64,000 nt of DNA from Rhizorhapis sp. (lineage in GTDB: Bacteria; Pseudomonadota; Alphaproteobacteria; Sphingomonadales; Sphingomonadaceae): contig NZ_DATEMB010000011.1 in assembly GCF_035276005.1 (NCBI RefSeq), positions 29,175 through 93,174 on the forward strand, in the 5' to 3' direction. The first letter of the stretch is position 1, and every line of letters starts with the position of its first letter. A program made the position numbers and the translations under genes. This document shows, piece after piece, positions 1-64,000 of the stretch. The notes beneath the pieces are model-generated. The model saw nothing but the letters and a program-made list of their open reading frames with translations, had not been told where the DNA came from and searched no databases.

Positions 1-1682
1 TCCCCGGCGGCGATGAAGTCGTCGAAGACATTCTGCTTGTTGTGCAGCCGTCCGGCCTCGTGCCAGGCCGCGCCGAACTCGCCTCCGCCGCGCAAGTTGG
101 CGATGGCCACTGCGCCACCCTGTTCCAGCCAGGCGAGGCGTGTCGCTGAAAAGCCAGGCGTCAGCGAGATATTGAACCCGCCATAGCCATAGAGCAGCGT
201 CGGGGCGGGCTTTCCGCTTTGCGCCACGTCCGCGCGCCGGACCAGGAACATGGGGATGGGCGTTCCGTCCTTCGACGGATAAAAGACTTGCTGCGTCACA
301 TAGCGGGCTGGATCGAAGTCGGCCCTTGGCTCTGCAAAGATGCTTATTTCGCCGGTCGACGTGTCGAACCGGTAGATGGCCGTCGGCGTGGTGAAGCCCG
401 AAAAGGCGAAGAATGTTTCGGGATCACCGGCTTTGCCCGCAAATCCCGCTGCGGTTCCAATGCCCGGAAGCGGCACATCTCCCGCCGGGCGGCCGTCGAG
501 ATCGACCATTTCCGCCACGGTCCGGGCGTTGATCAGATAGGCGAGGATGATCTTGTCCCCGATCATCGATCCCCCGGCCAATGTCTCCTTGCGTTCCGGC
601 ACGATTTCGACGGGAGCTCTAGCGGGATCGAGTGCATCCAGCGTCACAAGCCGCAGCCGGGACGCAGCCTTGTTGGTCAGGAAATAGAGCTTCGAGCCGA
701 CATTGCCGATCAGCCGCCAATCATGATCAAGGCCCTTGACCAGCGTCCAGGGCTTTCGCGCCGGATCGTCCAGGTCGGCTATGGTGAGCTCATATTTATC
801 GTCCGTCCCTTGGGCCGATGTGATGAGCAGCCATCGGCCATCGTCGCTGACCTTTGCCGTGTGGCCCAGTTTCGGCCGTTTAGGCGTCGCATAGATCAGC
901 TTGTCGGCCGATTGCGGCGTCCCCAGACGGTGATAATAGACCTGCTGGTTGAGATTGGTGGACTGAAAGGCCTCGCCCTCGCTGGGGGCGGCAAAGCGGG
1001 AATAGAAAAAGCCCACGCCCTCCCTGTCCCAGGCGAGCTCGGAGAATTTCACCCAGCGGATTTCATCGGAAAGCGTCTTTCCTGACGCCACATCCAGCAC
1101 ATGCAGGCTGCGCCAGTCCGATCCGCCATCCTGCACGGCGTAGAGCAGATGGGCGCCATCAGGGGACGGCTCCCATTCCGCGAGCGCCGTGGCCCCGTCC
1201 GCTGAAAAGGCGTTCGGATCAAGCAGCAGCCTTTGCCTTCCCGTCAGCCCTTCCCGCACATAGAGGGGCGACTGGTTCTGAAGCCCGCTATTATAGGTGT
1301 AGAAATGGCGCTGCCCGGCCTTGCGCGGCGTACCAAAGCGGTCATGGTCCATCAGCGCCTTCATCCGCTTCTTCAGGATTTCGCGGCCGGGAAGCGTCTC
1401 CAAATAAGCGTTCGTGACTTGGTTCTGCGCCGTTACCCAGTCGCGCACCGTCCTGTCCTGGCGGACGTCATTCTCCAGCCAGCGATAGGGATCGGCGACC
1501 TCTACGCCGAAATGCTTCTCGACCAGATCAAGCCGCATGGTGGGAGGATAGGAAAGCCGCGCCACTGCGGCGGACGAGTCAGCCGGCATGACCGCGTTGG
1601 CTTCACCCGCTGAAGGCGAAAAGGCAATAGCCGCCAAAGGCAGGGCCAGTGCGGATTTCTTCATTCTGCTGCTCTTGGACAT
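1..1682 (-). CDS. prolyl oligopeptidase (peptidase S9A family), secreted; 3' end runs off the window
   Basis: Absent from the ORF track because it is open-ended. My translation from ATG 1682 gives [26 protein letters not shown] (signal peptide). At the window edge it reads [35 protein letters not shown], the conserved block upstream of the catalytic Ser in S9A prolyl endopeptidases. Frame is continuous from 1682 to position 1. An alternative start is ATG 1664. Confidence 0.8.
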
Positions 1683-1752
1683 GATTCAGGCCGCAACTTA
1701 GGAAGCCGCGGCCTGTTTGTGAAGGTGACTGGGGATTATCGAATTCTTCGAT

Positions 1753-1788
1753 ACATGGCACCAAGGAAAAACATGGCACCAAGGAAAA
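1753..1788. repeat. perfect 18-bp tandem duplication (acatggcaccaaggaaaa x2)
   Basis: Read directly: 1753-1770 and 1771-1788 are identical. The repeat is intergenic, between the peptidase start and the rplQ stop. Confidence 0.95.
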
Positions 1789-1870
1789 CGTCGTCCCTGC
1801 GAAGGCAGGGACCCAGCTTTTCCGCTGTCTTGTCAAGATTAAGCGGTGTCCCTGCCTTCACGGGACGACG
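1789..1870. repeat. REP-like palindromic element, two inverted copies of cgtcgtccc..gaaggcagggac
   Basis: Left arm is 1789-1812 and right arm is 1848-1870 (reverse complement cgtcgtcccgtgaaggcagggac). Each arm is itself a small hairpin. It lies just downstream of rplQ on the minus strand, so it could also act as a terminator structure. Confidence 0.7.
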
Positions 1871-1909
1871 GCTGGCGAGGGCCATGCAGACAGCCCCCGA
1901 AACCCGCCC

Positions 1910-2335
1910 TTACGCCGCTTCCATTTCCTCTTCGTCCGCGCCCTGCACCGGACCTGAATCCTGGCCCTTGGCGGAAACATCGCGGTCGACCAGTTCGATC
2001 ACTGCCACCGGCGCGGCGTCCGACGCGCGGAAGCCCGCCTTGATGATGCGGGTATAGCCGCCATTGCGGTCCTTGTAGCGCTCGGCCAGGACCTCGAACA
2101 GCTTCTTGAGCTGCGTATCATCCAGCAAACGCGCATGGGCCAAGCGGCGATTGGCAAGGCCGCCCTTCTTGGCAAGCGTGATTAGCTTTTCCACATAGGG
2201 GCGAAGCTCCTTCGCCTTGGCCGTGGTGGTCGTGATCTGCTCATGCTTGATGAGCGCGGCCGCCATGTTGCGGAACAGGGCGTTCCGGTGACCCGTGGTA
2301 CGCTGCAGCTTGCGGCCGCCAACCTTGTGACGCAT
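1910..2335 (-). CDS. rplQ: 50S ribosomal protein L17
   Basis: 141 aa starting [37 protein letters not shown], with GGYTRI later in the protein. Typical L17 sequence and typical position after rpoA. Confidence 0.95.
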
Positions 2336-2412
2336 GTCTTTTACTCCGTTTGTTCAGGGCCCGTATTAGGTAGCCCAGCCCAGGCGGCGACGTTCGGACC
2401 GCCCTGAATTTA

Positions 2413-2498
2413 CGTCATCCTCGCGAAGGCGGGGATCCAGTTTTACTCTACCGCCGCTCACCGAAGGGAGCTGGATCCCCCCCTTCGCGGGGATGACG
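2413..2498. repeat. REP-like 86-bp palindromic element (cgtcatcc.cgcgaaggcggggatccag ... ctggatcccc.cttcgcggggatgacg)
   Basis: The inverted arms of about 28 nt were read directly. The element sits in the rpoA-rplQ spacer and belongs to the same family as the copies at 8023 and 13958. Confidence 0.85.
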
Positions 2499-2509
2499 GC
2501 AATGAGGGA

Positions 2510-3571
2510 TCAGCCCAACAGTTCCTGTTCGAGCTTCTTGGCCATTTCCTCGATATTCTCGGGCGGCCAGCCGGGGATGTCCATGCCAAGGCGCAGGCCC
2601 ATGGACGAGAGCACTTCCTTGATCTCGTTCAGCGACTTGCGGCCGAAGTTCGGCGTGCGGAGCATCTCGGCCTCGGTCTTTTGAACAAGATCGCCAATAT
2701 AGATGATGTTGTCGTTCTTGAGGCAGTTGGCGCTGCGGACCGACAGTTCCAGTTCGTCCACCTTCTTGAGCAGGTAGCGGTTGATCTGGTTCGCATCGCT
2801 TTCCGCTTCGCCGGGCACGGCGGCAGCCACACCGACCGTCGGCGCAGCGGCGGCAAGCGCCTCTTCGAAGTGGACGAAGAGCTGAAGCTGGTCCTGCAGG
2901 ATGCGCGCGGCATAGGCGATTGCGTCCTCCGGCGTCACGGTGCCATCGGTTTCGATGGTCAGCGACAGGCGGTCATAGTCCAGCTCCTGCCCGACGCGGG
3001 TATTCTCGACCTTGTAGGCGACCTGCTTGATCGGGGAAAAGAGCGAGTCGACGGGGATAAGGCCGATGGGCGCGTCCGCCGGACGGTTGGCAACGGCGGG
3101 AACATAGCCCTTGCCCACGTCAGCGGTCAGTTCCATGTTGAGCGTCGCGCCCTCGTCCAGATGGCAGATGACCAGGCCGGGATTCATCACTTCGATGTCG
3201 CCGGACACGGCAATGTCGCCGGCCTTCACCTCGGCGGGGCCGGTGGCGGAAAGCTGGAGCCGCTTGGGTCCTTCGCCTTCCATCTTCAGCGCGACCTGCT
3301 TCACGTTGAGGACGATGTCAGTGATGTCCTCGCGAACGCCGGCAAGCGAGGAGAATTCATGCAGCACATTCTCGATCTTGATCGAGGTGACCGCGGCGCC
3401 CTGAAGCGATGAGAGCAGCACGCGGCGCAGCGCATTGCCGAGCGTCAGGCCAAAGCCGCGCTCCAGCGGCTCGGCAACGAAAGTCGCCTTGCGCTTGGGA
3501 TCGCCGCCCGCCTTGATTTCCAGGCTGTTCGGCTTCTTCAATTCCTGCCAGTTCTTGGTGTTGACAGTCAT
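2510..3571 (-). CDS. rpoA: DNA-directed RNA polymerase subunit alpha
   Basis: 353 aa starting [19 protein letters not shown], with [22 protein letters not shown] and the C-terminal domain block [22 protein letters not shown]. Confidence 0.97.
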
Positions 3572-3667
3572 GTATTTCCCCTGGGATTTGGGCGGGGGCG
3601 TGTCAGCTAACGGTGACCCCGGCCGGTACAGATAAAGGGACGGCGCGTCCGCCGCCCCAAGCCGAGA

Positions 3668-4057
3668 TTAAACGCGCCGGCGCTTGGAAGGGCGCACGCC
3701 ATTGTGCGGGATCGGCGTCACGTCGCGGATCGACGTGATGGTGAAGCCGACCGCTTGCAGCGCGCGCAGGGCCGATTCACGGCCAGAACCCGGACCCTTC
3801 ACTTCGACTTCAAGGGTGCGGACGCCATGTTCGGCAGCCTTGCGGCCTGCGTCCTCCGCGCATACCTGCGCGGCATAGGGGGTCGATTTGCGCGAACCCT
3901 TGAAACCCATCATGCCGGCGGAGGACCAGCTGATCGCATTGCCCTGCGCGTCGGTGATGGTGACCATGGTGTTGTTGAAGCTGGCGTTCACATGCGCGAC
4001 GCCCGCCGAGATATTCTTGCGCTCGCGCCTGCGAAGCCGCTGGGGTTCCCGTGCCAT
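3668..4057 (-). CDS. rpsK: 30S ribosomal protein S11
   Basis: 129 aa containing [30 protein letters not shown] and [13 protein letters not shown]. Confidence 0.97.
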
Positions 4058-4172
4058 ATTGCTGTTATCCTATTCCAAATTCCGTGACTTCGAAGGGTCT
4101 CACTCGAAAGGAGAACCGCCTCCGGCGGAGAAGAATTAAGGAATGATCCCCCGGACCATCCCTGAATCCCTC

Positions 4173-4541
4173 TTATTTCTTCTTGCCGGCGATCGGCTTC
4201 GCCTTGCCCTTGCGGGTGCGCGCATTGGTGTGCGTGCGCTGGCCGCGGACGGGCAGGCCCTTGCGATGGCGCAGGCCGCGATAGCAGGCAAGGTCCATCA
4301 GCCGCTTGATGTTCATCGCGGTTTCGCGGCGCAGGTCGCCTTCCACCGTGTGATCGGCGTCGATGGTTTCGCGGATCTGCAACACTTCGGCGTCAGAAAG
4401 GTCCTGAACGCGGCGGGCGTGATCGATGCCCAGCTTGTCGGCGATCTCGACGGCCTTGGTGCGGCCGATGCCGTGGATATAGGTCAGCGCGATGATCACG
4501 CGCTTGTTGGTCGGGATGTTGACGCCCGCAATACGTGCCAT
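4173..4541 (-). CDS. rpsM: 30S ribosomal protein S13
   Basis: 122 aa starting [30 protein letters not shown], with [25 protein letters not shown] later. Confidence 0.97.
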
Positions 4542-4714
4542 GTAATCTTTTCTCCTGCTCCACAGGCCGTCTGGCGGACAGCCTATCTCAAAGCTTCGCT
4601 TGCCACGGCTGGGTCCGAAGACCGTCGCTGTGGCGAATGGGTTGTCCCAGGACGCAAAAAGGACGGCGAGCGCTGGAATGCGCTGCCGCGCGACTAATGT
4701 GCCGGGATTGGCGG

Positions 4715-4743
4715 CCTTTAGGTGAGTCGGGCCGGAGTGTCAA
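4715..4743 (-). promoter_or_regulatory. candidate sigma70-type promoter for the rpsM operon
   Basis: The minus strand reads TTGACA (4743-4738), a 17-nt spacer, then TAAAGG (4720-4715), about 170 nt upstream of the rpsM ATG. The -10 is weak. This is a motif match only. Confidence 0.3.
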
Positions 4744-4914
4744 GGGCGCCCTGGCGCGGAAAAGCTTCATTTGGCGCGCCCGGAATAGAGCTTTCGATCG
4801 ATATGGCACCCCGCCGCGCCTGCCGTCGCAGGGGCGGCGAAGAAGCCACAATCCGGACGATTGTGATCATTGACTCCGCTGGACCAGGCAACACTCGCCC
4901 TGTAAGGCGGCGCG

Positions 4915-6072
4915 ATGCTTCCCTCCCGTCCAGCGCCTTTCGTCCTGCTTGATGACGCCCGCGCTCCGGGCGCGGCCGGGGCGCGGCTCTACCGGGATCC
5001 CGTTGATTTGATCGCCGCTTATACGGCAGGCGAGGTTCAACCGGCGTTGGAACGTCTTGCAGCCGCCCAGCACCAGGGGCTGCATATGGCGGGCTATCTC
5101 GCCTATGAAGCGGGTCATGCGCTGGAACAGCGGCTGGCCCCGCTAGCGGCCGCGATTGCAAGCAAAGCGCCATTATTGTGGTTCGGCCTTTTCCGCGGCT
5201 TCACCCCGATCGCTCCTACTGATGTTCCGGGCCTTCTCCCCGCACCAATAGGTCCGCTCGGCAAGGCGGCCCCGATGGTGACACGGCAGGATTATGCCGC
5301 CGCCTTCGCCCGCATCCAGTCCTATATAGAAGCGGGCGACATTTATCAGGCAAACCTCACCTTCCCCTGCGCTGTCCCGGTCCCGAGCGACCCGCTCGCC
5401 CTCTACGCGGCGCTCCGCGACCGAGCCGGAGCAGGCCATGGAGGCGTGCTCTTCACCGGCGACAAATGGCTGCTCTCCTTTTCGCCCGAGCTGTTCTTCA
5501 CGCTGGAAGGCGGCCTGCTCACCGCGCGCCCGATGAAGGGCACCGCCCCTCGCCACAAGGAACGCGCCGCCGACGCGGCCGCTATGGCCGCCCTCCGCGC
5601 TGATCCGAAGCAGCGGGCCGAAAATCTCATGATCGTCGACCTGCTGCGCAACGATCTTTCTCGCGTTGCCGCGCCAGGTAGCGTCGCGGTGCCCAAGCTG
5701 TTCGAGGTCGAAACTTATCCCACCGTCCACCAGATGACCTCAACCGTGACCGCCAGGCTCCGTTCTGGTCTTGGTCCGGTGGATGTGCTGCGCGCGATCT
5801 TCCCCTGCGGATCGATCACCGGGGCGCCGAAGGTCCGGGCAATGGAGATCATCCATGAGGTGGAGGCGCGCGAACGCGGAGCCTATACCGGGTCCCTGGG
5901 GTGCATCTCTCCTGACGGAAATGCGTCCTTCAATGTTGCCATTCGTACTATTTCGGTCGATGAAGGAAGCAGCACGGGGCGTTTCGGCCTTGGCTCTGGT
6001 ATTGTCGCAGACTCCGTCTTGCAGGCGGAATGGGATGAATGCCTGGAAAAGGGAAAATTTCTGGGGGGATGA
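4915..6072 (+). CDS. pabB: aminodeoxychorismate synthase component I
   Basis: 385 aa with a chorismate-binding-enzyme C-terminal signature (ENLMIVDLLRNDLSRV, FPCGSITGAPKVRAMEII, ERGAYTGSLG). Its short length and the adjacent class IV lyase favour PabB over TrpE. Confidence 0.85.
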   Translation: MLPSRPAPFVLLDDARAPGAAGARLYRDPVDLIAAYTAGEVQPALERLAAAQHQGLHMAGYLAYEAGHALEQRLAPLAAAIASKAPLLWFGLFRGFTPIAPTDVPGLLPAPIGPLGKAAPMVTRQDYAAAFARIQSYIEAGDIYQANLTFPCAVPVPSDPLALYAALRDRAGAGHGGVLFTGDKWLLSFSPELFFTLEGGLLTARPMKGTAPRHKERAADAAAMAALRADPKQRAENLMIVDLLRNDLSRVAAPGSVAVPKLFEVETYPTVHQMTSTVTARLRSGLGPVDVLRAIFPCGSITGAPKVRAMEIIHEVEARERGAYTGSLGCISPDGNASFNVAIRTISVDEGSSTGRFGLGSGIVADSVLQAEWDECLEKGKFLGG

Positions 6073-6737
6073 CCCCGGACGCAGGGAAAGACCAGGAAGC
6101 GTCAGTGGCGTCTGAAGAAGGCCGGTTCGATTTGGTGGAAACGATGGCGTTCGATCCCATCGAAGGTGTGCGGCTGCTTGAATATCATCTGGAGCGGATG
6201 ATGCGGAGCGCAGATGCACTTGGATTCGCCTTTAACCGCCACGCCGCCCGCAACGAGCTTCAGGCTGCGACCTTCCGGCTGCGCCAGCTTAGCCGCGTCC
6301 GCCTGCTGCTGTCGCGGCGGGGGGCAATGGCCATCGAAATCCGCCCGCATGAAAGCTGGCCGGAAGCCGTGATGAGGGTCTCCGCCGTGGCGCGTCCCGT
6401 TCCGGCGGAGGATTTCCGCTTGCGGCACAAGACGACGGACCGCGATTTCTATAGCAATTGCCTGCGCCGGGGCGGTACTTTTGAGGTGTTGCTTTTCGAT
6501 CAGGACGGATATTTGACCGAAGGCTGCTTTTCCTCCTTGTTCGTCGAACAGGATGACAAGTTGCTGACCCCGCCGCTTGCTCGCGGCCTGCTGCCCGGCG
6601 TCTTGCGCCAAAGTCTGATCGATATGGGCGAAGCGGTCGAAGCGGACCTGCGCATGCCAGATCTGGAAAATGGTTTCTTCATCGGCAATGCAGCACGCGG
6701 TCTGGTCGCCGCAACTCTGGTTGAACCTGCCGCCTGA
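6069..6737 (+). CDS. pabC: aminodeoxychorismate lyase / class IV aminotransferase-fold protein
   Basis: This is the frame of ORF 6039..6737. I prefer ATG 6069, which forms an ATGA overlap with the pabB stop. The C-terminal region has the class IV pattern GYLTEGCFSSLFVEQDDKLLTPPLARGLLPGVLRQ. Confidence 0.75.
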   Translation: MTPDAGKDQEASVASEEGRFDLVETMAFDPIEGVRLLEYHLERMMRSADALGFAFNRHAARNELQAATFRLRQLSRVRLLLSRRGAMAIEIRPHESWPEAVMRVSAVARPVPAEDFRLRHKTTDRDFYSNCLRRGGTFEVLLFDQDGYLTEGCFSSLFVEQDDKLLTPPLARGLLPGVLRQSLIDMGEAVEADLRMPDLENGFFIGNAARGLVAATLVEPAA

Positions 6738-6802
6738 CCTGTCTATTGAGCGGCCGGTCCGCAGACTCGCGGACGCCTTTCAGAGCAGATAGGAAAGCCT
6801 AA

Positions 6803-8005
<1,203 letters not shown>

Positions 8006-8022
8006 GGCAGAATTCTCTCCAT

Positions 8023-8048
8023 CGTCATCCCCGCGAAAGCGGGGATTC
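8023..8048. repeat. single-arm REP-like unit (cgtcatccccgcgaaagcggggattc)
   Basis: Same core as the arms at 2413 and 13958, with the internal hairpin ccccgc-gaaa-gcgggg. It lies just after the aminotransferase stop. Confidence 0.75.
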
Positions 8049-8182
8049 GCCTTGCCCGCTCTCGTGGACACGTGGAGAGGCAAGAACGTGCCTTCGGTGA
8101 TTTGGTCGCGCTGGGGATGACGCTGGCATTGCAACAGGTTAATCTGGCCTTTCGGGTGCGAACGCATTGGGAGAGAAAGATC

Positions 8183-8530
8183 ATGACCGTAACAGCAAGC
8201 TGTCACTGCGGCGACGTCCGCCTCACCATTCCGGCGATGCCGGCCGAAGCCATGTCCTGCAACTGCTCGCACTGTTTCAGAAAGGGCTTCTTGCTGGCTT
8301 TCTTCCCGGCGGATCAGGTGCAGATCGAATCGGGTGCCGACAAGGTTTCGACATACAGCTTCAACAAACATGTCATCCAGCACCGCTTCTGCCCTACCTG
8401 TGGAGTTCAGGTCTATGCCGATGGCAAAATGCCCGATGGTTCTCCGACCGTGGCCGTCAACCTGCGCTGCGCCGAGGATCAGGATCTGTCGGCATTGAAG
8501 ATCAAGGAAGTCGATGGCCGGAGCTTCTGA
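8183..8530 (+). CDS. GFA (glutathione-dependent formaldehyde-activating / CENP-V-like) family protein
   Basis: MTVTASCHCGDVRL...CNCSHCFRKG...RFCPTCG shows the zinc-binding Cys pattern of the GFA family. The start at 8183 follows a gggagag RBS. The longer ORF from 8072 reads through a REP copy. Confidence 0.8.
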   Translation: MTVTASCHCGDVRLTIPAMPAEAMSCNCSHCFRKGFLLAFFPADQVQIESGADKVSTYSFNKHVIQHRFCPTCGVQVYADGKMPDGSPTVAVNLRCAEDQDLSALKIKEVDGRSF

Positions 8531-8532
8531 TC

Positions 8533-9330
8533 ATGGCAAAGGCGGGCATGATCCGGGCAGGGATTGGCGGCTGGACCTTTGAACCATGGCGGGGCACCTT
8601 CTATCCCAAGGGGTTGCCGCACGCGAAAGAGCTGGAATTTGCAGCCTCGAAGCTGAGTTCGATCGAAATCAACGGTACCTATTACCGGCTGCAAAAGCCC
8701 GAAAGCTTCGCGGCCTGGGCCAAAGCCGCGCCGGAGGGTTTTGTCTTTACAGTGAAGGCTTCCCGCGTCTGCACCAACCGCCGCGTGTTGGCCGAGGCGG
8801 GGGAGGCGGTGACAAAATTCGTCGGCCAGGGCCTCACTGAACTTGGCGATAAGCTAGGGCCGATATTGTGGCAATTCATGCCTACCAAGGCCTTTGATCC
8901 AGACGATTTCGGTGCTTTCCTGAAGTTGCTGCCGGAAAAGCAGGACGGGGTGCGGCTCCGTCACGCGGTCGAAGTGCGGCACGAAAGCTTTCGCGACGCT
9001 GGCTTCATCCATCTGGTGCGAAAGGCCGGTGTCGCCACCGTCTTCGCCGACACGCCCAAATATCCGCAGATCGCCGATATTACCGGCGATTTCGTCTATG
9101 CCCGGCTGCAGGACGCACGGGAGGAGGAACCCACTGGCTATTCGCCTGAAGAACTCGATGGCTGGGCGAAGCTTGCCGGGCAATGGGCCGCTGGAGACAG
9201 CCCACAGGATCTGGAATATGCCGCAGCAGAGCCGGCCGAAAAGCGGAACCGGGATGTCTTCATATTCATGATCAACGGAGCCAAGGTCCGCGCTCCGGCA
9301 GCGGCGATGGAATTGCTGCAACGGCTTTGA
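8533..9330 (+). CDS. DUF72 family protein
   Basis: MAKAGMIRAGIGGWTFEPWRGTFYPKGLPHAKELEFAASKLSSIEINGTYYRL is a typical DUF72 N-terminus. The ATG lies 3 nt after the GFA stop. The track ORF from 8167 is an upstream in-frame extension across the GFA gene. Confidence 0.8.
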   Translation: MAKAGMIRAGIGGWTFEPWRGTFYPKGLPHAKELEFAASKLSSIEINGTYYRLQKPESFAAWAKAAPEGFVFTVKASRVCTNRRVLAEAGEAVTKFVGQGLTELGDKLGPILWQFMPTKAFDPDDFGAFLKLLPEKQDGVRLRHAVEVRHESFRDAGFIHLVRKAGVATVFADTPKYPQIADITGDFVYARLQDAREEEPTGYSPEELDGWAKLAGQWAAGDSPQDLEYAAAEPAEKRNRDVFIFMINGAKVRAPAAAMELLQRL

Positions 9331-9388
9331 GGGATGGCGGGATCATGGCCGTTTTGCCGTTTAGGTGAACTTCATTTGACCTTATTTC

Positions 9389-9412
9389 CGTCGTCCCTGC
9401 GCGGGCAGGGAC
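9389..9412. repeat. single-arm REP-like unit (cgtcgtccctgcgcgggcagggac)
   Basis: Same subtype as the arms at 1789 and 1848. Intergenic. Confidence 0.7.
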
Positions 9413-9500
9413 CCCGCTTCAGTTTTTCCTCAATGACCGACCCAAGACAGCCAGACCGAACCGGCGTTGACACAGACCCGCCCCTGGCGGAGAAGGCGGC

Positions 9501-9962
9501 ATGCGCCCGTTTCTCACTTTCGCCGTCCTTGCCCTCGCTGCCTGCAGCGCAACCAAGCCGGTCGAAAAGGAAGCGGGGAAGGGTACGGAAAGCGCGCGGA
9601 GCATCCCCCTCACCATCCGGTCGGGGGCCAAGGTCCACCGCTTTAAGGTGGAGGTCGCCCGCACACCGGAGGAGCAGGCAAAGGGGCTGATGTTCCGCAA
9701 GGAATTGCCAGCCGACGTGGGGATGCTTTTCCCCTTCGACCCGCCCCAGGTGGCGAGTTTCTGGATGAAGAATACGGTCATCCCGCTCGACATGATCTTC
9801 ATCCGCCCGGACGGCACCATCGCCCATATCGCGGCCAATACCGAGCCCTATTCACTGGTCCCGGTCTCATCCGGCCAGATCAACAGCGCCGTTCTGGAAA
9901 TTGCGGGTGGCCGCGCTGCGGAACTCGGGATCAAGGAAGATGATGTGGTGCGGTGGAGATAG
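9501..9962 (+). CDS. DUF192 domain lipoprotein
   Basis: Starts MRPFLTFAVLALAACSATKP (lipobox LAAC). The DUF192 core is EEQAKGLMFRKELPADVGMLFPF...FWMKNTVIPLDMIFI. Confidence 0.8.
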   Translation: MRPFLTFAVLALAACSATKPVEKEAGKGTESARSIPLTIRSGAKVHRFKVEVARTPEEQAKGLMFRKELPADVGMLFPFDPPQVASFWMKNTVIPLDMIFIRPDGTIAHIAANTEPYSLVPVSSGQINSAVLEIAGGRAAELGIKEDDVVRWR

Positions 9963-10000
9963 AAATTTGCCAACCGGTTCGGGTTGAGCTCGGGCGGACG

Positions 10001-13000
10001 CTACGGCAGCAGCAGGGGTGGCCGCCAGGCGCTCATGTCCACCTCATCCCTGACCTTGTAGGGAATGCCGCGTGAATTGAGGAACAGCCGTTCCATCTCG
10101 GCTCTCGTGAAGGGCCGCGAACCCAGCCGCCCGAACACCGCCATCTGCCCGCCGGTCTCGTCCACCGCCCGGTCACGGTCCAGGCCCTTGGAAAGCGACA
10201 AAGCGGCGCTCGGCGTTTTCGCCCAGGCGATCAGTTCCGGCTTTGGTGCGGGGGAAAAGCCATAGAAATTGGGTTGGCTGCCGGGACTGGTGAGTTGCAC
10301 GACCTTGAGGCCATTCCGGCCATCGGCGACATAGGCGAAGAGGGAGGCATTGGTGCTCGCGACGATCACATCCTCGACATCGTTCATCCGGCCGCCAAAG
10401 CTTTCCTTGGCATAGAGGCGCGGGACCTCCGGATTGGTGACGTTGACGATGACCAGTCCATCCTGCTTCGCCGCCACATAAGCATAGGTCCGCGCCACAT
10501 AAAGGCGCTGGGCATTGGCGAGCGGGATAGTGCCGGAAGGAACAGCGACCGGATCGCTGAGCTTGGTCACGTCGAACAGCTTCACCCCTTCCCGGTCCGT
10601 TACCCAGAGATAGCGGAACTGGATGGCAGAGGCGCGGGCGTCTGCGAGCGGACGGACAGCGGCGAGCCGGGGTTTCAGCGGATTGTCGAGATCGATAACG
10701 ACCAGCCCCTTGTCCGCTGTGATATAGGCATAATGCCCGGCAAGCGTGATGTGCCGCGCGCCCTTCAGCACGCCGCCTCCGTTCCAGGTGAGGGCGCGTT
10801 TCAGGAAGTTATTGCGGAATTCCCCATCGGCCATGGTGTTGATGTCGACAAGGACCAGCCCCTCCTCGCTGTCGGTGATGAAAGCGTAATTGTAGATGGG
10901 ATGGAAGGGCTGTTCCTGATTGATCTTCCGCAGCTCTGGTGTGTTGCGCAGCGGGTTAATGGGCTGGTTGGTGGCGAGCGCCATGCAGGTGGCGTTCTTT
11001 GTCTTCACTCTCGTGTCATGGCCGAGCGCGGAGAAGGGCGCTGAGACGATCCGTTCGGAAAAGCCCTTGTTGCCGACCGACGCCACGTCATAGACACGGA
11101 AGCCACCCTTGCCTTCGGCTACGAACATATATTCGCCGCGCAGTTGCAGGCAGCCGACACGGCCCCTGGTGCCCTGCGTGATATTGGCGAATTCCTCGAG
11201 CGGTTGGGTTTCGCCCGACAGCTTCTTGTCGAACCTTTTGCCGCGCACCCAGTTTTTGAGCTCGCGCTTGTTCTGCTCGACATGCAGCTTCCAATAATCG
11301 GGATAGGCATATTTCTGGAGATAGGAGCCGATCACCGCCTGCGGTTCGTCCCATTCGGTGACGCGCACCGCTTCGAAGCCGGCCTCAAGTCCCGTCCAGG
11401 CATGGAGACCGACGAAATTCACATAATTGGTTCCGAGCAGCAGGAGCTGCGCCATGATGGCGTTGTTGTCATTCGCCGCCGACAGATGGCAGTCGCTGCA
11501 CTGTTTGGTCTCGGTCTTGCGCACCGTATGCGGGAAATGCGGCGCAAAGGCCTGGCTGGAGAAGCCAATGCCGCTAATGGGCGGCTGCTGGATATAGATC
11601 CGCTCCCGGTTGATGTTGGTTGAGGACAGCACCAGCGCCGAGGTGGAGCGGACCGGCGCGATCTGATTGCCCTTGGTGGTCATGTGACGGCCGAGCTGGA
11701 ACATGTCCTCACGCGCCACCTGCGGGTTATAAGTGGCGAAATTGCGCGTTTCCTCGCCATCATAATGGTGCGTCTTCGACTTCCAATTGGCTTCGATGGG
11801 AAGATGGCAGCCGCCGCAGCTCGTAGTCCATGAGAGATGACAGGTGAAGCAGGCCATTTCCTCGTCATTATGGGCGCGGTCGGCTTTTGCGACGCCCGGA
11901 CCGAAGGCATAGGTCCCGTCCTCCGCGCCTGACCTGCTCATCAGCTTCGCCCGGGCGGCCTTCGCATTGAAATGGGGATTGCCGCGCGTAACGCTGTCCT
12001 TGACGAGGCTCACTTCCCATTCGAGGTGCGGGTCGACAATGGACCGCTGGATGAGCTTGCGGTTGCCCGCGCTGTCATAGATCCACTCGAAGCGCCGCTT
12101 GCCATCGGCATTGCGGAGCAGGGCTAGATTATTGCCCTGCGGCCGCGCCGCAGGACCGGACGTCAGCAGCGTCGGATAAGCGTCGGCTGTGCCATGGCAG
12201 TCCTTGCAGCCTATCTCCACCGCATTGGCGACCTCGCCATAGATGAGGCCATTGCCATGGCTGTCCTGTGCGAAATGGCAGTCGGCGCATTGCAGGCCCT
12301 TTTCGGCGTGGATGTCCATCATGTGGACCGTCTTTCCCGGATTGACACCGGGGGGGACGAACTTGCCTTCGCCTGCCTTGCGCCATTTTTCGGGATCGTC
12401 ATTGGCGACAATCTTGCCGTCGGCATCGAGCAGATTGCCTTCGCGGTCGCGCTTGAAAATGCCCCGGAAGTTCCAGCCGTGCCCGTGATAGTCGGCGAAC
12501 TGCGTATCCTTGAGCTTGGGATTGAGGTCATAGACATTGCGCAGGAAATCAAGGTCAGCCCATTTTCCGCGCGGCGCCGCCCCCTCCGGGTTGCGTTCCA
12601 GAACCTTGTGCACTTCCTCGGCGGTCGGATATTTCTGGCGTTCCGGCCACATGAAAGGCGCGTCGGACTCATAGTCCCACATGGTGTAGCCGAGATAGCT
12701 GTTCAGGAAGATATTGGGCTGGTGCATGTGACAGTTCATGCACTGCGCGGTCGGAATGGCGCGCGTGAAGGCGTGGCGCAGCGGGTGCCCCTTTTCCTTC
12801 ATGCCCGGCTTCTTGAGAGCCCCATGGCCGCCGCCATGACCGTCATCGTGTCCGCCCTCCATCTTGTCCTTGATCGTCGGATCGGCAGTGAGGGACTGAC
12901 CATCCCGCCCATATGGGGCGTAAGTGAGGCTATGCCTCGGCTCCCGGTCATTGGCATAGATGACGTGGCAAGAGGCGCAGCCGGAATGGCGGTAGTCGCC

Positions 13001-13963
13001 GGGCTGGTCATTGGTGCCCATGAACCAGGTGAATGGGTCGTTGAGACGGGTCTTATGGATATTGAGCACCGGAATCGCGACGCGCAGGCCCGTGCCTGGA
13101 CCGCGATTGGACTGCTTGAGGTCCGGCCGCCCCGGCTCTTCCAGCCGCTGGATTGAGCCAGTGGGATTGGGGAGGCCGATTTCCGGGAACTGGGTGTTGA
13201 TGTTGCGCCCGCCGCGTTCGAACACGCGGAAGATGTCGCCGGGCGGGATCACTTGCCAGGTGGGGAGGGGATAAAGCTCGGCGAGTGCTCCGCGCTTCTT
13301 CTGTTCTTCCGTCACCGTGCCCGGAGGCGTGCCGGGAGAGACGATCTTCGCTGGCTCACCGTCCTTGGTATAGGCTTCGCCGAAGATGTAGTTCTTGAAG
13401 GGAACTATGCCGTTATTATAAGCCGCACCGCCCCAGAGCATCGCGCCTGACGCCATCAGCGAACGCTCTGCGGCCTCGATCACCTCGATATGGCAGGCGC
13501 CGCAGGCTTCGCGGGCGACGCGATAGTCGCTGGGATTGACGAAACGGACGAATTGCGGTGCTTCCTTGTTGAGCAGGGCATAGCTGCGCTTGGGATTGGC
13601 CGAGGAGGGGAAGTGCCAGCTTTCCGGGTACATCGGCAGCACATGCGCCTTGTTGCGGGCCGCAATATAGGCGGGGTCGTCATGGGGCAGATCGGCATTG
13701 CCCCGGACAGTGGCGTCGCCGCCATGGCAATCGACGCAGCCCAGTTTCACGGCGGGCGTGGCGTGCATGCTCGGCTGGTCGGTTTCGACATGGCAGCTAT
13801 AGCAGCCGGAGGATTTGGCGGCGACCTCCTCGTCCGTCTGGCTCATCGGCGCGGGCGGGGCGACGGCGTAGCTGCGCTGGACCGGCTTTTCCTCGTCGCT
13901 GGCCAGGGTGGCGGTGAGAGGGATGAGGAGGAAGAGGGCGAGGAAAATCCACCCCTTCGTCAT
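10001..13963 (-). CDS. decahaem c-type cytochrome fused to a C-terminal LVIVD-repeat beta-propeller (secreted)
   Basis: I counted ten CXXCH motifs: CYSCH, CVDCH, CGACH, CASCH, CMNCH, CADCH, CKDCH, CFTCH, CGGCH, CSDCH. The C-terminal third has about six LVIVD-like strands (GFRVYDV, GLVLVDIN, GLVVIDLDNP, GVKLFDV, GLVIVNVTNP, GLKVVQLTSP). The preferred start MTKGWIFLALFLLIPLTATLA (ATG 13963) gives a signal peptide. The track start at 14077 would read through a REP copy. Confidence 0.85.
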   Translation of the reverse strand: MTKGWIFLALFLLIPLTATLASDEEKPVQRSYAVAPPAPMSQTDEEVAAKSSGCYSCHVETDQPSMHATPAVKLGCVDCHGGDATVRGNADLPHDDPAYIAARNKAHVLPMYPESWHFPSSANPKRSYALLNKEAPQFVRFVNPSDYRVAREACGACHIEVIEAAERSLMASGAMLWGGAAYNNGIVPFKNYIFGEAYTKDGEPAKIVSPGTPPGTVTEEQKKRGALAELYPLPTWQVIPPGDIFRVFERGGRNINTQFPEIGLPNPTGSIQRLEEPGRPDLKQSNRGPGTGLRVAIPVLNIHKTRLNDPFTWFMGTNDQPGDYRHSGCASCHVIYANDREPRHSLTYAPYGRDGQSLTADPTIKDKMEGGHDDGHGGGHGALKKPGMKEKGHPLRHAFTRAIPTAQCMNCHMHQPNIFLNSYLGYTMWDYESDAPFMWPERQKYPTAEEVHKVLERNPEGAAPRGKWADLDFLRNVYDLNPKLKDTQFADYHGHGWNFRGIFKRDREGNLLDADGKIVANDDPEKWRKAGEGKFVPPGVNPGKTVHMMDIHAEKGLQCADCHFAQDSHGNGLIYGEVANAVEIGCKDCHGTADAYPTLLTSGPAARPQGNNLALLRNADGKRRFEWIYDSAGNRKLIQRSIVDPHLEWEVSLVKDSVTRGNPHFNAKAARAKLMSRSGAEDGTYAFGPGVAKADRAHNDEEMACFTCHLSWTTSCGGCHLPIEANWKSKTHHYDGEETRNFATYNPQVAREDMFQLGRHMTTKGNQIAPVRSTSALVLSSTNINRERIYIQQPPISGIGFSSQAFAPHFPHTVRKTETKQCSDCHLSAANDNNAIMAQLLLLGTNYVNFVGLHAWTGLEAGFEAVRVTEWDEPQAVIGSYLQKYAYPDYWKLHVEQNKRELKNWVRGKRFDKKLSGETQPLEEFANITQGTRGRVGCLQLRGEYMFVAEGKGGFRVYDVASVGNKGFSERIVSAPFSALGHDTRVKTKNATCMALATNQPINPLRNTPELRKINQEQPFHPIYNYAFITDSEEGLVLVDINTMADGEFRNNFLKRALTWNGGGVLKGARHITLAGHYAYITADKGLVVIDLDNPLKPRLAAVRPLADARASAIQFRYLWVTDREGVKLFDVTKLSDPVAVPSGTIPLANAQRLYVARTYAYVAAKQDGLVIVNVTNPEVPRLYAKESFGGRMNDVEDVIVASTNASLFAYVADGRNGLKVVQLTSPGSQPNFYGFSPAPKPELIAWAKTPSAALSLSKGLDRDRAVDETGGQMAVFGRLGSRPFTRAEMERLFLNSRGIPYKVRDEVDMSAWRPPLLLP

Positions 13964-14049
13964 TCCCGCGAAAGCAGGAATCCATCTATCCTCTTGTCTC
14001 AACGCTGGATATTGCGGCGCGTTGGATCCCCGCCTTCGCGGGGATGACG
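13958..14049. repeat. REP-like 92-bp palindromic element (cgtcattcccgcgaaagcaggaatcc ... ggatccccgccttcgcggggatgacg)
   Basis: Inverted arms were read directly. The element lies between the OMP stop (14077) and the decahaem gene. Its left arm contains the cat (ATG) at 13961-13963. Confidence 0.85.
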
Positions 14050-14076
14050 AGAAAGAGAAAAGGCGCGCCCAGCCCA

Positions 14077-16029
14077 TCAGAAGCTCACGATGGCATTGGC
14101 GAGAATGGAATAATAGGCATCCTTTCCCGCGCTGTTGTCGAAAAGGTCTTTGAAGCCGTCGCCCGCGACTAGCGTCGCTGCAGACAGGCGGAAGACCAGA
14201 TTCTGCGTCGCTTTAGGACGCCAGATCGCGGCGGCGCTGAGGTCCCAGCCGATGTCGCCCGGAATGCTGCCCTCATTGCGCAGCGCTTGGAGCACTGCCG
14301 TGTTCTCGAACCAGAGATGATTGGCGTTTCCTGACAGCCGCAAAGTGGGCGTCAGGTCGAAGTCCGCGCCGGCACCAAGCAGCATGGTGCCGGGATTGTT
14401 GAAATTGCTCTGCCCCTGTTCCTTGGAGGAACGCAGGCTGTTCAGGATTCCGTTGCGGCCGTTGACGCTGACGGCTCGCCCACCCCCCGCAAAGGGGATG
14501 GTTTGGCGGATCCAGTAGCTGGTATCCGCGCCGGCGAAGATCGGGTTTTCGAAAATGGCATCATAGCCGTTTTCGTGATTGTCATATGGATCGCCATCGC
14601 CGCTGGCATAGAGACCGGAGGCACGGAAGCGCATCCAGTCATGATCATAACTGAGTTCCGCAGCGGCGAAAAAGGCGCGGATCTTTGCTTGCTCGCTGGT
14701 GAAGAAGCTGTTCCGGTCCTCGCCCAAAGCGCCATAAAGGGACGCGGTGAGGTTCAGGCGGCCGATGCGCCCATCAGCGTTATAGCCGAGATAAAGGACG
14801 TCATAGTCCCGCCCGCGCAAGTCGCCCAAGAGCGCCGGGCGCACCGGGAACCCATTATCATCGACTTCGATGTCATTCCCCTCCCGATTGCGGTTGTAGA
14901 CCGCCGTTAGCTGGCTGGTAAGGCCGGGAAAGGGAAGGTCCTGCCGGTAAAGATTGGCGAGGAAGATGAAATCATCGCGAGGGCTTTGGACAACGCTGTT
15001 GAGGCCGCTATTGGTGTCCTTCTCCAACCGCCAAAAGGCCGCAAGGTTGAACTGAAAGCGGTTATTGTCACGGTTGCCGAAGAAGCGAATCCCGAGTTGC
15101 TGATCATTGAACAAGAAGCCGCGGAAATCGCTCTGGAAAGGCTGGATACCGGCGCGGATGGATTCAAAATCATAACGGTCGGAGCTGTTGCGCAGGTGAT
15201 AATCCACAAAGGCTTCCTGCACGCCCAGAAAATGGTCGGTTCGGTGGCTCGGCCGCGACGGCTTGACGGACAGTACGCGCCGTTCGGGCACATTCACATG
15301 ATTGATGTTGTAGGCCAGCGTCAGGCGATATTCGATTTCCGGCGGCTTGAAGGCGGTTGAGCCCTTGATGAGAGCCACGCCGCCGATGAAGGTTTGCGAC
15401 AGGACATAGCTCGCATCCTTGCCGAATACGTCAAGACTGCCGGGCCGCTCAGTCGTTTGCACGCCGACTGGAATGGGGAAGGTACGCGGCTCTATCACCG
15501 TGTCGCTGACTGCGTTCACGACGAAGAACCAGTCGTCGCCCTTGATGGGGAGCCAGGGGACCTTGGCGCGGTCGATGGGGCGGTCGCCTTTCAGGGTGTT
15601 CTGGTGATAGGGATCGAACCAGCGTTCCTTCACCACGCCAAGGGATTCGATGAGCCGCCAGCGGTCGGGGATGGGGAACTGGTCGGTCGGAAAGGCCTCG
15701 GGCGGCGGCGGGCGGACTGCGTCTTCATTGTCCTGAGTGACCCGCTCCGGCAGGGTGCGCTGATGGCCGGGGCGTTTGCGGCCTTCTATCAGGGCTTCGT
15801 CGGCAGTCGATGGAGCTTGGGTTTGTTCGTCAGGGGCGAAGGATGCTTTGAAGCCTTCCCGGGATGGGGAGGGGGACCATGCGAAGCATGGTGGAGTGGG
15901 AAATCGTCCTGGCGCAGCGCCTATGAAGGGGATATCCTCCACCACGCCGCCATGCGACGCGGTTCCCCTCCCCGTGCCGGGGAGGATTTCGTGAGCCGCC
16001 AGTGCCAGAAGCGAGACGCCCAACATCAC
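14077..16029 (-). CDS. outer-membrane beta-barrel protein (family not identified)
   Basis: 650 aa with a short signal peptide (MMLGVSLLALA). It has alternating aromatic/Gly-rich strand-like segments (RFQFNLAAFWRLEKD, LTASLYGALGED, RASGLYASGDGD) and the terminal residues AIVSF, ending in Phe as in many OM barrels. The GTG 16029 / ATG 16026 start overlaps the upstream stop. Confidence 0.65.
   Translation of the reverse strand: MMLGVSLLALAAHEILPGTGRGTASHGGVVEDIPFIGAAPGRFPTPPCFAWSPSPSREGFKASFAPDEQTQAPSTADEALIEGRKRPGHQRTLPERVTQDNEDAVRPPPPEAFPTDQFPIPDRWRLIESLGVVKERWFDPYHQNTLKGDRPIDRAKVPWLPIKGDDWFFVVNAVSDTVIEPRTFPIPVGVQTTERPGSLDVFGKDASYVLSQTFIGGVALIKGSTAFKPPEIEYRLTLAYNINHVNVPERRVLSVKPSRPSHRTDHFLGVQEAFVDYHLRNSSDRYDFESIRAGIQPFQSDFRGFLFNDQQLGIRFFGNRDNNRFQFNLAAFWRLEKDTNSGLNSVVQSPRDDFIFLANLYRQDLPFPGLTSQLTAVYNRNREGNDIEVDDNGFPVRPALLGDLRGRDYDVLYLGYNADGRIGRLNLTASLYGALGEDRNSFFTSEQAKIRAFFAAAELSYDHDWMRFRASGLYASGDGDPYDNHENGYDAIFENPIFAGADTSYWIRQTIPFAGGGRAVSVNGRNGILNSLRSSKEQGQSNFNNPGTMLLGAGADFDLTPTLRLSGNANHLWFENTAVLQALRNEGSIPGDIGWDLSAAAIWRPKATQNLVFRLSAATLVAGDGFKDLFDNSAGKDAYYSILANAIVSF
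15855..15985. repeat. imperfect palindromic repeat element (about 45-nt arms) inside the 5' end of the OMP gene
   Basis: Left arm is cttcccgggatggggagggggaccatgcgaagcatggtggag. Right arm is ctccaccacgccgccatgcgacgcggttcccctccccgtgccggggagg. Its translation (PGTGRGTASHGGVVE...SPSPSREG) is the type of peptide produced when a common alphaproteobacterial intergenic repeat is translated. Confidence 0.7.
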
Positions 16030-17993
16030 AGACCGTCACACACATTCTGCTGCGTGCTGTCGAGGAAGGGCGCAAAGGGGCAGCTCACATAGCGCAGCCG
16101 TACCCCTGCCCCCACATCCACCACGATCTGATCCGCCCTGATCTCTTTGGGCGCGTTGCCGATGCCTCCTAACCGCGCTCCGGCATTGTGGGCGCCAAGG
16201 AAGCTGATCATGTCGTCCTGATCAATGCCGTCGCCCGAAACGCCAATCGCACCGACCAGCACATTGCCCCGATAGATAGGCACTGAGCCGGGAAATATCT
16301 GAATGCCGTTGGCAAGCCGGTTAGTCCCAGGTGTTGCGGTGCAGGCTTGCGGCGTGTCTGTGGCACTCGCACCAACCACGAAATTCAGATGCTCGACCAG
16401 ATTGCCGGCGATGAGTGCCGACTGGAGGCCGGTGGAGAAGGGGTTGAACTGTGCGATGGGGCGCGACAGCGGCCCGTTGGGCTGACCCACTTCACCATCA
16501 GGGAAATATGGGCGGGCCAGATTGCCGATGGAGCGATCAGCAAAGGCGGTATTGCCATTGAGCGCCGTCTGGTCATCAAGAAACGTGCGCATCGCCTGAA
16601 TAAAATTCCCTACGTCGCTGCTCGGATTGGCCTGGAGGTCGCTCGCGGCGTTGGGACCGGAGAAGAAAGCCGCCGTGCGCGCCTTTTGCAGCGAAACGTC
16701 TGTGCCGAAGATTGGTGCGTCGGGCGAGCGGACGATACCCAACACCGCGCCGTTGGTGTCCACTACCGAGATGCTCACTTGCGCGCGGCTGTCGAGCGGC
16801 TGACGGATCTGGGCGCGGGCGCGGCTCATGGTGGAGAAGGCTTCCTCCAGCAGCGCGCGGACTTCGGCGGCGGAGAGGGGCTGGGCAACGGCATCGGTCC
16901 CGGCGCGGATGGGATAGCGGTTGGCGCCCGAGCCGTCAGTCAGGACAAAGGCGTCGCGGTTGCTGAACTCGGCGGAGGTCGACGCGCGGATGCCGGACGC
17001 CTCGCTGCCATAAGGGGTGCCTGCGATCACTGCTGGGGTAGGGGTGCCATAATAGCCGGTCACCGCCACCAGCGATCCTGAGGTTGCGGCGTAGCTGGCA
17101 TTGCCGCTGGTCAGGAGCGCCGAATAGCTGGCATCCGCGTAACGGAGCGCCGTTCCATCGACGGTAATGCGGTTGGCGCGGATGCTTTCGGGCGCTGCAA
17201 AGCCAAGCGTTCCGGCAAGCGCTATAAATTCTTCCGGATCGCTGTCGGTATCCGTGATATCGCTGTCGACACCATAATCACCATCGGCCATCACGCCGAT
17301 GCCGCCTACCAGCACGCCATTTTTATAGAGGGGGAACCCACCCGGATCGCCAGCGAGCCCCAGCGGAGAGCGCTTGGGACCAATCAATGCGCCTGTGCCC
17401 GCCGATACATGGCGCGCGGCAAGGTCGGAGCAGGGAAGCTGACTGAACTGCACTCCGAAAAGGGGGCCGCTTTCCAATCCCGCCGTTCCCGGTGCGGGCG
17501 GGAAATGCTCCTGCACGATCATGCTGGCCGTGCGAGTGGAAAAGGCATTGCCGCCGCTCGACAGATATGCCCCCGTGATCGCCTTGGCGATTGCGCCTGC
17601 TTCGGCGGGAAAGCTGGCATTCTGCGCGTCCATATTGGCGCCGTTGGGCGCGGCGCTGGTGGTGGCATTCGCCCGCGCTCCGGGCATGCGGAAAACGGCG
17701 AGCACATTGCCGACCCGGTCGGTCACTGCGATGACGGCTGGCAGATTCCGCGCACTCGCTTCGGCGGCGGCATTAGCGATAATCTGCTCCACATTGGCGA
17801 CTGATAGCGCCTCCTGCGCAGGCGCGGTGTAAAGCTGGGAAGGCGTAGGTGCGGGTGTCGGCGCGGACGTTCCGCCGCTATCCGAGCCGCCTCCGCCGCA
17901 GGAGGAGAGGAGGAAGGCGGCTCCCGTGAGGAAAGTGGTGAGCCACCTTTTCCCGCCATTCGCGCAAAAGCGATTTAAGGCCAGGCACCCCAT
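16026..17993 (-). CDS. lipoprotein with two GlcG/HbpS-like (DUF336, haem-binding/degrading-type) domains
   Basis: The lipobox is FLLSSCGGGGSDSGG. Domain 1 contains LPAVIAVTDRVGNVLAVFRM and GGFPLYKNGVLVGGIGV. Domain 2 contains VSISVVDTNGAVLGIVRSPDAP, SLQKARTAAFFS and GSVPIYRGNVLVGAIGVSGDGIDQDD. Confidence 0.75.
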   Translation of the reverse strand: MGCLALNRFCANGGKRWLTTFLTGAAFLLSSCGGGGSDSGGTSAPTPAPTPSQLYTAPAQEALSVANVEQIIANAAAEASARNLPAVIAVTDRVGNVLAVFRMPGARANATTSAAPNGANMDAQNASFPAEAGAIAKAITGAYLSSGGNAFSTRTASMIVQEHFPPAPGTAGLESGPLFGVQFSQLPCSDLAARHVSAGTGALIGPKRSPLGLAGDPGGFPLYKNGVLVGGIGVMADGDYGVDSDITDTDSDPEEFIALAGTLGFAAPESIRANRITVDGTALRYADASYSALLTSGNASYAATSGSLVAVTGYYGTPTPAVIAGTPYGSEASGIRASTSAEFSNRDAFVLTDGSGANRYPIRAGTDAVAQPLSAAEVRALLEEAFSTMSRARAQIRQPLDSRAQVSISVVDTNGAVLGIVRSPDAPIFGTDVSLQKARTAAFFSGPNAASDLQANPSSDVGNFIQAMRTFLDDQTALNGNTAFADRSIGNLARPYFPDGEVGQPNGPLSRPIAQFNPFSTGLQSALIAGNLVEHLNFVVGASATDTPQACTATPGTNRLANGIQIFPGSVPIYRGNVLVGAIGVSGDGIDQDDMISFLGAHNAGARLGGIGNAPKEIRADQIVVDVGAGVRLRYVSCPFAPFLDSTQQNVCDGL

Positions 17994-19399
17994 CAGCGCA
18001 GCGCCCTTATGCTTGCCGCCGCGCTGCCCAGCGCTGCCCTGAACTCGCCGGGACGATAGCCATTGGGGTCCTTCACCGCCGCATAGGCGCGGTTGATATT
18101 GGCCCGGATGCTCGCCGCTGCGCCCACCGTCACTTCGCCGGAACTGACGAGCGCATTGAGCAGCGTGTCCACCGCCATCACTGCCTGCACCGAGCCCTCA
18201 TAGTCGGTAAAACGCGGCGCAACGGCGCTTCCGGCAAGCGTGTCGATAATGGCGAATGTCCGATCCCGGCCGAAGGCGGCAGACCCAAAGGCATCGGTCA
18301 GTGCGGCCGCCGATTGCCGCAGCTTGCTGGCGGCGCCGACAGCCGCCGCGCGGTCCTTCGCCAGGGCTGCATGGAAAGCCTGGCTGTCGGCATCGAAACG
18401 GGCGGCCAGTGCCGGGGCGGCTATCTTTGCCGCGGCCGAAAGCATGATCATGTTCTCGTCATTATAGGGCGGCATTCCGCCCGGAATGGACCGCGCCGGA
18501 TTGCTCTCGAACGTCCGCACCGCCTCATCGCTGTCATAGATGCGCCGGTGGCAACTGTGGCAATCGAAGAAGTAGAATTCAGGAAAGACCCCGTCATTGC
18601 CCGTGTCATGGTCGGTATAGAGCGCTAGTGAGCGCTGGAGCGCCATGCTCTGCCCGACTGCCCAGAGCTTCACATTGTTCGTCCGCCCCTTTCTCCGGGC
18701 ATAATCGCCATCCTCATTATGATGCTGCTGCAGCGTGGAAAAGAGATCGAGTTCAAAGCTGATCCGCGGATGCCCCGCCGCCATGATGCGGTGCGTGACG
18801 AACTGCCCGCCATTGGCGCTGCCAAAATGGCAGTCGAGACAGACCGAAGCCCGCGCGCGGGGATCATCCAGCGGGATCATGCCTTTTGCGATATTGGCTG
18901 CATGGGTTGTGCCCACCGCATAATGGCTGGAAATCCATTCGGAAGCCCCGCCATGGCAGCTTTCGCAGCCGACGCCGTCGGAGAGCTGGAACCGGGCGCC
19001 TCGCTTTCCGGCGGGCGCGGGATCGGCATGGCAGCCAAGGCACAGGGGGGACGTGCTTGCGTTTCCGATGCCGAGATTGCGGGCGATCTGGCGGCTGCGC
19101 ATGTTGGAAAGCACCGCAAAGGCCCGGCTATGCGCGCCGCCCGGGGTGGACGGCTCCTGCCAGCGCATCAGTTCATCCTGGCGCACAATCCTGCCGTCGG
19201 CTTCCATGCGGCCATGGCAGGTCGTCCCCGCGCAGGAGGCGACGCCCAGATGAATATTCCTGTCGCCTGAAGTCGCCGCATCAACCGGCGCGGTGGTGGG
19301 AGAAGCCCCGGAGAACAGGATGAAACCCGCCAGGACGAGGAGAATGACAGCCACCGCCCATAAGGTGCGATGCTTGGCTGTGTCTCTTCCCCATGGCAT
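17993..19399 (-). CDS. multihaem c-type cytochrome (4 CXXCH plus 1 CX4CH), membrane-anchored or secreted
   Basis: Haem motifs are CAGTTCH, CLGCH, CESCH, CLDCH and CHSCH. The preferred start is ATG 19399 (MPWGRDTAKHRTLWAVAVILLVLAGFILF, an N-terminal hydrophobic helix). The track start at 19579 would overlap the upstream TpsA gene by 65 nt and encodes an Arg-rich leader. Confidence 0.8.
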   Translation of the reverse strand: MPWGRDTAKHRTLWAVAVILLVLAGFILFSGASPTTAPVDAATSGDRNIHLGVASCAGTTCHGRMEADGRIVRQDELMRWQEPSTPGGAHSRAFAVLSNMRSRQIARNLGIGNASTSPLCLGCHADPAPAGKRGARFQLSDGVGCESCHGGASEWISSHYAVGTTHAANIAKGMIPLDDPRARASVCLDCHFGSANGGQFVTHRIMAAGHPRISFELDLFSTLQQHHNEDGDYARRKGRTNNVKLWAVGQSMALQRSLALYTDHDTGNDGVFPEFYFFDCHSCHRRIYDSDEAVRTFESNPARSIPGGMPPYNDENMIMLSAAAKIAAPALAARFDADSQAFHAALAKDRAAAVGAASKLRQSAAALTDAFGSAAFGRDRTFAIIDTLAGSAVAPRFTDYEGSVQAVMAVDTLLNALVSSGEVTVGAAASIRANINRAYAAVKDPNGYRPGEFRAALGSAAASIRALR

Positions 19400-19514
19400 T
19401 GTTCGTTGATCCCCCCTGACCGCTGCGTTGTGCTTATCGGCCCCTTGTGAGTGCCTATTGCCGGGCCAAGCCATTGCTTTCAAGCCTTTTGGCCTTTCCC
19501 TAAGGTCAAACCTG

Positions 19515-22500
19515 TCAGGGTTCCGCGCAGCCCGCCGCCTCGCCGCCGGTTTCGCAGGCCGGCATCCACAGATCGTCATTGCCGGCGCCCGTTACGGGCT
19601 CATCGATCAGCGGTGGATAACCGAAGGGTTCGAAGTCCTTCAATTCCACCACCATGGTCGGGAAAAGGTCCGACCCGGTGCCGCTTTCGCCCGCCTCCAG
19701 GGGTTCCAGGATCTCGTCATGAGGCGGTGGGCTAAGGCCGTCGTCGACAAAGGTGACGGGCCCGCAAAGCGATGGATTGGCGATAAAACAGCCGTTAATC
19801 GTTGAGCGAGGATCGTAACTCCCGTCCGTCGTGGCCAGCGGGATCACATCCGCGCCTGTTATGAAGCTGCCCCCTCCCACCAGACGGCCATTGATGGCGA
19901 TACGTGCCGTGTCGCTGGCCGTGGTGATGTCCAAGGTGTTGGCGGTAAAGCCACGTCTGTCGGATACCGCATCCGATGCGCCGAGATTCTGCACATAAAG
20001 ACCGTTTACCACGTCAAAGCTGATCGTGCCGGCCCTCAACGCCCCTTCATCCAGGATTATCCCGTCATTCAGGGAAAGCCGCTGATTAATGGCTCCGATA
20101 CCGGCGGCTCCTGCTACATCGGCTATGGCGGCGGCTGTTGCGACGATCACATCATCCGAGGCCAGCCGCAGCGTTCCGGTAAGCGCGCCATTGGCATTGC
20201 GCATGTCGACACTGCCTTGACCAGCTATGACTTCAAGTGCGTCGCCCGCACTGATGTCGAACAGGTTCCCGGCATTGAAATCGTTAAGCGTGACAGCGCC
20301 AATGACCCGCAACTTGCCCGGAGTGGAGATTGACAGGATGCCGCTGGGGCCGAGATTGCCGCCGCTGCCCGCACCTAACGTGAAGCTGTCGACGATCACG
20401 TCCGGGGCTCTGGAAGACCCCACGGAGGCGGTGCTTTGAGAGGCAAGTTGCGGACCGGTTATGCTGATCAGGTTCGAGAATAGTTGCAGGATTTCGGCTG
20501 CTGACAAGCTGTAACCGCTGCTATTGCCGGTCCCGCCGATATAGGTCCGGCGGCTGTCGTCATTGTTCGTCAGTTCCAGCGTCACTGTGCCTGACCGGGA
20601 ACCGATCTGCCCTCCCGATCCGATAATGAGATCGTTTGAGGCAATGGCGATGTTGGTGCCGCTAAGCAGTCCGTCGACCGTAACGGCGCCCATGGCATTG
20701 ATGTCAATGACCGGAGCCGTAACAGTCGTGACCTTCACGTCGCCAAGGCTGGTGTAATAAAAACCGGATGAAGCGTTGGCGGCGGGTCCAAAGCCTGTGC
20801 CGGTCAAACTGCCGGAAATGGCCAATCCGCCCCCGGAACCGGCCGTGTCGCTGACTTCCATGCGGCCGGAACGAATGGTGGTGCCTGTGCCGCTGACGTT
20901 GAAGCTCAGATTTCCCACGCTGCGCGCACCTGTGGGAGCGGCCGTGCCGCCGTTGCTGAACCGCGTAGTGCCGCCAGTCCCGTTGCCAACCGTCCCGGCG
21001 AGGCCGCTGCCTGCCGCGCCTGCCGCGCCGCCAATGCCCTGCGCTTCCAGGGACAAGGTGGGGAAGTCATAGCTCGCACCCTGCGCGTCGAACGCCGCTG
21101 AACCGCCCGTGCCGTCGCCGCCGGACCCCGCATTGCCAAAGCCGAAGCTGTCGCCGCCGGCGCCGCCTTCGCCACTGGCGAGAATTTCCAGGGAAGTTGC
21201 AGTGACGCTGGCGCCGGCATTCAGGGCAACAGCCGCTGTGCCGCCAAATCCATTGCCTCCCGATGTCGCATCGCTGTCTGACACCTGATCCGTGTCCCCG
21301 CCAAGGCCATAGGCGTGGACGAAAATGTCTCCCGCATTCAGCGTGCCGCTGGCTACCATCAGTTGCGACGTTCCGCCTGTGCCATTTCCGCCAGCGGCCA
21401 TGAGGTTGCCGGGGCTGCTCGGCGATCTTGCGAAGCCGCCGGTGCCCAGTGTCGAAAGGGCGAGCATGCCCGTGACATCCGCAAATCCGCCATTGACGTT
21501 GAAGGTGGCCGTCCCGCCAAACCCGTCGCCTGCGGTAAAGGCGGTGGCGCCGGTGCTTTCCCCGCCCTCTCCGCCCAGACCGACCGCGCCAAGCATGATC
21601 GATTGTGCACTCAGCAGACCACCCAGCACATCGGCACGGACAGAGCCGCCCCTGCCGGTGCCGCCATTGCCACTGCCGAAATAATCGCCGGGAATGGGCA
21701 AGCCATAGCCATCGGCGTGGACGTCGAGATTGCCGAAGGTCATCGCGGCGCTGTTGGCGGTGCCCGGCAATAGCTGAAGCAGGACCGTGCCGCCGGTCCC
21801 ATCACCCGCCATGCCGCCGGTCATCTCATACCCGCCAAAGCCATCGGCCGATAGGAACAAGTCGCCGTCCGATGCGAATATTCCGTCCTGGGCCGTCATC
21901 GTGATCGTGCCGCCGATGCCTCTTCCGCCGACAAAGCCCTGGCCGCCCCTTGCATTGGCGGAGATATCGCAAGTTCCGTTCGCGCAGCCGGTGAGAGCGA
22001 ACTGGCCCAGTCCGCTTACCGCGATATTGACCGTGCCCCCCGTGGCGTTTCCGGAAGTGCCGCTGGTATCGGCATCGCCGCCGCTGGCCTCAGCGTTGAT
22101 GAACATTGTACCTGAGCTGAGGGTGCCGCCATTGACGCTGATCTCAGCATTTCCGCCTGTGGCGTTGCCGCCGTTGAGAGAGGTGATGGAGGTCGAGAAT
22201 TGCTGCCCTGCCGACACATCCATTTGGATGTCGCTGGTGGTGATGCTGCCGCCGGTCATGGCGATGCGAACCGTGCCGCCGCTCGCGGTTCCTGAGCTGA
22301 GACCGCCAAGGCCCGCCCTCGCGGTCGAGAACAGCTCTATGTTTCCCGCCGAGATGCTGCCGCCATTGGTGCGGATTTCAGCGGTGCCGCCGGTTGCGCT
22401 GCCGCCGGTTCCTCCGGCGGTGAAATTGTCGAGGCCCACAGCGCTGGCGCCGACCGTCAAGGCGCCGCCGACGGTGACCTGGCCCGAACCATCGGCATAG

Positions 22501-23771
22501 AGGGCCGCGATTCCGCCGATGGCGCCAAGCCCTGCATCGAGCGACAGGTTGGCATCGGCATCAATGGTTTCGCCATTGTCGGCGCCGACGGTGATCGACG
22601 TTGCCGCCTTGAAGTTCGCGTTCTGATTGAAGGTGACGGTTCCCGAAGGCACCGGATTGATCGTGATCGACCCTGTTGCACGACCATCTACGGCAGAAAC
22701 GAAGCCGGTGTCGCTCACATTACCGATGGAAATATTGGCTGCTGCGCTGGTGCTGCTATTGGGCGTGCCCAGCGACTGCCCAGAGAGGATGTCGTGCCCG
22801 GCGGACAATATGACCGCACTGTCCTGCGTCGCGGCGACCGCTGCGGGAGTATAGCCGAAATCCCCCGAAAGAAGCATGGTAAGTGCGCTGTTCTTCGGCA
22901 CAGCCGCAAGGAAGGCGCGCTGCGGCCCGGCGTCGGGCGTCAGGTTGGTCGTGCCAGTATGGACCACACCATTGGCGTCGTCGGTGCCGGTGGTGATGGC
23001 GATGTCGAAAAGGCCGCTATTGATCGTGATCGTCGCTGCCTCCGCACCCACATAGGCGACAGAGCCGTTGACGTTGACCGTACCGAATTGCTGTATCGAG
23101 GGGGCGACGAGGGCGACATAGCTTCCCGGCGCACTGACATTGATCTGCGCGCCAGGCTGGATGGTGACGTGCGAAGAGCTGTTGGGCGTCCCGGTGAAAT
23201 TGATGCTCCCGCTGGAGCCAAAACCAGCTGTGTCGTCGATGTCGCTGCTGGTCAGGACAAGTGAGCCGACGTCGAAAACGGCCGTCGGTCCTGCGATGAT
23301 GCCGCCGGGCGAATAGAACCACACATTGCCGACAGGGAAATTATTGGCGCCAAGCTGCGTCGTCACAGTTCCGTTGAAGGCGACCGGGCGGCTTGTCACG
23401 GGATTGCCGCTGCCGTCGACCGGCAGGATACGGTTCAATACGGTATAGCCCGAAAGCCCGGCAGAAGAATTGTCCACATAAAGGACCGAATTGGTTGTCG
23501 GCAGGAAATCGATGGTGCCGGTGCCGCCGGTATCGGTTGGTGTCCAGTCGATGACCACCTCGCTCGTATCCACCGTAATGGTATCGCTGGTCGCGCCCTG
23601 GACGATGGAGGCCGAGCCGGAGCCGGAGACGACAGCGCCGGTGCCCTGGAAACCGCTTGCTCCGGCCTGCGGGACCTGCGCCGCCGCGGCGAGCACGATG
23701 GCAATAAGGGCGCATCCCTGAAGCAGCGGTGTTTTGAGGCGAGGGGCGTTGTGAATGCTGGACTTCATCAT
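19515..23771 (-). CDS. TpsA-type exoprotein: filamentous haemagglutinin N-terminal (TPS) domain plus Gly-rich beta-helical repeats
   Basis: It has a signal peptide (LLQGCALIAIVLAAAAQVPQAGA). The TPS-like block is VIDWTPTD...VLNRILP...VWFYSPGGIIAGPTAVFDVGSLVLTS. About 12 repeats with a GGT(A/V)x(I/F) core follow. ATG 23771 forms a TGATG overlap with the TpsB stop. The track start is GTG 23783. Confidence 0.85.
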   Translation of the reverse strand: MMKSSIHNAPRLKTPLLQGCALIAIVLAAAAQVPQAGASGFQGTGAVVSGSGSASIVQGATSDTITVDTSEVVIDWTPTDTGGTGTIDFLPTTNSVLYVDNSSAGLSGYTVLNRILPVDGSGNPVTSRPVAFNGTVTTQLGANNFPVGNVWFYSPGGIIAGPTAVFDVGSLVLTSSDIDDTAGFGSSGSINFTGTPNSSSHVTIQPGAQINVSAPGSYVALVAPSIQQFGTVNVNGSVAYVGAEAATITINSGLFDIAITTGTDDANGVVHTGTTNLTPDAGPQRAFLAAVPKNSALTMLLSGDFGYTPAAVAATQDSAVILSAGHDILSGQSLGTPNSSTSAAANISIGNVSDTGFVSAVDGRATGSITINPVPSGTVTFNQNANFKAATSITVGADNGETIDADANLSLDAGLGAIGGIAALYADGSGQVTVGGALTVGASAVGLDNFTAGGTGGSATGGTAEIRTNGGSISAGNIELFSTARAGLGGLSSGTASGGTVRIAMTGGSITTSDIQMDVSAGQQFSTSITSLNGGNATGGNAEISVNGGTLSSGTMFINAEASGGDADTSGTSGNATGGTVNIAVSGLGQFALTGCANGTCDISANARGGQGFVGGRGIGGTITMTAQDGIFASDGDLFLSADGFGGYEMTGGMAGDGTGGTVLLQLLPGTANSAAMTFGNLDVHADGYGLPIPGDYFGSGNGGTGRGGSVRADVLGGLLSAQSIMLGAVGLGGEGGESTGATAFTAGDGFGGTATFNVNGGFADVTGMLALSTLGTGGFARSPSSPGNLMAAGGNGTGGTSQLMVASGTLNAGDIFVHAYGLGGDTDQVSDSDATSGGNGFGGTAAVALNAGASVTATSLEILASGEGGAGGDSFGFGNAGSGGDGTGGSAAFDAQGASYDFPTLSLEAQGIGGAAGAAGSGLAGTVGNGTGGTTRFSNGGTAAPTGARSVGNLSFNVSGTGTTIRSGRMEVSDTAGSGGGLAISGSLTGTGFGPAANASSGFYYTSLGDVKVTTVTAPVIDINAMGAVTVDGLLSGTNIAIASNDLIIGSGGQIGSRSGTVTLELTNNDDSRRTYIGGTGNSSGYSLSAAEILQLFSNLISITGPQLASQSTASVGSSRAPDVIVDSFTLGAGSGGNLGPSGILSISTPGKLRVIGAVTLNDFNAGNLFDISAGDALEVIAGQGSVDMRNANGALTGTLRLASDDVIVATAAAIADVAGAAGIGAINQRLSLNDGIILDEGALRAGTISFDVVNGLYVQNLGASDAVSDRRGFTANTLDITTASDTARIAINGRLVGGGSFITGADVIPLATTDGSYDPRSTINGCFIANPSLCGPVTFVDDGLSPPPHDEILEPLEAGESGTGSDLFPTMVVELKDFEPFGYPPLIDEPVTGAGNDDLWMPACETGGEAAGCAEP

Positions 23772-25504
23772 CACTGCCTCCACGGAACAAGCTTGGTGGT
23801 CAGGGACAGCAGCAGCCGGGGGTCGCCCCTTCGGTTGAGGAAACCCGCGCGCTCCATCGGAACGGCGAGGGTCAGGTCCACCCGAGCGTGATTGCCCCAG
23901 GCCCCCCGAATGCCGGCGCCCGCCGAAAAAAGCTTCTGCGGGTCAAGGCCCACAAAGGCGCTGTCTTCATTCCAGAGCCAGCCGCCGTCGAAAAACAGGA
24001 AAGGCTGCACCGCAATCGCGTTCGCGCCCTTCGGCATGATGCTGCCATAGTGGACCTCCGCTTGAAAGCCGACGCCACTGTCGCCAATGATCGTGCCGGG
24101 ATCATAGCCGCGCCCGAAGCTGTAATTGCCCGCCGACATCTCCTCATAGCTGAGCAGCGGGTCGGAACTGTACTGGAAGCGGGGCGAAAGGCTGAAGGTG
24201 ATCTTGGGTATTGGACGGAATTCGCCATATGCCGCCGCCCTCAAGACCAGCGCCGTGGGGTCTGCCTCCAGCTTGCTGATGCGGTCGCCGCTATTGCTGG
24301 CGCCGAAAATGGAGAGGCCATGGCGTGCTTCCACCGATCCGCCCAAGCGCCAGCGCGGTTCGGCGCCGCTATAGCCGATCGTGCTGCCCAGACTGGCGCG
24401 GTCGATCATGTCATAGTCGACACGGGCATAGAGGACGCGCAGCTTGTCCTCGCTCAGCGTCACCGCACCGAAATCCACTTTCTGATCGACCAGCTCGAAA
24501 CCGACCGTGCCGAGCAAATTCTGCGACTGCCTGCGGATCAGGGGATAGCTGGCGGCAAGGCTCGCGATCAATGTGGCCGAATCAAGGTCGATGCCGATGT
24601 CTGGCCGGGTCCAGGCATAGGTGAAGTCGCCTGCCAAGCGCAGGCCGTCATGGCCGATGGCGAAGCTGTGGCCGGCTTGTAGCACCGTCTGCTCCGAAAT
24701 TTCGGCGGTGTTGAACAGGCTGAGCGTCGTCATGTCGCCAAGCCCGGTCAGATCATTGATCTGCACCCGCGCCAGCCCGCCCCAGCGGCCGGTGTCCCGT
24801 GATCCGTAATTCTGAATATTGGCATCGACCTGGAATTGCTGGCGGGTGACGCGAACCTCGCCGATGACTTCGCCCGGCGCGGCATTGGCGGGACGCAGGG
24901 TCAGCCGCACATCATAGCCGGGAAGATCCCCGGCAAGCAGCAAATGACGCTCCGCCTCATATATGTTGAAGAGCGGCCGGTCCTTGATCGCTTCCAGATG
25001 GGCCGCGATCAGTTCCTCGCTCCGCCCCGCATCGCCCCGCACCTGAACAGCGACGAGCTTTGCAAGCAGCACGTCGAAACGGACCGTGCCGCCCTTTTCG
25101 ATCCGCTGCGGGGGAACCTGAACGGCAGCCAGATAGCCTTCGCGGCGCAAGATCGTCGCCGCATTGTCCCGGATCTCGCATAGCTCGGCGATGGGCATGT
25201 CACGGCCAACATGGCCTTCCCAGGCGGGGCGGAGCAACTCGGGCGAGAGGCCCTGCAGTCCTTCGAATTGAACGGCGGAAATCGAAACGGTCAGATTGGC
25301 ATATTGCGGGTCCGCGAGGGGGCAGGGCGCGCGCTCCACATCGCCCTCCACCGTGAGCCGCGTGGGGCGCTGCGGTTCAGTGACGGGAGCACGGCCGCGT
25401 TCGATTTCTTCACGGGTCGGCGCACCGGTTGTCTGCGCCATAAGATTGGCGGGCAGCAGCGCTGAGCCCATCAGAACAAATGCCAACGCCCGGCCAAAGC
25501 CCAT
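23771..25504 (-). CDS. ShlB/FhaC/HecB-family two-partner secretion outer-membrane transporter (TpsB)
   Basis: It has a signal peptide (MGFGRALAFVLMGSALLPANLMAQ) and POTRA-like regions (VSISAVQFEGLQGLS, GYLAAVQVPPQRIEKGGTVRFDV). A C-terminal barrel follows. The position immediately upstream of a TPS-domain gene fits this call. ATG 25504 follows aaggggacgga. The track start is 25531. Confidence 0.85.
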   Translation of the reverse strand: MGFGRALAFVLMGSALLPANLMAQTTGAPTREEIERGRAPVTEPQRPTRLTVEGDVERAPCPLADPQYANLTVSISAVQFEGLQGLSPELLRPAWEGHVGRDMPIAELCEIRDNAATILRREGYLAAVQVPPQRIEKGGTVRFDVLLAKLVAVQVRGDAGRSEELIAAHLEAIKDRPLFNIYEAERHLLLAGDLPGYDVRLTLRPANAAPGEVIGEVRVTRQQFQVDANIQNYGSRDTGRWGGLARVQINDLTGLGDMTTLSLFNTAEISEQTVLQAGHSFAIGHDGLRLAGDFTYAWTRPDIGIDLDSATLIASLAASYPLIRRQSQNLLGTVGFELVDQKVDFGAVTLSEDKLRVLYARVDYDMIDRASLGSTIGYSGAEPRWRLGGSVEARHGLSIFGASNSGDRISKLEADPTALVLRAAAYGEFRPIPKITFSLSPRFQYSSDPLLSYEEMSAGNYSFGRGYDPGTIIGDSGVGFQAEVHYGSIMPKGANAIAVQPFLFFDGGWLWNEDSAFVGLDPQKLFSAGAGIRGAWGNHARVDLTLAVPMERAGFLNRRGDPRLLLSLTTKLVPWRQ

Positions 25505-25728
25505 CTTCCGTCCCCTTGTTGCCCGCCGCATTTTTGCGGCCGGACCTATGCCCCCGAATCCTCCCGCGAAAGGAGGATGATAATTGATCTTTGCAATCAG
25601 TTTTCGACTTTGGAGTTACCGCTTCCGTACGGTCTTTTCTATTTCCCGCCTGCTATCAGCGATGCCCCTCTGGTGCAAGCAAGGAGGCTGAATTCCATTG
25701 CTTTTTCATGCGCAAAGTCTTGATGCAC

Positions 25729-26499
25729 CTACCCCTCTGGCGCGGGCTGCGGATCGGGCAACGCGACCGTGTCCACCAGAAGGTTGAGCTGCGCATCGCA
25801 TTTGCGGCTGATCAGCATGGAGGCCATGCTCTCCAGGCCCTCGTCAGTGGCGTTCATGATCGAAAAGGCGATCTTCACCGGTCTTTGAAGCCCCGGCCAG
25901 CTTAAAGTGTAGCTGCTTCCCTCCGTCACCGGCAACGCCGCTGGCCAGGTCGCGCGAAACTGTCCCTTTTCAAAGGGAATGGCCGCGCTCTTGCCGCTCT
26001 TCTCGTCGCGGGCGGTGACCGTCAGCGCCTGGGTAAGATCAGGCCGCCAAAGCTGCACATTATTGGTGTCCGCTATGCAGACGTTGGAGCTTTGGCTGAT
26101 GTCGACATACCAAAGATTGGGGCTGCGCGGCATCCGGCCTTCGTCCGCTCCACCACGTACGGCCCCCGTTCGGGCCCGCCGGACTCGCTGCGTTCCAAGA
26201 AGCCCGGAAAGGCTGTTGCGCGTGTCGCTGACACCGGAAGAGGCGGCGCTTGTATTGAAGCGCCCCGGCCCTTTCAATGTACGCGTGCCGCGTCCGTCAA
26301 GGATGGTCAGCACGTCGCCTGCCTGCAAGGTCAGGACGCTGTTGTCCGCTATCTTCCTGCCCGGAGGATAGCTGCCCGCCGAGGGGCCGCCCGACCTTAC
26401 GACGATGGTTTCGGCAAGCGCAGCGGGGACAGTTAGCACGGCCATCGCCATTGCCGCGGATTTGAAGGCGTTGATGCGGAACTTCCTAGTCAAGAACAT
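25729..26499 (-). CDS. periplasmic FecR-like domain protein
   Basis: The start MFLTRKFRINAFKSAAMAMAVLTVPAALA-ET (ATG 26499) gives a signal peptide. The segment IVVRSGGPSAGSYPPGRKIADNSVLTLQAGDVLTILDGRGTRTLKGPGRF resembles the FecR sensor fold. The C-terminal half was not recognised. The gene overlaps the cyclase gene by 14 nt. Confidence 0.6.
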   Translation of the reverse strand: MFLTRKFRINAFKSAAMAMAVLTVPAALAETIVVRSGGPSAGSYPPGRKIADNSVLTLQAGDVLTILDGRGTRTLKGPGRFNTSAASSGVSDTRNSLSGLLGTQRVRRARTGAVRGGADEGRMPRSPNLWYVDISQSSNVCIADTNNVQLWRPDLTQALTVTARDEKSGKSAAIPFEKGQFRATWPAALPVTEGSSYTLSWPGLQRPVKIAFSIMNATDEGLESMASMLISRKCDAQLNLLVDTVALPDPQPAPEG

Positions 26500-28468
26500 A
26501 TTCCCCTCCAGCCCCGCCATTTTCCAGGCGGTATAGCAGATTGGCGAGGGCAGCGTCATTGCTATGCCTGCCGGCATAGGCCGAAAGGGCTGCAACGGCG
26601 CTACCCCTATTGGTTGATAACTGATTCACCATGTCCCGTATGTGATGCAGGTCACTTGTGTCGAGATCGGGTCTGGGTTCAAAAATGTCGACGGGCGTCG
26701 CTCGGCCGCGAAGCACGACCCGCCCCATCGGCCGCCACCAATCGAGCCCTGAACGTTCCGCCGCCTCCCGGCTTGCGATGACGCAGGAGCCGAGCTGCTT
26801 GTTGGCGGCCTCCAGCCGGGCGGCGGTGTTCATGCTGTCGCCCAGCGCGGTGTACTGGATGCGGCCCTCTCCGCCGAAATTGCCGACAATCGCTTCGCCA
26901 TAGTGCAGGCCGACCCGGGTGCGGCCAATCGGGGGAACGCCCTCGGGAATGTCCTGGCGGAAGGCTTCGCCCGCCTGCCACATGGCATAGGCGGCCCTTG
27001 CCGCGCGCTCCCCGTCATCGGAGCGGGAGATCGGTGCCCCCCAGAAAGCCACGACGGCATCGCCAACAAATTTGTCGATTGTGCCGCCATATTCCAGCAC
27101 GACATCGCTCAGCATGTCGAGGTAACGATTGAGGAGGCTTGCCACCATTTCAGGCGGAATGGCGTGGGATAATTTGGTGAAGCCTTCAAGATCGGTGAAC
27201 ACTACGAAGATATTGCGCTTTTCCCCATGCAGGGCGAGGCGGTCGGGATCTTCCAATATTTCCTGCGCTATGTCGCGGGGCAGATATTTGCCAAGCGCTG
27301 CCTGAGCGAATTTCCGCTGTTCCGACCCCACCGCCCGCGCCGCCGAACCGGCCGAGACATAGGCGATAAACCAGCCCAGCGCCCAGCCGCTGCCCGGCAG
27401 GAACTGCGTGTCGGTGCCATGGGCCTGGAGATAGAAGGGAAGGGCAATGAAAAAGGCGAGCTGGACGAGTATCAGCGGGGCAATTTTCCAGTTCTTTCCT
27501 TCGATGAGGCTGGTCAAGATGCCCGCCACGGCCACCAGAATGGCGGCGGTCCATAGCGCCCAGGGCGAGGTCTGATTGGGGCGGTAGCCGTCAAGATATT
27601 GGGCAAGGATATTGGCATGGACCTCCAGGCCGATCATCCGTTCGCCGGTGATGGCTGTCATTGGGGTTTCGAACTGGTCGAGATCGACAATATCGCCCCC
27701 GATGAGCACATGGCGGCCCCGTACCTGATCGGCGAAGGCGGCGGCCGTATCCGGATTGGCGAACAGATCGATCGGGAAGGAGGCGATAACGGGGCGGTCC
27801 TGCGATAGTGGCAGGCGGTAACGGATGGAACCCGTATAGTCCTGAAACCCTCCACCATTTTCCGCCATGGCGAGCGCCAGCAACGGCGGCAGGTGAGCAG
27901 GCTGCACTGGCCAGCTCCTCGCGACGCCGTCCCCGTCTACCTCCAGCCTGATGCTCGCAGCCTTGACGCCGGTGCCCTTGAGGCGGCGCATGAACCCGTC
28001 GAGGAACTGCTGCTGGCGATATTCGATATTGCCCGCATTGGTGGCGATATCGGCATAGGCGAGGAAGGTCGGCGTCTTCATCGCTGCGAAAGCGGATAGC
28101 AGTTGCTGGTCCTCATCCTGCGGCTGATCGATGAGAATATCGATACCAATGGCTTTCGCACCCATGGCATCGATATTCGCGAGCGCCCGCGCCAAGGTCG
28201 CCCGGTCGAGCGGTGATCGTTTCTTCGTTTCGATGAGGGTGTCGTCGGTATAGACGATCATCACGATCCGGTCGTCCTGCTCGACATGCGGAGCCGTTGC
28301 CGTCATGCGCAGGTCGTAGAAGGCGCGCTCCGCCTGGCCGACAAGCGGCAGATACCAGCTATAGCGCGCCACCAGCACGCCCAGCAGAACGAACAGCAAG
28401 GTTCCCGCAAGCCGGACAGTGCCGATATTGCGCAGCAGCTTGTCTGGCTGAGCGAGGAAGGATTTCAC
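26486..28468 (-). CDS. CHASE2 sensor domain-containing class III adenylate/guanylate cyclase
   Basis: The N-terminal TM helix and CHASE2-like periplasmic region (RIVMIVYTDDTLIETKKRSPLDRATLARALANIDAMGAKAIGIDILID) are followed by three or more TM helices. The cyclase core is NIFVVFTDLEGFTKLS...FVGDAVVAFWGAP...RVGLHYGEAIVGNFGG...YTALGDSMNTAARLE. The GTG start forms a GTGA overlap with the CHAT stop. Confidence 0.9.
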   Translation of the reverse strand: MKSFLAQPDKLLRNIGTVRLAGTLLFVLLGVLVARYSWYLPLVGQAERAFYDLRMTATAPHVEQDDRIVMIVYTDDTLIETKKRSPLDRATLARALANIDAMGAKAIGIDILIDQPQDEDQQLLSAFAAMKTPTFLAYADIATNAGNIEYRQQQFLDGFMRRLKGTGVKAASIRLEVDGDGVARSWPVQPAHLPPLLALAMAENGGGFQDYTGSIRYRLPLSQDRPVIASFPIDLFANPDTAAAFADQVRGRHVLIGGDIVDLDQFETPMTAITGERMIGLEVHANILAQYLDGYRPNQTSPWALWTAAILVAVAGILTSLIEGKNWKIAPLILVQLAFFIALPFYLQAHGTDTQFLPGSGWALGWFIAYVSAGSAARAVGSEQRKFAQAALGKYLPRDIAQEILEDPDRLALHGEKRNIFVVFTDLEGFTKLSHAIPPEMVASLLNRYLDMLSDVVLEYGGTIDKFVGDAVVAFWGAPISRSDDGERAARAAYAMWQAGEAFRQDIPEGVPPIGRTRVGLHYGEAIVGNFGGEGRIQYTALGDSMNTAARLEAANKQLGSCVIASREAAERSGLDWWRPMGRVVLRGRATPVDIFEPRPDLDTSDLHHIRDMVNQLSTNRGSAVAALSAYAGRHSNDAALANLLYRLENGGAGGEYVLD

Positions 28469-31400
28469 CGCGAAAGCAGGGGACGCGCGCCGTCGCCTAC
28501 AATCGCAAACCCTGACCAGTAAAAGGGATGCGAGGTTTCCGCACTGTCCATCAGCGGCACCTGCGCCTTTTGCAGTGCTGTCCCGATGCTGTCCGCCGTC
28601 CCCTGGCCGAAGAGGCCGCCGATCAGCCGTTCCGTGGCATTATAATCGTCCGGCGCTGGCCAGTGGCTTGCGATGATTGCCCGGCCGCCTGCGCCGATGA
28701 AAGCGCGCACCAGACCATCAAGCGCGGTTCCGCCGCCGGTGCCAAGGCCCGCCGCACGCGTTGCTTCCTTGCTGGCCTGGCCCGCAGTGTCGCAGGCGGA
28801 GAGGATGACGAGATCGGCATCCAGCTTCAGGTCGAAGATTTCGGCAAAGTTCAGCAAGCCATCGGAATTGCCTGTGCCGAAGGAAGTGAGCAGTGCTGGC
28901 CGTGCCGGGCATCCGCTGCGTGGCGGCGTGACAAGGCCATGGGTGGCGAAATGCAATACGCGATAGTCGCGAAGGTCGCTCCGCGCCATGATCGCGCTGT
29001 CGGTGAAGGCAGTGCCAGTCACTATTTCGGTGCCGGAGGGTCCCAATATGCTGGCGGCTTGGCGAAGTTCTGTTGCGGCAATGGGCCGGTTCCATTCATC
29101 CAGCGGCCATTGGCATTGCTCATCCGGCGCACCGGCCGCGGACCGGGTAAGGGCGGCAGTCGTGACCTTTGCGACCGGCGCATTCTGTCCCAGCCCCAAA
29201 TAGCTCCGCGTGCCCCGCGAAGAACTGGCAAGGCGTGCGTCGCGAAAACCGCGCACCGAAAGCGCGGTGCTGATCGCCCGGCCACGGCCAAGCCATTTTA
29301 TGCCGCGAAAATCGAACTCATCCGCATTAGGGTCCTCGAGACGCTGCAGATAGGCATCCACGCCCGCCTGCTCGGTCACAAGCAGGTTCGCCGGCAGGCG
29401 CAGCATCGCTCCGTCAGGCTCGAAGATCAGGTGCGTCACGGCTTCAAGCCGCTCGCCGACTGGCCCGAACAGGTCAAGATAGATAGAGCGGGCCAGCTCC
29501 ACGTCAAAAGGATAGGTCGTCTGCACGCCGCCAACGACGGTGGAGATTGTCTCCCGCAGCGCATTGACCTTGCGCTCCAGTTCCGTGCTGGAAATGGGAA
29601 GGCGATAGCCGGTCGCGCCTGCGCCATCGGCATAGACCGCGAACAGCGCATTGCCCGCCCGCACCATCTTCAGATAGGCTTCGCCCGGCTTCAGCGCGGA
29701 GCGGAGTTCGTCCAATGTAACCGCCTCGCGCGATACGGCGCGATACTGCGGATAGGCCGCAAGGGCCGCCTGCGTCTCCACCTGCTGCCTGCCGAGATCC
29801 TCGATCTCGTTTCGCGCAGCCTCGATGAGCGGCGCTGCGCTCGCATCCTGTTGCCCGGTCTGGATGAGCTGGGCCAACTCGATGCGCCGGCGCTCAATGT
29901 CGCGCGAAAGGGAAACCGATTGCCGGAAGAGGCGTGCGGCCTCCCCGTCGCCTGCCTGCAGTTCGCGCGACAGAACTTCCATCGTGTCGGCGGCCCCCGG
30001 ACGAACAAGAAGCTGGCTTGCGAGGAACAGGCTGCCGCTGCTCTCGGGATGAGCTGGAATGTCAGCGGCGAGCAGTTCGAAATAGGGTTGGAGCTGGTTG
30101 GCAAGGCCAGTGACGCTGGCGCGATTGGCGGCGGTGCTGCCTACGATCTCGCGATAAAGGGCCAACGCCTCGTCCTTGCGCTGCCGCCGAACGAGGAAAG
30201 CGGCCAGACGCGCCCGCGCCCCGTTCATCGCTGCGGTTTCAGGATATTGCGTCGACAGCAGCTTCAATGCTTCCCGGAGCATGTTTTCGGCCGCTCCGGC
30301 ATTGCCCTCCGCCTCATGGGTCAGTGCCATTTCCGCCAGCAACTGGGCGCGAAGACGCGTGATCGAAGTCACCCGTCCGCTGCGAATGACCATGGCATCC
30401 GAAAGAGCCTTCTCCAGCATCGCCCGCGCCTCGCGCGGCTGGCCCTTCAGGCGCAGCAATGTACCCCTGAGCTGGCTTGCCTGAGCGTCGATGATTGCCG
30501 CCCGTTCATTCGGGGTAAGGCGTGTATCCTGGGAGACGCCCAGCGCCGTCGCACCGGTGGCACTGCTGTTGATCTCTGCTGCCAGTTGCGGACTGAGTTC
30601 GATTGTATCGCTCGAGGCTAGCCTATTAACGCCTGTGGGCAGAACCGACCGGTCCAGAATAGCTGCGGCTTCGCCATATTCGCGCTGGTTAAGCTTGTGC
30701 ATCGCTTGGAAATTGCGGCGCAGGCGAAGCTGGACCCGGTCCCGCGTGGCGATTTTCCCCGCCTGGGCAAAGAGCGCATCGGCCTGGCCGAATTCGCTCA
30801 GATTGGAAAGCTGAAGTGCCCGGTTGACAAGATATTCATGCTGACGCGCTTCCCGCTCGGCGGGTGAGAGTTTCGCTGCGTCACTCTCGTCAAATTGCTC
30901 CTGCAAGCTGTCGAAAAATTCGGCGGCTTCGGCATAATTGCCGCTATTGTTGCGGCGATAGCCTTCCGCCAACGATGTCTCCGGGTCCAATGTTCCCGCC
31001 TGAAGGCGTGCAAAAGCCGCCGGATCGTCGGTTCCACTGATGGCGATGGCGATCTGTCCATCGACAGGTTTGTCCGCCACGATGGTGCGGAGCGCCAGTT
31101 GCAAGGCGCTGTCATAGCTGGCAAGGCCCTGGGCGACATAGGTCACCTTGCCTGCATGATATTGGTGGATCACATAGCCAAGCCTTGCGGCTGTCAACTG
31201 ACATTGGCGAGACGTGACCGCGCCAACATCCGCGACCTGTACATTTGCCGGGGCGCCGCAGCTTAGATCCTGGCGGCGGGCGGCGGCCAATCTCGCCTCC
31301 AGCCCGCCCCCACCATCGCGCAGGGCGTAAAGCTGGCCGACTGGCTGGGCCGCGTCGCGGCAGACCAGCGTCCAGGCCCGGTCGAACATGCCTTGGACTG

Positions 31401-31560
31401 CCGGATCGGTAGCGCGGCTTTGGGCCTGACACAGCGCGCCTCCGCCGCTGCCCAGGCGGAAGCTGTCCGCCAGGCTGGGCCTTAATTCCTGCGCTGGCAG
31501 CGTTCCGCTGCTAAAGGCGGTGGCAGCCATCAAGACTGGAAAAATCAGGCGCAATCGCAC
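28465..31560 (-). CDS. secreted TPR-repeat / CHAT-domain (caspase-like) protease
   Basis: Signal peptide is MRLRLIFPVLMAATAFSSGTLPAQE. The N-terminal domain is Cys-rich and the middle is long and helical/TPR-like. The C-terminal CHAT block has a His/Cys dyad in the contexts YRVLHFATHGLV and ADLVILSACDTAGQ. Confidence 0.85.
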   Translation of the reverse strand: MRLRLIFPVLMAATAFSSGTLPAQELRPSLADSFRLGSGGGALCQAQSRATDPAVQGMFDRAWTLVCRDAAQPVGQLYALRDGGGGLEARLAAARRQDLSCGAPANVQVADVGAVTSRQCQLTAARLGYVIHQYHAGKVTYVAQGLASYDSALQLALRTIVADKPVDGQIAIAISGTDDPAAFARLQAGTLDPETSLAEGYRRNNSGNYAEAAEFFDSLQEQFDESDAAKLSPAEREARQHEYLVNRALQLSNLSEFGQADALFAQAGKIATRDRVQLRLRRNFQAMHKLNQREYGEAAAILDRSVLPTGVNRLASSDTIELSPQLAAEINSSATGATALGVSQDTRLTPNERAAIIDAQASQLRGTLLRLKGQPREARAMLEKALSDAMVIRSGRVTSITRLRAQLLAEMALTHEAEGNAGAAENMLREALKLLSTQYPETAAMNGARARLAAFLVRRQRKDEALALYREIVGSTAANRASVTGLANQLQPYFELLAADIPAHPESSGSLFLASQLLVRPGAADTMEVLSRELQAGDGEAARLFRQSVSLSRDIERRRIELAQLIQTGQQDASAAPLIEAARNEIEDLGRQQVETQAALAAYPQYRAVSREAVTLDELRSALKPGEAYLKMVRAGNALFAVYADGAGATGYRLPISSTELERKVNALRETISTVVGGVQTTYPFDVELARSIYLDLFGPVGERLEAVTHLIFEPDGAMLRLPANLLVTEQAGVDAYLQRLEDPNADEFDFRGIKWLGRGRAISTALSVRGFRDARLASSSRGTRSYLGLGQNAPVAKVTTAALTRSAAGAPDEQCQWPLDEWNRPIAATELRQAASILGPSGTEIVTGTAFTDSAIMARSDLRDYRVLHFATHGLVTPPRSGCPARPALLTSFGTGNSDGLLNFAEIFDLKLDADLVILSACDTAGQASKEATRAAGLGTGGGTALDGLVRAFIGAGGRAIIASHWPAPDDYNATERLIGGLFGQGTADSIGTALQKAQVPLMDSAETSHPFYWSGFAIVGDGARPLLSR

Positions 31561-31819
31561 AAATGTCCCCCCATCGCTGCGGACGTCCGCCCTTACGGCG
31601 TCCTCATATTTCTTTTATCCAGCGACCCATGTGGTGCTACAATTTCGACGCTTTGCGGGCAAGACCTTAGATACTGAACTTGCAAAAGAAAGACAGCGGA
31701 AGGGGGGCCGGCGATTTGCTGTTTTGAAACGCCCCGCGTTGAAGGGTAAAGAGCAGGTTCATCCGTTCCATGTCACTAAACGGGCGCATCCCGGCCTGTT
31801 TTTTCGCAAAGGTGCCCCA

Positions 31820-32194
31820 ATGAAGAAGATCCTGAGTTTCGCCGCGACTGCAGGAATGCTGGTTTCCGCTCCGGCCTTTGCTCATCCCAAATTGGTCAAC
31901 GCCACGCCCGCGGCAAATGCGACGGTGAAATCCACCGGGAGCATAGAGCTGCAATTCAATGAAAAGCTGGTTCCGGCCTTCTCCGGCGCTGACGTGGTGA
32001 TGACCGGAATGCCGGGAACGCCCAATCACGGCCGGATGAAGATGGGTGCCAAGAGCAGCGTTTCGAAGGACGGCAAGACTCTCCTGATCGTTCTGGCAAA
32101 GCCTCTTCCCCGCGGTGACTATCGCGTAAATTGGCGTGTCGTGGCGGACGATACGCATCGGATCACGGGCACGCACACCTTCAAGGTGCGTTGA
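31820..32194 (+). CDS. copC: copper resistance protein CopC
   Basis: MKKILSFAATAGMLVSAPAFA-HPKLVNATPAANATV, with RGDYRVNWRVVADDTHRITGTHTFKV later. The N-terminal His after signal cleavage and the fold motifs are typical of CopC. Confidence 0.88.
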   Translation: MKKILSFAATAGMLVSAPAFAHPKLVNATPAANATVKSTGSIELQFNEKLVPAFSGADVVMTGMPGTPNHGRMKMGAKSSVSKDGKTLLIVLAKPLPRGDYRVNWRVVADDTHRITGTHTFKVR

Positions 32195-32197
32195 CGC

Positions 32198-33127
32198 ATG
32201 GAGGATCCGGCCAGCGTCGGCATCAGATTTCTGCTCTATCTGGACCTGATGCTGCTGTTCGGATTGTCCATGTTTGGCCTTTACGGCCTTCATGGGCCGG
32301 AACGCTCCGACCGTTCGATATTGAAGCTGCGCTTTGGCCTTGTCCTCTTGGCGGTGCTGGGGATTTTTCTGTCGGCCGTTGCGCTGTTTTTGCTCACTGC
32401 CTCAATGGCGGGCCTTCCGCTTACAGAGGTTGATGCCGAATCGGTGACGATGCTTCTCTCTGGAACCAGCGCGGGGGCTGCCTGGACAGCGCGGGTTGTG
32501 GCGCTGGCGATCGCCTTCCTTTTACCCTTGCTGGTCTGGCGGCGGCCATTTTCAGCGCTGACGGGCACTAGCGCAGCCGGGGCCACCGCGCTTGGCACAT
32601 TAGCCTGGACGGGGCATGGCGCTGCGGGTGAGGGGGCGGGCGCTTGGCTCCATCTGATCGCGGACATCGCCCATCTGTTCGCCTCCGGCATTTGGCTAGG
32701 CGCATTGGCGGCTCTCGGCATGCTGGCCTTCAGGCGCGGCACGGATCTTGCCCATGCGGAGCTCACCCGCCGCGCGTTGGAGGATTTTTCGCCGCTGGGG
32801 AGCTGGGCGGTTGCCATATTGGTAATAACCGGGCTGGTGAACAGTTGGTTTCTGATCGGAATCTCCAATATCGGCCAGATGGTCTCTGCCCTTTACGGCC
32901 AACTGCTTGCCGCCAAGCTTGTCCTGTTTTTAGCCATGCTTGGGCTTGCGGCCTTGAACCGCTTCCGCCTGACGCCTGGGGCGGAACTCGCCATTCGCCG
33001 AAGAGACATTTCGGCTGCCGTCGCAGCATTGCGGTGCAGTTTGCTGGCGGAGACTAGTCTTGCGGTGCTGATCCTCGCTCTTGTGGCCTGGCTTGGCATG
33101 CTTTCGCCCCCAGCAGCGGGACCCTAA
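32198..33127 (+). CDS. copD: copper resistance protein CopD (membrane)
   Basis: 309 aa polytopic membrane protein starting 3 nt after copC. It has eight hydrophobic segments and the block HLIADIAHLFASGIWLGAL. Confidence 0.85.
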   Translation: MEDPASVGIRFLLYLDLMLLFGLSMFGLYGLHGPERSDRSILKLRFGLVLLAVLGIFLSAVALFLLTASMAGLPLTEVDAESVTMLLSGTSAGAAWTARVVALAIAFLLPLLVWRRPFSALTGTSAAGATALGTLAWTGHGAAGEGAGAWLHLIADIAHLFASGIWLGALAALGMLAFRRGTDLAHAELTRRALEDFSPLGSWAVAILVITGLVNSWFLIGISNIGQMVSALYGQLLAAKLVLFLAMLGLAALNRFRLTPGAELAIRRRDISAAVAALRCSLLAETSLAVLILALVAWLGMLSPPAAGP

Positions 33128-33188
33128 AAATCGGGGACGGTAGCCCAAGGGACTGTTCGGCGGCCAGCAGAAAAGCTAAGCTTTCCGC

Positions 33189-34355
33189 ATGTCCATCACT
33201 GAACCCGTATTTGACGACCTGATTATGCCCTTGGTGGCCTTCCGCCACGATCTGCATGCCCATCCGGAGCTTGGATTTGAAGAACACCGCACCGCCGCCC
33301 GGATTGCGGCAGCGCTGCGGGATATCGAGGGAATGGACGTTTTCACCGGCATAGGCGGAACGGGCCTTGTCGCTGTGCTGAAGGCGGGGAGTTCGGACCG
33401 GTCCATTGGCCTGCGGGCCGACATGGACGCGCTGCCGATCCAGGAGGAGACGGGCCTGTCCTATGCGAGCTGTACGCCCGGAATCTTCCATGGCTGCGGG
33501 CATGACGGGCATGTAGCGATGCTGCTGGGAGCCGCGCAGCATCTGGCCCGGACGAAGCGATTTGACGGCACCGTCTATTTCATCTTTCAACCCGCCGAAG
33601 AGGGGCAGGGCGGTGCCCGGGCAATGATCGAAGCGGGGCTGTTCGACCGCTTTCCGGCTGACGAGGTCTATGCGCTTCACAACTGGCCCGACCTTCCCGC
33701 GGGCACGGCGGCCACGCGGCCTGGCCCCATCATGGCGGCGGCCGACAGGTTTGAGATCGTGTTGGAAGGCAAGGGCGGGCATGCCGCAATACCGCATCAC
33801 ACGCCCGACGCCATACTTGCGGCAAGCGATCTGGTGGGTCAGCTCAACACGATCGTTTCCCGCCGCATTGCGCCCACCGACCTCGCGGTGCTGTCAATCA
33901 CGCAGATCCATGGCGGCCATGCTCATAATGTTCTGCCGCCCTGCGTGTCGGTCAGCGGCACGGTGCGCAGCTTCGACCCCGTGGTGCAGGACGGCATAGA
34001 GGCGGCTTTGCGGCAGGTGGCCGAAGGCGTTGCGCTCGCCAGCGGCACGAAGGCCAAAGTGACCTATGACCGCTCCTATCCCGCCACTATCAACGATCCG
34101 GATGCCGCGGAAAAGGCGCTCGCGGCGGCAGCCCGCGTCTGCGGCCACGCCCATGTCGCGCCCGCGCCTGCGCTCACGTCGGAAGATTTCGCGTTCATGC
34201 TTCACGCGCGGAAGGGCGCCTATTCCTGGTTGGGCCAGGGACAGGAGGGCAAGGGCGCGCCGCTGCACCATCCGCGCTATGACTTCAACGATGACGTGCT
34301 TGCCACAGGGATGAACTGGCATGTGGCGCTGGCGGAACAACTGCTTTCGGCTTGA
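33189..34355 (+). CDS. M20D family amidohydrolase (N-acyl-amino acid / hippurate hydrolase-like), cytoplasmic
   Basis: Contains FRHDLHAHPELGFEE, LRADMDALP, HGCGHDGH, FIFQPAEEG and HHPRYDFNDDVL. Confidence 0.88.
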   Translation: MSITEPVFDDLIMPLVAFRHDLHAHPELGFEEHRTAARIAAALRDIEGMDVFTGIGGTGLVAVLKAGSSDRSIGLRADMDALPIQEETGLSYASCTPGIFHGCGHDGHVAMLLGAAQHLARTKRFDGTVYFIFQPAEEGQGGARAMIEAGLFDRFPADEVYALHNWPDLPAGTAATRPGPIMAAADRFEIVLEGKGGHAAIPHHTPDAILAASDLVGQLNTIVSRRIAPTDLAVLSITQIHGGHAHNVLPPCVSVSGTVRSFDPVVQDGIEAALRQVAEGVALASGTKAKVTYDRSYPATINDPDAAEKALAAAARVCGHAHVAPAPALTSEDFAFMLHARKGAYSWLGQGQEGKGAPLHHPRYDFNDDVLATGMNWHVALAEQLLSA

Positions 34356-34392
34356 CTGAAAAGTCGACGGCACACCAGATAAAGCTGACCGT

Positions 34393-35121
34393 TCAGCTCA
34401 GCCAAATCTTCCCGCGCGGGCCATTGAGGACCAGATTGATGCTGTGCCTGTCACTGCCGAGCACTGGCGTCTGTACTCCCAGTTTCCTGAATATAGCGCC
34501 CAGTTCCGCCGGCCGCGGATGCGTGACGACGAAGGAGTCGATGCTGGCCCCCTTGGGCGAGCTTTCCGACGGGTGGGGCGATGAATCCAGCCAGTCGATG
34601 AAGAAAGGCAGGTCATCGTCGAGCGGCGTGCCGGAGACGGTCAGCAATTCCCAGTTTACTGCACCGCCATCGGGACGGACCCGGCCCATGGCGTGCGGCC
34701 CGCTGAAGCCATAGCCTTGCGCGGCGATGGCGCCGCGCAGCAGGGCGAAGCGATCCCGGCTTCGCAGAGCATGGCTGACGATGTGGGGCTTGCCGTCTGC
34801 TATCAGCTTTTCCCATGGGCCGCCGATGCCGGCGCGTGAGGGCGACAATATCTCGAAATAGGATCCGCCGCCCAGGCTGATGAGCGCATTGTGACTTTGC
34901 GCGCGGCCTGGCGCCTTGCCGCCGGAGACAGGTTCGATGCCGGTGAGGTCGGCAATGACCCTGATCCCTTCGTCCAGGTCAGGCACTGCCCATACGATAT
35001 GGTCGAGCGGCAGGACCGGCGCTGCAGCCGCAGCCTTGGCAAGCGAGGAGCCGCCCAGCAATCCCGCCCCCAGGCCCAGCCCAACGATGCGCGACATATC
35101 GCGCCGCGAAAAATGCGTCAT
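34393..35121 (-). CDS. VOC (glyoxalase-like) family protein with Tat-type signal
   Basis: MTHFSRRDMSRIVGLGLGAGLLGGSSLAKAAAA has a twin-Arg-like leader. LDHIVWAVPDLDEGIRVIADLTGIEP is a glyoxalase-like beta-alpha-beta start. Confidence 0.65.
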   Translation of the reverse strand: MTHFSRRDMSRIVGLGLGAGLLGGSSLAKAAAAAPVLPLDHIVWAVPDLDEGIRVIADLTGIEPVSGGKAPGRAQSHNALISLGGGSYFEILSPSRAGIGGPWEKLIADGKPHIVSHALRSRDRFALLRGAIAAQGYGFSGPHAMGRVRPDGGAVNWELLTVSGTPLDDDLPFFIDWLDSSPHPSESSPKGASIDSFVVTHPRPAELGAIFRKLGVQTPVLGSDRHSINLVLNGPRGKIWLS

Positions 35122-35133
35122 GATCTTCCTTTC

Positions 35134-36624
35134 TTAATGGTCCGTATAGTCGAGCGCTGGCTTCCGATCGCCGATCAGCGAGACATATTTGAAATCGGGG
35201 CCACGCCGTTCGTGGAATTCGGCCTTGGCGGCGGTGATCTCAGCGGGGCTCAGGAACAGTTCGGCGGCGGTCAGCGCCATCGTCTTCGCCGCCACCAGCG
35301 CGCCCTTTTCACCGATGGGAGTGCCGCTTGCCGCCGCAGCCTGCCAGCTATGAGGCATGGTTCCGCGCACAAAGCTGGCGGTGAACAACGTGGCGGTGGG
35401 CGTCACCCAGCTGACATCGCCGACATCCGATGACCCGGAATCCTTGCGTTCGGGGCCCATCGGATCGATTTGAGAGGGGTTGCTTTCCTTGATCCCAAGA
35501 TTGGGATAGGTCCCCAGTATTTGCCGGGCGAAAGCCGCTTCCTCCGGCGAGTACGCATAGCCGCCCACTCGCTCCAGGTTCCGCTGGACTATCCCGTTCA
35601 ACTTGTAGTTGGGCAGCGTGCCGTAGGTCCCCGAAACGATCTCTACATCCACCTTCGTACCGGTGGCGAGCGCCGCGCCCTCCGCCGCCTTGACGACCCG
35701 TTCCCAAATGTCCTTCACCACGGCAGTGTCGTAATGACGGACATAATAGAAGCTCTCGGCGTTGGCTGGTACGATGTTGGGCTGGCCGCCGCCCTTGGTA
35801 ATGACATAATGAATACGCGCTTCCTGCGGGATGTGTTCGCGCATGAAGTTGGTCGCAACGTCCATCACCTCCACGCCGTCGAGCGCGGAACGGCCGCGTT
35901 CGGGCGCGGCGGCGGCGTGGGACGCGACGCCCTGGAACCGGAATTTCCCGGAGATCATCGCCAGGAACCGGCTAGGGGTCGCGTTGTTGCGATCGGCAGG
36001 ATGCCAGGTCAGCGTCAGGTCGACATCCTTGAAAAACCCGTCGCGGGCCAGGTAAACCTTAGAAAAGCCGCCCTCTTCGGCCGGGGTCCCGTACAGGCGG
36101 ATGGTGCCGGACACGCCGTTTTTCTGCAGCCACTGCTTGACAGCGATCGCCGCCGTCACCGACGCCGCACCGAGCAGATTATGCCCGCAGGCATGGCCCA
36201 CATTTTTCCCCTCGACCGGACTTTCATAGGGAACCGCCGCCTGCGCGATCCCGGGCAAGGCGTCATATTCGGCCAGGAGGGCAATGACCGGCCCGCCCGA
36301 CCCCGCCTCGGCGATGAAGGCCGTCGGCATGCCATCGACACCGGGTGTCACACGGAAGCCCGCCGCCTTCAGTTCCTGCTGCAGGAGTGCGCTGCTCTTT
36401 GTTTCCTTGAAACCGATTTCGGCCAGCGACCAGACATCTCGTGACATTTTGCCGAGCTTGGGTTCGAGCGCGGAGATGATCGGCAGGACGGTGGCCGCCC
36501 GCAGTTGGGCCGCTTCACTGGCAACGGCGGCTTGCGCACTGGGGGAAACTGGCTCCTGCGCCAGCACCGGACTGGTCAGTCCTGCCAACAGCAGCGCTAG
36601 AATGGAAGTTCCTGGATGGATCAT
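35134..36624 (-). CDS. secreted M20 family amidohydrolase (AbgB-like)
   Basis: The preferred start ATG 36624 gives MIHPGTSILALLLAGLTSPVLAQEP (signal peptide). The core contains LLAEYDALPGI, HACGHNLLG and YGTPAEEGG. The track start at 36777 overlaps the TBDR gene. Confidence 0.82.
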   Translation of the reverse strand: MIHPGTSILALLLAGLTSPVLAQEPVSPSAQAAVASEAAQLRAATVLPIISALEPKLGKMSRDVWSLAEIGFKETKSSALLQQELKAAGFRVTPGVDGMPTAFIAEAGSGGPVIALLAEYDALPGIAQAAVPYESPVEGKNVGHACGHNLLGAASVTAAIAVKQWLQKNGVSGTIRLYGTPAEEGGFSKVYLARDGFFKDVDLTLTWHPADRNNATPSRFLAMISGKFRFQGVASHAAAAPERGRSALDGVEVMDVATNFMREHIPQEARIHYVITKGGGQPNIVPANAESFYYVRHYDTAVVKDIWERVVKAAEGAALATGTKVDVEIVSGTYGTLPNYKLNGIVQRNLERVGGYAYSPEEAAFARQILGTYPNLGIKESNPSQIDPMGPERKDSGSSDVGDVSWVTPTATLFTASFVRGTMPHSWQAAAASGTPIGEKGALVAAKTMALTAAELFLSPAEITAAKAEFHERRGPDFKYVSLIGDRKPALDYTDH

Positions 36625-36635
36625 TGCAATGTACC

Positions 36636-38921
36636 TTAGATGCCGAATTTTAGATTGATGCCGATAGTGCGCGGGGAGATTGTCGTGACTTCCTCGACAT
36701 TGCTGCCCACCGCGACGCCGGCGGTCGTCCGGCCGCGAACGTCGAACAGATTTGTCGCAAAAAGATAGACGCCCCAATTATCTTTGCTGACGCCCGCGCG
36801 CGCGCCGACCTCGGCATAGTCGCCCATGCGCCGATAGGAGGGCGAGTTCGGGCGGAAGTCTCCATAGGAGCGGCCGACATAGCTAATGTCGCTCCGGACC
36901 AGCGCCTTCAGTCCACCGGCATCCCATTCATATTGGGCTGCGGCGGAAAAGCCGGTCTTGGCAATCTGCGGAATGCGGTCGCCCTTGCGTCCGCTGGCGA
37001 TCACCAGGTCGTTGATCTGATCGGAGGTCAGCTTGGCCGACAACAGGTTGACATTGGCGGACAACTGCACGCCCCGAACTGGCAGCGCGACCGCTTCGAT
37101 TTCGACGCCCTTGACCCGCGCATCGCCGGCATTGGTCAGGAAGAGGAAGGTGCCGCTGTTGCCGGTGACCTGAAGATTTTTCCAGTCCGTGACATAGCCG
37201 GTCAGGTTGAACAGGAGCCGGCCGTTCAGAAGTGTGGTCTTCGCGCCCGCCTCATAAGTCCACAGCTTATCAGACTGATAGGGCGTGAAAGAACTGGGCA
37301 GGCCGATGACCTGATTGGCGCCGCCCGGTCGGAAACCTGATGCTGCCTGCGCATAAACGAGAATGCCGGGAGAGGGCTGATAGGCCACATTGGCCTTGTA
37401 GAGCAGGCCGTTCTCCTTCGTTCCGCGAACCGTCCAAGGCTGAACGGCGAAATTGATGAGGTCAAAGCCCTTCATGATTTCACCGGCCACGGTCCGGCGA
37501 TAATCATAATATCGGATGCCGCCGGTCACGGTAAGGCCATCGAGCGGACGGACGGACATTTCCCCAAAGCCCGCCACCTGTTTCAGCCGGTCGCGTACCT
37601 GCCGCTTGAAATCCAGGGGAGCATCTTCGCGCAGATCACCCGAGTCATCGACCAGAATGCCGCTGGATCCCACCCAGGAACTGCGCCGCGACCAATAGGC
37701 GCCCACTGTCCAGCTTAGGAAACCATTTCCTTTGGATTGCAGGCGCACCTCGCCGCTGCCGTTCTTCATCGTTTGCGGGGAAACATAGGCTAGCGGCGTC
37801 ACCGAATCGACATAGGCGTTGAAGTCTTGCATGCCCTGCGGCGTGTCGCAGGCCGCCGCCGTGAAGTGGCGCCTGCAAAAGGCCGGGTTATCAAAGGCAG
37901 TCAGCAGGAAATGATTGGGGTCCCGGCGAAACGAACTGTCCCGGTCCTGATAGGATCCCGTGATGACCAGATCGGCAAATCCCAGATCGGCGTTGGCCGT
38001 CCCGGTATAAAGACGGTTCTTATCCTGGAAATTGAGCTTGGCAAGGCTGGCCGAGACGAACCGTCCTGAAGCCGGCGCCCAAACCGGGTTCGCCCCTGTA
38101 GCATCATAATAATGGAACCCAAAATCAAGGGTCAGCCAATCGGTGGGCTTGGCCCGCAGGAGCAGACGCGTGCCTTCGGTTTCTTCCCGGTTGATGTTTT
38201 CGTTGCCAAGGCCCGGATTGTCGATCCAGCCTGCATTCTTCCGGCGGAAATAGACGGCGCGCAGGGCCAGCCGGTCGTCGACCACCGGCACGTTGACCAT
38301 TGCGTTTACCTGGTAATTTTCGCCTGCATAATGGGTCGTTGAACCGACGAGATCGGCGCCCGCAGCGAACTGACCGTCGGGCTTTTTATAGATGACGCGA
38401 ACGGTACCGCCCATCGAGCTGGCGCCGTAGAGCGTCCCCTGCGGTCCGCGCAGAACCTCAATGCGTTCGACGTCGAACAGTTGTAGGTCGCCCTGATTGC
38501 CTCCAGAATCGCTGGTCGTGCCCGGTGCGCCGGCAAGCGGCGCTTCGTCATAATAGATTGCGACCTGCGCCTCGCCAGGAGAACGGATCCCGCGCAGCGA
38601 CACGCGGCGCTGTCCCGGACCATTATCCGTGATCACAAGGCCCGGCACGACTTTCGCCAGGTCGTTGAGGCCGTATATGGCGGCGTTTTCGAGCGTCGAT
38701 CCGGTCAGAGCGTTGATGCTGGCCGGGGTCTCCTGCAAACGCGTTTCACGCTTCTGCGCGGTCACCGTGATATCGCCATAGCCTTCATCCTGTGCGACCT
38801 GCTCGCCCTGCTGGGGTGGAGCATAATTGGCGTCGTTGGCTGTCGCTGGCGTCGCCGCGATCAGGGCAAACAGAGGGGACAGGGAACAATACTGTGCCGT
38901 TTTCTTCTTTAGATTTTTCAT
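36636..38921 (-). CDS. TonB-dependent receptor
   Basis: 761 aa with a signal peptide. It has a plug region (ITVTAQKRETRLQETPASINALTG, RGIRSPGE, VERIEVLRGPQGTLYGASSMGGTVRV) and a long barrel. Confidence 0.92.
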   Translation of the reverse strand: MKNLKKKTAQYCSLSPLFALIAATPATANDANYAPPQQGEQVAQDEGYGDITVTAQKRETRLQETPASINALTGSTLENAAIYGLNDLAKVVPGLVITDNGPGQRRVSLRGIRSPGEAQVAIYYDEAPLAGAPGTTSDSGGNQGDLQLFDVERIEVLRGPQGTLYGASSMGGTVRVIYKKPDGQFAAGADLVGSTTHYAGENYQVNAMVNVPVVDDRLALRAVYFRRKNAGWIDNPGLGNENINREETEGTRLLLRAKPTDWLTLDFGFHYYDATGANPVWAPASGRFVSASLAKLNFQDKNRLYTGTANADLGFADLVITGSYQDRDSSFRRDPNHFLLTAFDNPAFCRRHFTAAACDTPQGMQDFNAYVDSVTPLAYVSPQTMKNGSGEVRLQSKGNGFLSWTVGAYWSRRSSWVGSSGILVDDSGDLREDAPLDFKRQVRDRLKQVAGFGEMSVRPLDGLTVTGGIRYYDYRRTVAGEIMKGFDLINFAVQPWTVRGTKENGLLYKANVAYQPSPGILVYAQAASGFRPGGANQVIGLPSSFTPYQSDKLWTYEAGAKTTLLNGRLLFNLTGYVTDWKNLQVTGNSGTFLFLTNAGDARVKGVEIEAVALPVRGVQLSANVNLLSAKLTSDQINDLVIASGRKGDRIPQIAKTGFSAAAQYEWDAGGLKALVRSDISYVGRSYGDFRPNSPSYRRMGDYAEVGARAGVSKDNWGVYLFATNLFDVRGRTTAGVAVGSNVEEVTTISPRTIGINLKFGI

Positions 38922-38961
38922 CGGAATTTCCGGGGAAAGTGGTCAAAGGAAATTGTCTACT

Positions 38962-38980
38962 AAAATGATAGAAATTATCA
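38962..38980 (-). promoter_or_regulatory. candidate Fur-box-like operator overlapping a TTGACT -35 upstream of the TBDR gene
   Basis: The minus strand reads TTGACTGATAATTTCTATCATTTTA. GATAATTTCTATCATTTTA matches 13 of 19 positions of the classical GATAATGATAATCATTATC box by my hand alignment. TGATA..TATCA forms a dyad. Confidence 0.3.
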
Positions 38981-39107
38981 GTCAAGCTGGGATCGTTGCT
39001 CACCCGTAAAAAATATGCTGTCGATTATCAGTGATTTGGGGCGTCGCATCCCATGGCATATCGCGCGCTCTTGCAGGAAAGCGGCGGGGTATCCGGGCCG
39101 GACATTG

Positions 39108-39409
39108 CAGCAGGATCGCATGCGCTGCCCCGCCGAAGCCTATGTCCCCTCTCCACGGACCTATGAGAGCCTACCCGAGCTGGAATACCCCTTCTGTGAC
39201 CGCGACATCCTCGTCACCGCCTGCGGCCGCATCTGCATGCAACATCTCAACCGTGCTCGCCGGTCAAAAACTCAGAAATCAAGGAGGTCGACGATGGCGT
39301 CTGGCTCATAAGCTTCATGCAATACGACCTGGGATATATCGACCTGGAGCAGAAAACATTGCAGACTATCGACAATCCGTTCGGCACAAGATTGTCACCC
39401 ATGTCTTAG
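39108..39409 (+). pseudogene. C-terminal remnant of an rve-type (IS481-like) integrase/transposase
   Basis: Three frames together read ...RCPAEAYVPSPRTYESLPELEYPFCDRDILVTACGRICMQH / ISTVLAGQKL / IKEVDDGVWLISFMQYDLGYIDLEQKTLQTIDNPFGTRLSPMS*. This is the conserved tail of a DDE integrase family I recognise from alphaproteobacterial IS elements. There are at least two frameshifts and the catalytic part is missing. Confidence 0.65.
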
Positions 39410-39453
39410 GTACAATCCGTTACCTATGTCTCCGGGCCGGACATCGGAAAGTA

Positions 39454-39530
39454 TGGCGACCCCGGCAGGATTCGAACCTGCGACCATTCGCTTAGAAGGC
39501 GAATGCTCTATCCAGCTGAGCTACGGGGCC
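39454..39530 (-). tRNA. tRNA-Arg (anticodon UCU)
   Basis: The reverse complement GGCCCCGTAGCTCAGCTGGATAGAGCATTCGCCTTCTAAGCGAATGGTCGCAGGTTCGAATCCTGCCGGGGTCGCCA folds as a cloverleaf. The anticodon loop is CUUCUAA and CCA is encoded. Confidence 0.93.
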
Positions 39531-39597
39531 CCGGTTAAATGGTCAGGCGCGGCATAGCGCGGATTGCAAAGCGTGGAAACCGGGATATTGATCGGCC

Positions 39598-40347
39598 ATG
39601 GCCGAAAATCCCTCTCCCTCGCTCCAAGCCCTTGATGCTGCTGCCATCGGGGGGCGGCATTTCCGCTATTATGACTTTGTCATGGCGGCGTTCGTCACGG
39701 TGTTGCTGCTTTCCAATGTGCTGGGGGCAGGCAAGCGGGCGATTGTCGACTTGCCGGCAATTGGACCATGGCCCTTCGGGGCGGGGATCCTTTTCTTTCC
39801 GGTCAGCTACATCATCGGGGACGTGCTGACGGAGGTCTATGGCTTTGCAAGGGCCCGGCGTTGCATCTGGGCAGGCTTTGGCGCGACACTGTTCATGGCG
39901 GCCATGAGCTATGTCGTGGTGGCGCTTCCCCCGGCGCCGGGCTGGGAGGGGCAGAGCGCCTATGAATCCGTCTTCGGCCAGGTGCCGCGGATCGTGTTCG
40001 CCTCCATCACGGCCTTCTGGGTAGGCGAATTTGCGAACAGTTTCGTGATGGCCCGGATGAAATTATGGACTAATGGAAAATATCTATGGACCCGGACCAT
40101 TGGGTCAACGATTGTAGGCCAGGGCTTTGACAGTCTGATCTTCTATCCGCTCGCCTTTTATGGTGCGCCGGACTGGCCAGCTGACCAGATCCTGATGGTC
40201 ATGGCAAGCCAGTTCATCCTGAAGACCGGCTGGGAAGCGGCGCTGACGCCTGTCACCTATGCAGTGGTGGGCGCGTTGAAACGCCGGGAGGGTGTCGATG
40301 TGTTCGACAGAGGCACAGATTTTACACCCTTCAGGACGAAAGTATGA
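39598..40347 (+). CDS. yhhQ: queuosine precursor transporter (YhhQ/DUF165 family)
   Basis: 249 aa membrane protein containing FFPVSYIIGDVLTEVYGFARARRCIWAGF and TIGSTIVGQGFDSLIFYPLAF. Confidence 0.85.
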   Translation: MAENPSPSLQALDAAAIGGRHFRYYDFVMAAFVTVLLLSNVLGAGKRAIVDLPAIGPWPFGAGILFFPVSYIIGDVLTEVYGFARARRCIWAGFGATLFMAAMSYVVVALPPAPGWEGQSAYESVFGQVPRIVFASITAFWVGEFANSFVMARMKLWTNGKYLWTRTIGSTIVGQGFDSLIFYPLAFYGAPDWPADQILMVMASQFILKTGWEAALTPVTYAVVGALKRREGVDVFDRGTDFTPFRTKV

Positions 40348-40350
40348 GGC

Positions 40351-40719
40351 ATGATCCTGTCCGAAATCGCGACCATTTGGGGGCCGATCAAGCAGGCTTT
40401 TGAAAAGAGCATCCACCTGTCCCCCGACGCCGTGCATATCCATGTTGGCGTCGGCCTTCTCTTCTTTTTCGCATTCATTTTCCGCAAGCCGCTGCACGAC
40501 TGGCGGCCGTGGATGGCGGTGTTCCTGCTAGAGGGGATCAACGAGATCATCGACCTCAATCAAAAATTCGGCAGCACTGAGAATAATGCGGCGGAATCCT
40601 TGCACGACCTGGTCAACACGCTGTTTCTGCCGACTTTGCTGGTGCTTTACTACCGATTCCGGCATCGGCGGGAGTTGGCTGCCATGGAAAGGCGGGCGCA
40701 ACAGCAGCCTGCGGAATAG
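40351..40719 (+). CDS. small membrane protein, unknown function
   Basis: 122 aa with 3 hydrophobic segments. It starts 3 nt after the yhhQ stop. No family was recognised. Confidence 0.5.
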   Translation: MILSEIATIWGPIKQAFEKSIHLSPDAVHIHVGVGLLFFFAFIFRKPLHDWRPWMAVFLLEGINEIIDLNQKFGSTENNAAESLHDLVNTLFLPTLLVLYYRFRHRRELAAMERRAQQQPAE

Positions 40720-40788
40720 CGTCACCCGCGATCCCGCGGTTCCTGCTGGTCTGGCGGATTTCAGGCGATGCGGGGCCCTGAATAGGCT

Positions 40789-41388
40789 TCAGGCGAGAAA
40801 AGAGCCACGGCGACCTGTGCCGCTTTTTGTGCCGAGGCTGTCCTGCACATTGCTGTGAGCAGTCAGCCGAAGGGCTTCTGTGAGTTCAGCCCGGGCAGAA
40901 TCGAGCAAAAGGCATAAAGTTGGGGCGAGGGCCTGCAGGGCCGCGCATGCATTGGCTCCCAACGCAAGCTGGGCTTCATGCTTTCCTGCTCTTGAGCCAT
41001 TTTCCGAGGATGGCGCATCCTCGGACGATGCCGGGCTGCCCTGGAACAATTTCTCGAAAAGGTGGTCGAGCTGTGTTTCTGCCTTTCGGGTCAGAAGCAC
41101 GAGTATCCGCCTTTTGTCCTTTGGATCCGGTTCCCGCAACACAAGGTCCTGCTTAACCAGAATGTCGATCCAGCGGAGCGCCGTGCTTGCCGGCACAGCG
41201 GCGGCCACGCACAAGCTGGAGACCGAAATCACCCGGCCCTTTCTGAGCGCTACATAGAGATCGAGCAGCATGTCCCAGCAAGGGTCGGCAAAGAGATGTT
41301 TGCCGAAGATTTTTTCGCGCTCGCGGCGCATCCGCAGCATCTGTTCGGCCCAGGCCAGGCCCGGGCTGTCCGCTGTATTCGTCACCAC
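40789..41388 (-). CDS. winged-helix (MarR-like) DNA-binding protein
   Basis: FADPCWDMLLDLYVALRKGRVISVSSLCVAAAVPASTALRWIDILVKQDLVLREPDPKDKRRILVLLTRKA shows a wHTH pattern. The C-terminal tail is low-complexity. Confidence 0.6.
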   Translation of the reverse strand: MVTNTADSPGLAWAEQMLRMRREREKIFGKHLFADPCWDMLLDLYVALRKGRVISVSSLCVAAAVPASTALRWIDILVKQDLVLREPDPKDKRRILVLLTRKAETQLDHLFEKLFQGSPASSEDAPSSENGSRAGKHEAQLALGANACAALQALAPTLCLLLDSARAELTEALRLTAHSNVQDSLGTKSGTGRRGSFLA

Positions 41389-41461
41389 TTTCTTTCCCTT
41401 CGGGGTCAGACTTATGCGGATCGCGTAACCGCTGCATTGCCCGTTTTGGGGGAATTGACAT

Positions 41462-42235
41462 TCATTTCAGCACATCCGCGAGGGCGATTTGCCCCTCAAA
41501 AATGGCTCTCGTCACCAATTGAATGCGCTTGGGTACGTCATAATGAGCCCGTGCTAGAGCAAGGTGCCTTTTCACGGTTTCTTCGGAAATACCCAGGATT
41601 CGGCCGATTTCCCAATCGGATTTGCCTCGGGCCACTAGCGTTACGCATTGAAGCTGCCTTTCGCTGAGCGGCCGCTGCTGCCCAAGGGACGAAGACTGGG
41701 CAGAGAGGACCAGCTTGCGTGCCGCCTGGAAGGCGAAGGAGCCGACAAGCTGCGCCAGCGGCAGATTACGGACAGGCAAAGCGCGGCCGGTTCTTACGGC
41801 AAAGGCGCACGATCCGTTCGCTTCTCCGGGGATATTCACAGGAATGGTGAATCCCTGAGCAACTCCCGCTCGCCGCGAGTCTTCCATAATGGCATGATGT
41901 ACCGGCGTTACCTTTATGAGCTGCCCCATATCTTCCCAGACGAAGCCCACGCTGGTGCGCTGACTGGCAAGAAGAACCGGGTCATTGGCGACAATGTTGC
42001 GTTCCACATAGGTTTCGATCCAGCTTTCAGGATAATTGGACAGGGCCAGAAGCCCGCCATCGGCCATATGCTGAAGGTCCATGGAGTATCTGGACAGATC
42101 CACATGGTGGATAAGCGCATAATAGTTGAACCCGAGTTCCTTCGTCACATCGACCATCAGGGATTCAAGTTCTCTATAATGTGTAACACGGCTAGATTTT
42201 TCTATGAATGTCGTGACATCATTCAGATCATTCAT
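41462..42235 (-). CDS. LuxR-family regulator (autoinducer-binding-type N-domain plus GerE HTH); no luxI nearby
   Basis: The N-terminal domain contains FNYYALIHHVDL and GFTIPVNIPGEANGSCAF. The C-terminal domain is LSERQLQCVTLVARGKSDWEIGRILGISEETVKRHL. Confidence 0.8.
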   Translation of the reverse strand: MNDLNDVTTFIEKSSRVTHYRELESLMVDVTKELGFNYYALIHHVDLSRYSMDLQHMADGGLLALSNYPESWIETYVERNIVANDPVLLASQRTSVGFVWEDMGQLIKVTPVHHAIMEDSRRAGVAQGFTIPVNIPGEANGSCAFAVRTGRALPVRNLPLAQLVGSFAFQAARKLVLSAQSSSLGQQRPLSERQLQCVTLVARGKSDWEIGRILGISEETVKRHLALARAHYDVPKRIQLVTRAIFEGQIALADVLK

Positions 42236-42351
42236 GGCAGGAAATTCTTTTGAACATTGTCCAAAAGGCTATTTAGCAAAAGTTATGCTGTCAATATGAT
42301 CGGTGTCTTCATTCACTCCTTGCTTACCCTTTTCTGTTACATCCCTGCGTC

Positions 42352-43650
42352 ATGGACGCGCCAAACCATCATCTGAAATCCGATCTCTGCCCCCCTTCTG
42401 CGGTGAGCCATGGAGTGGGCATTGCCGGTCTTGTCGGTCTCATGCTCTGGGTGGCCGTGGCGCTGCATTTCGGGATGGACGGATCCTATGCAGGCATGGC
42501 CGGGGTTTTGGCCTGCGGCGTGCCGATGGTGCTGTGGTCGCTTCTTATGGACAAGGTGCATTTGCGGCCCTCGACTGGAATCGATTGGAAGAACCCCAAG
42601 CCGCTCAGGGAGACGCTGGACATCAGCCTGGTAAAGATTGCGGGCTTATGGGCGACATGGGCGGGGATTGCGATCCTTTACTGCCTCGCACGCTGGTACT
42701 GGGATGGCGGTTACCGGTTCGCGATGGACATGTTCGCCGCCGCCGCGCCATGGCTGTTCATATTGTCCATTCCCTATGTGATCTGGCTCGACCGCCGCAT
42801 GATAGAGCCGCGCGACGGCGCCTATGCCTTTGGGCAGCTCGTGGTGGGAGGAGCCGGGCGGCCGGACCGGGGCGCTGTGAAGAACCATCTGCGAAGCTGG
42901 CTGGTGAAGGGCTTTTTCCTGGCGTTCATGCTGTCCATCGTGCCGGGAAATTTTGCCGACATGATACATGTGGGGAGCGCCGGCATTTTTGCGGGTCCCG
43001 TGGAGCTTGCCCGGTTCCTGATCGCGCTGATGTTTGTCGTTGACGTCGCCTTTGCGACCGTCGGTTATTTGCTGACAATGAAGCCGCTGGATGCGCATAT
43101 CCGAACAGCCGAGCCGACCATGGCGGGCTGGGTGGCTGCGCTCATCTGCTACCCGCCCTTCGTGCTTATGAACAATGGCGGTCCGCTCGACTATCATTCC
43201 GGCACACAGGATTGGAGCGTCTGGTTTGCTGGGCACCCGGTGCTGCTGTGGGTGGCGGGCGCGGTGCTGGTGGCGCTGACGGCCATCTATGCCTGGGCGA
43301 CCGTGGCGTTCGGCTTGCGCTTTTCCAACCTGACGCATCGGGGAATTCTGACCCATGGGCCCTATCGCTGGAGCAAGCATCCGGCCTATCTGTCGAAGAA
43401 TTTGTTCTGGTGGCTTTCAACGCTGCCTTTCCTGGTCACCAATGGAAGCCTGACGGACATGGTGCGGAACACCGCCCTGCTGGCTGTTGTGAGCGGAGTC
43501 TATTATTGGCGCGCACGCACGGAGGAGGCTCATCTGTCGGCCGATCCCGACTATGTCGCCTATGCCGAATGGATGGAGCGGAACGGCCCCGTGCCGAAAT
43601 TGGTCGCCTGGCTGACGGGGCGGAAGCGCGAGTTGGCAGCAGCGGAGTAG
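42352..43650 (+). CDS. polytopic membrane protein with C-terminal ICMT/PEMT-like methyltransferase domain
   Basis: 432 aa with about 9 hydrophobic helices. The C-terminal part has RFSNLTHRGILTHGPYRWSKHPAYLSKNLFWW, resembling the ICMT/phospholipid methyltransferase motif, and ARTEEAHL. Confidence 0.65.
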   Translation: MDAPNHHLKSDLCPPSAVSHGVGIAGLVGLMLWVAVALHFGMDGSYAGMAGVLACGVPMVLWSLLMDKVHLRPSTGIDWKNPKPLRETLDISLVKIAGLWATWAGIAILYCLARWYWDGGYRFAMDMFAAAAPWLFILSIPYVIWLDRRMIEPRDGAYAFGQLVVGGAGRPDRGAVKNHLRSWLVKGFFLAFMLSIVPGNFADMIHVGSAGIFAGPVELARFLIALMFVVDVAFATVGYLLTMKPLDAHIRTAEPTMAGWVAALICYPPFVLMNNGGPLDYHSGTQDWSVWFAGHPVLLWVAGAVLVALTAIYAWATVAFGLRFSNLTHRGILTHGPYRWSKHPAYLSKNLFWWLSTLPFLVTNGSLTDMVRNTALLAVVSGVYYWRARTEEAHLSADPDYVAYAEWMERNGPVPKLVAWLTGRKRELAAAE

Positions 43651-43764
43651 GTGCATGCAGACGCGGAACTGGTGTACCGGGCATTGCAGCGGCGAGCCTG
43701 AAATCAAATCGCGGGCGGTGCTTATCTAAGCCTTATACCGAGGGGCCCTGACCCGGCCTAAGCG

Positions 43765-43791
43765 TATCTCGACTTCGCTCGACACGAACGG
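43765..43791. repeat. 27-nt repeat unit (reverse complement ccgttcgtgtcgagcgaagtcgagata)
   Basis: Matches 46120-46146 at 24 of 27 positions in inverted orientation. It lies in a repeat-rich spacer downstream of gshA. Confidence 0.75.
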
Positions 43792-43876
43792 AAAATACTG
43801 GGCTGACAGGCTCAGCCCCAACGCAGGGAGGAGTGATCGCCATTTGCCGGCCACTATAGGCGCGGGAGATTGAAAA

Positions 43877-45250
43877 TCAGAAACTCTCTTCCTCATAGAT
43901 CCGGCTGAGGTCGCCTTTCCAGGCGCCGTGATAATGGTCGAGCAGGCGCTGGGCGGGGACTTTGCCGGTGCTGACAATCTCCTGAAGCGCGTCGAGATAG
44001 CCTGTTTCATTGTCGCCCGAGCCGTTGAGGCGGTTACGCGCGGTAAGGCCCGCTGAAGAAATCTCGACTATCTGCCGCGCGATGTCACGCAGCTTGCGTC
44101 CCCCCGGAATGGGTGCATCGAGAGCAAGACGGGGAACACTGTCGCGCAGAGCCTGGCGTTCCTCCATGGTCCAGCCCTTTACTACATCCCAGGCGGCATC
44201 GAGGGCTGCACCGTCGTAGAGCAGCCCGACCCAGAAGGCAGGAAGGGCGCAAATCCGGTTCCAGGGCCCGCCGTCCGCGCCGCGCATTTCAAGGAAGGTC
44301 TTCAGGCGCACTTCGGGGAAGGCGGTCGAGAGATGATCGCTCCAGTCGCTGAGCCGCGGCTTTTCGCCGGGAAGCGCGGGAAGTTCACCTCTCAGGAAAT
44401 CGCGGAAGCTCTGCCCCGCGGCATCGATATAGCGGCCGTCGCGATAGACGAAATACATCGGCACATCGAGCGCATAGTCAGCATAGCGTTCATAGCCAAA
44501 GCCATCCTCGAACACGAAAGGCAGCATGCCGGTGCGCGCGGGATCGGTATCCGACCAGATGTGGCTGCGATAGGAAAGAAAGCCGTTGGGCTTGCCTTCG
44601 GTAAAGGGGCTGTTGGCGAAAAGCGCGGTCGCGAGCGGCTGAAGCGCGAGCGAGGTGCGGAACATCTTCGCCATCATCGCTTCGCTGCAATAGTCGAGAT
44701 TGACCTGAATGGTGCAAGTGCGCAGCATCATGTCCAGACCCATTGTTCCAACGCGCGGCATGTGGCGCAGCATGATGCCGTAGCGCCCCTTGGGCATGAT
44801 GGGCAGCTCTTCGCGGGTCTTGTCAGGCCACATGCCAAGGCCCAGGAAACCAACGCCCAGCAGGTCGCCGACATGTTTAACCTGCTCCAGATGCCGGCCG
44901 GTCTCCGCGCAGGTTTGGTGAAGATTGTCGAGCGGCGCGCCCGACAATTCAAGCTGACCGGCGGGCTCCAGGCTGATCGTGCCGTCAGGGCCGGAAAGGG
45001 CAATGACGGTCTCCCCCTCGAACACTGGCTTCCAGCCATAGCGGGTAAGACCGCAGAGGAGGCTCTGAATGCCGCCTTCCTCCTCATAGGAGGGGGCGTG
45101 ATGATCCTTTAGCGAGTAGACGAACTTTTCATGTTCCGTCCCGATTTTCCATTTTTCCGGCGGTTTTTCGCCGCTCGCGAACAGGGCGACCAGTTGATCG
45201 CGGGATTCGATGGCAGGATCTTCTCCGCCGGACTCTGTGCGCGTGCTCAT
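43877..45250 (-). CDS. gshA: glutamate--cysteine ligase, plant/alphaproteobacterial type (GCS2)
   Basis: 457 aa containing KIGTEHEKF, LEPAGQLELSGAP, MLRTCTIQVNLD and FLEMRGADGGPW. Confidence 0.9.
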   Translation of the reverse strand: MSTRTESGGEDPAIESRDQLVALFASGEKPPEKWKIGTEHEKFVYSLKDHHAPSYEEEGGIQSLLCGLTRYGWKPVFEGETVIALSGPDGTISLEPAGQLELSGAPLDNLHQTCAETGRHLEQVKHVGDLLGVGFLGLGMWPDKTREELPIMPKGRYGIMLRHMPRVGTMGLDMMLRTCTIQVNLDYCSEAMMAKMFRTSLALQPLATALFANSPFTEGKPNGFLSYRSHIWSDTDPARTGMLPFVFEDGFGYERYADYALDVPMYFVYRDGRYIDAAGQSFRDFLRGELPALPGEKPRLSDWSDHLSTAFPEVRLKTFLEMRGADGGPWNRICALPAFWVGLLYDGAALDAAWDVVKGWTMEERQALRDSVPRLALDAPIPGGRKLRDIARQIVEISSAGLTARNRLNGSGDNETGYLDALQEIVSTGKVPAQRLLDHYHGAWKGDLSRIYEEESF

Positions 45251-45330
45251 GTCGGGCCTTTAACGGTTCGCCGCACTCCGGCCAATAGAAAAGTTTTCAA
45301 TTGTAACTAGAAATCGATAGAGATTGCCTA

Positions 45331-46098
45331 TCAATTCCAGTCGCCCGATAGAGCCATCCAAATAGAGGTGGCGGCGATTGCGGCGGTTTCCGCGCGCAGG
45401 ATGCGCGGGCCAAGCGAGACCGCCACAGCAGCGGGATGAGCGCGGATGAGGGCGCGTTCCTCATCATCGAAGCCGCCCTCCGGGCCGATCAGGAAGGCGG
45501 CTGGGCCGGGGCGGGAAGCCAGCGCTTGGGCCATTGGCGTGCCGCCCTGTTCATCGGCGAAAAAGAGGTGGCGGCCCTTGGGCCAGTTTGTGAGAAGCCC
45601 GGAAAGTTTCACCATCTCCGGCAGCTCCGGCAGGGCGGTGCGGCCGCATTGTTCAGCCGCTTCGACCAGATGCGATTGCAGGCGGGAGAGGTTGAGCCTG
45701 TCGACCACGGCTCTGCGCGTAAGGACCGGCTGAAGTCTCGCGACGCCCAACTCGCAGGCTTTCTCTGCGACCAGATCAATGCGGCCCTTCTTGATGGGAG
45801 CGGCGCAGAGCCAGAAGTCGGGAACCTTTTCCAGCGGCCTTGTCTGCTGGACGACGCGGAGGGTCACGTCGCGTTTGCGGATGTCATGCGCCTCTGCGGC
45901 CCATTCTCCGGTGCGATTGTCAAAGAGGAGGACGATGTCGCCCTCCTTCACCCGCATGACGGAGAGAAGATAATGGGCAGGGTTGCCGTCCAGGGGAACA
46001 GCCACGCCCTGACCCAGCGGCGCATCGACAAAAAGCCGGGGGGCGCTCTGAGGAGGCCAGGCGGGAGTTGCGGGCATGTCGGTCTTCTGTCTTTCCAC
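45331..46098 (-). CDS. rsmE: 16S rRNA (uracil1498-N3)-methyltransferase
   Basis: Contains RLFVDAPL, HYLLSVMRVKEGD, LIGPEGGFDDEE and LGPRILRAETAAIAA. An alternative start is ATG 46077. Confidence 0.88.
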   Translation of the reverse strand: MERQKTDMPATPAWPPQSAPRLFVDAPLGQGVAVPLDGNPAHYLLSVMRVKEGDIVLLFDNRTGEWAAEAHDIRKRDVTLRVVQQTRPLEKVPDFWLCAAPIKKGRIDLVAEKACELGVARLQPVLTRRAVVDRLNLSRLQSHLVEAAEQCGRTALPELPEMVKLSGLLTNWPKGRHLFFADEQGGTPMAQALASRPGPAAFLIGPEGGFDDEERALIRAHPAAVAVSLGPRILRAETAAIAATSIWMALSGDWN

Positions 46099-46119
46099 TT
46101 CTGGGCGATCCTCCTATTG

Positions 46120-46146
46120 CCGTTCGTATCGGGCGAAGTCGAGACA
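46120..46146. repeat. 27-nt repeat unit (ccgttcgtatcgggcgaagtcgagaca)
   Basis: Inverted partner of 43765-43791. It ends on the A of the candidate ubiA ATG (46146). Confidence 0.75.
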
Positions 46147-47102
46147 TGTTGAAACAGCTCAGTGTCCTTCGGCTTGGCTTGAGGCAGACGGAGGATGATT
46201 TGAGCGATACCATAGTCCCCGACACCCAAGCGCGCGGCCTGGTGGCGATGCTGCCAAGCGCCGCCCGCCCATTCGCATTGCTGGCACGTTTCGACCGGCC
46301 GGTCGGCTGGGTGCTGCTATTCTGGCCTGGGCCATGGGCCGTGGCGTTGGCGGGGGGCGCGGTCGAGCAATGGGACCTGATCCTGTGGTTGATGCTGGGC
46401 AGTATCGTCATGCGCGGGGCAGGATGCGTGTATAATGACATGGTGGATCGCGACCTGGACGCGCGAGTGGAGCGGACGCGAAGCCGCCCGCTTGCAAGCG
46501 GGGCCGTGTCGTTGAAGGCCGCTCTTGTGTGGCTGCTTGCCTTGTGCCTTGCCGGCCTGGTGGTGCTGGTCCAACTGTCGCCCTATGCAGCGGTGGTGGC
46601 GCTGGCGAGCCTTGCGCCCGTCGCGGCCTATCCTTTCATGAAGCGGATCACCTGGTGGCCGCAGGCTTGGCTGGGGCTGGTGTTCAGTTGGGCGGCGTTG
46701 GTGGGGTGGAGCGAGGTGGCAGGGATGCTCAGCTTGCCAGGTCTCACGCTCTACGCCGGCTGCATCTGCTGGGTGATCGGCTATGACAGCATCTATGCTT
46801 TGCAGGACAAGGAGGATGATGCCCTGATCGGCATCAAGTCGAGCGCGCTCCGCATGGGCCGGCATGTGCGGATGGGGGTGGCAATCTTCTACGCTGCGGC
46901 CCTGCTGTTCTGGGCGGCGGCGATCTGGCAGGTGCGGCCGCAGGCGCTGGCCCTGCTCGCGCTGTTGCCGATGGCAGTGCATCTCGCCTGGCAAGTGGCC
47001 GCATTGAAAGAAGATGGGATGGACCCCCTTTACAAGTTCCGGTCCAATCAATTTGCCGGCCTGCTAATGTTCCTGGGCTGTTTCGTGGTCGGAACGGCCT
47101 AG
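46146..47102 (+). CDS. ubiA: 4-hydroxybenzoate polyprenyltransferase
   Basis: Contains PFALLARFDRPVGWVLLFWP, GAGCVYNDMVDRDLDARVERTRSRPLASG and YALQDKEDD. The start is uncertain: the track gives 46068, which overlaps rsmE, and I prefer ATG 46146. Confidence 0.88.
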   Translation: MLKQLSVLRLGLRQTEDDLSDTIVPDTQARGLVAMLPSAARPFALLARFDRPVGWVLLFWPGPWAVALAGGAVEQWDLILWLMLGSIVMRGAGCVYNDMVDRDLDARVERTRSRPLASGAVSLKAALVWLLALCLAGLVVLVQLSPYAAVVALASLAPVAAYPFMKRITWWPQAWLGLVFSWAALVGWSEVAGMLSLPGLTLYAGCICWVIGYDSIYALQDKEDDALIGIKSSALRMGRHVRMGVAIFYAAALLFWAAAIWQVRPQALALLALLPMAVHLAWQVAALKEDGMDPLYKFRSNQFAGLLMFLGCFVVGTA

Positions 47103-47277
47103 CGCCATAAATATATAACGGGATCGCAATGAAAAAATTACACCACAGCTTTGCCATTAACTTCAACTTATCCAAATTGCGGCAAATCCATTCTCGAACG
47201 GGTCGAGAATATCTGCGGCAGCTAAGTCGTTACGACATGTAAATGAACGCTGAATTCCCGATTACTAATCCAGTTTA

Positions 47278-48327
47278 TTGAAGGAATTCAGTATGATGTG
47301 CTTTAACAAGCCCATGTCGTTATTGCTTGCGGCCTGTATTCCGGCTCTGACGGCCTGCGGCGGCGGTGAGTCGTCCTCCCCGGCAAGTGCCTCCCCATCG
47401 TCCACCTTGCAGACGGAGACGCTGGCGCTGACCGGCGGATCGGCGGAGCAGACGGCGGGAACGGCAGCAACCACCACGACCACGACCAGCGACACTGCGG
47501 TCACCACGGAAACGCTCCTGAAGTCGTTCAACACATGGACGGCCGCGCTGATCCAAATGGCGGGTGGCGTGGCGATCCGGATCAAGGGCACGGTGGAAAG
47601 CGCGACCGTGGGCCCGGTGCGTATCGAGGGCCCGAAATATGCGCTTTATACCGAAACGGGCGCGATTATCCGGAACCTCAATGTCCATGATTTCGAGGCC
47701 GTGGAACTGCAGCGCGAGGGCATTCGCCTGCGGGGCGATGTCAACGGAGTGACGATCAGGAACTTCAACATCCGCATGCGCGCGCAGCAACAGGTGTCGC
47801 CCGACCTGCCGATCGGCATCTCCATTTATGAAGGCAGCAACATCACCATCTCCGATGGCTATATCGGCGGCTTCCAGATGGTGACCGTGCCGGGCACCTA
47901 TACCAATGGAGACGGGATCGCGACTGAGCGGCCGGTGAACAGCATCCTCATCGAGCGAGTGACTTCCAACGACAACAGCGATGCGGGCTTTGACCTGAAG
48001 TCCAGCAACACGGTGCTCAACGACACCCATGCAGAGCGTAACAAGCGGAACTACCGCCTCTGGGCGACGGTGCGGACCGGCACGATTTACAGCGGGACGC
48101 CGCTGGTCAATGCCGAAGCCGCGCATGTGTGGGTCAATACCGGCGCCGACGTGGTCATCGACAAGCTGGTCGCGACCTCCACGACGACGGCGCCGGTGCT
48201 GTATATCGAACCTGATGCGAAGAGCGTCACCGTCAATTCCTGCGAGCTTGACGTTCCGGTTGGAACCAAATTCTTCATTGGCGGCAAATATACCGTGAAG
48301 AGCTTTGGCCCCGGATGCGCGCTTTAG
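47278..48327 (+). CDS. lipoprotein with Thr/Ser-rich linker and probable right-handed beta-helix domain
   Basis: The lipobox is LLLAACIPALTACGGG and the linker is TAATTTTTTSDTAVTT. Repetitive segments of the type xIRNxNI / ITISDGYI / ILIERVTSNDN suggest a pectate-lyase-like fold. The start may be ATG 47293. The region upstream (47100-47280) is AT-rich. Confidence 0.6.
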   Translation: MKEFSMMCFNKPMSLLLAACIPALTACGGGESSSPASASPSSTLQTETLALTGGSAEQTAGTAATTTTTTSDTAVTTETLLKSFNTWTAALIQMAGGVAIRIKGTVESATVGPVRIEGPKYALYTETGAIIRNLNVHDFEAVELQREGIRLRGDVNGVTIRNFNIRMRAQQQVSPDLPIGISIYEGSNITISDGYIGGFQMVTVPGTYTNGDGIATERPVNSILIERVTSNDNSDAGFDLKSSNTVLNDTHAERNKRNYRLWATVRTGTIYSGTPLVNAEAAHVWVNTGADVVIDKLVATSTTTAPVLYIEPDAKSVTVNSCELDVPVGTKFFIGGKYTVKSFGPGCAL

Positions 48328-48474
48328 CGGCAATTGCCGGGTTATGGGTGCTGTTCGAGGGATAGGTTTCACAATCCCCTAATCCAGGTTAATTCGTGGG
48401 CGGCCCACCCGCGTTACGCTTCCTTTTTGATTCAGGAAAAGGGCGGCCTTCCGCCGCCCGCGGGAGCAGTAGCC

Positions 48475-49230
48475 ATGAACATGCACTTTGCCGACAGATT
48501 GCGTAGCCGCAGCCAATGGAGCCGCAGGGGTCGCGGAAGCCGGAACTATCCGCGTATATCCCTGCTGTCTTTGGCAGGGACCATCGGAGTGGCGGGACTT
48601 GGTTATCTCGTCTGGCGCATGGCATCCGGAAAGAGCGAGGAAGGTGAGACGAAGCAACCTGCTCAGGGAAGCCAGACCTCCAGCAGCGGCCGTTGGTGGC
48701 AGAATTTGCTGCCCCATATGAGCGAAGCTTCCCGCATCGACAGCCTGGAGGCGCTTTATGTGGCTGAACTGCAGGAATTGCGTCATGCGGATGGAGAATT
48801 GACTGCCTTGCTTTCGCGCCTCGCCAAAGCAGCGCACAATGACGAGCTGGCCAAGCGGCTGCGGCGGCACGAAGGCAAAATCGAGGTTCAGCGCAGACGG
48901 ATCTCGGAGATCATCCAGCAATGCGGCGCCTCGGCCAGGACACACAAGGATGACGCGATGCGGGCCCTGGAGGCCGAAGCGCACAAGATGTTGAAGATAA
49001 GGGGCGATGCATCGCTGCGCGACGCAGCCATCATCGCTTCCTTTCAGCGGATCGTCCACTACCGGATCGCGACGCTGGGAACGATCGCCGCTTATGCCCA
49101 GCTACTTGGCCGCAATGCCGAAGCCAGCGAATTTGCGGAATGGTCGGACGCCGAAGGAAAGCTGGACCATGATCTGACGGAGCTTGCGGAAGCCACGATC
49201 AACAGGACCGCCAAGCAGGAGGGGGTCTGA
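48475..49230 (+). CDS. DUF892 (YciE/YciF ferritin-like) family protein with N-terminal TM extension
   Basis: Starts MNMHFADRLRS, followed by the TM segment ISLLSLAGTIGVAGLGYLVW. Then EALYVAELQELRHADGELTALLSRLAKAAHNDELAKRLRRHEGKIEVQRRRI follows. Confidence 0.7.
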   Translation: MNMHFADRLRSRSQWSRRGRGSRNYPRISLLSLAGTIGVAGLGYLVWRMASGKSEEGETKQPAQGSQTSSSGRWWQNLLPHMSEASRIDSLEALYVAELQELRHADGELTALLSRLAKAAHNDELAKRLRRHEGKIEVQRRRISEIIQQCGASARTHKDDAMRALEAEAHKMLKIRGDASLRDAAIIASFQRIVHYRIATLGTIAAYAQLLGRNAEASEFAEWSDAEGKLDHDLTELAEATINRTAKQEGV

Positions 49231-49258
49231 AGGGACTTTTGGCCCGGCGCAGATCCTC

Positions 49259-49945
49259 TCACGCATTGAGCGCATTGATCGCCCTGTGGACCCGTTGCTC
49301 GGCCTCCGCGCGCGGCAGACCGGGAGGGATGATCTCTCCCACGCGGAAAGTGACTACCCCTGGCCGCTTCAGAAAGCTGTTCCTGGGAGATACCCGTCCG
49401 CTGTCGAGGGCAACGGGAACGACCGGCACTTTCAGCATCTTGTAGAGGCCTGCAAAACCTGACCGGAGCGGTGGTCTTTCCCCATGGGGCACGCGCGTGC
49501 CCTCCGGGAACAGGCAGAGCGGGCGTTCGTCGGCCAAGGCGCGAGTGGCGGCTCTCATCATCGCCCGCAATGCCGTGGCCCCGGCGTCGCGTTCCACGGG
49601 AATGACGCCATGGGCAAGGGCCAACCTTCCCCACAAGGGCATTCGGGTGAGTTCCGCCTTGGCGAGGATCGCAGGCTTTTCGAACAGGCCTAATATCTCG
49701 ATGGTTTCGAACATGGCTTCATGTTTGAAGACATAGAGAAATGGACCTTCGGGCATTTCGCCCTCCACCCGCACCCGTTGGCCGAGCAGCCTTGTCACGC
49801 AGAAACGATGCAGCCATGCCCAGCTTCGTGCCGCCCGGATCATCGCAGGCTGCCCAAGGGGCAGCATGGCGGTTGCCGCCAGGACATAGAGCAAGCTCAT
49901 CGGATAGAAGATGGCGGTGTAAAGGAGCGAGCGCAGCAGTACCAT
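49259..49945 (-). CDS. plsC: 1-acyl-sn-glycerol-3-phosphate acyltransferase
   Basis: The start is ATG 49945 (MVLLRSLLYTAIFYP). It has the HX4D-like box FKHEAMFETI and LFPEGTR. The track ORF from 50302 is an upstream extension across the DUF218 gene. Confidence 0.8.
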   Translation of the reverse strand: MVLLRSLLYTAIFYPMSLLYVLAATAMLPLGQPAMIRAARSWAWLHRFCVTRLLGQRVRVEGEMPEGPFLYVFKHEAMFETIEILGLFEKPAILAKAELTRMPLWGRLALAHGVIPVERDAGATALRAMMRAATRALADERPLCLFPEGTRVPHGERPPLRSGFAGLYKMLKVPVVPVALDSGRVSPRNSFLKRPGVVTFRVGEIIPPGLPRAEAEQRVHRAINALNA

Positions 49946-49946
49946 T

Positions 49947-50480
49947 TCAAATTCCAAGCAGCCCTGCCGCCCGGCGGAGCAGATATTTATTATACTCCTT
50001 GAACAATATGCTGAGGCTGGGGCGACTGCTGACGGCGTCTGCCTCGATATCCACCGAGCCCGGCAAGGCCTGTTCCAGCTCGAAACGGGCGCGGCGCATG
50101 TGCCAGTCCGTGGTGATGAGGCGCACGGAGCGGTATTTGCGCCGCTCGATCCAATGTGCCGTCTCGATGCCGTTGGACCGGGTGTCGACCGCCTCATGTC
50201 CCAGCGTGACGCAGCATTCGAACAGGCTTTCGGGCGCCTCATAGGCAAGGGCGAGTTCGGAAGGGCGAACGTCGCGGTCGACGCCGGAGATGAGCATTGC
50301 ATCCGCTGTGCTCGCTTTCAGCAGCTCCAACCCCCGGCCGATCCGGCCCGACCCGCCGGTCAGCACGACAATGGCATCCGTCTTGCGCTCCGGCCCCAGG
50401 GGCTGCGGCAGCAGGAGGGCGAACCAGGCAAAGCCCAGCAGCCAGGCGAGCAGCAGGAAGGACAGAAGGCGGCGGATCAT
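49947..50480 (-). CDS. YdcF/ElyC-like DUF218 protein
   Basis: N-terminal TM helix, then DAIVVLTGGSGRIGRGLELL, TRSNGIETAHWI and LITTDWHMRRA. Confidence 0.78.
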   Translation of the reverse strand: MIRRLLSFLLLAWLLGFAWFALLLPQPLGPERKTDAIVVLTGGSGRIGRGLELLKASTADAMLISGVDRDVRPSELALAYEAPESLFECCVTLGHEAVDTRSNGIETAHWIERRKYRSVRLITTDWHMRRARFELEQALPGSVDIEADAVSSRPSLSILFKEYNKYLLRRAAGLLGI

Positions 50481-51364
50481 AGCGAACGTCTCAGGGCTTT
50501 AAGTACCGTCGTTCTCGCCGTCAGCATCGAAAGCAGGACGCCGCCCATGGGAAGGAGCAGGAGTATGGCCCAGCCATAATCGGGAAGGGCAGTGGCGCCG
50601 ATAAGGTCCGATCCGATCTTCCGTCCCAGCACACCCAGCAAGGCGAGCACCCCGCCAGCGCCGGCAAGCCCAACCAAGCCGCCGAACAGCGCATCAAGAG
50701 CGATGCGGCGCTGGAACAGGCGCGCGATCTGAAGATCGGTCGCCCCCATGAGGTGCAGCACGTCTATCGTGGTGCGGTGGCTGTTATGCGCCGCGCGGGC
50801 CGCGAGCACGACAATCGCGGCGGTGGCAAGCGTCATGAGCAGCACCAGCGCAAGTGAGAGCCATTTGAGCGCCTGCACAAGCTGCCCCAGGGGATCAAGG
50901 AAGGCGGCATGCGGCTCCACCCGTGCGGAAGGCGCGATGGCCGTAACCGCGTCCCGCAACGCGCCTATCCCTTGGGCTCCGGGAGCGAGCTCAATGTCGA
51001 TCATGGCGGGAATCGGCAGTTCCGCATCGCCAAGGTCGTCGCCCAGCCACGGACGAAGCGCGGCCTTCAGTTCCGTATCGCTCACGCGGGCGATGCCAGC
51101 GACCGCCGGATAACGGCGAAGCTCAGCCATGATGCGGCCAGCCTGCTCTTCGCGGATTTCGGCATCGGCCTCAACGATCTGGATCGTCGCGCGCCCCGCA
51201 AGGTCCGCCCGTAGCGAGCGGGCGGCATGATCAAGACCGATGCCCGCCGCAGCCGCAAGGATGGCAAGGAACATCATGATCGCGATGACCCACGGCATCG
51301 GGCCGGACAAGCGGCCTTCGGGCAGCACGCGCCGGATGGCAACGTTCCTTCGTCCCCTGCGCAT
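50477..51364 (-). CDS. ftsX: cell-division ABC transporter permease FtsX
   Basis: 295 aa with 4 TM helices and a large periplasmic loop. It lies directly downstream of ftsE and forms a 4-nt overlap with the next gene. Confidence 0.85.
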   Translation of the reverse strand: MRRGRRNVAIRRVLPEGRLSGPMPWVIAIMMFLAILAAAAGIGLDHAARSLRADLAGRATIQIVEADAEIREEQAGRIMAELRRYPAVAGIARVSDTELKAALRPWLGDDLGDAELPIPAMIDIELAPGAQGIGALRDAVTAIAPSARVEPHAAFLDPLGQLVQALKWLSLALVLLMTLATAAIVVLAARAAHNSHRTTIDVLHLMGATDLQIARLFQRRIALDALFGGLVGLAGAGGVLALLGVLGRKIGSDLIGATALPDYGWAILLLLPMGGVLLSMLTARTTVLKALRRSL

Positions 51365-51366
51365 GT

Positions 51367-52116
51367 TCAGCGCCCCTCCTGCGCCGCGGGCTGGACTGGG
51401 CGCGGCGGATAGCGGAGCGCCCCTGTCGGGTCAGAAAGACGCCCCTTTTCAAGGCGCATCATATGCGCGCCGGGCAGACGGCTCAGTAGATGGACGTCGT
51501 GGGTGGCGACGACCACCGTCGTGCCAAGCTTGTTCAGCGCTTCGAACAAATGCATCAGCCGCTGCGCCATTTCGGGATCGACATTGCCGGTGGGTTCGTC
51601 GGCGACCAAAATCTCCGGCCTGCCAATGACGGCGCGGGCAATCGCTACGCGCTGTTGTTCGCCGCCGGAAAGTGTCGCCGGGCGGGCGCTGGCGCGATCG
51701 GCAAGCCCGACCCAGCCAAGCAGTTCATTCACCGGCGTTTCAAGCTCCTTTTCCGAAACGCCGGACACCCGGAGCGGCAGGGCGATATTGTCAAAGGCGG
51801 AAAGGTGCGGCACCAGGCGGAAATCCTGGAAAACCACTCCGATACGCCGCCGGAAACCGGGCAACCGCTTGCGGGGAAGCGTCACCACATCTTCTCCGAA
51901 CATCCTGATAAGCCCCCGGCTCGGCCGCTGGGCCAGATAAAGCAGCTTGAGCAGCGACGTTTTCCCGGCGCCCGATGCGCCGGTCAGGAAATAAAAGGCG
52001 CCTTTGTCAAGGGCGAGATTGATGTCGGACAGGATTTCCGCGCCCAATCCATAGCGCAGTCCGACATTTTCAAACTGGACGATGCTGGACAAGGGTCCGC
52101 CCGCTCCTTCTTCCAC
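51367..52116 (-). CDS. ftsE: cell-division ATP-binding protein FtsE
   Basis: Walker A GASGAGKTS, signature LSGGEQQRVAIARA, Walker B ILVADEPTGNVD. The start is not certain. Confidence 0.9.
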   Translation of the reverse strand: MEEGAGGPLSSIVQFENVGLRYGLGAEILSDINLALDKGAFYFLTGASGAGKTSLLKLLYLAQRPSRGLIRMFGEDVVTLPRKRLPGFRRRIGVVFQDFRLVPHLSAFDNIALPLRVSGVSEKELETPVNELLGWVGLADRASARPATLSGGEQQRVAIARAVIGRPEILVADEPTGNVDPEMAQRLMHLFEALNKLGTTVVVATHDVHLLSRLPGAHMMRLEKGRLSDPTGALRYPPRPVQPAAQEGR

Positions 52117-52213
52117 CCCTTAACTATTCATGCCATCGCACAGCCACGCCTTGCCCGTAAAGTCATGAAAAAAGGCGGCCCCATCTTCAGCGCTTGCTCT
52201 TGACGCCCAAGCT

Positions 52214-52999
52214 GTGTTTAGAAGCGGAATGATCCTTGTCTGCCCGCAATGCGCCACGCGCTATATCGTGCCTGACAGTGCTATTGGCCCCGGTGGGCGA
52301 TCGGTCAGATGCGCGGCTTGCAGGCATAGCTGGTTCCAGGAAGGTGCTCAGCTTCCGCCGCGCGAAGAGGCGGTGCCGGTGATGGCGGAGGCGGCAGGCG
52401 TGACTGCTGCGGCCGCGGCAGAAACCATCCCTCCGGTCAGCGAGCTGGCCGCCCCGGCCCCACCCCCTTCCATGCAGTTCGACCGGCCTGAGCCGGACGC
52501 CGGCGAGGAACCGGCGGTCGAGGAACAGCAGGCGAGCAGCTTTGCGCACGAGCCGCCTTTCCGCCCGCGCCGCAACCCTGCCAAGCTCTGGACCATGGCC
52601 GCTATCGCCTTCGCCATGGCCGTGGCTGCGCTTGGCGGCGCGCTCTATTATCTCGGCACGCCGGGCTGGGCTGTGAACCTGGGTTTAACGGCTGAAGGCA
52701 CGGACCCTGACCTTCTGCTCGACATGCCACGCAAGCCTGAGCGGCGGCAGCTTCCCTCGGGCGATGAATATTTCGCTTTTTCCGGCCGCATAGTGAACGC
52801 CAGCGACCGGTCACTGGCCGTGCCGCCCATCGTCGTGGAGATGCGCGACGATCAGGATCGGCTGGTGTTCGGCTGGACCATAAGGCCGCCGGTCAAGGAA
52901 CTGGGCCCCGGCGATCAGGCGACTTTTCATGAAAGCCGCATCGATATCCCCAAAAAGGCACGAAATCTGACTCTTACCTTCGCCGATAGCGGCGCTTGA
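52214..52999 (+). CDS. MJ0042-type zinc-ribbon protein with one TM helix
   Basis: MILVCPQCATRYIVPDSAIGPGGRSVRCAACRHSWF is followed by a Pro/Ala-rich linker, a TM helix and a C-terminal domain. This is a common neighbour of ftsE in alphaproteobacteria. The start may be ATG 52229. Confidence 0.75.
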   Translation: MFRSGMILVCPQCATRYIVPDSAIGPGGRSVRCAACRHSWFQEGAQLPPREEAVPVMAEAAGVTAAAAAETIPPVSELAAPAPPPSMQFDRPEPDAGEEPAVEEQQASSFAHEPPFRPRRNPAKLWTMAAIAFAMAVAALGGALYYLGTPGWAVNLGLTAEGTDPDLLLDMPRKPERRQLPSGDEYFAFSGRIVNASDRSLAVPPIVVEMRDDQDRLVFGWTIRPPVKELGPGDQATFHESRIDIPKKARNLTLTFADSGA

Positions 53000-53124
53000 T
53001 CCAGCGATCCGGCCGCCCTGAGGAAAAATCAGCCGCATGGACGTTTCATCAGTTGCGCTGCCCGATCCGCTTTGCTAATGGCACGCCCCTGCCAGATGCC
53101 GGTTTGCCCGGCAGTTCATTGTGT

Positions 53125-53211
53125 GCGGTCGTGGCGGAACTGGTAGACGCGCAACGTTGAGGTCGTTGTGGCCGAAAGGCCGTGGAAGTTCGAGTCTTCT
53201 CGACCGCACCA
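53125..53211 (+). tRNA. tRNA-Leu (anticodon GAG)
   Basis: GCGGTCGTGGCGGAACTGGTAGACGCGCAACGTTGAGGTCGTTGTGGCCGAAAGGCCGTGGAAGTTCGAGTCTTCTCGACCGCACCA. It has a 7-bp acceptor stem, the anticodon loop UUGAGGU, a long variable arm (class II) and an encoded CCA. Confidence 0.92.
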
Positions 53212-53217
53212 GAACTT

Positions 53218-53248
53218 AATCCAAGCATTTCAAATGCTTGGATTTTAT
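53218..53248 (+). terminator. hairpin plus T-tract immediately after tRNA-Leu
   Basis: aatccaagcattt-c-aaatgcttggatt forms a perfect 13-bp stem and is followed by ttta. Confidence 0.6.
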
Positions 53249-53295
53249 GGGTGAGTTCGAAATCCTCATTCCACCTTCTGTTTCACCTTTCGGCG

Positions 53296-53619
53296 TTAGC
53301 GCTCAAACAACAGCACGCCGTCGGTTTCGACGCCTCTTCCGACCTTCCCCAAACCCGCGTCCTTCGCAAACCACTCCAACTGTACCTCCGCTGAGAGATG
53401 CAGGTCGGGAGCTTCGTCGAAATCTGATTTGAACGCCGACCATATTGCGTAAGCTTTGTCAGCGTTGGGCGCGTCCATCATAATAGCCAGGTCAATGTCG
53501 CTAGCTGCATGGTGGTCGCCACGAGCGCGACTGCCATAGAGGTACACCCGCGCAATCTCAACGTGCCTCTCCGCCCACTGCACAATTGCTACTCTGTCTG
53601 CTTCTAGCAATCCGTTCAC
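53296..53619 (-). CDS. nucleotidyltransferase-fold protein (MNT/antitoxin-like)
   Basis: 107 aa containing VYLYGSRARGDHHAASDIDLAI, which matches the GSxxxG...D.D minimal NTase motif. Confidence 0.75.
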   Translation of the reverse strand: MNGLLEADRVAIVQWAERHVEIARVYLYGSRARGDHHAASDIDLAIMMDAPNADKAYAIWSAFKSDFDEAPDLHLSAEVQLEWFAKDAGLGKVGRGVETDGVLLFER

Positions 53620-53928
53620 ATCATGCTCCAGCGCTATCCATCCCGCCCACTTGCGCGTTTATAGATACGTGGTTCAATGTTTGTATATGCAAAGGGAGAT
53701 TAAATTTAGAGCGTGGGTTGGAGAAATGGAATACGATATTGTACTAGGAAAGTTCTGAGTATTCTACGTAAATTCTGGAATGAAAGGTGATTGATTAGAT
53801 GAAAGGGATAACTCTTCTCTCACGTCGTTTAATACACGCCTAGGTAGCGAACATAATACATGTGCAGTTATGCAATTCACCGGTCTTCGCTACAAAAAAT
53901 GCAGTTATATTTTGTGGTGCTGCCAAGG

Positions 53929-54430
53929 CTATTGCGGCTGTAGTGCGAAGTCCACCTGTATAGACACATCGCTGGTTGTCTGCCTGGCCATGATCCTTGC
54001 GCCACCTTGTTCCGGCGTAGGCGGCGGCGCGGCTTGCAGTGAAACAGCGGGAGGCGCGGCCTCTACGCGTGCGGCAACTTCGGCCGGTGGCAAGTAGCGC
54101 GTACCCTGCGATCCGCCGGCATCGCGAATGTATAGTATCCGGCTTACTTTCATGCCGGCCGCTTCGGCATAGGCCTCTGCGCGGCGCCGCGCTGCTTTGT
54201 AAGCGTTGGTATATGCAATGTTTGCCGTGGTTTCCGGGTCGCTCATCGTGAGATTGGGCCCGTTAACAATATTTTGCGCCGGCTTCGGTCACCGCAGTCA
54301 CAGCAGCGCCCGCCTTGTCCACGTGGCGGACCGTCACGTTGATGATTTTGGACCGTCAATGTTCCGAATGTCGGCTCTAGATGAGGCATGTTCGCCGTGG
54401 GCGCCAGGAGTGGTTCCGCACAGCGCAATC
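53929..54430 (-). pseudogene. decayed SIMPL/DUF541-family periplasmic protein gene
   Basis: Three frames together read ...FGTLTVQ / KIINVTVRHVDKAGAAVTAVTEAGA / QNIVNGPNLTMSDPETTANIAYTNAYKAARRRAEAYAEAAGMKVSRILYIRD... There is an in-frame TGA at 54289-54291, and the 5' part is missing where the RTX gene ends. Confidence 0.55.
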
Positions 54431-54433
54431 GAG

Positions 54434-56866
54434 CTAAAAGCTAAACTCCGGGTAGGTGACGCCGAGGATCGTCACTTGATCCTGCGGACCGGTGAGTTGA
54501 AGCACGAAGTCGGCGTCTGTATTGCCATCGTCGAGGTATAGGCTGAGGCGGGTGACTTCCGCTTCGGCATCCCAAATGAGGGTCGCCTGCGCGCCCGCTC
54601 CGGGCTGATAGGTCTCGCCGACGAACAACCAGTTGCCAGGCTGCTGCCCCTCCGCTTCGGTATCGACGTCGATTTGCGAGACGTCGATCACGTCCTCGGA
54701 CGCGTAGTCGATCGTGTCGATGCCGGCGGCGGCATTTGAGTCCGTGAGACCGAGATAGAGGTAAGTGTCCGTGGCGCCGTCGTGATTGGCCATGAACAGG
54801 TCGGCGCCAGCCCCGCCGATCAGTACATCGGCTCCTGCATCGCCGTAGATCACGTCATTGCCGCCGCCGCCGTCGAGGCGATCGTCGCCGTCATAGCCCC
54901 CGATGAAGTCGTGACCGGAACCGCCGGTGACATCGTCCGCGAACATTGAACCGTCGAATGTCATTTGCTCGACATTGACGATGGTCTGAGTACCATAGTT
55001 GTCCGTGATGATGAGTGGATTGTCAGGGCTGTTTGCCTGGAACGCGAATGTGATCCCCGAAGTCGAGTTGCCGAACGCGATCGACACCGCGTCCACACCG
55101 TCACCGCCGTCCAGATAATCGTTGCCAAGATAGCCGTTCAGCCAATCATTGCCACTGCCGCCATAGATATGATCGTCGCCGCTGCCCCCGGCGATGTTGT
55201 CGTCGCCCGCCTGACCCTCGATGACAAGCGAGTCAGTCAAAGCGCTCAGGTAAAAGCTGTCCGCCTCCATTGAGCCGATCCAGGCTTCAACGCCGGTGAC
55301 CTCAGCTACATGGCGCGATTGATCCATAGAGTGGATCGAAACATTGCCTCCGGTGAAGCTGCTGTCGATGTAGAGACCGCCAATCGGCAGGTCTCGCAGG
55401 TCGAGCGTGTCTTTCCCATCGCCGCCGTCCACAAAGTCAGTTCCCGTTCCTTGCGGATCGGCGAGCAACAGCAGGTCGTTGCCTGCGCCTCCCAAGAGGC
55501 TGTCCGCGCCGGAAAGGCCATCGAGCAAATCGTCACCGTCGCCGCCCAAAAGCTCATCGTTGCCGCTGCCCCCGATGAGCATGTCCGCGCCGCCACCCCC
55601 ATTGATGGACATGCCGGTGGTAGAAAACCGGAAATCGGCGATGTCGTCGAAGCTGGTCGCAAGAATCTGCTCGACGTTGGTGACCTGGGCTATGAGCGTC
55701 CCCTTGCGTACCTCGAAACCGCCAAACTCGAATCCGTGGACGCTGACGCCTGAGTCGAGATTGGCAAGGTCGAGCACGTCATTGTCGAGGCCGCCGTCGA
55801 GCGTGTCGAGGCCTTCGCCGGATGTGCTCAGCACGTCATCGCCCGAACCGCCGCTAAGCCTGTCGAAACCGCCGTCGCCGATAAGGACGTCGTTGCCCGC
55901 GCCGCCGTCTAGGATATCGTTGCCGTCGCCGCCACGTAGCCGGTCATGCCCATCTCCACCGCCGATCAGGTCGTCCCCGCCCAAGCCGTCGAATAGGTCG
56001 TTGCCGCCAAGCAGATCGACAACGTCATTCGCTTCGGTGCCGGTAAGATTGTCGGATTCTTGGGACGGCCGGTCATCATCAATGATCGTTGCGACAGCGC
56101 TGTCATCGATCACGTTCGCATTCGCGAGCGGCGTCAGCAGGAGCGAGAAGGACTCGGAGCCCTCGATGGCGTAGTCGCCAAGCAGAGAGAGGGTAACAGT
56201 CTGGACCGTCTGACCGGCCGCGAAAGTGACAGATCCCGATGCGGCAATATAGTCGAGGCCCGCGGTCGCGGTTCCATCGGCGCTCGTGAAACCCACCGTC
56301 GAGGAGGATGTGGCCGCTGCCTCTCCGCTGCGTACCAGCGTGAATGTCACCGTGCGGTCGGACTCGTTCACTTCGACGTCCGATATCGCCACTTCAGGCA
56401 ATTGCGGTGGAGGGGGAGGCATGGTTATTCCCGCAATGCCGTCGAGATTGTCATGGCGGCCGGTCAGATGAAGCTCGAACACCGCCGTGGAGCTGCCGTC
56501 ATACCATGCAAGAATGGTTATTTGGCCGTCATAAGTGAGCGTCGCCTGGCGCCCGCCGAGAGCCGGGTCATAGCTGGACACGAGCACTGCGCCGCCGAGT
56601 GAAGTAAGGTCGATGAGATCCTGTGAAGGATCGAAATCTGTGATCCGGTCGACCCCCCCCACAGGTCTGGAATCCGAGTAAGCCAAATAACGGAACGTGT
56701 CCGCCCCGCTGCCTCCGGAGATCGTGTCGGCTCCCCCGCCGCCGGTCAAAATGTCGTTCCCGCCATTCCCGTAGATCACGTCATCATAGCTCGTGCCCAC
56801 GATCACATTATCGCGATTATTGCCGCTGAACGTCTTCCCTACTGCAGGCTTGGGTGCCTTGGCCAT
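54434..56866 (-). CDS. RTX (haemolysin-type Ca-binding repeat) protein with Calx-beta domain; probable T1SS substrate
   Basis: 810 aa with many GGxGxD nonapeptides (GNGGNDILTGGGGADTISGGSGADTF, GGDGHDRLRGGDGNDILDGGAGNDVLIGDGG). The Calx-beta-like block is VNESDRTVTFTLVRSG...ADGTATAGLDYIAASGSVTFAAGQTVQTVTLSL. There is no N-terminal signal peptide. Confidence 0.88.
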   Translation of the reverse strand: MAKAPKPAVGKTFSGNNRDNVIVGTSYDDVIYGNGGNDILTGGGGADTISGGSGADTFRYLAYSDSRPVGGVDRITDFDPSQDLIDLTSLGGAVLVSSYDPALGGRQATLTYDGQITILAWYDGSSTAVFELHLTGRHDNLDGIAGITMPPPPPQLPEVAISDVEVNESDRTVTFTLVRSGEAAATSSSTVGFTSADGTATAGLDYIAASGSVTFAAGQTVQTVTLSLLGDYAIEGSESFSLLLTPLANANVIDDSAVATIIDDDRPSQESDNLTGTEANDVVDLLGGNDLFDGLGGDDLIGGGDGHDRLRGGDGNDILDGGAGNDVLIGDGGFDRLSGGSGDDVLSTSGEGLDTLDGGLDNDVLDLANLDSGVSVHGFEFGGFEVRKGTLIAQVTNVEQILATSFDDIADFRFSTTGMSINGGGGADMLIGGSGNDELLGGDGDDLLDGLSGADSLLGGAGNDLLLLADPQGTGTDFVDGGDGKDTLDLRDLPIGGLYIDSSFTGGNVSIHSMDQSRHVAEVTGVEAWIGSMEADSFYLSALTDSLVIEGQAGDDNIAGGSGDDHIYGGSGNDWLNGYLGNDYLDGGDGVDAVSIAFGNSTSGITFAFQANSPDNPLIITDNYGTQTIVNVEQMTFDGSMFADDVTGGSGHDFIGGYDGDDRLDGGGGNDVIYGDAGADVLIGGAGADLFMANHDGATDTYLYLGLTDSNAAAGIDTIDYASEDVIDVSQIDVDTEAEGQQPGNWLFVGETYQPGAGAQATLIWDAEAEVTRLSLYLDDGNTDADFVLQLTGPQDQVTILGVTYPEFSF

Positions 56867-57214
56867 CTGATCTCCCCCCGCTGCGACGCGCTCCTCACAT
56901 GCTTACACTCGAATCGCAGAACCGCGATGGTTGCCTTGTGCGAAGCAAAGCACAAGGAGTGAAATCAAGAAATTCACTCCAGTCCAGTTTCGAGACAATC
57001 AGATAATGCTTGGCGGCTCCAGGCGCTTAACTTTTGTCGCTCAGGTTGATCAACATTGGGACAGGGCCGGGAAATATAGCTTTCGTCATATTTACTATGA
57101 TCGGACCACCAACCAAGCTGATCTATAGCGAACTTCATGCGCGGGGGCGTCGATTCGCAAAGGTTTGAATTTAACGGAATTCTTGGGACTAGGTCCCGAG
57201 ATTAGGGGCGGGAC

Positions 57215-60200
57215 ATGGCTGCAAAAACCACCATTAAAGTAGCGATCACCAACAGCGCGGCGAAGGACGATAGCTTCAGCGGCGATAATCTGGACTGGCT
57301 GAGTGAAGACGGTTCCCTAGCGGGCAGCCTGAATGTGCTGGGCAATGATCCTGGGTCGGCATCGCTGTGGAGTGTATCAAGCACAGAACCCACAAGTACA
57401 GGAAACATCGGTCAGGAGGCTGCCGGCAGCGAGGATAGTTTCAACGTCAATTTTAATGGTCAGAGCTATACCGGCAAATTGATCATGAATGCCGATGGTA
57501 CGGTGGGTTTTGACCTGACCAGCATGCTCGGAGTAATCGGCGAACTGGCTGAAGGCGAGGTCGTCAGCACCACCTTTTACTATACCGCTCGCATGGCCAA
57601 TGGCGTGCTGAGCACCGCCAAGGTGACGGTGGAAATCACAGGCGAAAATGACGGCCCGACACTCAGCGCCACCGCACAGGCCTATACAGATACACAGGTG
57701 TATGACGACTTTTCGTCTGTTGGCGGACAGTTGGCGGGCCATGACGTCGATCATGGAGCAAAACTGACCTACGGCTTGGCCGAGGGTCAGAATGGGGAAA
57801 GCCCCTATGGCACTTTTACTGTTGATGCGGCGGGCAACTGGAACTTTGTGCCGGACGACGCGGCCATCAATGCGCTGGTTTCTCCCCTGGAGCTGAATTT
57901 CAACGTTTACGTGACGGATGAGCACGGGGCTCGCGCCGATAATGTCGTCAAGATCACACTGAACGGCGTCGATGATGCGGCGGTTATCACTGGCGACGTG
58001 ACTGGATCAGTGACCGAGGCGAGCGGGATTGCGAACGGCACGGCGGGTGTGTTGACCGCCGTCGGCGACCTGGACGCTACCGACGTCGACAGCTCCGCCG
58101 CTTTTGCCGAGCAGAATGATGTGGGGACGAGCTACGGCCATTTCTCGATCAATATGGATGGCGAATGGAGCTACACGGTCGACGATGAAAACGCCGCCGT
58201 GCAGGCGCTCAATATTGGCGGTGAGCTTATAGAGACGGTGACGGTAGAGACCGCCGACGGTACAAAGCAGCAGATCGGGATCAAGATTCTCGGTGCAAAC
58301 GATGCTGCGGTGATCACGGGGAATGTGACAGGATCAGTGACGGAGGCGAGCGGATTCCTGAATGCGGTGCCTGGTGTGCCGACCGCCACTGGCGATCTCG
58401 ATGCAGCCGATGTGGATAGCTCCGCAGCCTTTGTCGAGCAGAACAATGCCGAGAAGACCTATGGTCATTTCTCAATCGATGCCGATGGGGCGTGGAGCTA
58501 TACGGTCGACAATGAAAATGCGACGGTGCAGGCGCTCAATGATGGCGACACTCTGTCTGACATGGTGACTGTAACCACCGCAGACGGCACGACGCAGCAG
58601 GTGCAAATCACCATCAACGGCGTGAACGATGCTGCCCTGCTGTCTTCAGCCGTGGAGAATCTCTCCGAAACGGATGCAGCAATCAGCATCAGCGCGTCGG
58701 GGGTTTTGACCATCAGCGACGTTGACAGTCCTGAGATCTTCAAGACGCAAACCGACACCCCAGGCAATTATGGCAGGTTCAGCATCGCGGCCGACGGCGC
58801 TTGGACCTATGTCGCCGACAGTGCGCATAATGAATTCGTCGCTGGACAAATCTATACCGAACACTTCCCTGTACGGTCATCGGACGGCACTTTTACCAGC
58901 GTAACCATCAATATCCTGGGCACCAATGATGCAGCCTTGCTGTCTCCGGCAGCGGTGACGCTTACCGAGACGGATTCAGCGGCGGATGTCGGCGCGTCCG
59001 GCATGCTGGCGATCAGCGATGTGGATAGCGCCGAAACCTTCCAGGCGCAGGCAGATGTCGTGGGCAACTATGGCAAGTTCAGCATTGCCGCCGATGGCGC
59101 ATGGACCTATGTCTCCGACAGCGCGCATGATGAGTTTGCTGCGGGCCAGACCTATTCCGACAGCTTCGCCGTCCTGGCGGCGGACGGGACACCAACCAGC
59201 GTATCGGTCAAGATTTTCGGGACCAATGACGCGGCGGTGATCACGGGCGACAGCAGCGGCACCATAGTGGAAGATGCACCACCCGCAGCCATCAGCGGCA
59301 ATCTGGACGCGGACGATGTTGACGGTCCTGATGACGCTTTCGTAGCAGTGGCTGCGCCTTCGTCGACGTCATATGGCTCCTATACCGTGGATGCGGCGGG
59401 CCACTGGACCTATCAACTGGATAATAGCAATCCCACTGTCAACGCTTTGAACAATGGTGGCAGCCTGGCTGACAACTTCACCGTGTTTACGACTGACGGG
59501 GCTTCGCAAGTGGTGAGCATTGCCATTCAGGGCCATTCGGACGCTATTGTTGTGGCTCCAGTGTATGATGGTGCTGGTCCCGATGATCATGATGCTGATG
59601 TCGGCAGCTCAGCGCAGAATGTTCTACTCGTCAATGGCACTAATGCGGGAGAGACCCTGATCGGCGACACGTCCTCTAACGACAAGGACATCATTAACGG
59701 GTTCGGTGGGGATGATATCATCAACGCTGGCGATGCGACTGACCAAGTCTATGGTGGAACTGGCAATGACATCATAAATGGAGGTAGTCATGCCGATAGT
59801 CTTTATGGCCAGTCGGGCATCGACACCATCCATGGTGATGAGCACGTTGACCAGATTTTCGGTGGCTCTGGTGTTGATTTCCTGTTCGGTGACCTGGGCG
59901 ATGACACCATCAATGGCGGCTCTGGGAACGACAGCATCAATGGGGGCGGCGGTAACGACATCATCGTGGGCGGCTATGGCGCCGATAGCCTGAACGGCGG
60001 GGCTGACAACGACACGTTCCGCTATCTGTCGGTGCTGGACACGGGGGATATCATTGCCGACTTCAACCAGAACGGCAATGACCTGATCGATCTGTCCGCA
60101 ATCGACGCGAACGGGGCCGCGGCCGGGGATCCGGCATTCAGCTTCGGGGGTACCACGGCGACCGCAAACGGTGTCTGGTATGCTGTGAACAGCGGCAATG

Positions 60201-60310
60201 CGACCGTCTATGTCGATACCGATGGTGATGTGGGAACGGCGGAAATGGCGATCCAGCTTCTGGGCGTCACCAGCCTGTCAGGGGAGGCTGGCGTCGATTT
60301 CAATTTCTAA
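57215..60310 (+). CDS. VCBS-repeat / RTX large surface protein; probable T1SS substrate
   Basis: 1031 aa with about 7 tandem ~100-aa modules of the type VTEA..G.LDA.DVDS...F..Q....YGHFSIDADGAWSYTVD....VQALN.G..L...VTV.T.DGT...V.I.I.G.NDAA. C-terminal RTX nonapeptides (GGTGNDIINGGSHADSLYGQSGIDTIHG) and an uncleaved C-terminal secretion-type domain follow. Confidence 0.88.
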   Translation: MAAKTTIKVAITNSAAKDDSFSGDNLDWLSEDGSLAGSLNVLGNDPGSASLWSVSSTEPTSTGNIGQEAAGSEDSFNVNFNGQSYTGKLIMNADGTVGFDLTSMLGVIGELAEGEVVSTTFYYTARMANGVLSTAKVTVEITGENDGPTLSATAQAYTDTQVYDDFSSVGGQLAGHDVDHGAKLTYGLAEGQNGESPYGTFTVDAAGNWNFVPDDAAINALVSPLELNFNVYVTDEHGARADNVVKITLNGVDDAAVITGDVTGSVTEASGIANGTAGVLTAVGDLDATDVDSSAAFAEQNDVGTSYGHFSINMDGEWSYTVDDENAAVQALNIGGELIETVTVETADGTKQQIGIKILGANDAAVITGNVTGSVTEASGFLNAVPGVPTATGDLDAADVDSSAAFVEQNNAEKTYGHFSIDADGAWSYTVDNENATVQALNDGDTLSDMVTVTTADGTTQQVQITINGVNDAALLSSAVENLSETDAAISISASGVLTISDVDSPEIFKTQTDTPGNYGRFSIAADGAWTYVADSAHNEFVAGQIYTEHFPVRSSDGTFTSVTINILGTNDAALLSPAAVTLTETDSAADVGASGMLAISDVDSAETFQAQADVVGNYGKFSIAADGAWTYVSDSAHDEFAAGQTYSDSFAVLAADGTPTSVSVKIFGTNDAAVITGDSSGTIVEDAPPAAISGNLDADDVDGPDDAFVAVAAPSSTSYGSYTVDAAGHWTYQLDNSNPTVNALNNGGSLADNFTVFTTDGASQVVSIAIQGHSDAIVVAPVYDGAGPDDHDADVGSSAQNVLLVNGTNAGETLIGDTSSNDKDIINGFGGDDIINAGDATDQVYGGTGNDIINGGSHADSLYGQSGIDTIHGDEHVDQIFGGSGVDFLFGDLGDDTINGGSGNDSINGGGGNDIIVGGYGADSLNGGADNDTFRYLSVLDTGDIIADFNQNGNDLIDLSAIDANGAAAGDPAFSFGGTTATANGVWYAVNSGNATVYVDTDGDVGTAEMAIQLLGVTSLSGEAGVDFNF

Positions 60311-60376
60311 ATATTGGGATGGGCTTTCGAAAAGATTCAGACTCTTCTGATAAGACCATGCGCTGTTGGAGGGACC

Positions 60377-62116
60377 ATGCTTGATTTTCGACAGCCATCC
60401 CGGCCTATCGCCGCCGCGCTGCAGGCCTGCCGGCGGCATTTCCTGGCGGCTGCCGGGTTCAGCGTGTTACTCAACCTGCTGTTCCTCGCCCCGATGCTGT
60501 ACATGCTCCAGATCTACGACCGGGCGGTGCCGACGCAGGGAAAGCTGACGCTGATCTTCCTGACGCTTGTGGTCCTGTTCGCGCTCATCACCATGGCGCT
60601 GCTTGATTTCGTGCGCGCGCGCCTGCTGGTGCGGGCGAGCGTTCGGCTCGACCGCCAGCTGTCGGGACATTTGCTAGACACCCTGCTGGCCTCCAGCGCA
60701 CGCACCGGCGATGCCATGCGCAAGCAGGCGCTGCGAGAGTTCGATACTCTGCGGCAAGCATTGACCGGTCTTGCCATCCTCGCCTTCTTTGATGCGCCTT
60801 GGAGCCCTGTCTACGTCCTCATCTGCTTCATTATTCATCCGGCGATAGGGGCCCTTGCCCTTGCCGGGGGCACGGTCCTCCTTCTCATTGCCCTTCGCAA
60901 TGAGAAGCTGACCAATGGGCCGCTCCGGGAAGCCAATGAGGCGGCGAGCCGCGCCTATGTGAGCCAGGAACAGGCGCTCGCGGGCGCCGATGTCATTCGG
61001 GCTCTCGGCATGCGCGGGCCGCTAGTTCGGCGGCACCTCCATGAACGTGAAGAGATGATGCGGCTGCAGACGGGCGCGAGTTTGGTGGCCAGCCGCTACA
61101 TGACGCTCAGCAAGTTCCTTCGCATGGCGCTTCAGTCCCTGGCTCTGGGGCTGGGTGCATGGCTTGCCATCGGCAACGCCATTTCGGCGGGCGCCATCTT
61201 CGCGTCCTCCTTCCTTATCGGCCGGGCCCTTGCCCCCCTTGATCAGCTGCTGGGCGCCTGGCGCAGCGTAGTTCAGGCTCGTACGGCCTATGCGAAATTG
61301 AGCGACCTGTTGGATGCGCGGGAACCCGACATTGCCTTGACGCAACTGCCCGCGCCCAGTGGCCGTATTTCGGTTGAGCATCTGACGGTTCTCAACGCCG
61401 CCAAAGATGGTACGGTCTTGTCGGACATCAGTTTCGGCGTTGCGCCTGGCGAGGTGATTGCCGTCCTGGGACCAAGCGGCGCGGGAAAATCGACGCTCAT
61501 TCGTATGCTGGCGGGCGCAGCGCGGCCGGATCGCGGCTCGGTCCGCTTTGATGGTGCGGAGAGAAGTGACTGGGATCCGGAGCGGCTTGCGCGTCATGTT
61601 GGCTATCTGCCGCAGGACACGTCGCTTTTTGCCGGAACGGTCAAGGAAAATATCGCGCGCTTTCAGAACCATTTGGCCGGCGAGGCCGCTGCCATCGATG
61701 AAGCCGCCGTGCAGGCTGCCAGGCAATGCGGCGCGCATGAGATGATCCTGCGCTTGCCGGGTGGCTATGACTGCCTGTTGGGCTGGGGCGGCCGCGGGCT
61801 GTCGGCAGGCCAGGCCCAGCGCGTCGGACTTGCCCGTGCTCTTTTCGGCGCACCGCCCATCGTGCTGCTCGACGAGCCCAATGCCCATCTCGACGCTGAG
61901 GGAGAAACCCAGCTTGTCGCGACGATCGCGGCCCTCAAAATCCGTGGCGCCTCAATCATCCTTGTTGCGCACCGCATGGGCATATTGGGCGTAGTCGACA
62001 AGATAATGGTGCTGCGCGAAGGACGCATCGACGCGTTTGGCGCGCGCGATGAGGTTCTGGGACGGCTGAAGGCGGTCGGGCCTCGTGGCAAGCCCCCTCA
62101 GGTGGCGGAGGCCTGA
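60377..62116 (+). CDS. type I secretion system ABC transporter (PrtD/HasD type, no C39 domain)
   Basis: The start MLDFRQPSRPIAAALQACRRHFL is followed by a 6-TM domain. Walker A is GPSGAGKST, the signature is LSAGQAQRVGLARA and Walker B is IVLLDEPNAHLD. Confidence 0.9.
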   Translation: MLDFRQPSRPIAAALQACRRHFLAAAGFSVLLNLLFLAPMLYMLQIYDRAVPTQGKLTLIFLTLVVLFALITMALLDFVRARLLVRASVRLDRQLSGHLLDTLLASSARTGDAMRKQALREFDTLRQALTGLAILAFFDAPWSPVYVLICFIIHPAIGALALAGGTVLLLIALRNEKLTNGPLREANEAASRAYVSQEQALAGADVIRALGMRGPLVRRHLHEREEMMRLQTGASLVASRYMTLSKFLRMALQSLALGLGAWLAIGNAISAGAIFASSFLIGRALAPLDQLLGAWRSVVQARTAYAKLSDLLDAREPDIALTQLPAPSGRISVEHLTVLNAAKDGTVLSDISFGVAPGEVIAVLGPSGAGKSTLIRMLAGAARPDRGSVRFDGAERSDWDPERLARHVGYLPQDTSLFAGTVKENIARFQNHLAGEAAAIDEAAVQAARQCGAHEMILRLPGGYDCLLGWGGRGLSAGQAQRVGLARALFGAPPIVLLDEPNAHLDAEGETQLVATIAALKIRGASIILVAHRMGILGVVDKIMVLREGRIDAFGARDEVLGRLKAVGPRGKPPQVAEA

Positions 62117-62119
62117 ACC

Positions 62120-63502
62120 ATGAGCCAAGTGGTCACCACAGCCGATGGGCGCGCCATAGATATCCCCGCCAATCCGATCGCTTCCGGGCAGGACCTTGAG
62201 GACCGGCCCGACAGGGACATCCGTTTGGGCCTAATCGTTGCGGCGCTGTTCTTTGTCCTCTTTCTTGGCTGGGCCGCCTTCGCGCGCCTGGACGCTGCGG
62301 CCTATGCGCCCGGCCGCCTCACCGTTTCCGGCCAGCGCCAGGCCGTGCAGCATCGCGATGGCGGCGTGGTGGGCGCCATATATGTGAGGGAAGGGCAAAG
62401 GGTACGGCAAGGCCAGCTACTCGTCGAACTGGCCGCGGCGGAGGTTCGGGCACAAGAGCGCGCCCTTGGTTCGCAGCTGATTGAGCTCCAGGCCCAGAGG
62501 GCTAGACTCGAGGCCGAACAGCTTGGTGCGGGCGCCATTCGCTGGCCCGCCGAATTTGCCCAGATGAAAGGTGAGGACAGTAACAAGGCTGAGGCCGCCA
62601 TGCGTCTGCAGACTGCGCAGTTCCGTGCCCGCATGGCTGTACTTTCGGCGCAGGCCGGAGTGTTTCGCCAACAGGCAGCGCAAGCGCTGGAAGGCGCAGA
62701 AGGATATAGGCGGCAAGCCGATGCGTCCGCCGAACAGGAACGGCTGATCACCGAAGAACTGGACAGCCTTCAGGAGGTCGCCGCCAAAGGCTTTGTCTCC
62801 AAGACCCGCCTGAGGGCGCTGGAGCGGGCGCGCGCGGATCTGGTCGGCCGCAAGGGGCAATATGTCGCGAGTGTCGCTCAATCTTCAGCCGAAGCAGGGG
62901 AAAACCGCCTGCGGCAGCTTGAAGCGGAAAAGAGTTTTCGCGAGAAAAGCGCGTCGGAATTGCGCGACGTCGAATATGCGCTGGCGGAGCTGCTTCCCAA
63001 ATATAATGCCGCCAAGGACCAACTGGAGCGCACTCGCATTCGCGCTCCGGCTACGGGTAGGGTCATGGGCCTGAATGTTTTCACGGTGGGCGGCGTCATT
63101 ACTCCGGGTCAAAGGCTGATGGACGTGGTGCCAGACAAGGCGATGCTGGTCATTGAAGCCAGGGTTTCACCTAATGACGCGGACGATCTGACCATCGGTC
63201 AGCAGGCGGAAATCCGCTTTGCAAGCCTTCACGAGCGGGAACTCCCCATTCTTTCCGGCAAGGTGACGCGCCTGTCCGCTGACAGCTTTCAGGACGAACG
63301 GACCGGCGAGTCCTATTATTCAGCCGAAGTGACGGTGCCTCCCTCGGAGCTTGCGATTATCCAAGGTCTGCGCGGACGCGACTTTGCCCTCCGGGCAGGC
63401 ATGCCCGTGCAGGTCCTGGTGCCGCTCAAGAAACGCACCGCGCTGCAATATGCGTTCGAGCCGCTCACCCAATCTCTATGGAGATCATTCCGGGAGAATT
63501 GA
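62120..63502 (+). CDS. type I secretion membrane fusion protein (HlyD/PrtE family)
   Basis: 460 aa with an N-terminal TM helix and a long coiled-coil. The C-terminal part is RIRAPATGRVMGLNVFTVGGVITPGQRLMDVVP...LRAGMPVQVLV. It starts 3 nt after the ABC gene. Confidence 0.9.
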   Translation: MSQVVTTADGRAIDIPANPIASGQDLEDRPDRDIRLGLIVAALFFVLFLGWAAFARLDAAAYAPGRLTVSGQRQAVQHRDGGVVGAIYVREGQRVRQGQLLVELAAAEVRAQERALGSQLIELQAQRARLEAEQLGAGAIRWPAEFAQMKGEDSNKAEAAMRLQTAQFRARMAVLSAQAGVFRQQAAQALEGAEGYRRQADASAEQERLITEELDSLQEVAAKGFVSKTRLRALERARADLVGRKGQYVASVAQSSAEAGENRLRQLEAEKSFREKSASELRDVEYALAELLPKYNAAKDQLERTRIRAPATGRVMGLNVFTVGGVITPGQRLMDVVPDKAMLVIEARVSPNDADDLTIGQQAEIRFASLHERELPILSGKVTRLSADSFQDERTGESYYSAEVTVPPSELAIIQGLRGRDFALRAGMPVQVLVPLKKRTALQYAFEPLTQSLWRSFREN

Positions 63503-63830
63503 TTCACTGATCAGCCGGTCGAATGGTCGGACCGTCGGGCGAGCAGCATGCGCAGCGCCGGACGTACTGAGCCGACCACGCCCAACGCGACAGCCGTGCG
63601 GCGACCGAGCGCGAAGGCGCGTTCATCGATCTGCACGACGGTCGTTTTTTTTGGGCAGATATTCCGAATAGGGATAGTCGGTCCCCAACATCAGCATGAG
63701 GTCCGCTCGAGTGCGTCGACGCCGGGCCTGCCACCGATAAGGCCGATGCCGCTCGCCTTAAGTGTGTAAAGTAGCATTGGGGCAAAGCTTGCGAGTAATC
63801 CCGAAATCTCGATAGGACCCGAAAAAAACC
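63503..63830 (-). pseudogene. remnant of a thiamine-diphosphate enzyme gene (pyruvate oxidase/acetolactate synthase-like middle domain)
   Basis: Minus-strand frames read ...LKASGIGLIGGRPGVDALERTSC* / DLMLMLGTDYPYSEYLPKK / TTVVQIDERAFALGRRTAVALGVVGSVRPALRMLL. This matches the conserved LGTDFPY...VQID...G.R....L.VVGD block of PoxB/ALS-type enzymes. There are at least two frameshifts and both ends are missing. Confidence 0.5.
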
Positions 63831-63831
63831 G

Positions 63832-64000
63832 ATGCTCCATTTCTTAGCAGCCACCCTGCTTGTCAGCCAGTCCGTCCTGCAGGCTCAGTCGACGGCCTCG
63901 GTTTATGGCAGGTGGAAAACAGACGATCATAAGGCGGTGGTGACCATCGGCGCTTGCGGGCCATCGCTTTGCGGGCGCATCAGCAAGGTGCTTGATAAGG
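63832..64000 (+). CDS. DUF2147 domain protein (5' part; runs off window end)
   Basis: My translation gives MLHFLAATLLVSQSVLQAQSTASVYGRWKTDDHKAVVTIGACGPSLCGRISKVLDK. This is a signal peptide plus the GxW.T.D...V.I..CG..LCG.I pattern of DUF2147. Confidence 0.65.
   Translation, partial: MLHFLAATLLVSQSVLQAQSTASVYGRWKTDDHKAVVTIGACGPSLCGRISKVLDK

Follow-up and report, generated by a model that had tools for sequence, protein, structure and literature searches.

Organization of the locus

The window analyzed in this study is a 64-kb stretch of a Rhizorhapis genome. Four consecutive genes, here called g1 to g4, lie on its minus strand from position 19399 down to 10001. The corresponding open reading frames (17993-19579, 16026-17993, 14077-16029, and 10001-14077) are joined by the sequences TGATG, GTGATG, and TGATG, in agreement with the tight stop/start junctions reported in a preliminary description of this DNA, and the g1/g2 and g2/g3 frames overlap by 1-4 nt. 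The third overlap of that description, TGATG at 14077, is present in the long g4 frame but does not appear to be a real gene junction, because it arises where a REP-like palindromic element (13965..14042, filling the g3-g4 spacer) extends the frame upstream, the long start reading through the element. The start of g4 at ATG 13963, which is backed by the N-termini of orthologues, leaves a spacer of 114 nt, and an independent gene call on an identical contig gives the same protein of 1320 aa.

The first gene, g1 (17993..19399, minus strand), encodes a soluble periplasmic pentahaem cytochrome c of 468 aa, starting at ATG 19399 as in the independent gene call. Its haem motifs are CLGCH, CESCH, CLDCH, CHSCH, and CAGTTCH, and this set of four CXXCH and one CX4CH is retained in 55 of 58 orthologues from related loci. 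The protein passes the Pfam threshold of PF13435 Cytochrome_C554 (42 bits, cut-off 20.8); its C-terminal half is helical and has no haem motif. Both the GVASCAGSTCH motif and signal-peptide-like N-termini are conserved among 45 listed orthologues. Thus, the size and the haem motifs given previously are correct, whereas the supposed N-terminal anchor looks like a cleavable signal peptide by comparison with these orthologues.

The second gene, g2 (16026..17993, minus strand), encodes a lipoprotein of 655 aa with a tandem-duplicated, enlarged HbpS/GlcG (DUF336)-like domain, as had been proposed. The lipobox is LSSC with Gly at +2, a lipobox being found in 55 of 67 orthologous frames, and a Gly/Ser/Pro linker precedes the duplicated domains. 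The protein matches PF03928 HbpS-like with 84 bits (cut-off 25), its two halves are homologous to each other (29% identity, E 8e-11), and the closest PDB sequence match is EfgA (6bws, E 4.6e-7). Four Cys are conserved among the orthologues, no haem motif is present, and since no His is conserved among them, the haem binding suggested by analogy with HbpS is not indicated.

The third gene, g3 (14077..16029, minus strand; 649-650 aa), encodes a predicted 18-stranded outer-membrane beta-barrel of AlgE/OprD architecture, with the C-terminus ...IVSF. The AlphaFold2 (AF2) model is a beta-barrel with 18 long strands (pLDDT 77, pTM 0.77), and the top Foldseek match is AlgE (3rbh, E 1.6e-16, target-normalised TM 0.67), followed by OprD/Occ channels, with sequence identity of 12-13% in these structural matches. 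Model and structure search therefore agree with the earlier view of g3 as an outer-membrane barrel ending in Phe. Many g3 orthologues are labelled 'Alginate export domain-containing' in UniRef. Compared with AlgE and OprD/Occ proteins, which share the predicted fold, g3 has two additional parts, an N-terminal region of about 100 aa, which is conserved but was modelled poorly, and a loop of 72 aa between strands 13 and 14, which is nearly invariant and the most conserved segment of the protein; moreover, its partners are cytochromes, whereas alginate or catabolic genes are missing from its context. Identity is about 80% across the genera of Sphingomonadales and 52-60% to gammaproteobacterial and other alphaproteobacterial relatives.

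The last gene, g4 (10001..13963, minus strand), encodes a Sec-secreted decahaem cytochrome c (about aa 22-910) followed by a six-bladed LVIVD propeller (about aa 930-1260) and a conserved C-terminal tail. The ten haem motifs and about six blades of the preliminary description are borne out by the motif count, the Pfam match, and the repeats: there are exactly ten CXXCH motifs, holding 20 of the 22 Cys residues, the match to PF08309 LVIVD scores 74.6 bits (cut-off 20.2), and six blade-like repeats start between aa 953 and 1217. Ten CXXCH are found in 76 of 80 orthologues from related loci, and the N-terminus with A-x-A-type cleavage sites is also conserved. The protein is about 80% identical across Sphingomonadales and 40-50% identical to full-length relatives, including one from a Planctomycetota MAG. 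Haems are sparse, at about one per 90 aa, and the large inserts free of haem hardly vary between phyla. AF2 modelled the cytochrome domain with low confidence (pLDDT 34.6).

Distribution and gene order

At least 597 species genomes contain the gene family, and 80 loci were drawn from them for the analysis of synteny. The hosts include Sphingomonadales, Caulobacterales, Rhodospirillaceae, Halieaceae, Limnobacter, and one MAG labelled Candidatus Sulfotelmatobacter. Every sampled contig that is long enough shows g2, g3, and g4 side by side and in unchanged order. In all cases g1 lies close to them, on the upstream side in some lineages and on the downstream side in others. The four genes form a conserved unit. 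The g1/g2 and g2/g3 overlaps together with the unchanging g2-g3-g4 order suggest that the products may form one stoichiometric complex. The host lineages are mostly oxygen-respiring heterotrophs. The preliminary description called such a system unexpected in an aerobic alphaproteobacterium; it is indeed surprising for a system resembling extracellular electron transfer (EET), but it is typical of aerobic heterotroph lineages and is no oddity of this genome. The four-gene set is so far uncharacterised and has no known function assigned, and none of its components qualified for the Mtr, porin-cytochrome complex (PCC), or NrfA families in the family tests, and its cytochromes fall into no characterised enzyme family.

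Linked inner-membrane genes and possible regulators

In 43-49 of the 80 loci, g1-g4 are adjoined by three further genes, F9, F8, and F6. F9 is a predicted cytoplasmic NAD(P)H/FAD flavoprotein of the TrxR/FNR type, combining a Pyr_redox domain with two cNMP_binding domains and Fer4 dicluster motifs (two [4Fe-4S]). F8 is a 5-TM protein, in which His82, His96, His251, and His265 are invariant in all 46 sequences and form two H-x13-H pairs, making it a candidate di-haem b cytochrome; 12 of 13 members weakly match prokaryotic cytochrome b561 and five of 13 match Ferric_reduct, all below threshold. F6 is an FHA-TM-decahaem cytochrome, with the FHA domain and ten CXXCH in 49 of 49 sequences. Two H-x13-H pairs are the classic di-haem-b arrangement for outward electron transfer, and both eukaryotic NOX/FRE enzymes and the bacterial Fre-MsrQ system likewise use a cytoplasmic NAD(P)H flavoprotein to feed a membrane protein with two such pairs. 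In contrast to these systems, the parts of the trio are separate polypeptides with extra Fe-S and cNMP-binding domains, and the acceptor would be a 25-haem c-type chain. The linkage occurs in at least six arrangements (convergent, co-directional, and split among them) across Alpha-, Beta-, and Gammaproteobacteria, which argues for functional rather than merely inherited linkage. A trio of this type has been noted in Ferrigenium as a novel membrane complex of unknown function (bioRxiv 10.64898/2026.01.22.701106).

The 64-kb window gave no trio homologues, even at E<=10, and the trio is likewise missing from the 10-kb neighborhood of g4 in a relative with 91% identity and from a neighborhood of that size in 18 sampled loci. 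Hence, for this genome the link to the trio is drawn by analogy.

Other recurrent neighbors of the cluster are genes for a CHASE2 cyclase, a metallophosphoesterase, and a PP2C phosphatase. In the window, at 25729..28468 on the minus strand, the frame 26486-28468 encodes an adenylate/guanylate cyclase with a CHASE2 domain, and the frame 25729-26595 encodes a 288-aa protein whose family is unknown. This cyclase is 54-56% identical over the full length to cyclases located directly upstream of g1 in eight loci, which belong to Erythrobacteraceae genera or unclassified Sphingomonadales MAGs and have the same small gene between the cyclase and g1; other CHASE2 cyclases adjoin the cluster in Caulobacterales and Limnobacter. 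Judging from these neighborhoods, the two window genes are possibly linked to g1-g4.

Proposed electron-transfer chain

We tentatively suggest a conserved multihaem chain that is fed by NAD(P)H and ends at a dedicated channel, in which g1-g4 make up the half located in the periplasm and outer membrane; we regard this as a real possibility, somewhat short of probable. Since the signal peptides of g1 and g4 appear cleavable and no inner-membrane anchor occurs in g1-g4, an outside electron source is needed, and linkage to an NAD(P)H protein, a di-haem-b candidate, and an anchored decahaem cytochrome is what a chain from the cytoplasm to the outer membrane would need. Electrons would pass from NAD(P)H to FAD and the Fe-S clusters of F9, cross the inner membrane via two b haems of F8, and then travel along 25 c haems, ten in the anchored F6, five in g1, and ten in g4. 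The propeller of g4 may dock beneath the g2-g3 complex, where g4 would reduce a substrate arriving or leaving through the g3 channel, g3 thus acting as a passage for substrate or product and not as a sheath round a cytochrome. The flux is probably gated by cyclic nucleotide and Ser/Thr phosphorylation. In this genome, the trio would be encoded outside the window, or g1 would be fed by another periplasmic donor. Outward electron flow, the placement of g4 below the outer membrane, and its action on a substrate are all inferred. Of the periplasm-to-surface electron transfer proposed earlier, the conserved multihaem set stands, strengthened by the linkage to the trio, but a surface position of g4 is not supported; the protein carries an ordinary Sec signal and lacks a lipobox.

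The low haem density, the near-invariant inserts, and a weak di-haem motif of the NrfA/octahaem type are features closer to those of a terminal oxidoreductase than to those of a simple wire. On the other hand, at least ten non-motif His are conserved in its cytochrome domain across diverse relatives (14 at >=95% in related loci), a number sufficient for bis-His ligation of all haems, and such ligation would suit a pure wire.

Comparison with known systems and alternative explanations

An alternative, which we consider doubtful, is a true porin-cytochrome conduit for EET, with part of g4, g1, or g2 inside g3 and Fe(III), Mn(IV), humics, or O2 (reduced to superoxide) as the acceptor. As in MtrCAB and the Geobacter PCC, the genes for an outer-membrane barrel, a lipoprotein, and multihaem c cytochromes, including a decahaem one, are tightly coupled here, and the likely common role is to bring electrons towards the outer membrane; a 25-haem chain with an inner-membrane module also seems more than a periplasmic reaction needs. 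Small barrels can work together with a haem domain, as in Cyc2. Some distant homologues of g4 contain the MtrC/MtrF II/IV domain (30.8 and 40 bits, Pfam threshold 30), which hints at a surface role, and LVIVD repeats were originally described in cell-surface proteins (PMC2447325). However, MtrB has 26 strands and g3 18, no MtrB entry is among the 50 Foldseek matches listed, and g3 has no Pfam match even at E<=10, MtrB_PioB included. With 18 strands and AlgE/OprD rather than MtrB as the best structural matches, a cytochrome threaded through g3 is unlikely, and g3 models as a dedicated channel of the AlgE/OprD type rather than an Mtr-type sheath. Further, g2 is not a cytochrome and lacks a conserved His, g4 has neither a lipobox nor an MtrC-domain match in Pfam, g1 and g4 are haem-sparse, unlike MtrA-type inserts, and the hosts belong to aerobic heterotroph lineages. 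The input differs as well, being quinol via CymA/ImcH-type proteins in Mtr/PCC systems and NAD(P)H in the linked trio. The layout is not that of a textbook Mtr or PCC system, as had been recognized. Membership in the DmsE/MtrA family (TIGR03508) was rejected (18 bits, cut-off 192).

The closest described relative, itself uncharacterised, is the ptdABCDEFG cluster, named as a putative porin-cytochrome complex by authors who proposed EET for it (bioRxiv 10.1101/2023.11.21.568154). It also combines a porin, periplasmic multihaem cytochromes, and an inner-membrane module, and it also occurs in aerobic or microaerobic marine Proteobacteria and Planctomycetes. By description, PtdE (cNMP-binding, 2x[4Fe-4S]), PtdF (a ferric-reductase-like membrane protein), PtdG (decahaem), and PtdC (an FAD/NAD(P) oxidoreductase) correspond to F9, F8, and F6, while PtdB and PtdD might be the counterparts of g3 and g1. 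Among the differences, PtdA is described as pentahaem with a beta-sandwich, whereas g4 is decahaem with an LVIVD propeller; no DUF336 lipoprotein like g2 is listed for Ptd; its flavoprotein is a separate flavohaemoprotein-like gene, fused in F9; and it has the inner-membrane genes that the window lacks.

Another unlikely explanation casts g4 as an independent multihaem enzyme of the periplasm, comparable to NrfA, octahaem reductases, or HAO, acting on a small soluble N-, S-, or peroxide-type substrate and fed via g1 from the ordinary respiratory chain, the trio being an optional second input unused here. A profile of g4 relatives matches octahaem nitrite reductase (TvNiR, E 1.2e-4) and NrfA (E about 7e-3), an NrfH-like signal is found at the N-terminus of g4, and TvNiR and NrfA align with its first two haems and with the di-haem motif H..G..CxDCH..GK.Y..CxxCH of haems 6 and 7. 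The enzyme-like haem density and conserved non-haem segments, an OprD/AlgE-type channel suited to substrate import, and the loci with no trio nearby would also fit. Nevertheless, the scores are low (TvNiR, 23 bits; NrfA, 17 bits), the similarity does not extend beyond a di-haem packing motif to which c554/c3 models match as well, and PF02335 is matched by one of 18 relatives (E 0.6). Unlike NrfA, g4 lacks CXXCK and the NrfA Pfam match, is twice the size, and bears a propeller. The conserved His suffice for bis-His ligation throughout, and an optional role would not easily explain why the trio is linked again and again, in rearranged form, in different classes.

It is very improbable that the chain runs inward, so that Fe(II), Mn(II), a reduced sulfur compound, or a similar donor outside the cell or in the periplasm is oxidised by g4 and its electrons pass to the inner membrane. 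Limnobacter, a genus of thiosulfate oxidisers, has the cluster. The Fe(II) oxidiser Ferrigenium also has this type of trio, which according to the authors may receive electrons from outer-membrane oxidases (bioRxiv 10.64898/2026.01.22.701106). However, the chain has an NAD(P)H/FAD/Fe-S protein at its inner end and the reduction of NAD(P)+ from such donors would be uphill, most hosts are aerobic organoheterotrophs, and the clusters contain no oxidase or quinone-reducing partner. Finally, a non-redox role, in which g3 and g2 would transport a polymer, haem, or some other tetrapyrrole through the outer membrane with the cytochromes as accessories, could be argued from AlgE being a polymer exporter and from HbpS-like proteins binding or degrading haem (Pfam PF03928 description), but it is extremely unlikely given the strict conservation of the 15 c-haem motifs of g1-g4 (25 with linked F6), the lack of a conserved His in g2, and the absence of linked polysaccharide-synthesis, TonB, or haem-uptake genes from all sampled loci.

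Repeat elements

The g3 reading frame runs through a palindromic repeat element (15859..15980, minus strand), which is inserted directly behind the signal sequence at about codons 17-57. The element was found by arm search and alignment; its arms are 15859-15878 and 15961-15980, with 0.02 matches expected by chance, and it is missing from seven of nine aligned orthologues and present in two. The motif of the REP-like element in the g3-g4 spacer, CCCGCGAAGGCGGGGA, has eight matches in the window (2.8 expected), which include the pairs 1796/1849, 2420/2476, and 13965/14027.

Gene Organization and Gene Starts

Four head-to-tail open reading frames on the minus strand (17993-19579, 16026-17993, 14077-16029, and 10001-14077) encode, in this order, a pentahaem cytochrome (g1), a lipoprotein with two HbpS/DUF336 domains (g2), an outer-membrane barrel (g3), and a decahaem cytochrome joined to an LVIVD propeller (g4). 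Genes called on an identical public contig encode proteins of 468, 655, 649, and 1320 aa, and the junction sequences are TGATG for g1/g2, GTGATG for g2/g3, and, with the long start of g4, TGATG for g3/g4. The four-gene observation of the preliminary description is confirmed, with the starts of g1 and g4 corrected. The g1 gene starts at the ATG at 19399, and the signal peptides of its orthologues are ordinary. For g4, the 1358-aa version is artefactual: its codons 1-38 are a translated palindromic REP-like element (tcatccccgcgaaggcgggga ... ttcctgctttcgcgggaatga, 13965-14042), and g4 orthologues lacking the element open directly with a signal peptide, an A-x-A-type site, and then SD/EEKPV. The g3/g4 overlap proposed earlier from the long start is therefore really a 114-nt spacer, and the start/stop overlaps of this conserved gene unit are those at the g1/g2 and g2/g3 junctions.

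The REP-like motif (core CCCGCGAAGGCGGGGA) is present in eight copies in the window versus 2.8 expected, mostly as inverted pairs usually separated by ~50-60 nt; positions are 13965-14042, 1796-1864, 2420-2491, and 8030-8045. The copy between g3 and g4 adds 38 codons ('SPRRRGS...IPAFAGMT') to the g4 frame and leads start-codon calling astray; similar false N-termini are annotated in some database orthologues of g4. A second, different GC-rich palindrome (CCGGCACGGGGAGGGGAACC and its complement, 15859-15980) lies in frame inside g3, just past the signal sequence, adding ~40 residues to a still intact protein; it occurs in two of nine aligned orthologues and is absent from the other seven. Promoter and terminator scans gave background levels. 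Recent horizontal acquisition was rejected, as the GC content of the cluster (0.60-0.64) is that of its flanks and the cluster tracks the Sphingomonadales phylogeny.

Components of the Cluster

The g1 protein carries four CXXCH motifs and one CAGTTCH. Among Pfam families, it matches only the generic Cytochrome_C554 above threshold, and cytochrome c554 is also its sole match among PDB sequences (E 0.016). Haem density in g1 and g4 is low, about one haem per 90 aa. A membrane-anchored quinol dehydrogenase of the NrfH/CymA kind was considered for g1 and g4 and rejected, since the N-termini of the orthologues resemble cleaved signal peptides; none of the four proteins has an inner-membrane anchor.

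The g2 protein has an LSSC lipobox with Gly at +2, followed by a Gly/Ser/Pro linker. The pair of DUF336 domains noted in the preliminary description was recovered: g2 scores 84 bits against HbpS/GlcG (PF03928, cut-off 25), and the homology between its two halves (29% identity over 248 aa, E 8e-11) makes it a tandem pair of enlarged DUF336 domains. Its best PDB sequence match is EfgA (E 4.6e-7). The haem binding associated with such domains did not find similar support. The residues conserved across 68 sequences include four Cys and two Met but no His, so haem binding is not indicated by the sequence, and g2, the sole lipoprotein of the four, contains no haem motif.

The barrel g3 has no significant sequence match among PDB chains and no NCBIfam or Pfam match (Pfam at E<=10), MtrB_PioB included. 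AlphaFold2 modeling from an alignment of 96 sequences (52-92% identity) yielded the outer-membrane barrel expected from the preliminary description, with 18 long strands and short turns alternating with longer loops (pLDDT 77.1, pTM 0.77). In a Foldseek search of the PDB, the top match was AlgE (E 1.6e-16; TM 0.67, normalized to AlgE), whose 18-stranded fold is shared by the predicted model, followed by OprD/Occ channels and chitoporins; MtrB does not occur among the 50 matches listed. The first ~100 residues are modeled with low confidence, yet contain the strongly conserved motif PIPDRWRLIESLGV..WFDPY.QNT.KGDRPI, and strands 13 and 14 are joined by a 72-residue loop that is near-invariant across phyla. 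Some database entries for g3 bear an "alginate export" domain label; no alginate genes were found in the window or the related loci, and the Pfam search likewise does not place g3 in that family.

The g4 protein has a Sec-type signal and no lipobox. As first described, it combines ten CXXCH motifs with about six LVIVD blades: exactly ten motifs were counted in ~900 residues, with 20 of the 22 Cys inside them, and six blade-like repeats form a propeller predicted from sequence (PF08309, 74.6 bits, cut-off 20.2). All 18 diverse relatives examined match PF08309, and the C-terminal tail is conserved. At least ten non-motif His of g4 are conserved across diverse relatives, and 14 at >=95% among the related loci, so all-bis-His ligation is possible. 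The propeller has no His or Cys invariant across the 18 relatives. For the cytochrome domain (aa 22-931), an alignment of 62 sequences sharing >=78% identity gave an unusable model (pLDDT 34.6).

Neither cytochrome could be assigned to a well-characterized enzyme family, in agreement with the preliminary description; Pfam and NCBIfam returned generic cytochrome families only. Sequence comparison of g4 with PDB chains gave nothing significant. A profile of the 18 relatives detected the Thioalkalivibrio octahaem nitrite reductase (E 1.2e-4, 23 bits) and NrfA (E ~7e-3, 17 bits), the alignments extending over no more than the first two haems plus a single di-haem motif (H..G..CxDCH..GK.Y..CxxCH). 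Membership in these nitrite reductases requires a catalytic haem with CXXCK or an open distal site, together with a family-level match. All ten g4 motifs are CXXCH, none being CXXCK, and the NrfA family PF02335 is matched by one of the 18 relatives, at E 0.6. ExtM membership was rejected on a sub-threshold match (65 bits, cut-off 800). The MtrC/MtrF family PF22113 has no match in g4 and is found in five of the 18 distant relatives. Two distant relatives, P0248 (1456 aa) and P0255 (1648 aa), carry extra haem domains above the Pfam threshold for MtrC/MtrF domain II/IV (aa 813-952 and 274-413, respectively), and the N-terminus of P0255 also bears cytochrome c7/c3 modules.

Distribution and Synteny

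Both g3 and g4 have thousands of database relatives, the nearest named genus being Rhizorhapis (Sphingomonadaceae). Identity of the barrel and the decahaem protein is ~80% across Sphingomonadales genera, which indicates strong selection, and full-length g4 relatives at 40-50% identity include one from a Planctomycetota metagenome-assembled genome (MAG). In a scan of one genome per species, at least 597 genomes encode a relative; their hosts are mostly aerobic heterotrophs of soil, freshwater, and marine habitats. Beyond the label on some g3 entries, the database names seen for the components were "hypothetical", "LVIVD repeat-containing", or "multiheme c-type cytochrome", none of which assigns a function.

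Eighty loci were retained, among them those of Sphingomonadales, Caulobacterales, Rhodospirillaceae, Elsteraceae, Halieaceae/Alteromonadaceae, and Limnobacter, as well as one MAG labelled Candidatus Sulfotelmatobacter. The synteny on which the preliminary description had made its reading dependent is conserved: g2, g3, and g4 are adjacent and in the same order wherever a locus extends far enough to cover all three. The g1 gene is upstream in Sphingomonadales and Caulobacterales; it is downstream of g4, sometimes inverted, in γ-proteobacterial, β-proteobacterial, and Rhodospirillaceae loci.

Linked Inner-Membrane Proteins and Regulators

Clustering of all open reading frames of the 80 loci into families revealed three further proteins, F9, F8, and F6, whose genes adjoin the four genes in 43-49 loci and in at least six arrangements. 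These include F9-F8-F6-g2-g3-g4, g1-g4 convergent with F6-F8-F9, F8-F6-g1...g4, and F8-F6-g2-g3-g4-g1-F9. F9 (~810 aa) is a TrxR/YpdA-type flavoprotein lacking the redox CxxC, with two cNMP-binding domains and 4Fe-4S dicluster motifs. F8 (~275 aa) is a multi-pass membrane protein in which His82, His96, His251, and His265, forming two H-x13-H pairs, are invariant in all 46 sequences; it weakly matches prokaryotic cytochrome b561 (12 of 13 members) and Ferric_reduct (five members). F6 (~590 aa) combines an FHA domain, a transmembrane helix, and ten CXXCH motifs in 49 of 49 sequences. Most lineages thus link the four genes to an NAD(P)H flavo-Fe-S protein (F9), a candidate di-haem-b membrane protein (F8), and an anchored decahaem cytochrome (F6). 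Together, the seven proteins account for 25 c-type and two likely b-type haems. Neither the 64-kb window nor the 10 kb around the cluster in a 91%-identical relative contains F6, F8, or F9, and 18 of the sampled species likewise show no trio within 10 kb.

Regulatory genes that recur near the cluster encode a metallophosphoesterase (40 loci) and nucleotide cyclases with a CHASE2 domain (19-21 loci, those of Caulobacterales and Limnobacter among them). In two γ-proteobacterial loci, g1 is followed by a PP2C-type Ser/Thr phosphatase (L075:8846-9871 and L076:9648-10745), an arrangement consistent with control by phosphorylation acting on the anchored decahaem protein via its FHA domain. In non-sphingomonad loci, a small secreted protein (~135-215 aa, no Pfam family, conserved C-terminal '...LKFG.F') is encoded between the FHA-decahaem gene and g2 (L067:5852-6265, L078:5485-5943, L081:5677-6198, and L071:5576-6229). 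This protein is possibly an eighth component of the system; the window showed no counterpart of it. In Hyphococcus and related Caulobacterales (L045:13891-18435 and L059:14238-17822), the gene after g4 is a cytochrome c maturation gene of the CcmI/CycH type, and the frames beyond it resemble further ccm genes; CcmI-like genes lie near the cluster in 36 loci.

Comparison with Known Systems

Most known trans-envelope multihaem systems come from anaerobes that respire metals and from iron oxidizers. That the cluster is not a textbook Mtr or porin-cytochrome layout was borne out for each of the three MtrCAB components. The MtrB/PioB barrel has 26 strands and room for a cytochrome, whereas g3 has 18 strands. 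The periplasmic MtrA/DmsE decahaem is haem-dense; g1 scores 18 bits against the corresponding TIGR03508 (cut-off 192.2), and g4 is not reported for this family. As to a surface lipoprotein cytochrome of the MtrC/OmcA type, the lipoprotein g2 has no haem motif and g4 has no lipobox. The trans-envelope redox interpretation of the preliminary description is partly supported: the barrel model, the family searches, and the synteny did not refute it, but an Mtr-like surface picture is unsupported. By family membership, g2 belongs to HbpS/GlcG and g4, with its repeated unit, to the LVIVD propellers.

The closest described relative is ptdABCDEFG, named in Alphaproteobacteria of oxygen-deficient zones (10.1101/2023.11.21.568154). 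Its parts are a pentahaem cytochrome with a β-sandwich (PtdA), a porin (PtdB), an FAD/NAD(P) oxidoreductase, a tetrahaem cytochrome (PtdD), a cNMP/2x[4Fe-4S] protein, a ferric-reductase-like membrane protein, and a decahaem cytochrome, with accessions in Table S7 of that work; the authors regard the set as a putative porin-cytochrome complex whose function is 'completely unknown' (10.1101/2023.11.21.568154). By their description, the inner-membrane module (cNMP/2x[4Fe-4S], ferric-reductase-like, and decahaem proteins) is shared, its equivalent being the F9/F8/F6 trio of the related loci and missing from the window, while the architectures of g2 and g4 are not; PtdA in particular differs from g4. 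An FHA-containing 'nonahaem' membrane cytochrome beside a 5-TM protein and a [4Fe-4S] protein has been described in Ferrigenium, as a novel set of unknown function (10.64898/2026.01.22.701106). The Tenderia uet cluster and the NHL-propeller clusters of Desulfovibrio ferrophilus are only analogues, and our literature search found no paper on a module of LVIVD-decahaem, DUF336 lipoprotein, and barrel. We regard g1-g4 as a probable trans-envelope multihaem electron-transfer cluster, a sibling of the equally uncharacterized Ptd as the latter is described.

Possible Function

We tentatively favor a chain leading from cytoplasmic NAD(P)H through the trio and g1 to g4, which would meet its substrate via the g3 channel. 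Electrons of cytoplasmic NAD(P)H would cross the inner membrane on the b haems and then pass from F6 to g1 and g4 by way of 25 c haems, arriving at the outer membrane on its inner face. At that site, g4 may be held on a g2-g3 complex by its propeller and C-terminal tail, and would reduce a substrate that passes through g3.

The pairing of multihaem cytochromes with an outer-membrane barrel would also suit a true conduit for extracellular electron transfer. We consider it unlikely, and prefer the channel, because the fold and size of g3 are those of substrate channels, the lipoprotein g2 is not a cytochrome, and haems are sparse in g1 and g4, which have large conserved regions containing none. 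A stand-alone periplasmic enzyme, operating without the trio, would be in keeping with the absence of the trio from the window and has the recurrent linkage of the trio elsewhere against it; its probability is slightly lower again. Inward electron flow along the same carriers is improbable, the NAD(P)H-type flavoprotein of the trio pointing to a cytoplasmic donor. A non-redox role of proteins with 15 conserved haem motifs is very unlikely.

A more far-reaching reading, which we regard as rather doubtful, is that the four proteins and the trio form an electron-export machine gated by cyclic nucleotides and phosphorylation, a multi-subunit bacterial counterpart of NADPH oxidases and ferric reductases. 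If so, common oxygen-respiring heterotrophs (Sphingomonadales, Caulobacterales, Halieaceae) would invest NAD(P)H of the cytoplasm in reactions located at the outer membrane or outside it; candidates are the extracellular formation of superoxide and the reduction of Fe(III), Mn oxides, or humic substances. This would provide a molecular basis for such redox activities of aerobic bacteria, for which the enzymes are, to our knowledge, largely unidentified, and a new route for their surface redox chemistry. Should g4 instead prove to be an enzyme, it would be a new multihaem oxidoreductase equipped with a dedicated channel in the outer membrane. The 15-haem outer module deserves attention for its breadth among aerobic heterotrophs and its strong conservation, and the gene set, partners, and regulators are sufficiently defined for direct genetics in tractable sphingomonads and Caulobacterales.

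Genomic Surroundings

The module directly upstream of g1 (19515-31560, all on the minus strand) encodes a CHAT-domain protein (28465-31560), a CHASE2 adenylate/guanylate cyclase (26486-28468) with a 288-aa protein of no named family beside it, a ShlB/FhaC-type transporter (23771-25531), and a 1422-aa Gly/Ala/Thr-rich exoprotein without a Pfam match (19515-23783). The cyclase is an orthologue (54-56% identity) of that found directly upstream of g1 in eight loci from Erythrobacteraceae genera or unclassified Sphingomonadales MAGs. In these loci, the genes for the cyclase and the 288-aa protein lie next to g1, no intervening secretion pair being detected, and the CHAT protein is upstream in three of the eight; in the window, the ShlB/two-partner-secretion pair separates the cyclase from g1.

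Two large RTX/Calx-beta/cadherin-like repeat proteins (54434-56866, minus strand, and 57215-60310, plus strand), followed by 600- and 460-aa frames (region 54434-63502), are seemingly unrelated to the cluster. Finally, ICMT-like and GCS2 (glutamate-cysteine ligase) genes come right after g4 and a DUF192 gene in the 91%-identical relative (L082:14736-17518). Their counterparts in the window (42352-45250) flank the cluster on its opposite side, at a distance of ~30 kb, which places a rearrangement breakpoint beside the cluster end.

Follow-up and report, generated by a model that had tools for sequence, protein, structure and literature searches.

A conserved envelope gene string in sphingomonads combines a TPS system, a secreted CHAT protease and a CHASE2 adenylate cyclase

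Gene layout and junctions

The window, by which we mean the whole 64,000-nucleotide stretch of Rhizorhapis sp. DNA that was analyzed, contains five co-directional open reading frames on the minus strand between positions 19515 and 31560 (Table 1). They encode, in order, a CHAT protease, a CHASE2 adenylate cyclase, a small protein of 256 amino acids, a TpsB transporter and a TpsA exoprotein. The arrangement and overlaps given in the preliminary description of this DNA are borne out by the ORF coordinates and the sequence: the cyclase start overlaps the CHAT stop in a GTGA at 28465-28468, the cyclase and small-protein genes share 14 nt (26486-26499), and tpsB and tpsA meet in a TGATG at 23769-23773. 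Gap statistics indicate that the tight spacing of these three junctions is conserved across loci, and that a spacer of at least ~100 nt precedes tpsB in 43/43 complete loci. The spacer of the window has no Rfam match, no RNA structure above that of shuffled sequences (z=-1.2) and no promoter or terminator signals above chance. The divergent intergenic stretch that precedes the CHAT gene is likely the promoter region of the module, and no consensus promoter above chance was detected in it. A plus-strand copC-copD pair, recognized by CopC and CopD Pfam matches, faces the module across this region.

Table 1. Positions of the genes and features of the module in the window
Feature	Position	Strand	Details and basis
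Secreted TPR-CHAT protease gene	28465..31560	-	1031 aa; ORF, Pfam CHAT
CHAT catalytic dyad	28792..28941	-	His874 codon 28939-28941, Cys923 codon 28792-28794
CHASE2-sensor class III adenylate cyclase gene	26486..28468	-	660 aa; Pfam, hydropathy
Small secreted protein gene	25729..26499	-	256 aa; ATG start backed by homologs, ORF extendable to 26595; alignment, AlphaFold model
RARTGAVRG motif, conserved, in disordered linker of small protein	26152-26178	-	Alignment, AlphaFold model
Spacer, small-protein gene to tpsB	25532..25728	-	197 nt; sequence
tpsB, outer-membrane transporter gene	23771..25531	-	586 aa; Pfam ShlB and POTRA_2
tpsA exoprotein gene	19515..23771/23783	-	1418 aa (ATG at 23771) / 1422 aa
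Near-invariant TpsA C-terminal motif PLIDEPVTGAGNDDLW	19566..19613	-	Residues 1391-1406 of the 1422-aa ORF
Divergent intergenic region upstream of CHAT gene	31561..31821	.	Sequence

Identity of the five proteins

The first protein begins with a signal peptide (approximately residues 1-23) and a four-cysteine N-terminal domain; a helical, TPR-like region then leads on to the CHAT domain (Pfam E=6e-48; residues 688-1023, window 28492-29499). Signal peptides of the module proteins were judged by inspection and hydropathy. The catalytic residues, His874 in HFATHG (residue 870) and Cys923 in LSACDTAG (residue 920), are invariant in 45 aligned homologs including the Niveispirillum copy, and the CHAT assignment with intact His and Cys contexts stands. 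The four N-terminal cysteines are conserved in the homolog alignment, and 85 of 107 CHAT homologs from the database have at their N-terminus a hydrophobic segment that fits a Sec signal peptide. Of the earlier TPR-CHAT designation, the TPR half is less direct: all TPR matches in the window protein fall below the Pfam thresholds, but TPR Pfam matches are on record for many close homologs. The protein has no sequence-detectable relative in the PDB.

The second protein possesses a CHASE2 domain (Pfam E=3.8e-32; residues 29-317, window 27518-28384) and a Guanylate_cyc domain (Pfam E=7e-13) that begins at residue 417 (window ~26669-27220). Hydropathy points to an N-terminal transmembrane segment, a periplasmic CHASE2 domain and a cluster of transmembrane segments at residues ~300-395. 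The closest solved relatives are the adenylate cyclases CyaC and CyaB, with which the protein shares all six catalytic residues of class III, and the substrate-specifying Lys/Thr pair is of the adenylate cyclase type. Pfam detected no cyclic-nucleotide-binding domain in this protein. The proposal of a CHASE2 sensor attached to a cyclase with intact motifs is thus confirmed.

The third protein had been described as FecR-like, a label that no test supports. It has no Pfam or NCBIfam match at E<=10, FecR was not matched among 43 members of its family, comparison by hhalign with two true FecR-domain proteins gave a probability of <1%, and its AlphaFold model has no significant fold match. The model consists of a small N-terminal β domain, a disordered linker and a C-terminal β-sandwich with two helices; a pair of cysteines, C141 and C234, is conserved. 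The family comprises 1658 representative homologs without a Pfam domain, and of 54 loci with sufficient flanking sequence 53 have the gene beside that of the cyclase. Judged from sequence and gene neighborhood, it is a predicted secreted protein of a large unnamed family and a conserved partner of the CHASE2 cyclase.

TpsB was correctly assigned, with a POTRA domain and a ShlB/FhaC barrel (Pfam ShlB E=5e-23, POTRA_2 E=1e-6), and RefSeq names the orthologous protein ShlB/FhaC/HecB family. The identity of TpsA is recovered through its homologs and its structure, but not by Pfam from the sequence alone, which has no Pfam match even at E<=10 and only a 0.07 match to TIGR01901. A profile built from TpsA homologs finds the TPS-domain structures of HxuA, HMW1 and EtpA in the PDB (E 4.5e-9 to 2e-5), the homologs carry PF05860, and the top Foldseek matches of the AlphaFold model (pLDDT 87) are the secretion domains of EtpA, HxuA, HMW1, FHA and HpmA. 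TpsA starts with a signal peptide and the TPS secretion domain (~window 22752-23645). A Gly-rich β-helical middle of variable length follows, and then a conserved C-terminal domain of ~390 aa (window 19518-20702); homologs range from 1405 to >2700 aa in length. Near the C-terminus lies a near-invariant motif with the consensus PLIDEPVTGAGN[ED]DLW, usually followed by a Cys pair, which in the window protein is the terminal MPACETGGEAAGCAEP. Of the TpsA sequences, 28 carry this motif at the C-terminus, one from the window and the rest from 27 loci, and 24 of these have a CxnC tail. The motif is specific enough for a search with it to bring up 80 related metagenome loci. It is a candidate site at which the TPR-CHAT protease would dock or cut, although the Niveispirillum TpsA lacks it and CHAT is present there.

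Two sub-modules in one gene string

The preliminary description called for a test of co-occurrence, and the families do occur together far beyond one genome. Because both locus sets examined here were ascertained via module members, the counts do not give a linked fraction of all CHAT, CHASE2 or TPS genes. The first set, collected with the small protein, comprises 54 loci from sphingomonad species. All five genes are present in the same order in 43 of them; ten have the cyclase and small protein alone, flanked by unrelated metabolic genes; and one (L079) has TpsB-TpsA-CHAT-small with no cyclase in view. Across these 54 loci CHAT never occurs without TPS, nor TPS without CHAT. The second set was collected with the TpsA tail motif and comprises the 51 metagenome loci whose upstream sequence is long enough to judge. 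The small protein is upstream of TpsB in 49 of them, with the cyclase also in 43; CHAT is directly upstream of TpsB in two (L125 and L131, without cyclase or small protein), and no locus has neither gene upstream. Three metagenome loci show at least ~200 nt beyond the cyclase gene on its upstream side, and the 3' end of the CHAT gene is present in all three.

More distantly, a megaplasmid of Niveispirillum (Rhodospirillales) encodes all five proteins in permuted order with 28-32% identity. S. parapaucimobilis encodes a TpsB-TpsA-CHAT triad without the sensor pair, and its TpsA has a related tail, PIIGANNEELL, with a conserved Cys pair. Cytochrome c and HbpS genes are syntenic with the module and not part of it, and Crp/Fnr or cNMP-binding genes lie near it in some loci.

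The notion of one five-gene module thus holds for conserved linkage but not for a monolithic unit. Since each occurs separately, we distinguish two sub-modules, TpsB-TpsA-CHAT and CHASE2 cyclase with small protein, and for the same reason a CHASE2 domain that solely senses a CHAT product cannot be general. By co-occurrence, CHAT goes with TPS and the cyclase with the small protein. The physical grouping is a different one, in which CHAT, cyclase and small protein are separated by the spacer from TpsB and TpsA.

Possible coupling of a TPS fiber to cAMP signaling

The literature search returned no paper describing this gene combination and none with CHASE2 and "CHAT domain" together, in line with the earlier statement that it lacks functional characterization. 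Two relevant precedents, LapG-CdrA and NsrA-CyaK, had been missed. In P. aeruginosa, the long repetitive TpsA adhesin CdrA is secreted via its TpsB partner CdrB, the CdrA C-terminal tail with its Cys pair stays periplasmic, and the periplasmic cysteine protease LapG cleaves the tail to release the adhesin (PMC5422565, PMC11898600, PMC4694147). The module shares with it TpsB and TpsA, a Cys pair in the tail, a cysteine protease and a cyclic nucleotide, and perhaps tail cleavage. In contrast to LapG, the protease here is of the caspase-fold TPR-CHAT type and its gene is part of the string itself. The tail motif is PLIDEPVTGAGN[ED]DLW, TAAG being absent, and the nucleotide component is a CHASE2 adenylate cyclase that faces outward, not a c-di-GMP receptor of the LapD kind.

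In S. meliloti, the gene of the outer-membrane protein NsrA is overlapped by cyaK, NsrA is required for CHASE2 cyclase signaling, and the signal is proteinaceous and is relayed through an outer-membrane β-barrel protein (PMC7529298, PMC13001267). The NsrA-CyaK/CyaD1/CyaD2 system resembles the module in its inner-membrane CHASE2 and class III cyclase (27% identical to that of the window), a translationally coupled secreted partner and TPR repeats. NsrA (1219 aa) combines FecR, TPR and barrel in one protein, whereas the comparable pieces are split here into an unrelated small protein, a TPR region on CHAT and the TpsB barrel, none of the three proteins having sequence similarity to NsrA; the Sinorhizobium system has neither CHAT protease nor TpsA. 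A CHASE2 sensor gene directly beside a secreted partner gene is also seen where FecR-domain proteins adjoin CHASE2 kinases (Burkholderia 'BiofilmReg', P. aeruginosa PA4035/36; PMC5192318), which supports the idea that CHASE2 works with a periplasmic co-sensor. Those operons have a LysM-FecR partner and a histidine kinase/response regulator, as opposed to a partner without FecR and cAMP, and possess no TPS system or protease.

Our preferred reading, held tentatively and with slightly less than even confidence, is of a conserved cell-envelope module in which a TPS fiber and its dedicated protease are joined to a CHASE2-cyclase/small-protein sensor. Gene linkage, the identities of the domains, their intact catalytic residues and the apparent export signals follow from the data, whereas what CHAT cleaves, what CHASE2 senses and which way the two units are coupled is inferred. 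TpsB would export the long Gly-rich β-helical TpsA fiber, whose C-terminal tail, with motif and Cys pair, is assumed to stay on the periplasmic side; the Sec-exported TPR-CHAT cysteine protease would dock on the tail and cleave it, maturing or releasing the fiber as LapG does CdrA. The small secreted protein would partner the periplasmic CHASE2 domain of the inner-membrane class IIIb cyclase, and the two would turn an envelope cue into cytoplasmic cAMP, much as NsrA acts upstream of CyaK. Because both units lie in one gene string in most sphingomonads, fiber/protease state and cAMP signaling would be coupled. Counting against this reading are the Niveispirillum TpsA without the tail motif, the mismatch of the two groupings, the ten loci in which the sensor pair does without TPS and CHAT, and L079 with its small protein, CHAT and TPS but no cyclase in view. 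The cluster offers a testable route to the roles of CHASE2 sensors and secreted CHAT proteases.

The preliminary description had proposed a proteolytic relay, in which CHAT acts on TpsA or the small protein and the cleavage product switches on the cyclase. The Cys-looped C-terminal peptide of TpsA might be released, or the small protein cut at its basic linker RARTGAVRG, and the ligand would be the product alone or together with the small protein; if so, cAMP would report successful fiber secretion or engagement. Such a relay agrees with the presence of the five genes in one string (43/54 and 49/51 loci), the translational coupling of CHAT, cyclase and small protein, the small protein accompanying CHAT and TPS in L079 and Niveispirillum, the conserved motif within the disordered linker, the response of S. 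meliloti CHASE2 cyclases to a protein signal (PMC13001267) and the caspase-fold/CHASE2 fusions of cyanobacteria (PMC2853523). It is nevertheless unlikely, as the sensor must have another ligand in the ten loci without nearby CHAT or TPS, where RARTGAVRG is conserved too, and the TPS-CHAT triads of S. parapaucimobilis and L125/L131 lack the cyclase.

It is also doubtful that the two units are independent neighbors whose adjacency reflects shared ancestry and co-regulation without protein-level interaction, the sensor controlling unrelated cAMP targets or only neighbor transcription and TpsB-TpsA-CHAT forming a separate adhesin system. CHAT is located upstream of and overlapping the cyclase, not beside tpsBA; the five genes are kept, permuted and at ~30% identity, in another order of Alphaproteobacteria; and the small protein or CHAT is upstream in 51/51 tail-motif loci with enough sequence. 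These observations have to be set against the sub-modules found alone, the conserved spacer before tpsB, the cytochrome c and HbpS genes that are syntenic yet outside the module, and the Crp/Fnr or cNMP-binding genes nearby in some loci.

An inside-out control nearer to LapD-LapG, with the CHASE2 periplasmic face and/or the small protein sequestering or inhibiting TPR-CHAT while the cyclase domain reports or sets protease state, would suit the translational coupling typical of complex-forming proteins, the protein docking mediated by TPR domains and the LapD-LapG precedent (PMC5231407). We consider this quite improbable: the intact cyclase residues argue for enzymatic output and not for a degenerate LapD-like receptor, the cyclase protein has no cyclic-nucleotide-binding domain, and the sensor pair exists without CHAT.

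CHAT proteases occur in defense systems such as Craspase, and the cyclase domain matches PADLOC PycC models (best 3.4e-32). TpsA proteins can bear toxins (PMC5422565). Yet an anti-phage role, with CHAT as the effector of a Pycsar-like cyclase, or a toxin role, with TpsA of CDI type and the small protein as its immunity partner, is hardly credible, given the absence of PADLOC matches for CHAT, small protein, TpsB and TpsA and of a cNMP-binding effector gene beside the cyclase in the window, the adenylate cyclase-type Lys/Thr pair and best solved relatives, the apparent export signals on CHAT and small protein, a TpsA C-terminus that is conserved, not polymorphic, and free of VENN, ELYN and comparable pre-toxin motifs, and the fact that the small protein accompanies the cyclase in loci without TPS.

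Other known TPR-CHAT proteases, such as Csx29/Craspase of type III-E CRISPR, HetF and separase-like caspase-fold enzymes, are cytoplasmic and regulated by RNA or the cell cycle. The window protein resembles them in the succession of TPR and CHAT and in a His/Cys dyad in canonical HG and AC contexts, but differs in its conserved apparent Sec signal peptide, its disulfide-type four-cysteine N-terminal domain and its envelope partners.

Gene layout and conservation of the combination

The five co-directional minus-strand genes recognized in the preliminary description, encoding a CHAT protease, a CHASE2 cyclase, a small secreted protein, TpsB and TpsA, are present as open reading frames at 19515-31560. 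The start/stop overlap between the CHAT and cyclase genes, the overlap of the cyclase and small-protein genes and the junction of tpsB and tpsA are as had been described, and the spacer preceding tpsB, previously put at about 200 nt, measures 197 nt. The start of the small protein is placed at the ATG at 26499 because its homologues begin there. The small protein and TpsA are annotated as hypothetical in RefSeq. A search for riboswitches and other RNA elements gave no Rfam match in 15-33 kb of the window, the 197-nt spacer folded no better than shuffled sequences, and a promoter and terminator scan returned counts at the level of chance. Base composition is uniform over the region, and the nearest relatives of every protein are found in the Sphingomonadaceae, with Rhizorhapis closest at 70-87% amino-acid identity.

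Positions of the module genes, their junctions and motifs, and the flanking genes in the window
Feature	Position	Strand	Remarks
copC-copD copper-resistance pair	31822-33127	+	divergent from CHAT gene across about 260 nt
CHAT protease gene	28465-31560	-	ORF, 1031 aa
GTGA overlap, CHAT/cyclase	28465-28468		start/stop overlap
CHASE2 cyclase gene	26486-28468	-	ORF, 660 aa
Overlap, cyclase/small protein	26486-26499		14 nt
Small-protein gene	25729-26595	-	longest ORF 288 aa; 256 aa from ATG at 26499
RARTGAVRG linker motif	26152-26178	-	small protein
Spacer, small protein/TpsB	25532-25728		197 nt
TpsB gene	23771-25531	-	ORF, 586 aa
TGATG junction, TpsB/TpsA	23769-23773		
TpsA gene	19515-23783	-	ORF, 1422 aa; 1418 aa from ATG at 23771
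PLIDEPVTGAGN[ED]DLW tail motif	19566-19613		TpsA C-terminus
Cytochrome c554-like multihaem protein gene	17993-19579	-	
HbpS-like haem-binding protein gene	16026-17993	-	
Unknown protein gene	14077-16029	-	650 aa
LVIVD-repeat and multihaem protein gene	10001-14077	-	1358 aa

Scanning one genome per species for the small protein yielded 80 sphingomonad loci, 54 of them with enough flanking sequence. Within this set, ascertained by the small protein, 43 of the 54 loci carry CHAT, cyclase, small protein, TpsB and TpsA in the same order, ten carry the cyclase and small protein only, and one carries TpsB-TpsA-CHAT-small protein with no cyclase in view. Wherever CHAT occurs among the 54 loci the TPS pair is present too, and wherever the TPS pair occurs, so is CHAT. 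Alternative partner genes at the ten two-gene loci were rejected, the flanks being unrelated metabolic genes (TPP enzyme, aldehyde dehydrogenase, APH kinases, malate synthase). Independently of this set, a metagenome scan that took the TpsA C-terminal domain as its sole seed gave 80 loci, 51 of which had at least 900 nt visible upstream of TpsB; the small protein lies upstream of TpsB in 49/51, with the cyclase also in view in 43, CHAT lies directly upstream of TpsB in 2/51, and loci with neither number 0/51, both locus sets being ascertained through module members. At three metagenome loci the visible sequence extends about 200 nt or more beyond the cyclase on its upstream side, and each of the three shows the 3' end of CHAT. 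All 43 complete species loci show tight spacing at the CHAT/cyclase, cyclase/small-protein and TpsB/TpsA junctions and a spacer of at least about 100 nt before tpsB.

Outside the Sphingomonadales, a megaplasmid of Niveispirillum cyanobacteriorum encodes TpsB, TpsA, a TPR-CHAT protein, the small protein and a CHASE2 cyclase in permuted order, at 28-32% identity; its TpsA contains MBG repeats, and its small-protein homologue is recognized by hhalign with a probability of 99.3%. The Sphingomonas parapaucimobilis plasmid NZ_CP155750.1 carries a paralogous TpsB-TpsA-CHAT triad at about 260.6-274.5 kb (loci L086/L087), followed by a CPBP intramembrane protease gene, and this triad sits inside a type VI secretion gene cluster without the cyclase or small protein. 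The linkage and spacing across these loci indicate that the combination is real and selected; co-occurrence of the genes is seen in species loci, in metagenome loci and in the permuted Niveispirillum copy. The module resolves into two sub-modules, TpsB-TpsA-CHAT and the CHASE2 cyclase with the small protein. It is unlikely that these are two independent units that are merely co-regulated, since the CHAT gene sits upstream of the cyclase gene and overlaps it, and all five genes are retained at about 30% identity even when their order is permuted.

The four genes downstream of TpsA are co-directional, with ends that overlap or abut. The cytochrome c and HbpS genes were considered as module members and rejected: they stay near the cyclase/small-protein pair when TPS and CHAT are absent, at variable distance, a pattern suggestive of conserved synteny or of a redox cluster in its own right. 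An antisense ORF of 697 aa within the CHAT gene (28528-30621, + strand) is without support and of a kind usual for high-GC DNA.

The CHAT protease and the two-partner secretion pair

The CHAT domain is matched over the full Pfam model (E=6e-48), and the His and Cys contexts reported earlier, HFATHG at residue 870 and LSACDTAG at residue 920, are intact; none of 45 homologues deviates at His874 or Cys923, not even a copy from the Rhodospirillales with 30% identity. By its domain and His-Cys dyad the protein is a predicted caspase-fold peptidase. The TPR assignment stands in part: the protein's own sequence falls below the Pfam threshold, but the repeats are recorded for many close homologues, to which NCBI gives the name 'CHAT domain-containing tetratricopeptide repeat protein'. 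The CHAT domain found no match among PDB sequences. Its protein begins with a signal-peptide-like segment, and 85 of 107 database homologues have a hydrophobic N-terminal segment of this type. Most of the N-termini inspected close this segment with a site of the A-x-A-Q type, immediately before the conserved mature end RPSLxDSFRLGSGGGxLCQAQS. The conservation of four N-terminal cysteines and of one further Cys pair fits the disulphides to be expected if the protein is exported. CHAT proteases are generally known as cytoplasmic enzymes of defense or development. A 100% identical CHAT protein from an ENA contig (P0121) is annotated with 1054 aa and so exceeds by 23 residues the longest ORF that an ATG, GTG or TTG start allows in the window; a different start call is implied, and the signal peptide fits the shorter form. 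On two metagenome contigs (L125 and L131), the gene for a CHAT protein of 52-53% identity immediately precedes TpsB-TpsA, and neither cyclase nor small protein intervenes.

The TpsB assignment is borne out by Pfam (ShlB, 5.2e-23; POTRA_2, 1.2e-6), and the RGY within its FGRGYD resembles by eye the conserved loop-6 motif of TpsB proteins. As a single sequence TpsA escapes Pfam even at E<=10, and TIGR01901 scores 0.07; the assignment nevertheless survives, because a profile of its homologues matches the solved TPS domains of HxuA, HMW1 and EtpA, many homologues of 40-50% identity carry PF05860, and an AlphaFold model of residues 1-373 (pLDDT 87) has its top fold matches in the secretion domains of EtpA, HxuA, HMW1, FHA and HpmA. 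The tpsB and tpsA genes overlap, or nearly so, in 43 loci. With a transporter, a modeled TPS domain and adjacent genes, the pair is a predicted type Vb system.

Through expansion of a Gly-rich middle, TpsA varies in length from 1405 to over 2700 aa. The TPS domain and a C-terminal stretch of about 390 residues remain conserved and co-linear, the C-terminal stretch in 23 of 24 complete TpsAs. The extreme C-terminus bears a feature absent from the preliminary description, the near-invariant motif PLIDEPVTGAGN[ED]DLW, followed by a CxnC tail in 24/28 cases. The motif is specific enough to retrieve the module from metagenomes, and the S. parapaucimobilis paralogue has the related PIIGANNEELL.

The CHASE2 cyclase and its predicted periplasmic partner

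CHASE2 is a widespread bacterial sensor domain for which the Pfam description, quoted in PMC5192318, records no known ligand. As had been recognized from the sequence, the cyclase contains a CHASE2 domain (Pfam, 3.8e-32) and a class III cyclase domain (7e-13) with intact metal and substrate motifs. Hydropathy places one TM segment at the N-terminus and a TM cluster after CHASE2, and together with the domains and residues this is the architecture of a CHASE2-type receptor adenylate cyclase (CyaK/CyaD-like). Among solved structures, the adenylate cyclases CyaB and CyaC are most closely related to it, and all catalytic residues align with theirs: D in FTDLEGFT, K and D in DKFVGDA, T in YTALGD, and N and R in NTAARLE. 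We read the protein as an adenylate cyclase since the metal aspartates, the Lys/Thr substrate pair and the Asn/Arg transition-state pair are in place; ATP as its substrate is suggested by the Lys/Thr pair and by the kinship with CyaB and CyaC.

The small protein is not FecR-like, as it had been called. It has no Pfam match at E<=10 and no NCBIfam match, none of 43 diverse family members matches FecR (PF04773), and hhalign gives probabilities of 0.3% against NsrA, a FecR-containing protein of S. meliloti, and 0.1% against a FecR protein of B. thailandensis. It belongs to an unnamed family with 1658 representatives at 50% identity. After a signal peptide come a beta domain roughly 50 aa long, a linker for which disorder is predicted, and a C-terminal beta-sandwich with two helices and an invariant Cys pair. 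Three variants of about 460 aa (P0355, P0391 and P0412) have both domains duplicated in the order N-N-C-C, so the two halves are separable domains. Foldseek comparison of its model with the PDB returned only weak Ig-like or cupredoxin-like beta-sandwich matches, none significant (E above 1e-3). In an alignment of the family (A1) the linker contains a nearly invariant basic motif, RARTGAVRG, which lies in a segment with AlphaFold pLDDT below 50, is conserved even where CHAT is absent, and may serve as a site of binding or cleavage.

In Sphingobium herbicidovorans pMSHV the CHAT gene is closely preceded by a gene for a Crp/Fnr-family regulator (L084, 4032-4670), and homologues are found in four to five other Sphingobium loci. 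In a two-gene locus (L072, 10644-11303), the next gene after that of the small protein encodes a cNMP-binding protein. These proteins are possible cAMP receptors of the system. In the window neither kind of gene adjoins the module, and Crp/Fnr was rejected as a sixth component, being upstream in only five other loci scanned (a few Sphingobium) and absent from the window.

A model for coupling of fiber, protease and sensor

The closest parallel for the protease/fiber unit is found in Pseudomonas aeruginosa, in which a C-terminal 'cysteine hook' retains the TpsA adhesin CdrA in CdrB and the periplasmic cysteine protease LapG cuts the periplasmic tail of CdrA, releasing the adhesin under cyclic-nucleotide control (PMC5422565, PMC11898600). 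In the module, by contrast, CHAT stands in place of a LapG-type protease and a CHASE2 cyclase in place of the membrane protein LapD, TpsA contains no TAAG, and only the C-terminal Cys pair is shared. For the sensor unit the parallel is Sinorhizobium meliloti, in which CHASE2 adenylate cyclases perceive a signal of protein nature via NsrA (PMC7529298, PMC13001267), and FecR-domain proteins adjoin CHASE2 kinases in Burkholderia (PMC5192318). NsrA is a FecR, TPR and barrel protein whose gene is overlapped by cyaK; neither CHAT nor TpsB has similarity to it. NsrA/Cya is the only worked CHASE2 example found in the literature searched.

By analogy with these systems we present a model that we favor, tentatively, over its rivals. 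The exported TPR-CHAT protease would act on the conserved TpsA tail, the TPR region docking and CHAT cutting, and the cut would control maturation or release of the fiber. The small protein would be a periplasmic co-sensor of the CHASE2 cyclase, which would make cAMP, and the protease/fiber and sensor units would be coupled in most sphingomonads. The sequence analysis itself shows what the domains are, that the catalytic residues are intact, and that export signals and genetic linkage exist; from there we infer the TpsA tail as CHAT substrate, as well as the CHASE2 ligand and the direction of coupling.

The relay proposed at the outset, in which CHAT cleaves TpsA or the small protein and CHASE2 senses the product, is attractive but unlikely as the working of the system; loci that have the sensor pair and lack CHAT and TPS show that it cannot hold generally. 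Somewhat less probable still is a self-reporting circuit in which CHAT would dock on and cut the PLIDEPVTGAGN[ED]DLW tail, and either the Cys-looped peptide would be captured by the small protein or the small protein itself would be clipped, the resulting species being the class of CHASE2 ligand that turns on cAMP synthesis. Were such a circuit real, it would provide the first ligand and mechanism for CHASE2 and the first extracytoplasmic signaling role for a bacterial caspase-fold protease. That the protease is controlled from the inside out, in the manner of LapD, is improbable, as the cyclase active site is intact. A defense or toxin system is very improbable: PADLOC found in the module only PycC homology for the cyclase domain, with CHAT, small protein, TpsB and TpsA unmatched, and these PycC HMM matches reflect class III homology; the neighbors have no cNMP-binding domain such as the adjacent effector of Pycsar would require; the proteins bear apparent export signals; and, as regards CDI or polymorphic toxins, VENN, ELYN and three similar pre-toxin strings are absent from TpsA, whose C-terminus is conserved.

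Every part of the module is of an already known kind. The new elements are a periplasmic family of two-domain proteins, as yet unnamed and with about 1,600 representatives at 50% identity, and the defined TpsA tail motif. The literature searched contained nothing joining CHASE2 with 'CHAT domain', or 'CHAT domain' with 'two-partner secretion', and a 2017 TPS review (PMC5422565) names LapG, SphB1 and 'yet unidentified proteases' with no mention of CHAT or cyclases. The sequence evidence points to an exported caspase-fold protease genetically locked to a two-partner-secreted fiber with a sharply defined tail motif. The module offers a tractable and widely conserved case, in culturable sphingomonads, of a CHASE2 cyclase with a fixed periplasmic partner. 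It could reveal a ligand or co-receptor for CHASE2, add a new class to the TPS accessory proteases LapG, SphB1 and CtpA, and tie cAMP to the display of surface fibers.

A related CHASE2 cyclase on a plasmid of Azospirillum ramasamyi (L088) is flanked by two DUF4384 proteins and by OmpA-family and SUMF1-family proteins; a few genes beyond them on the upstream side is an ECF sigma/anti-sigma pair, and a Crp/Fnr gene lies downstream. From these neighbors, the envelope partners recruited by CHASE2 cyclases seem to vary from one lineage to another.
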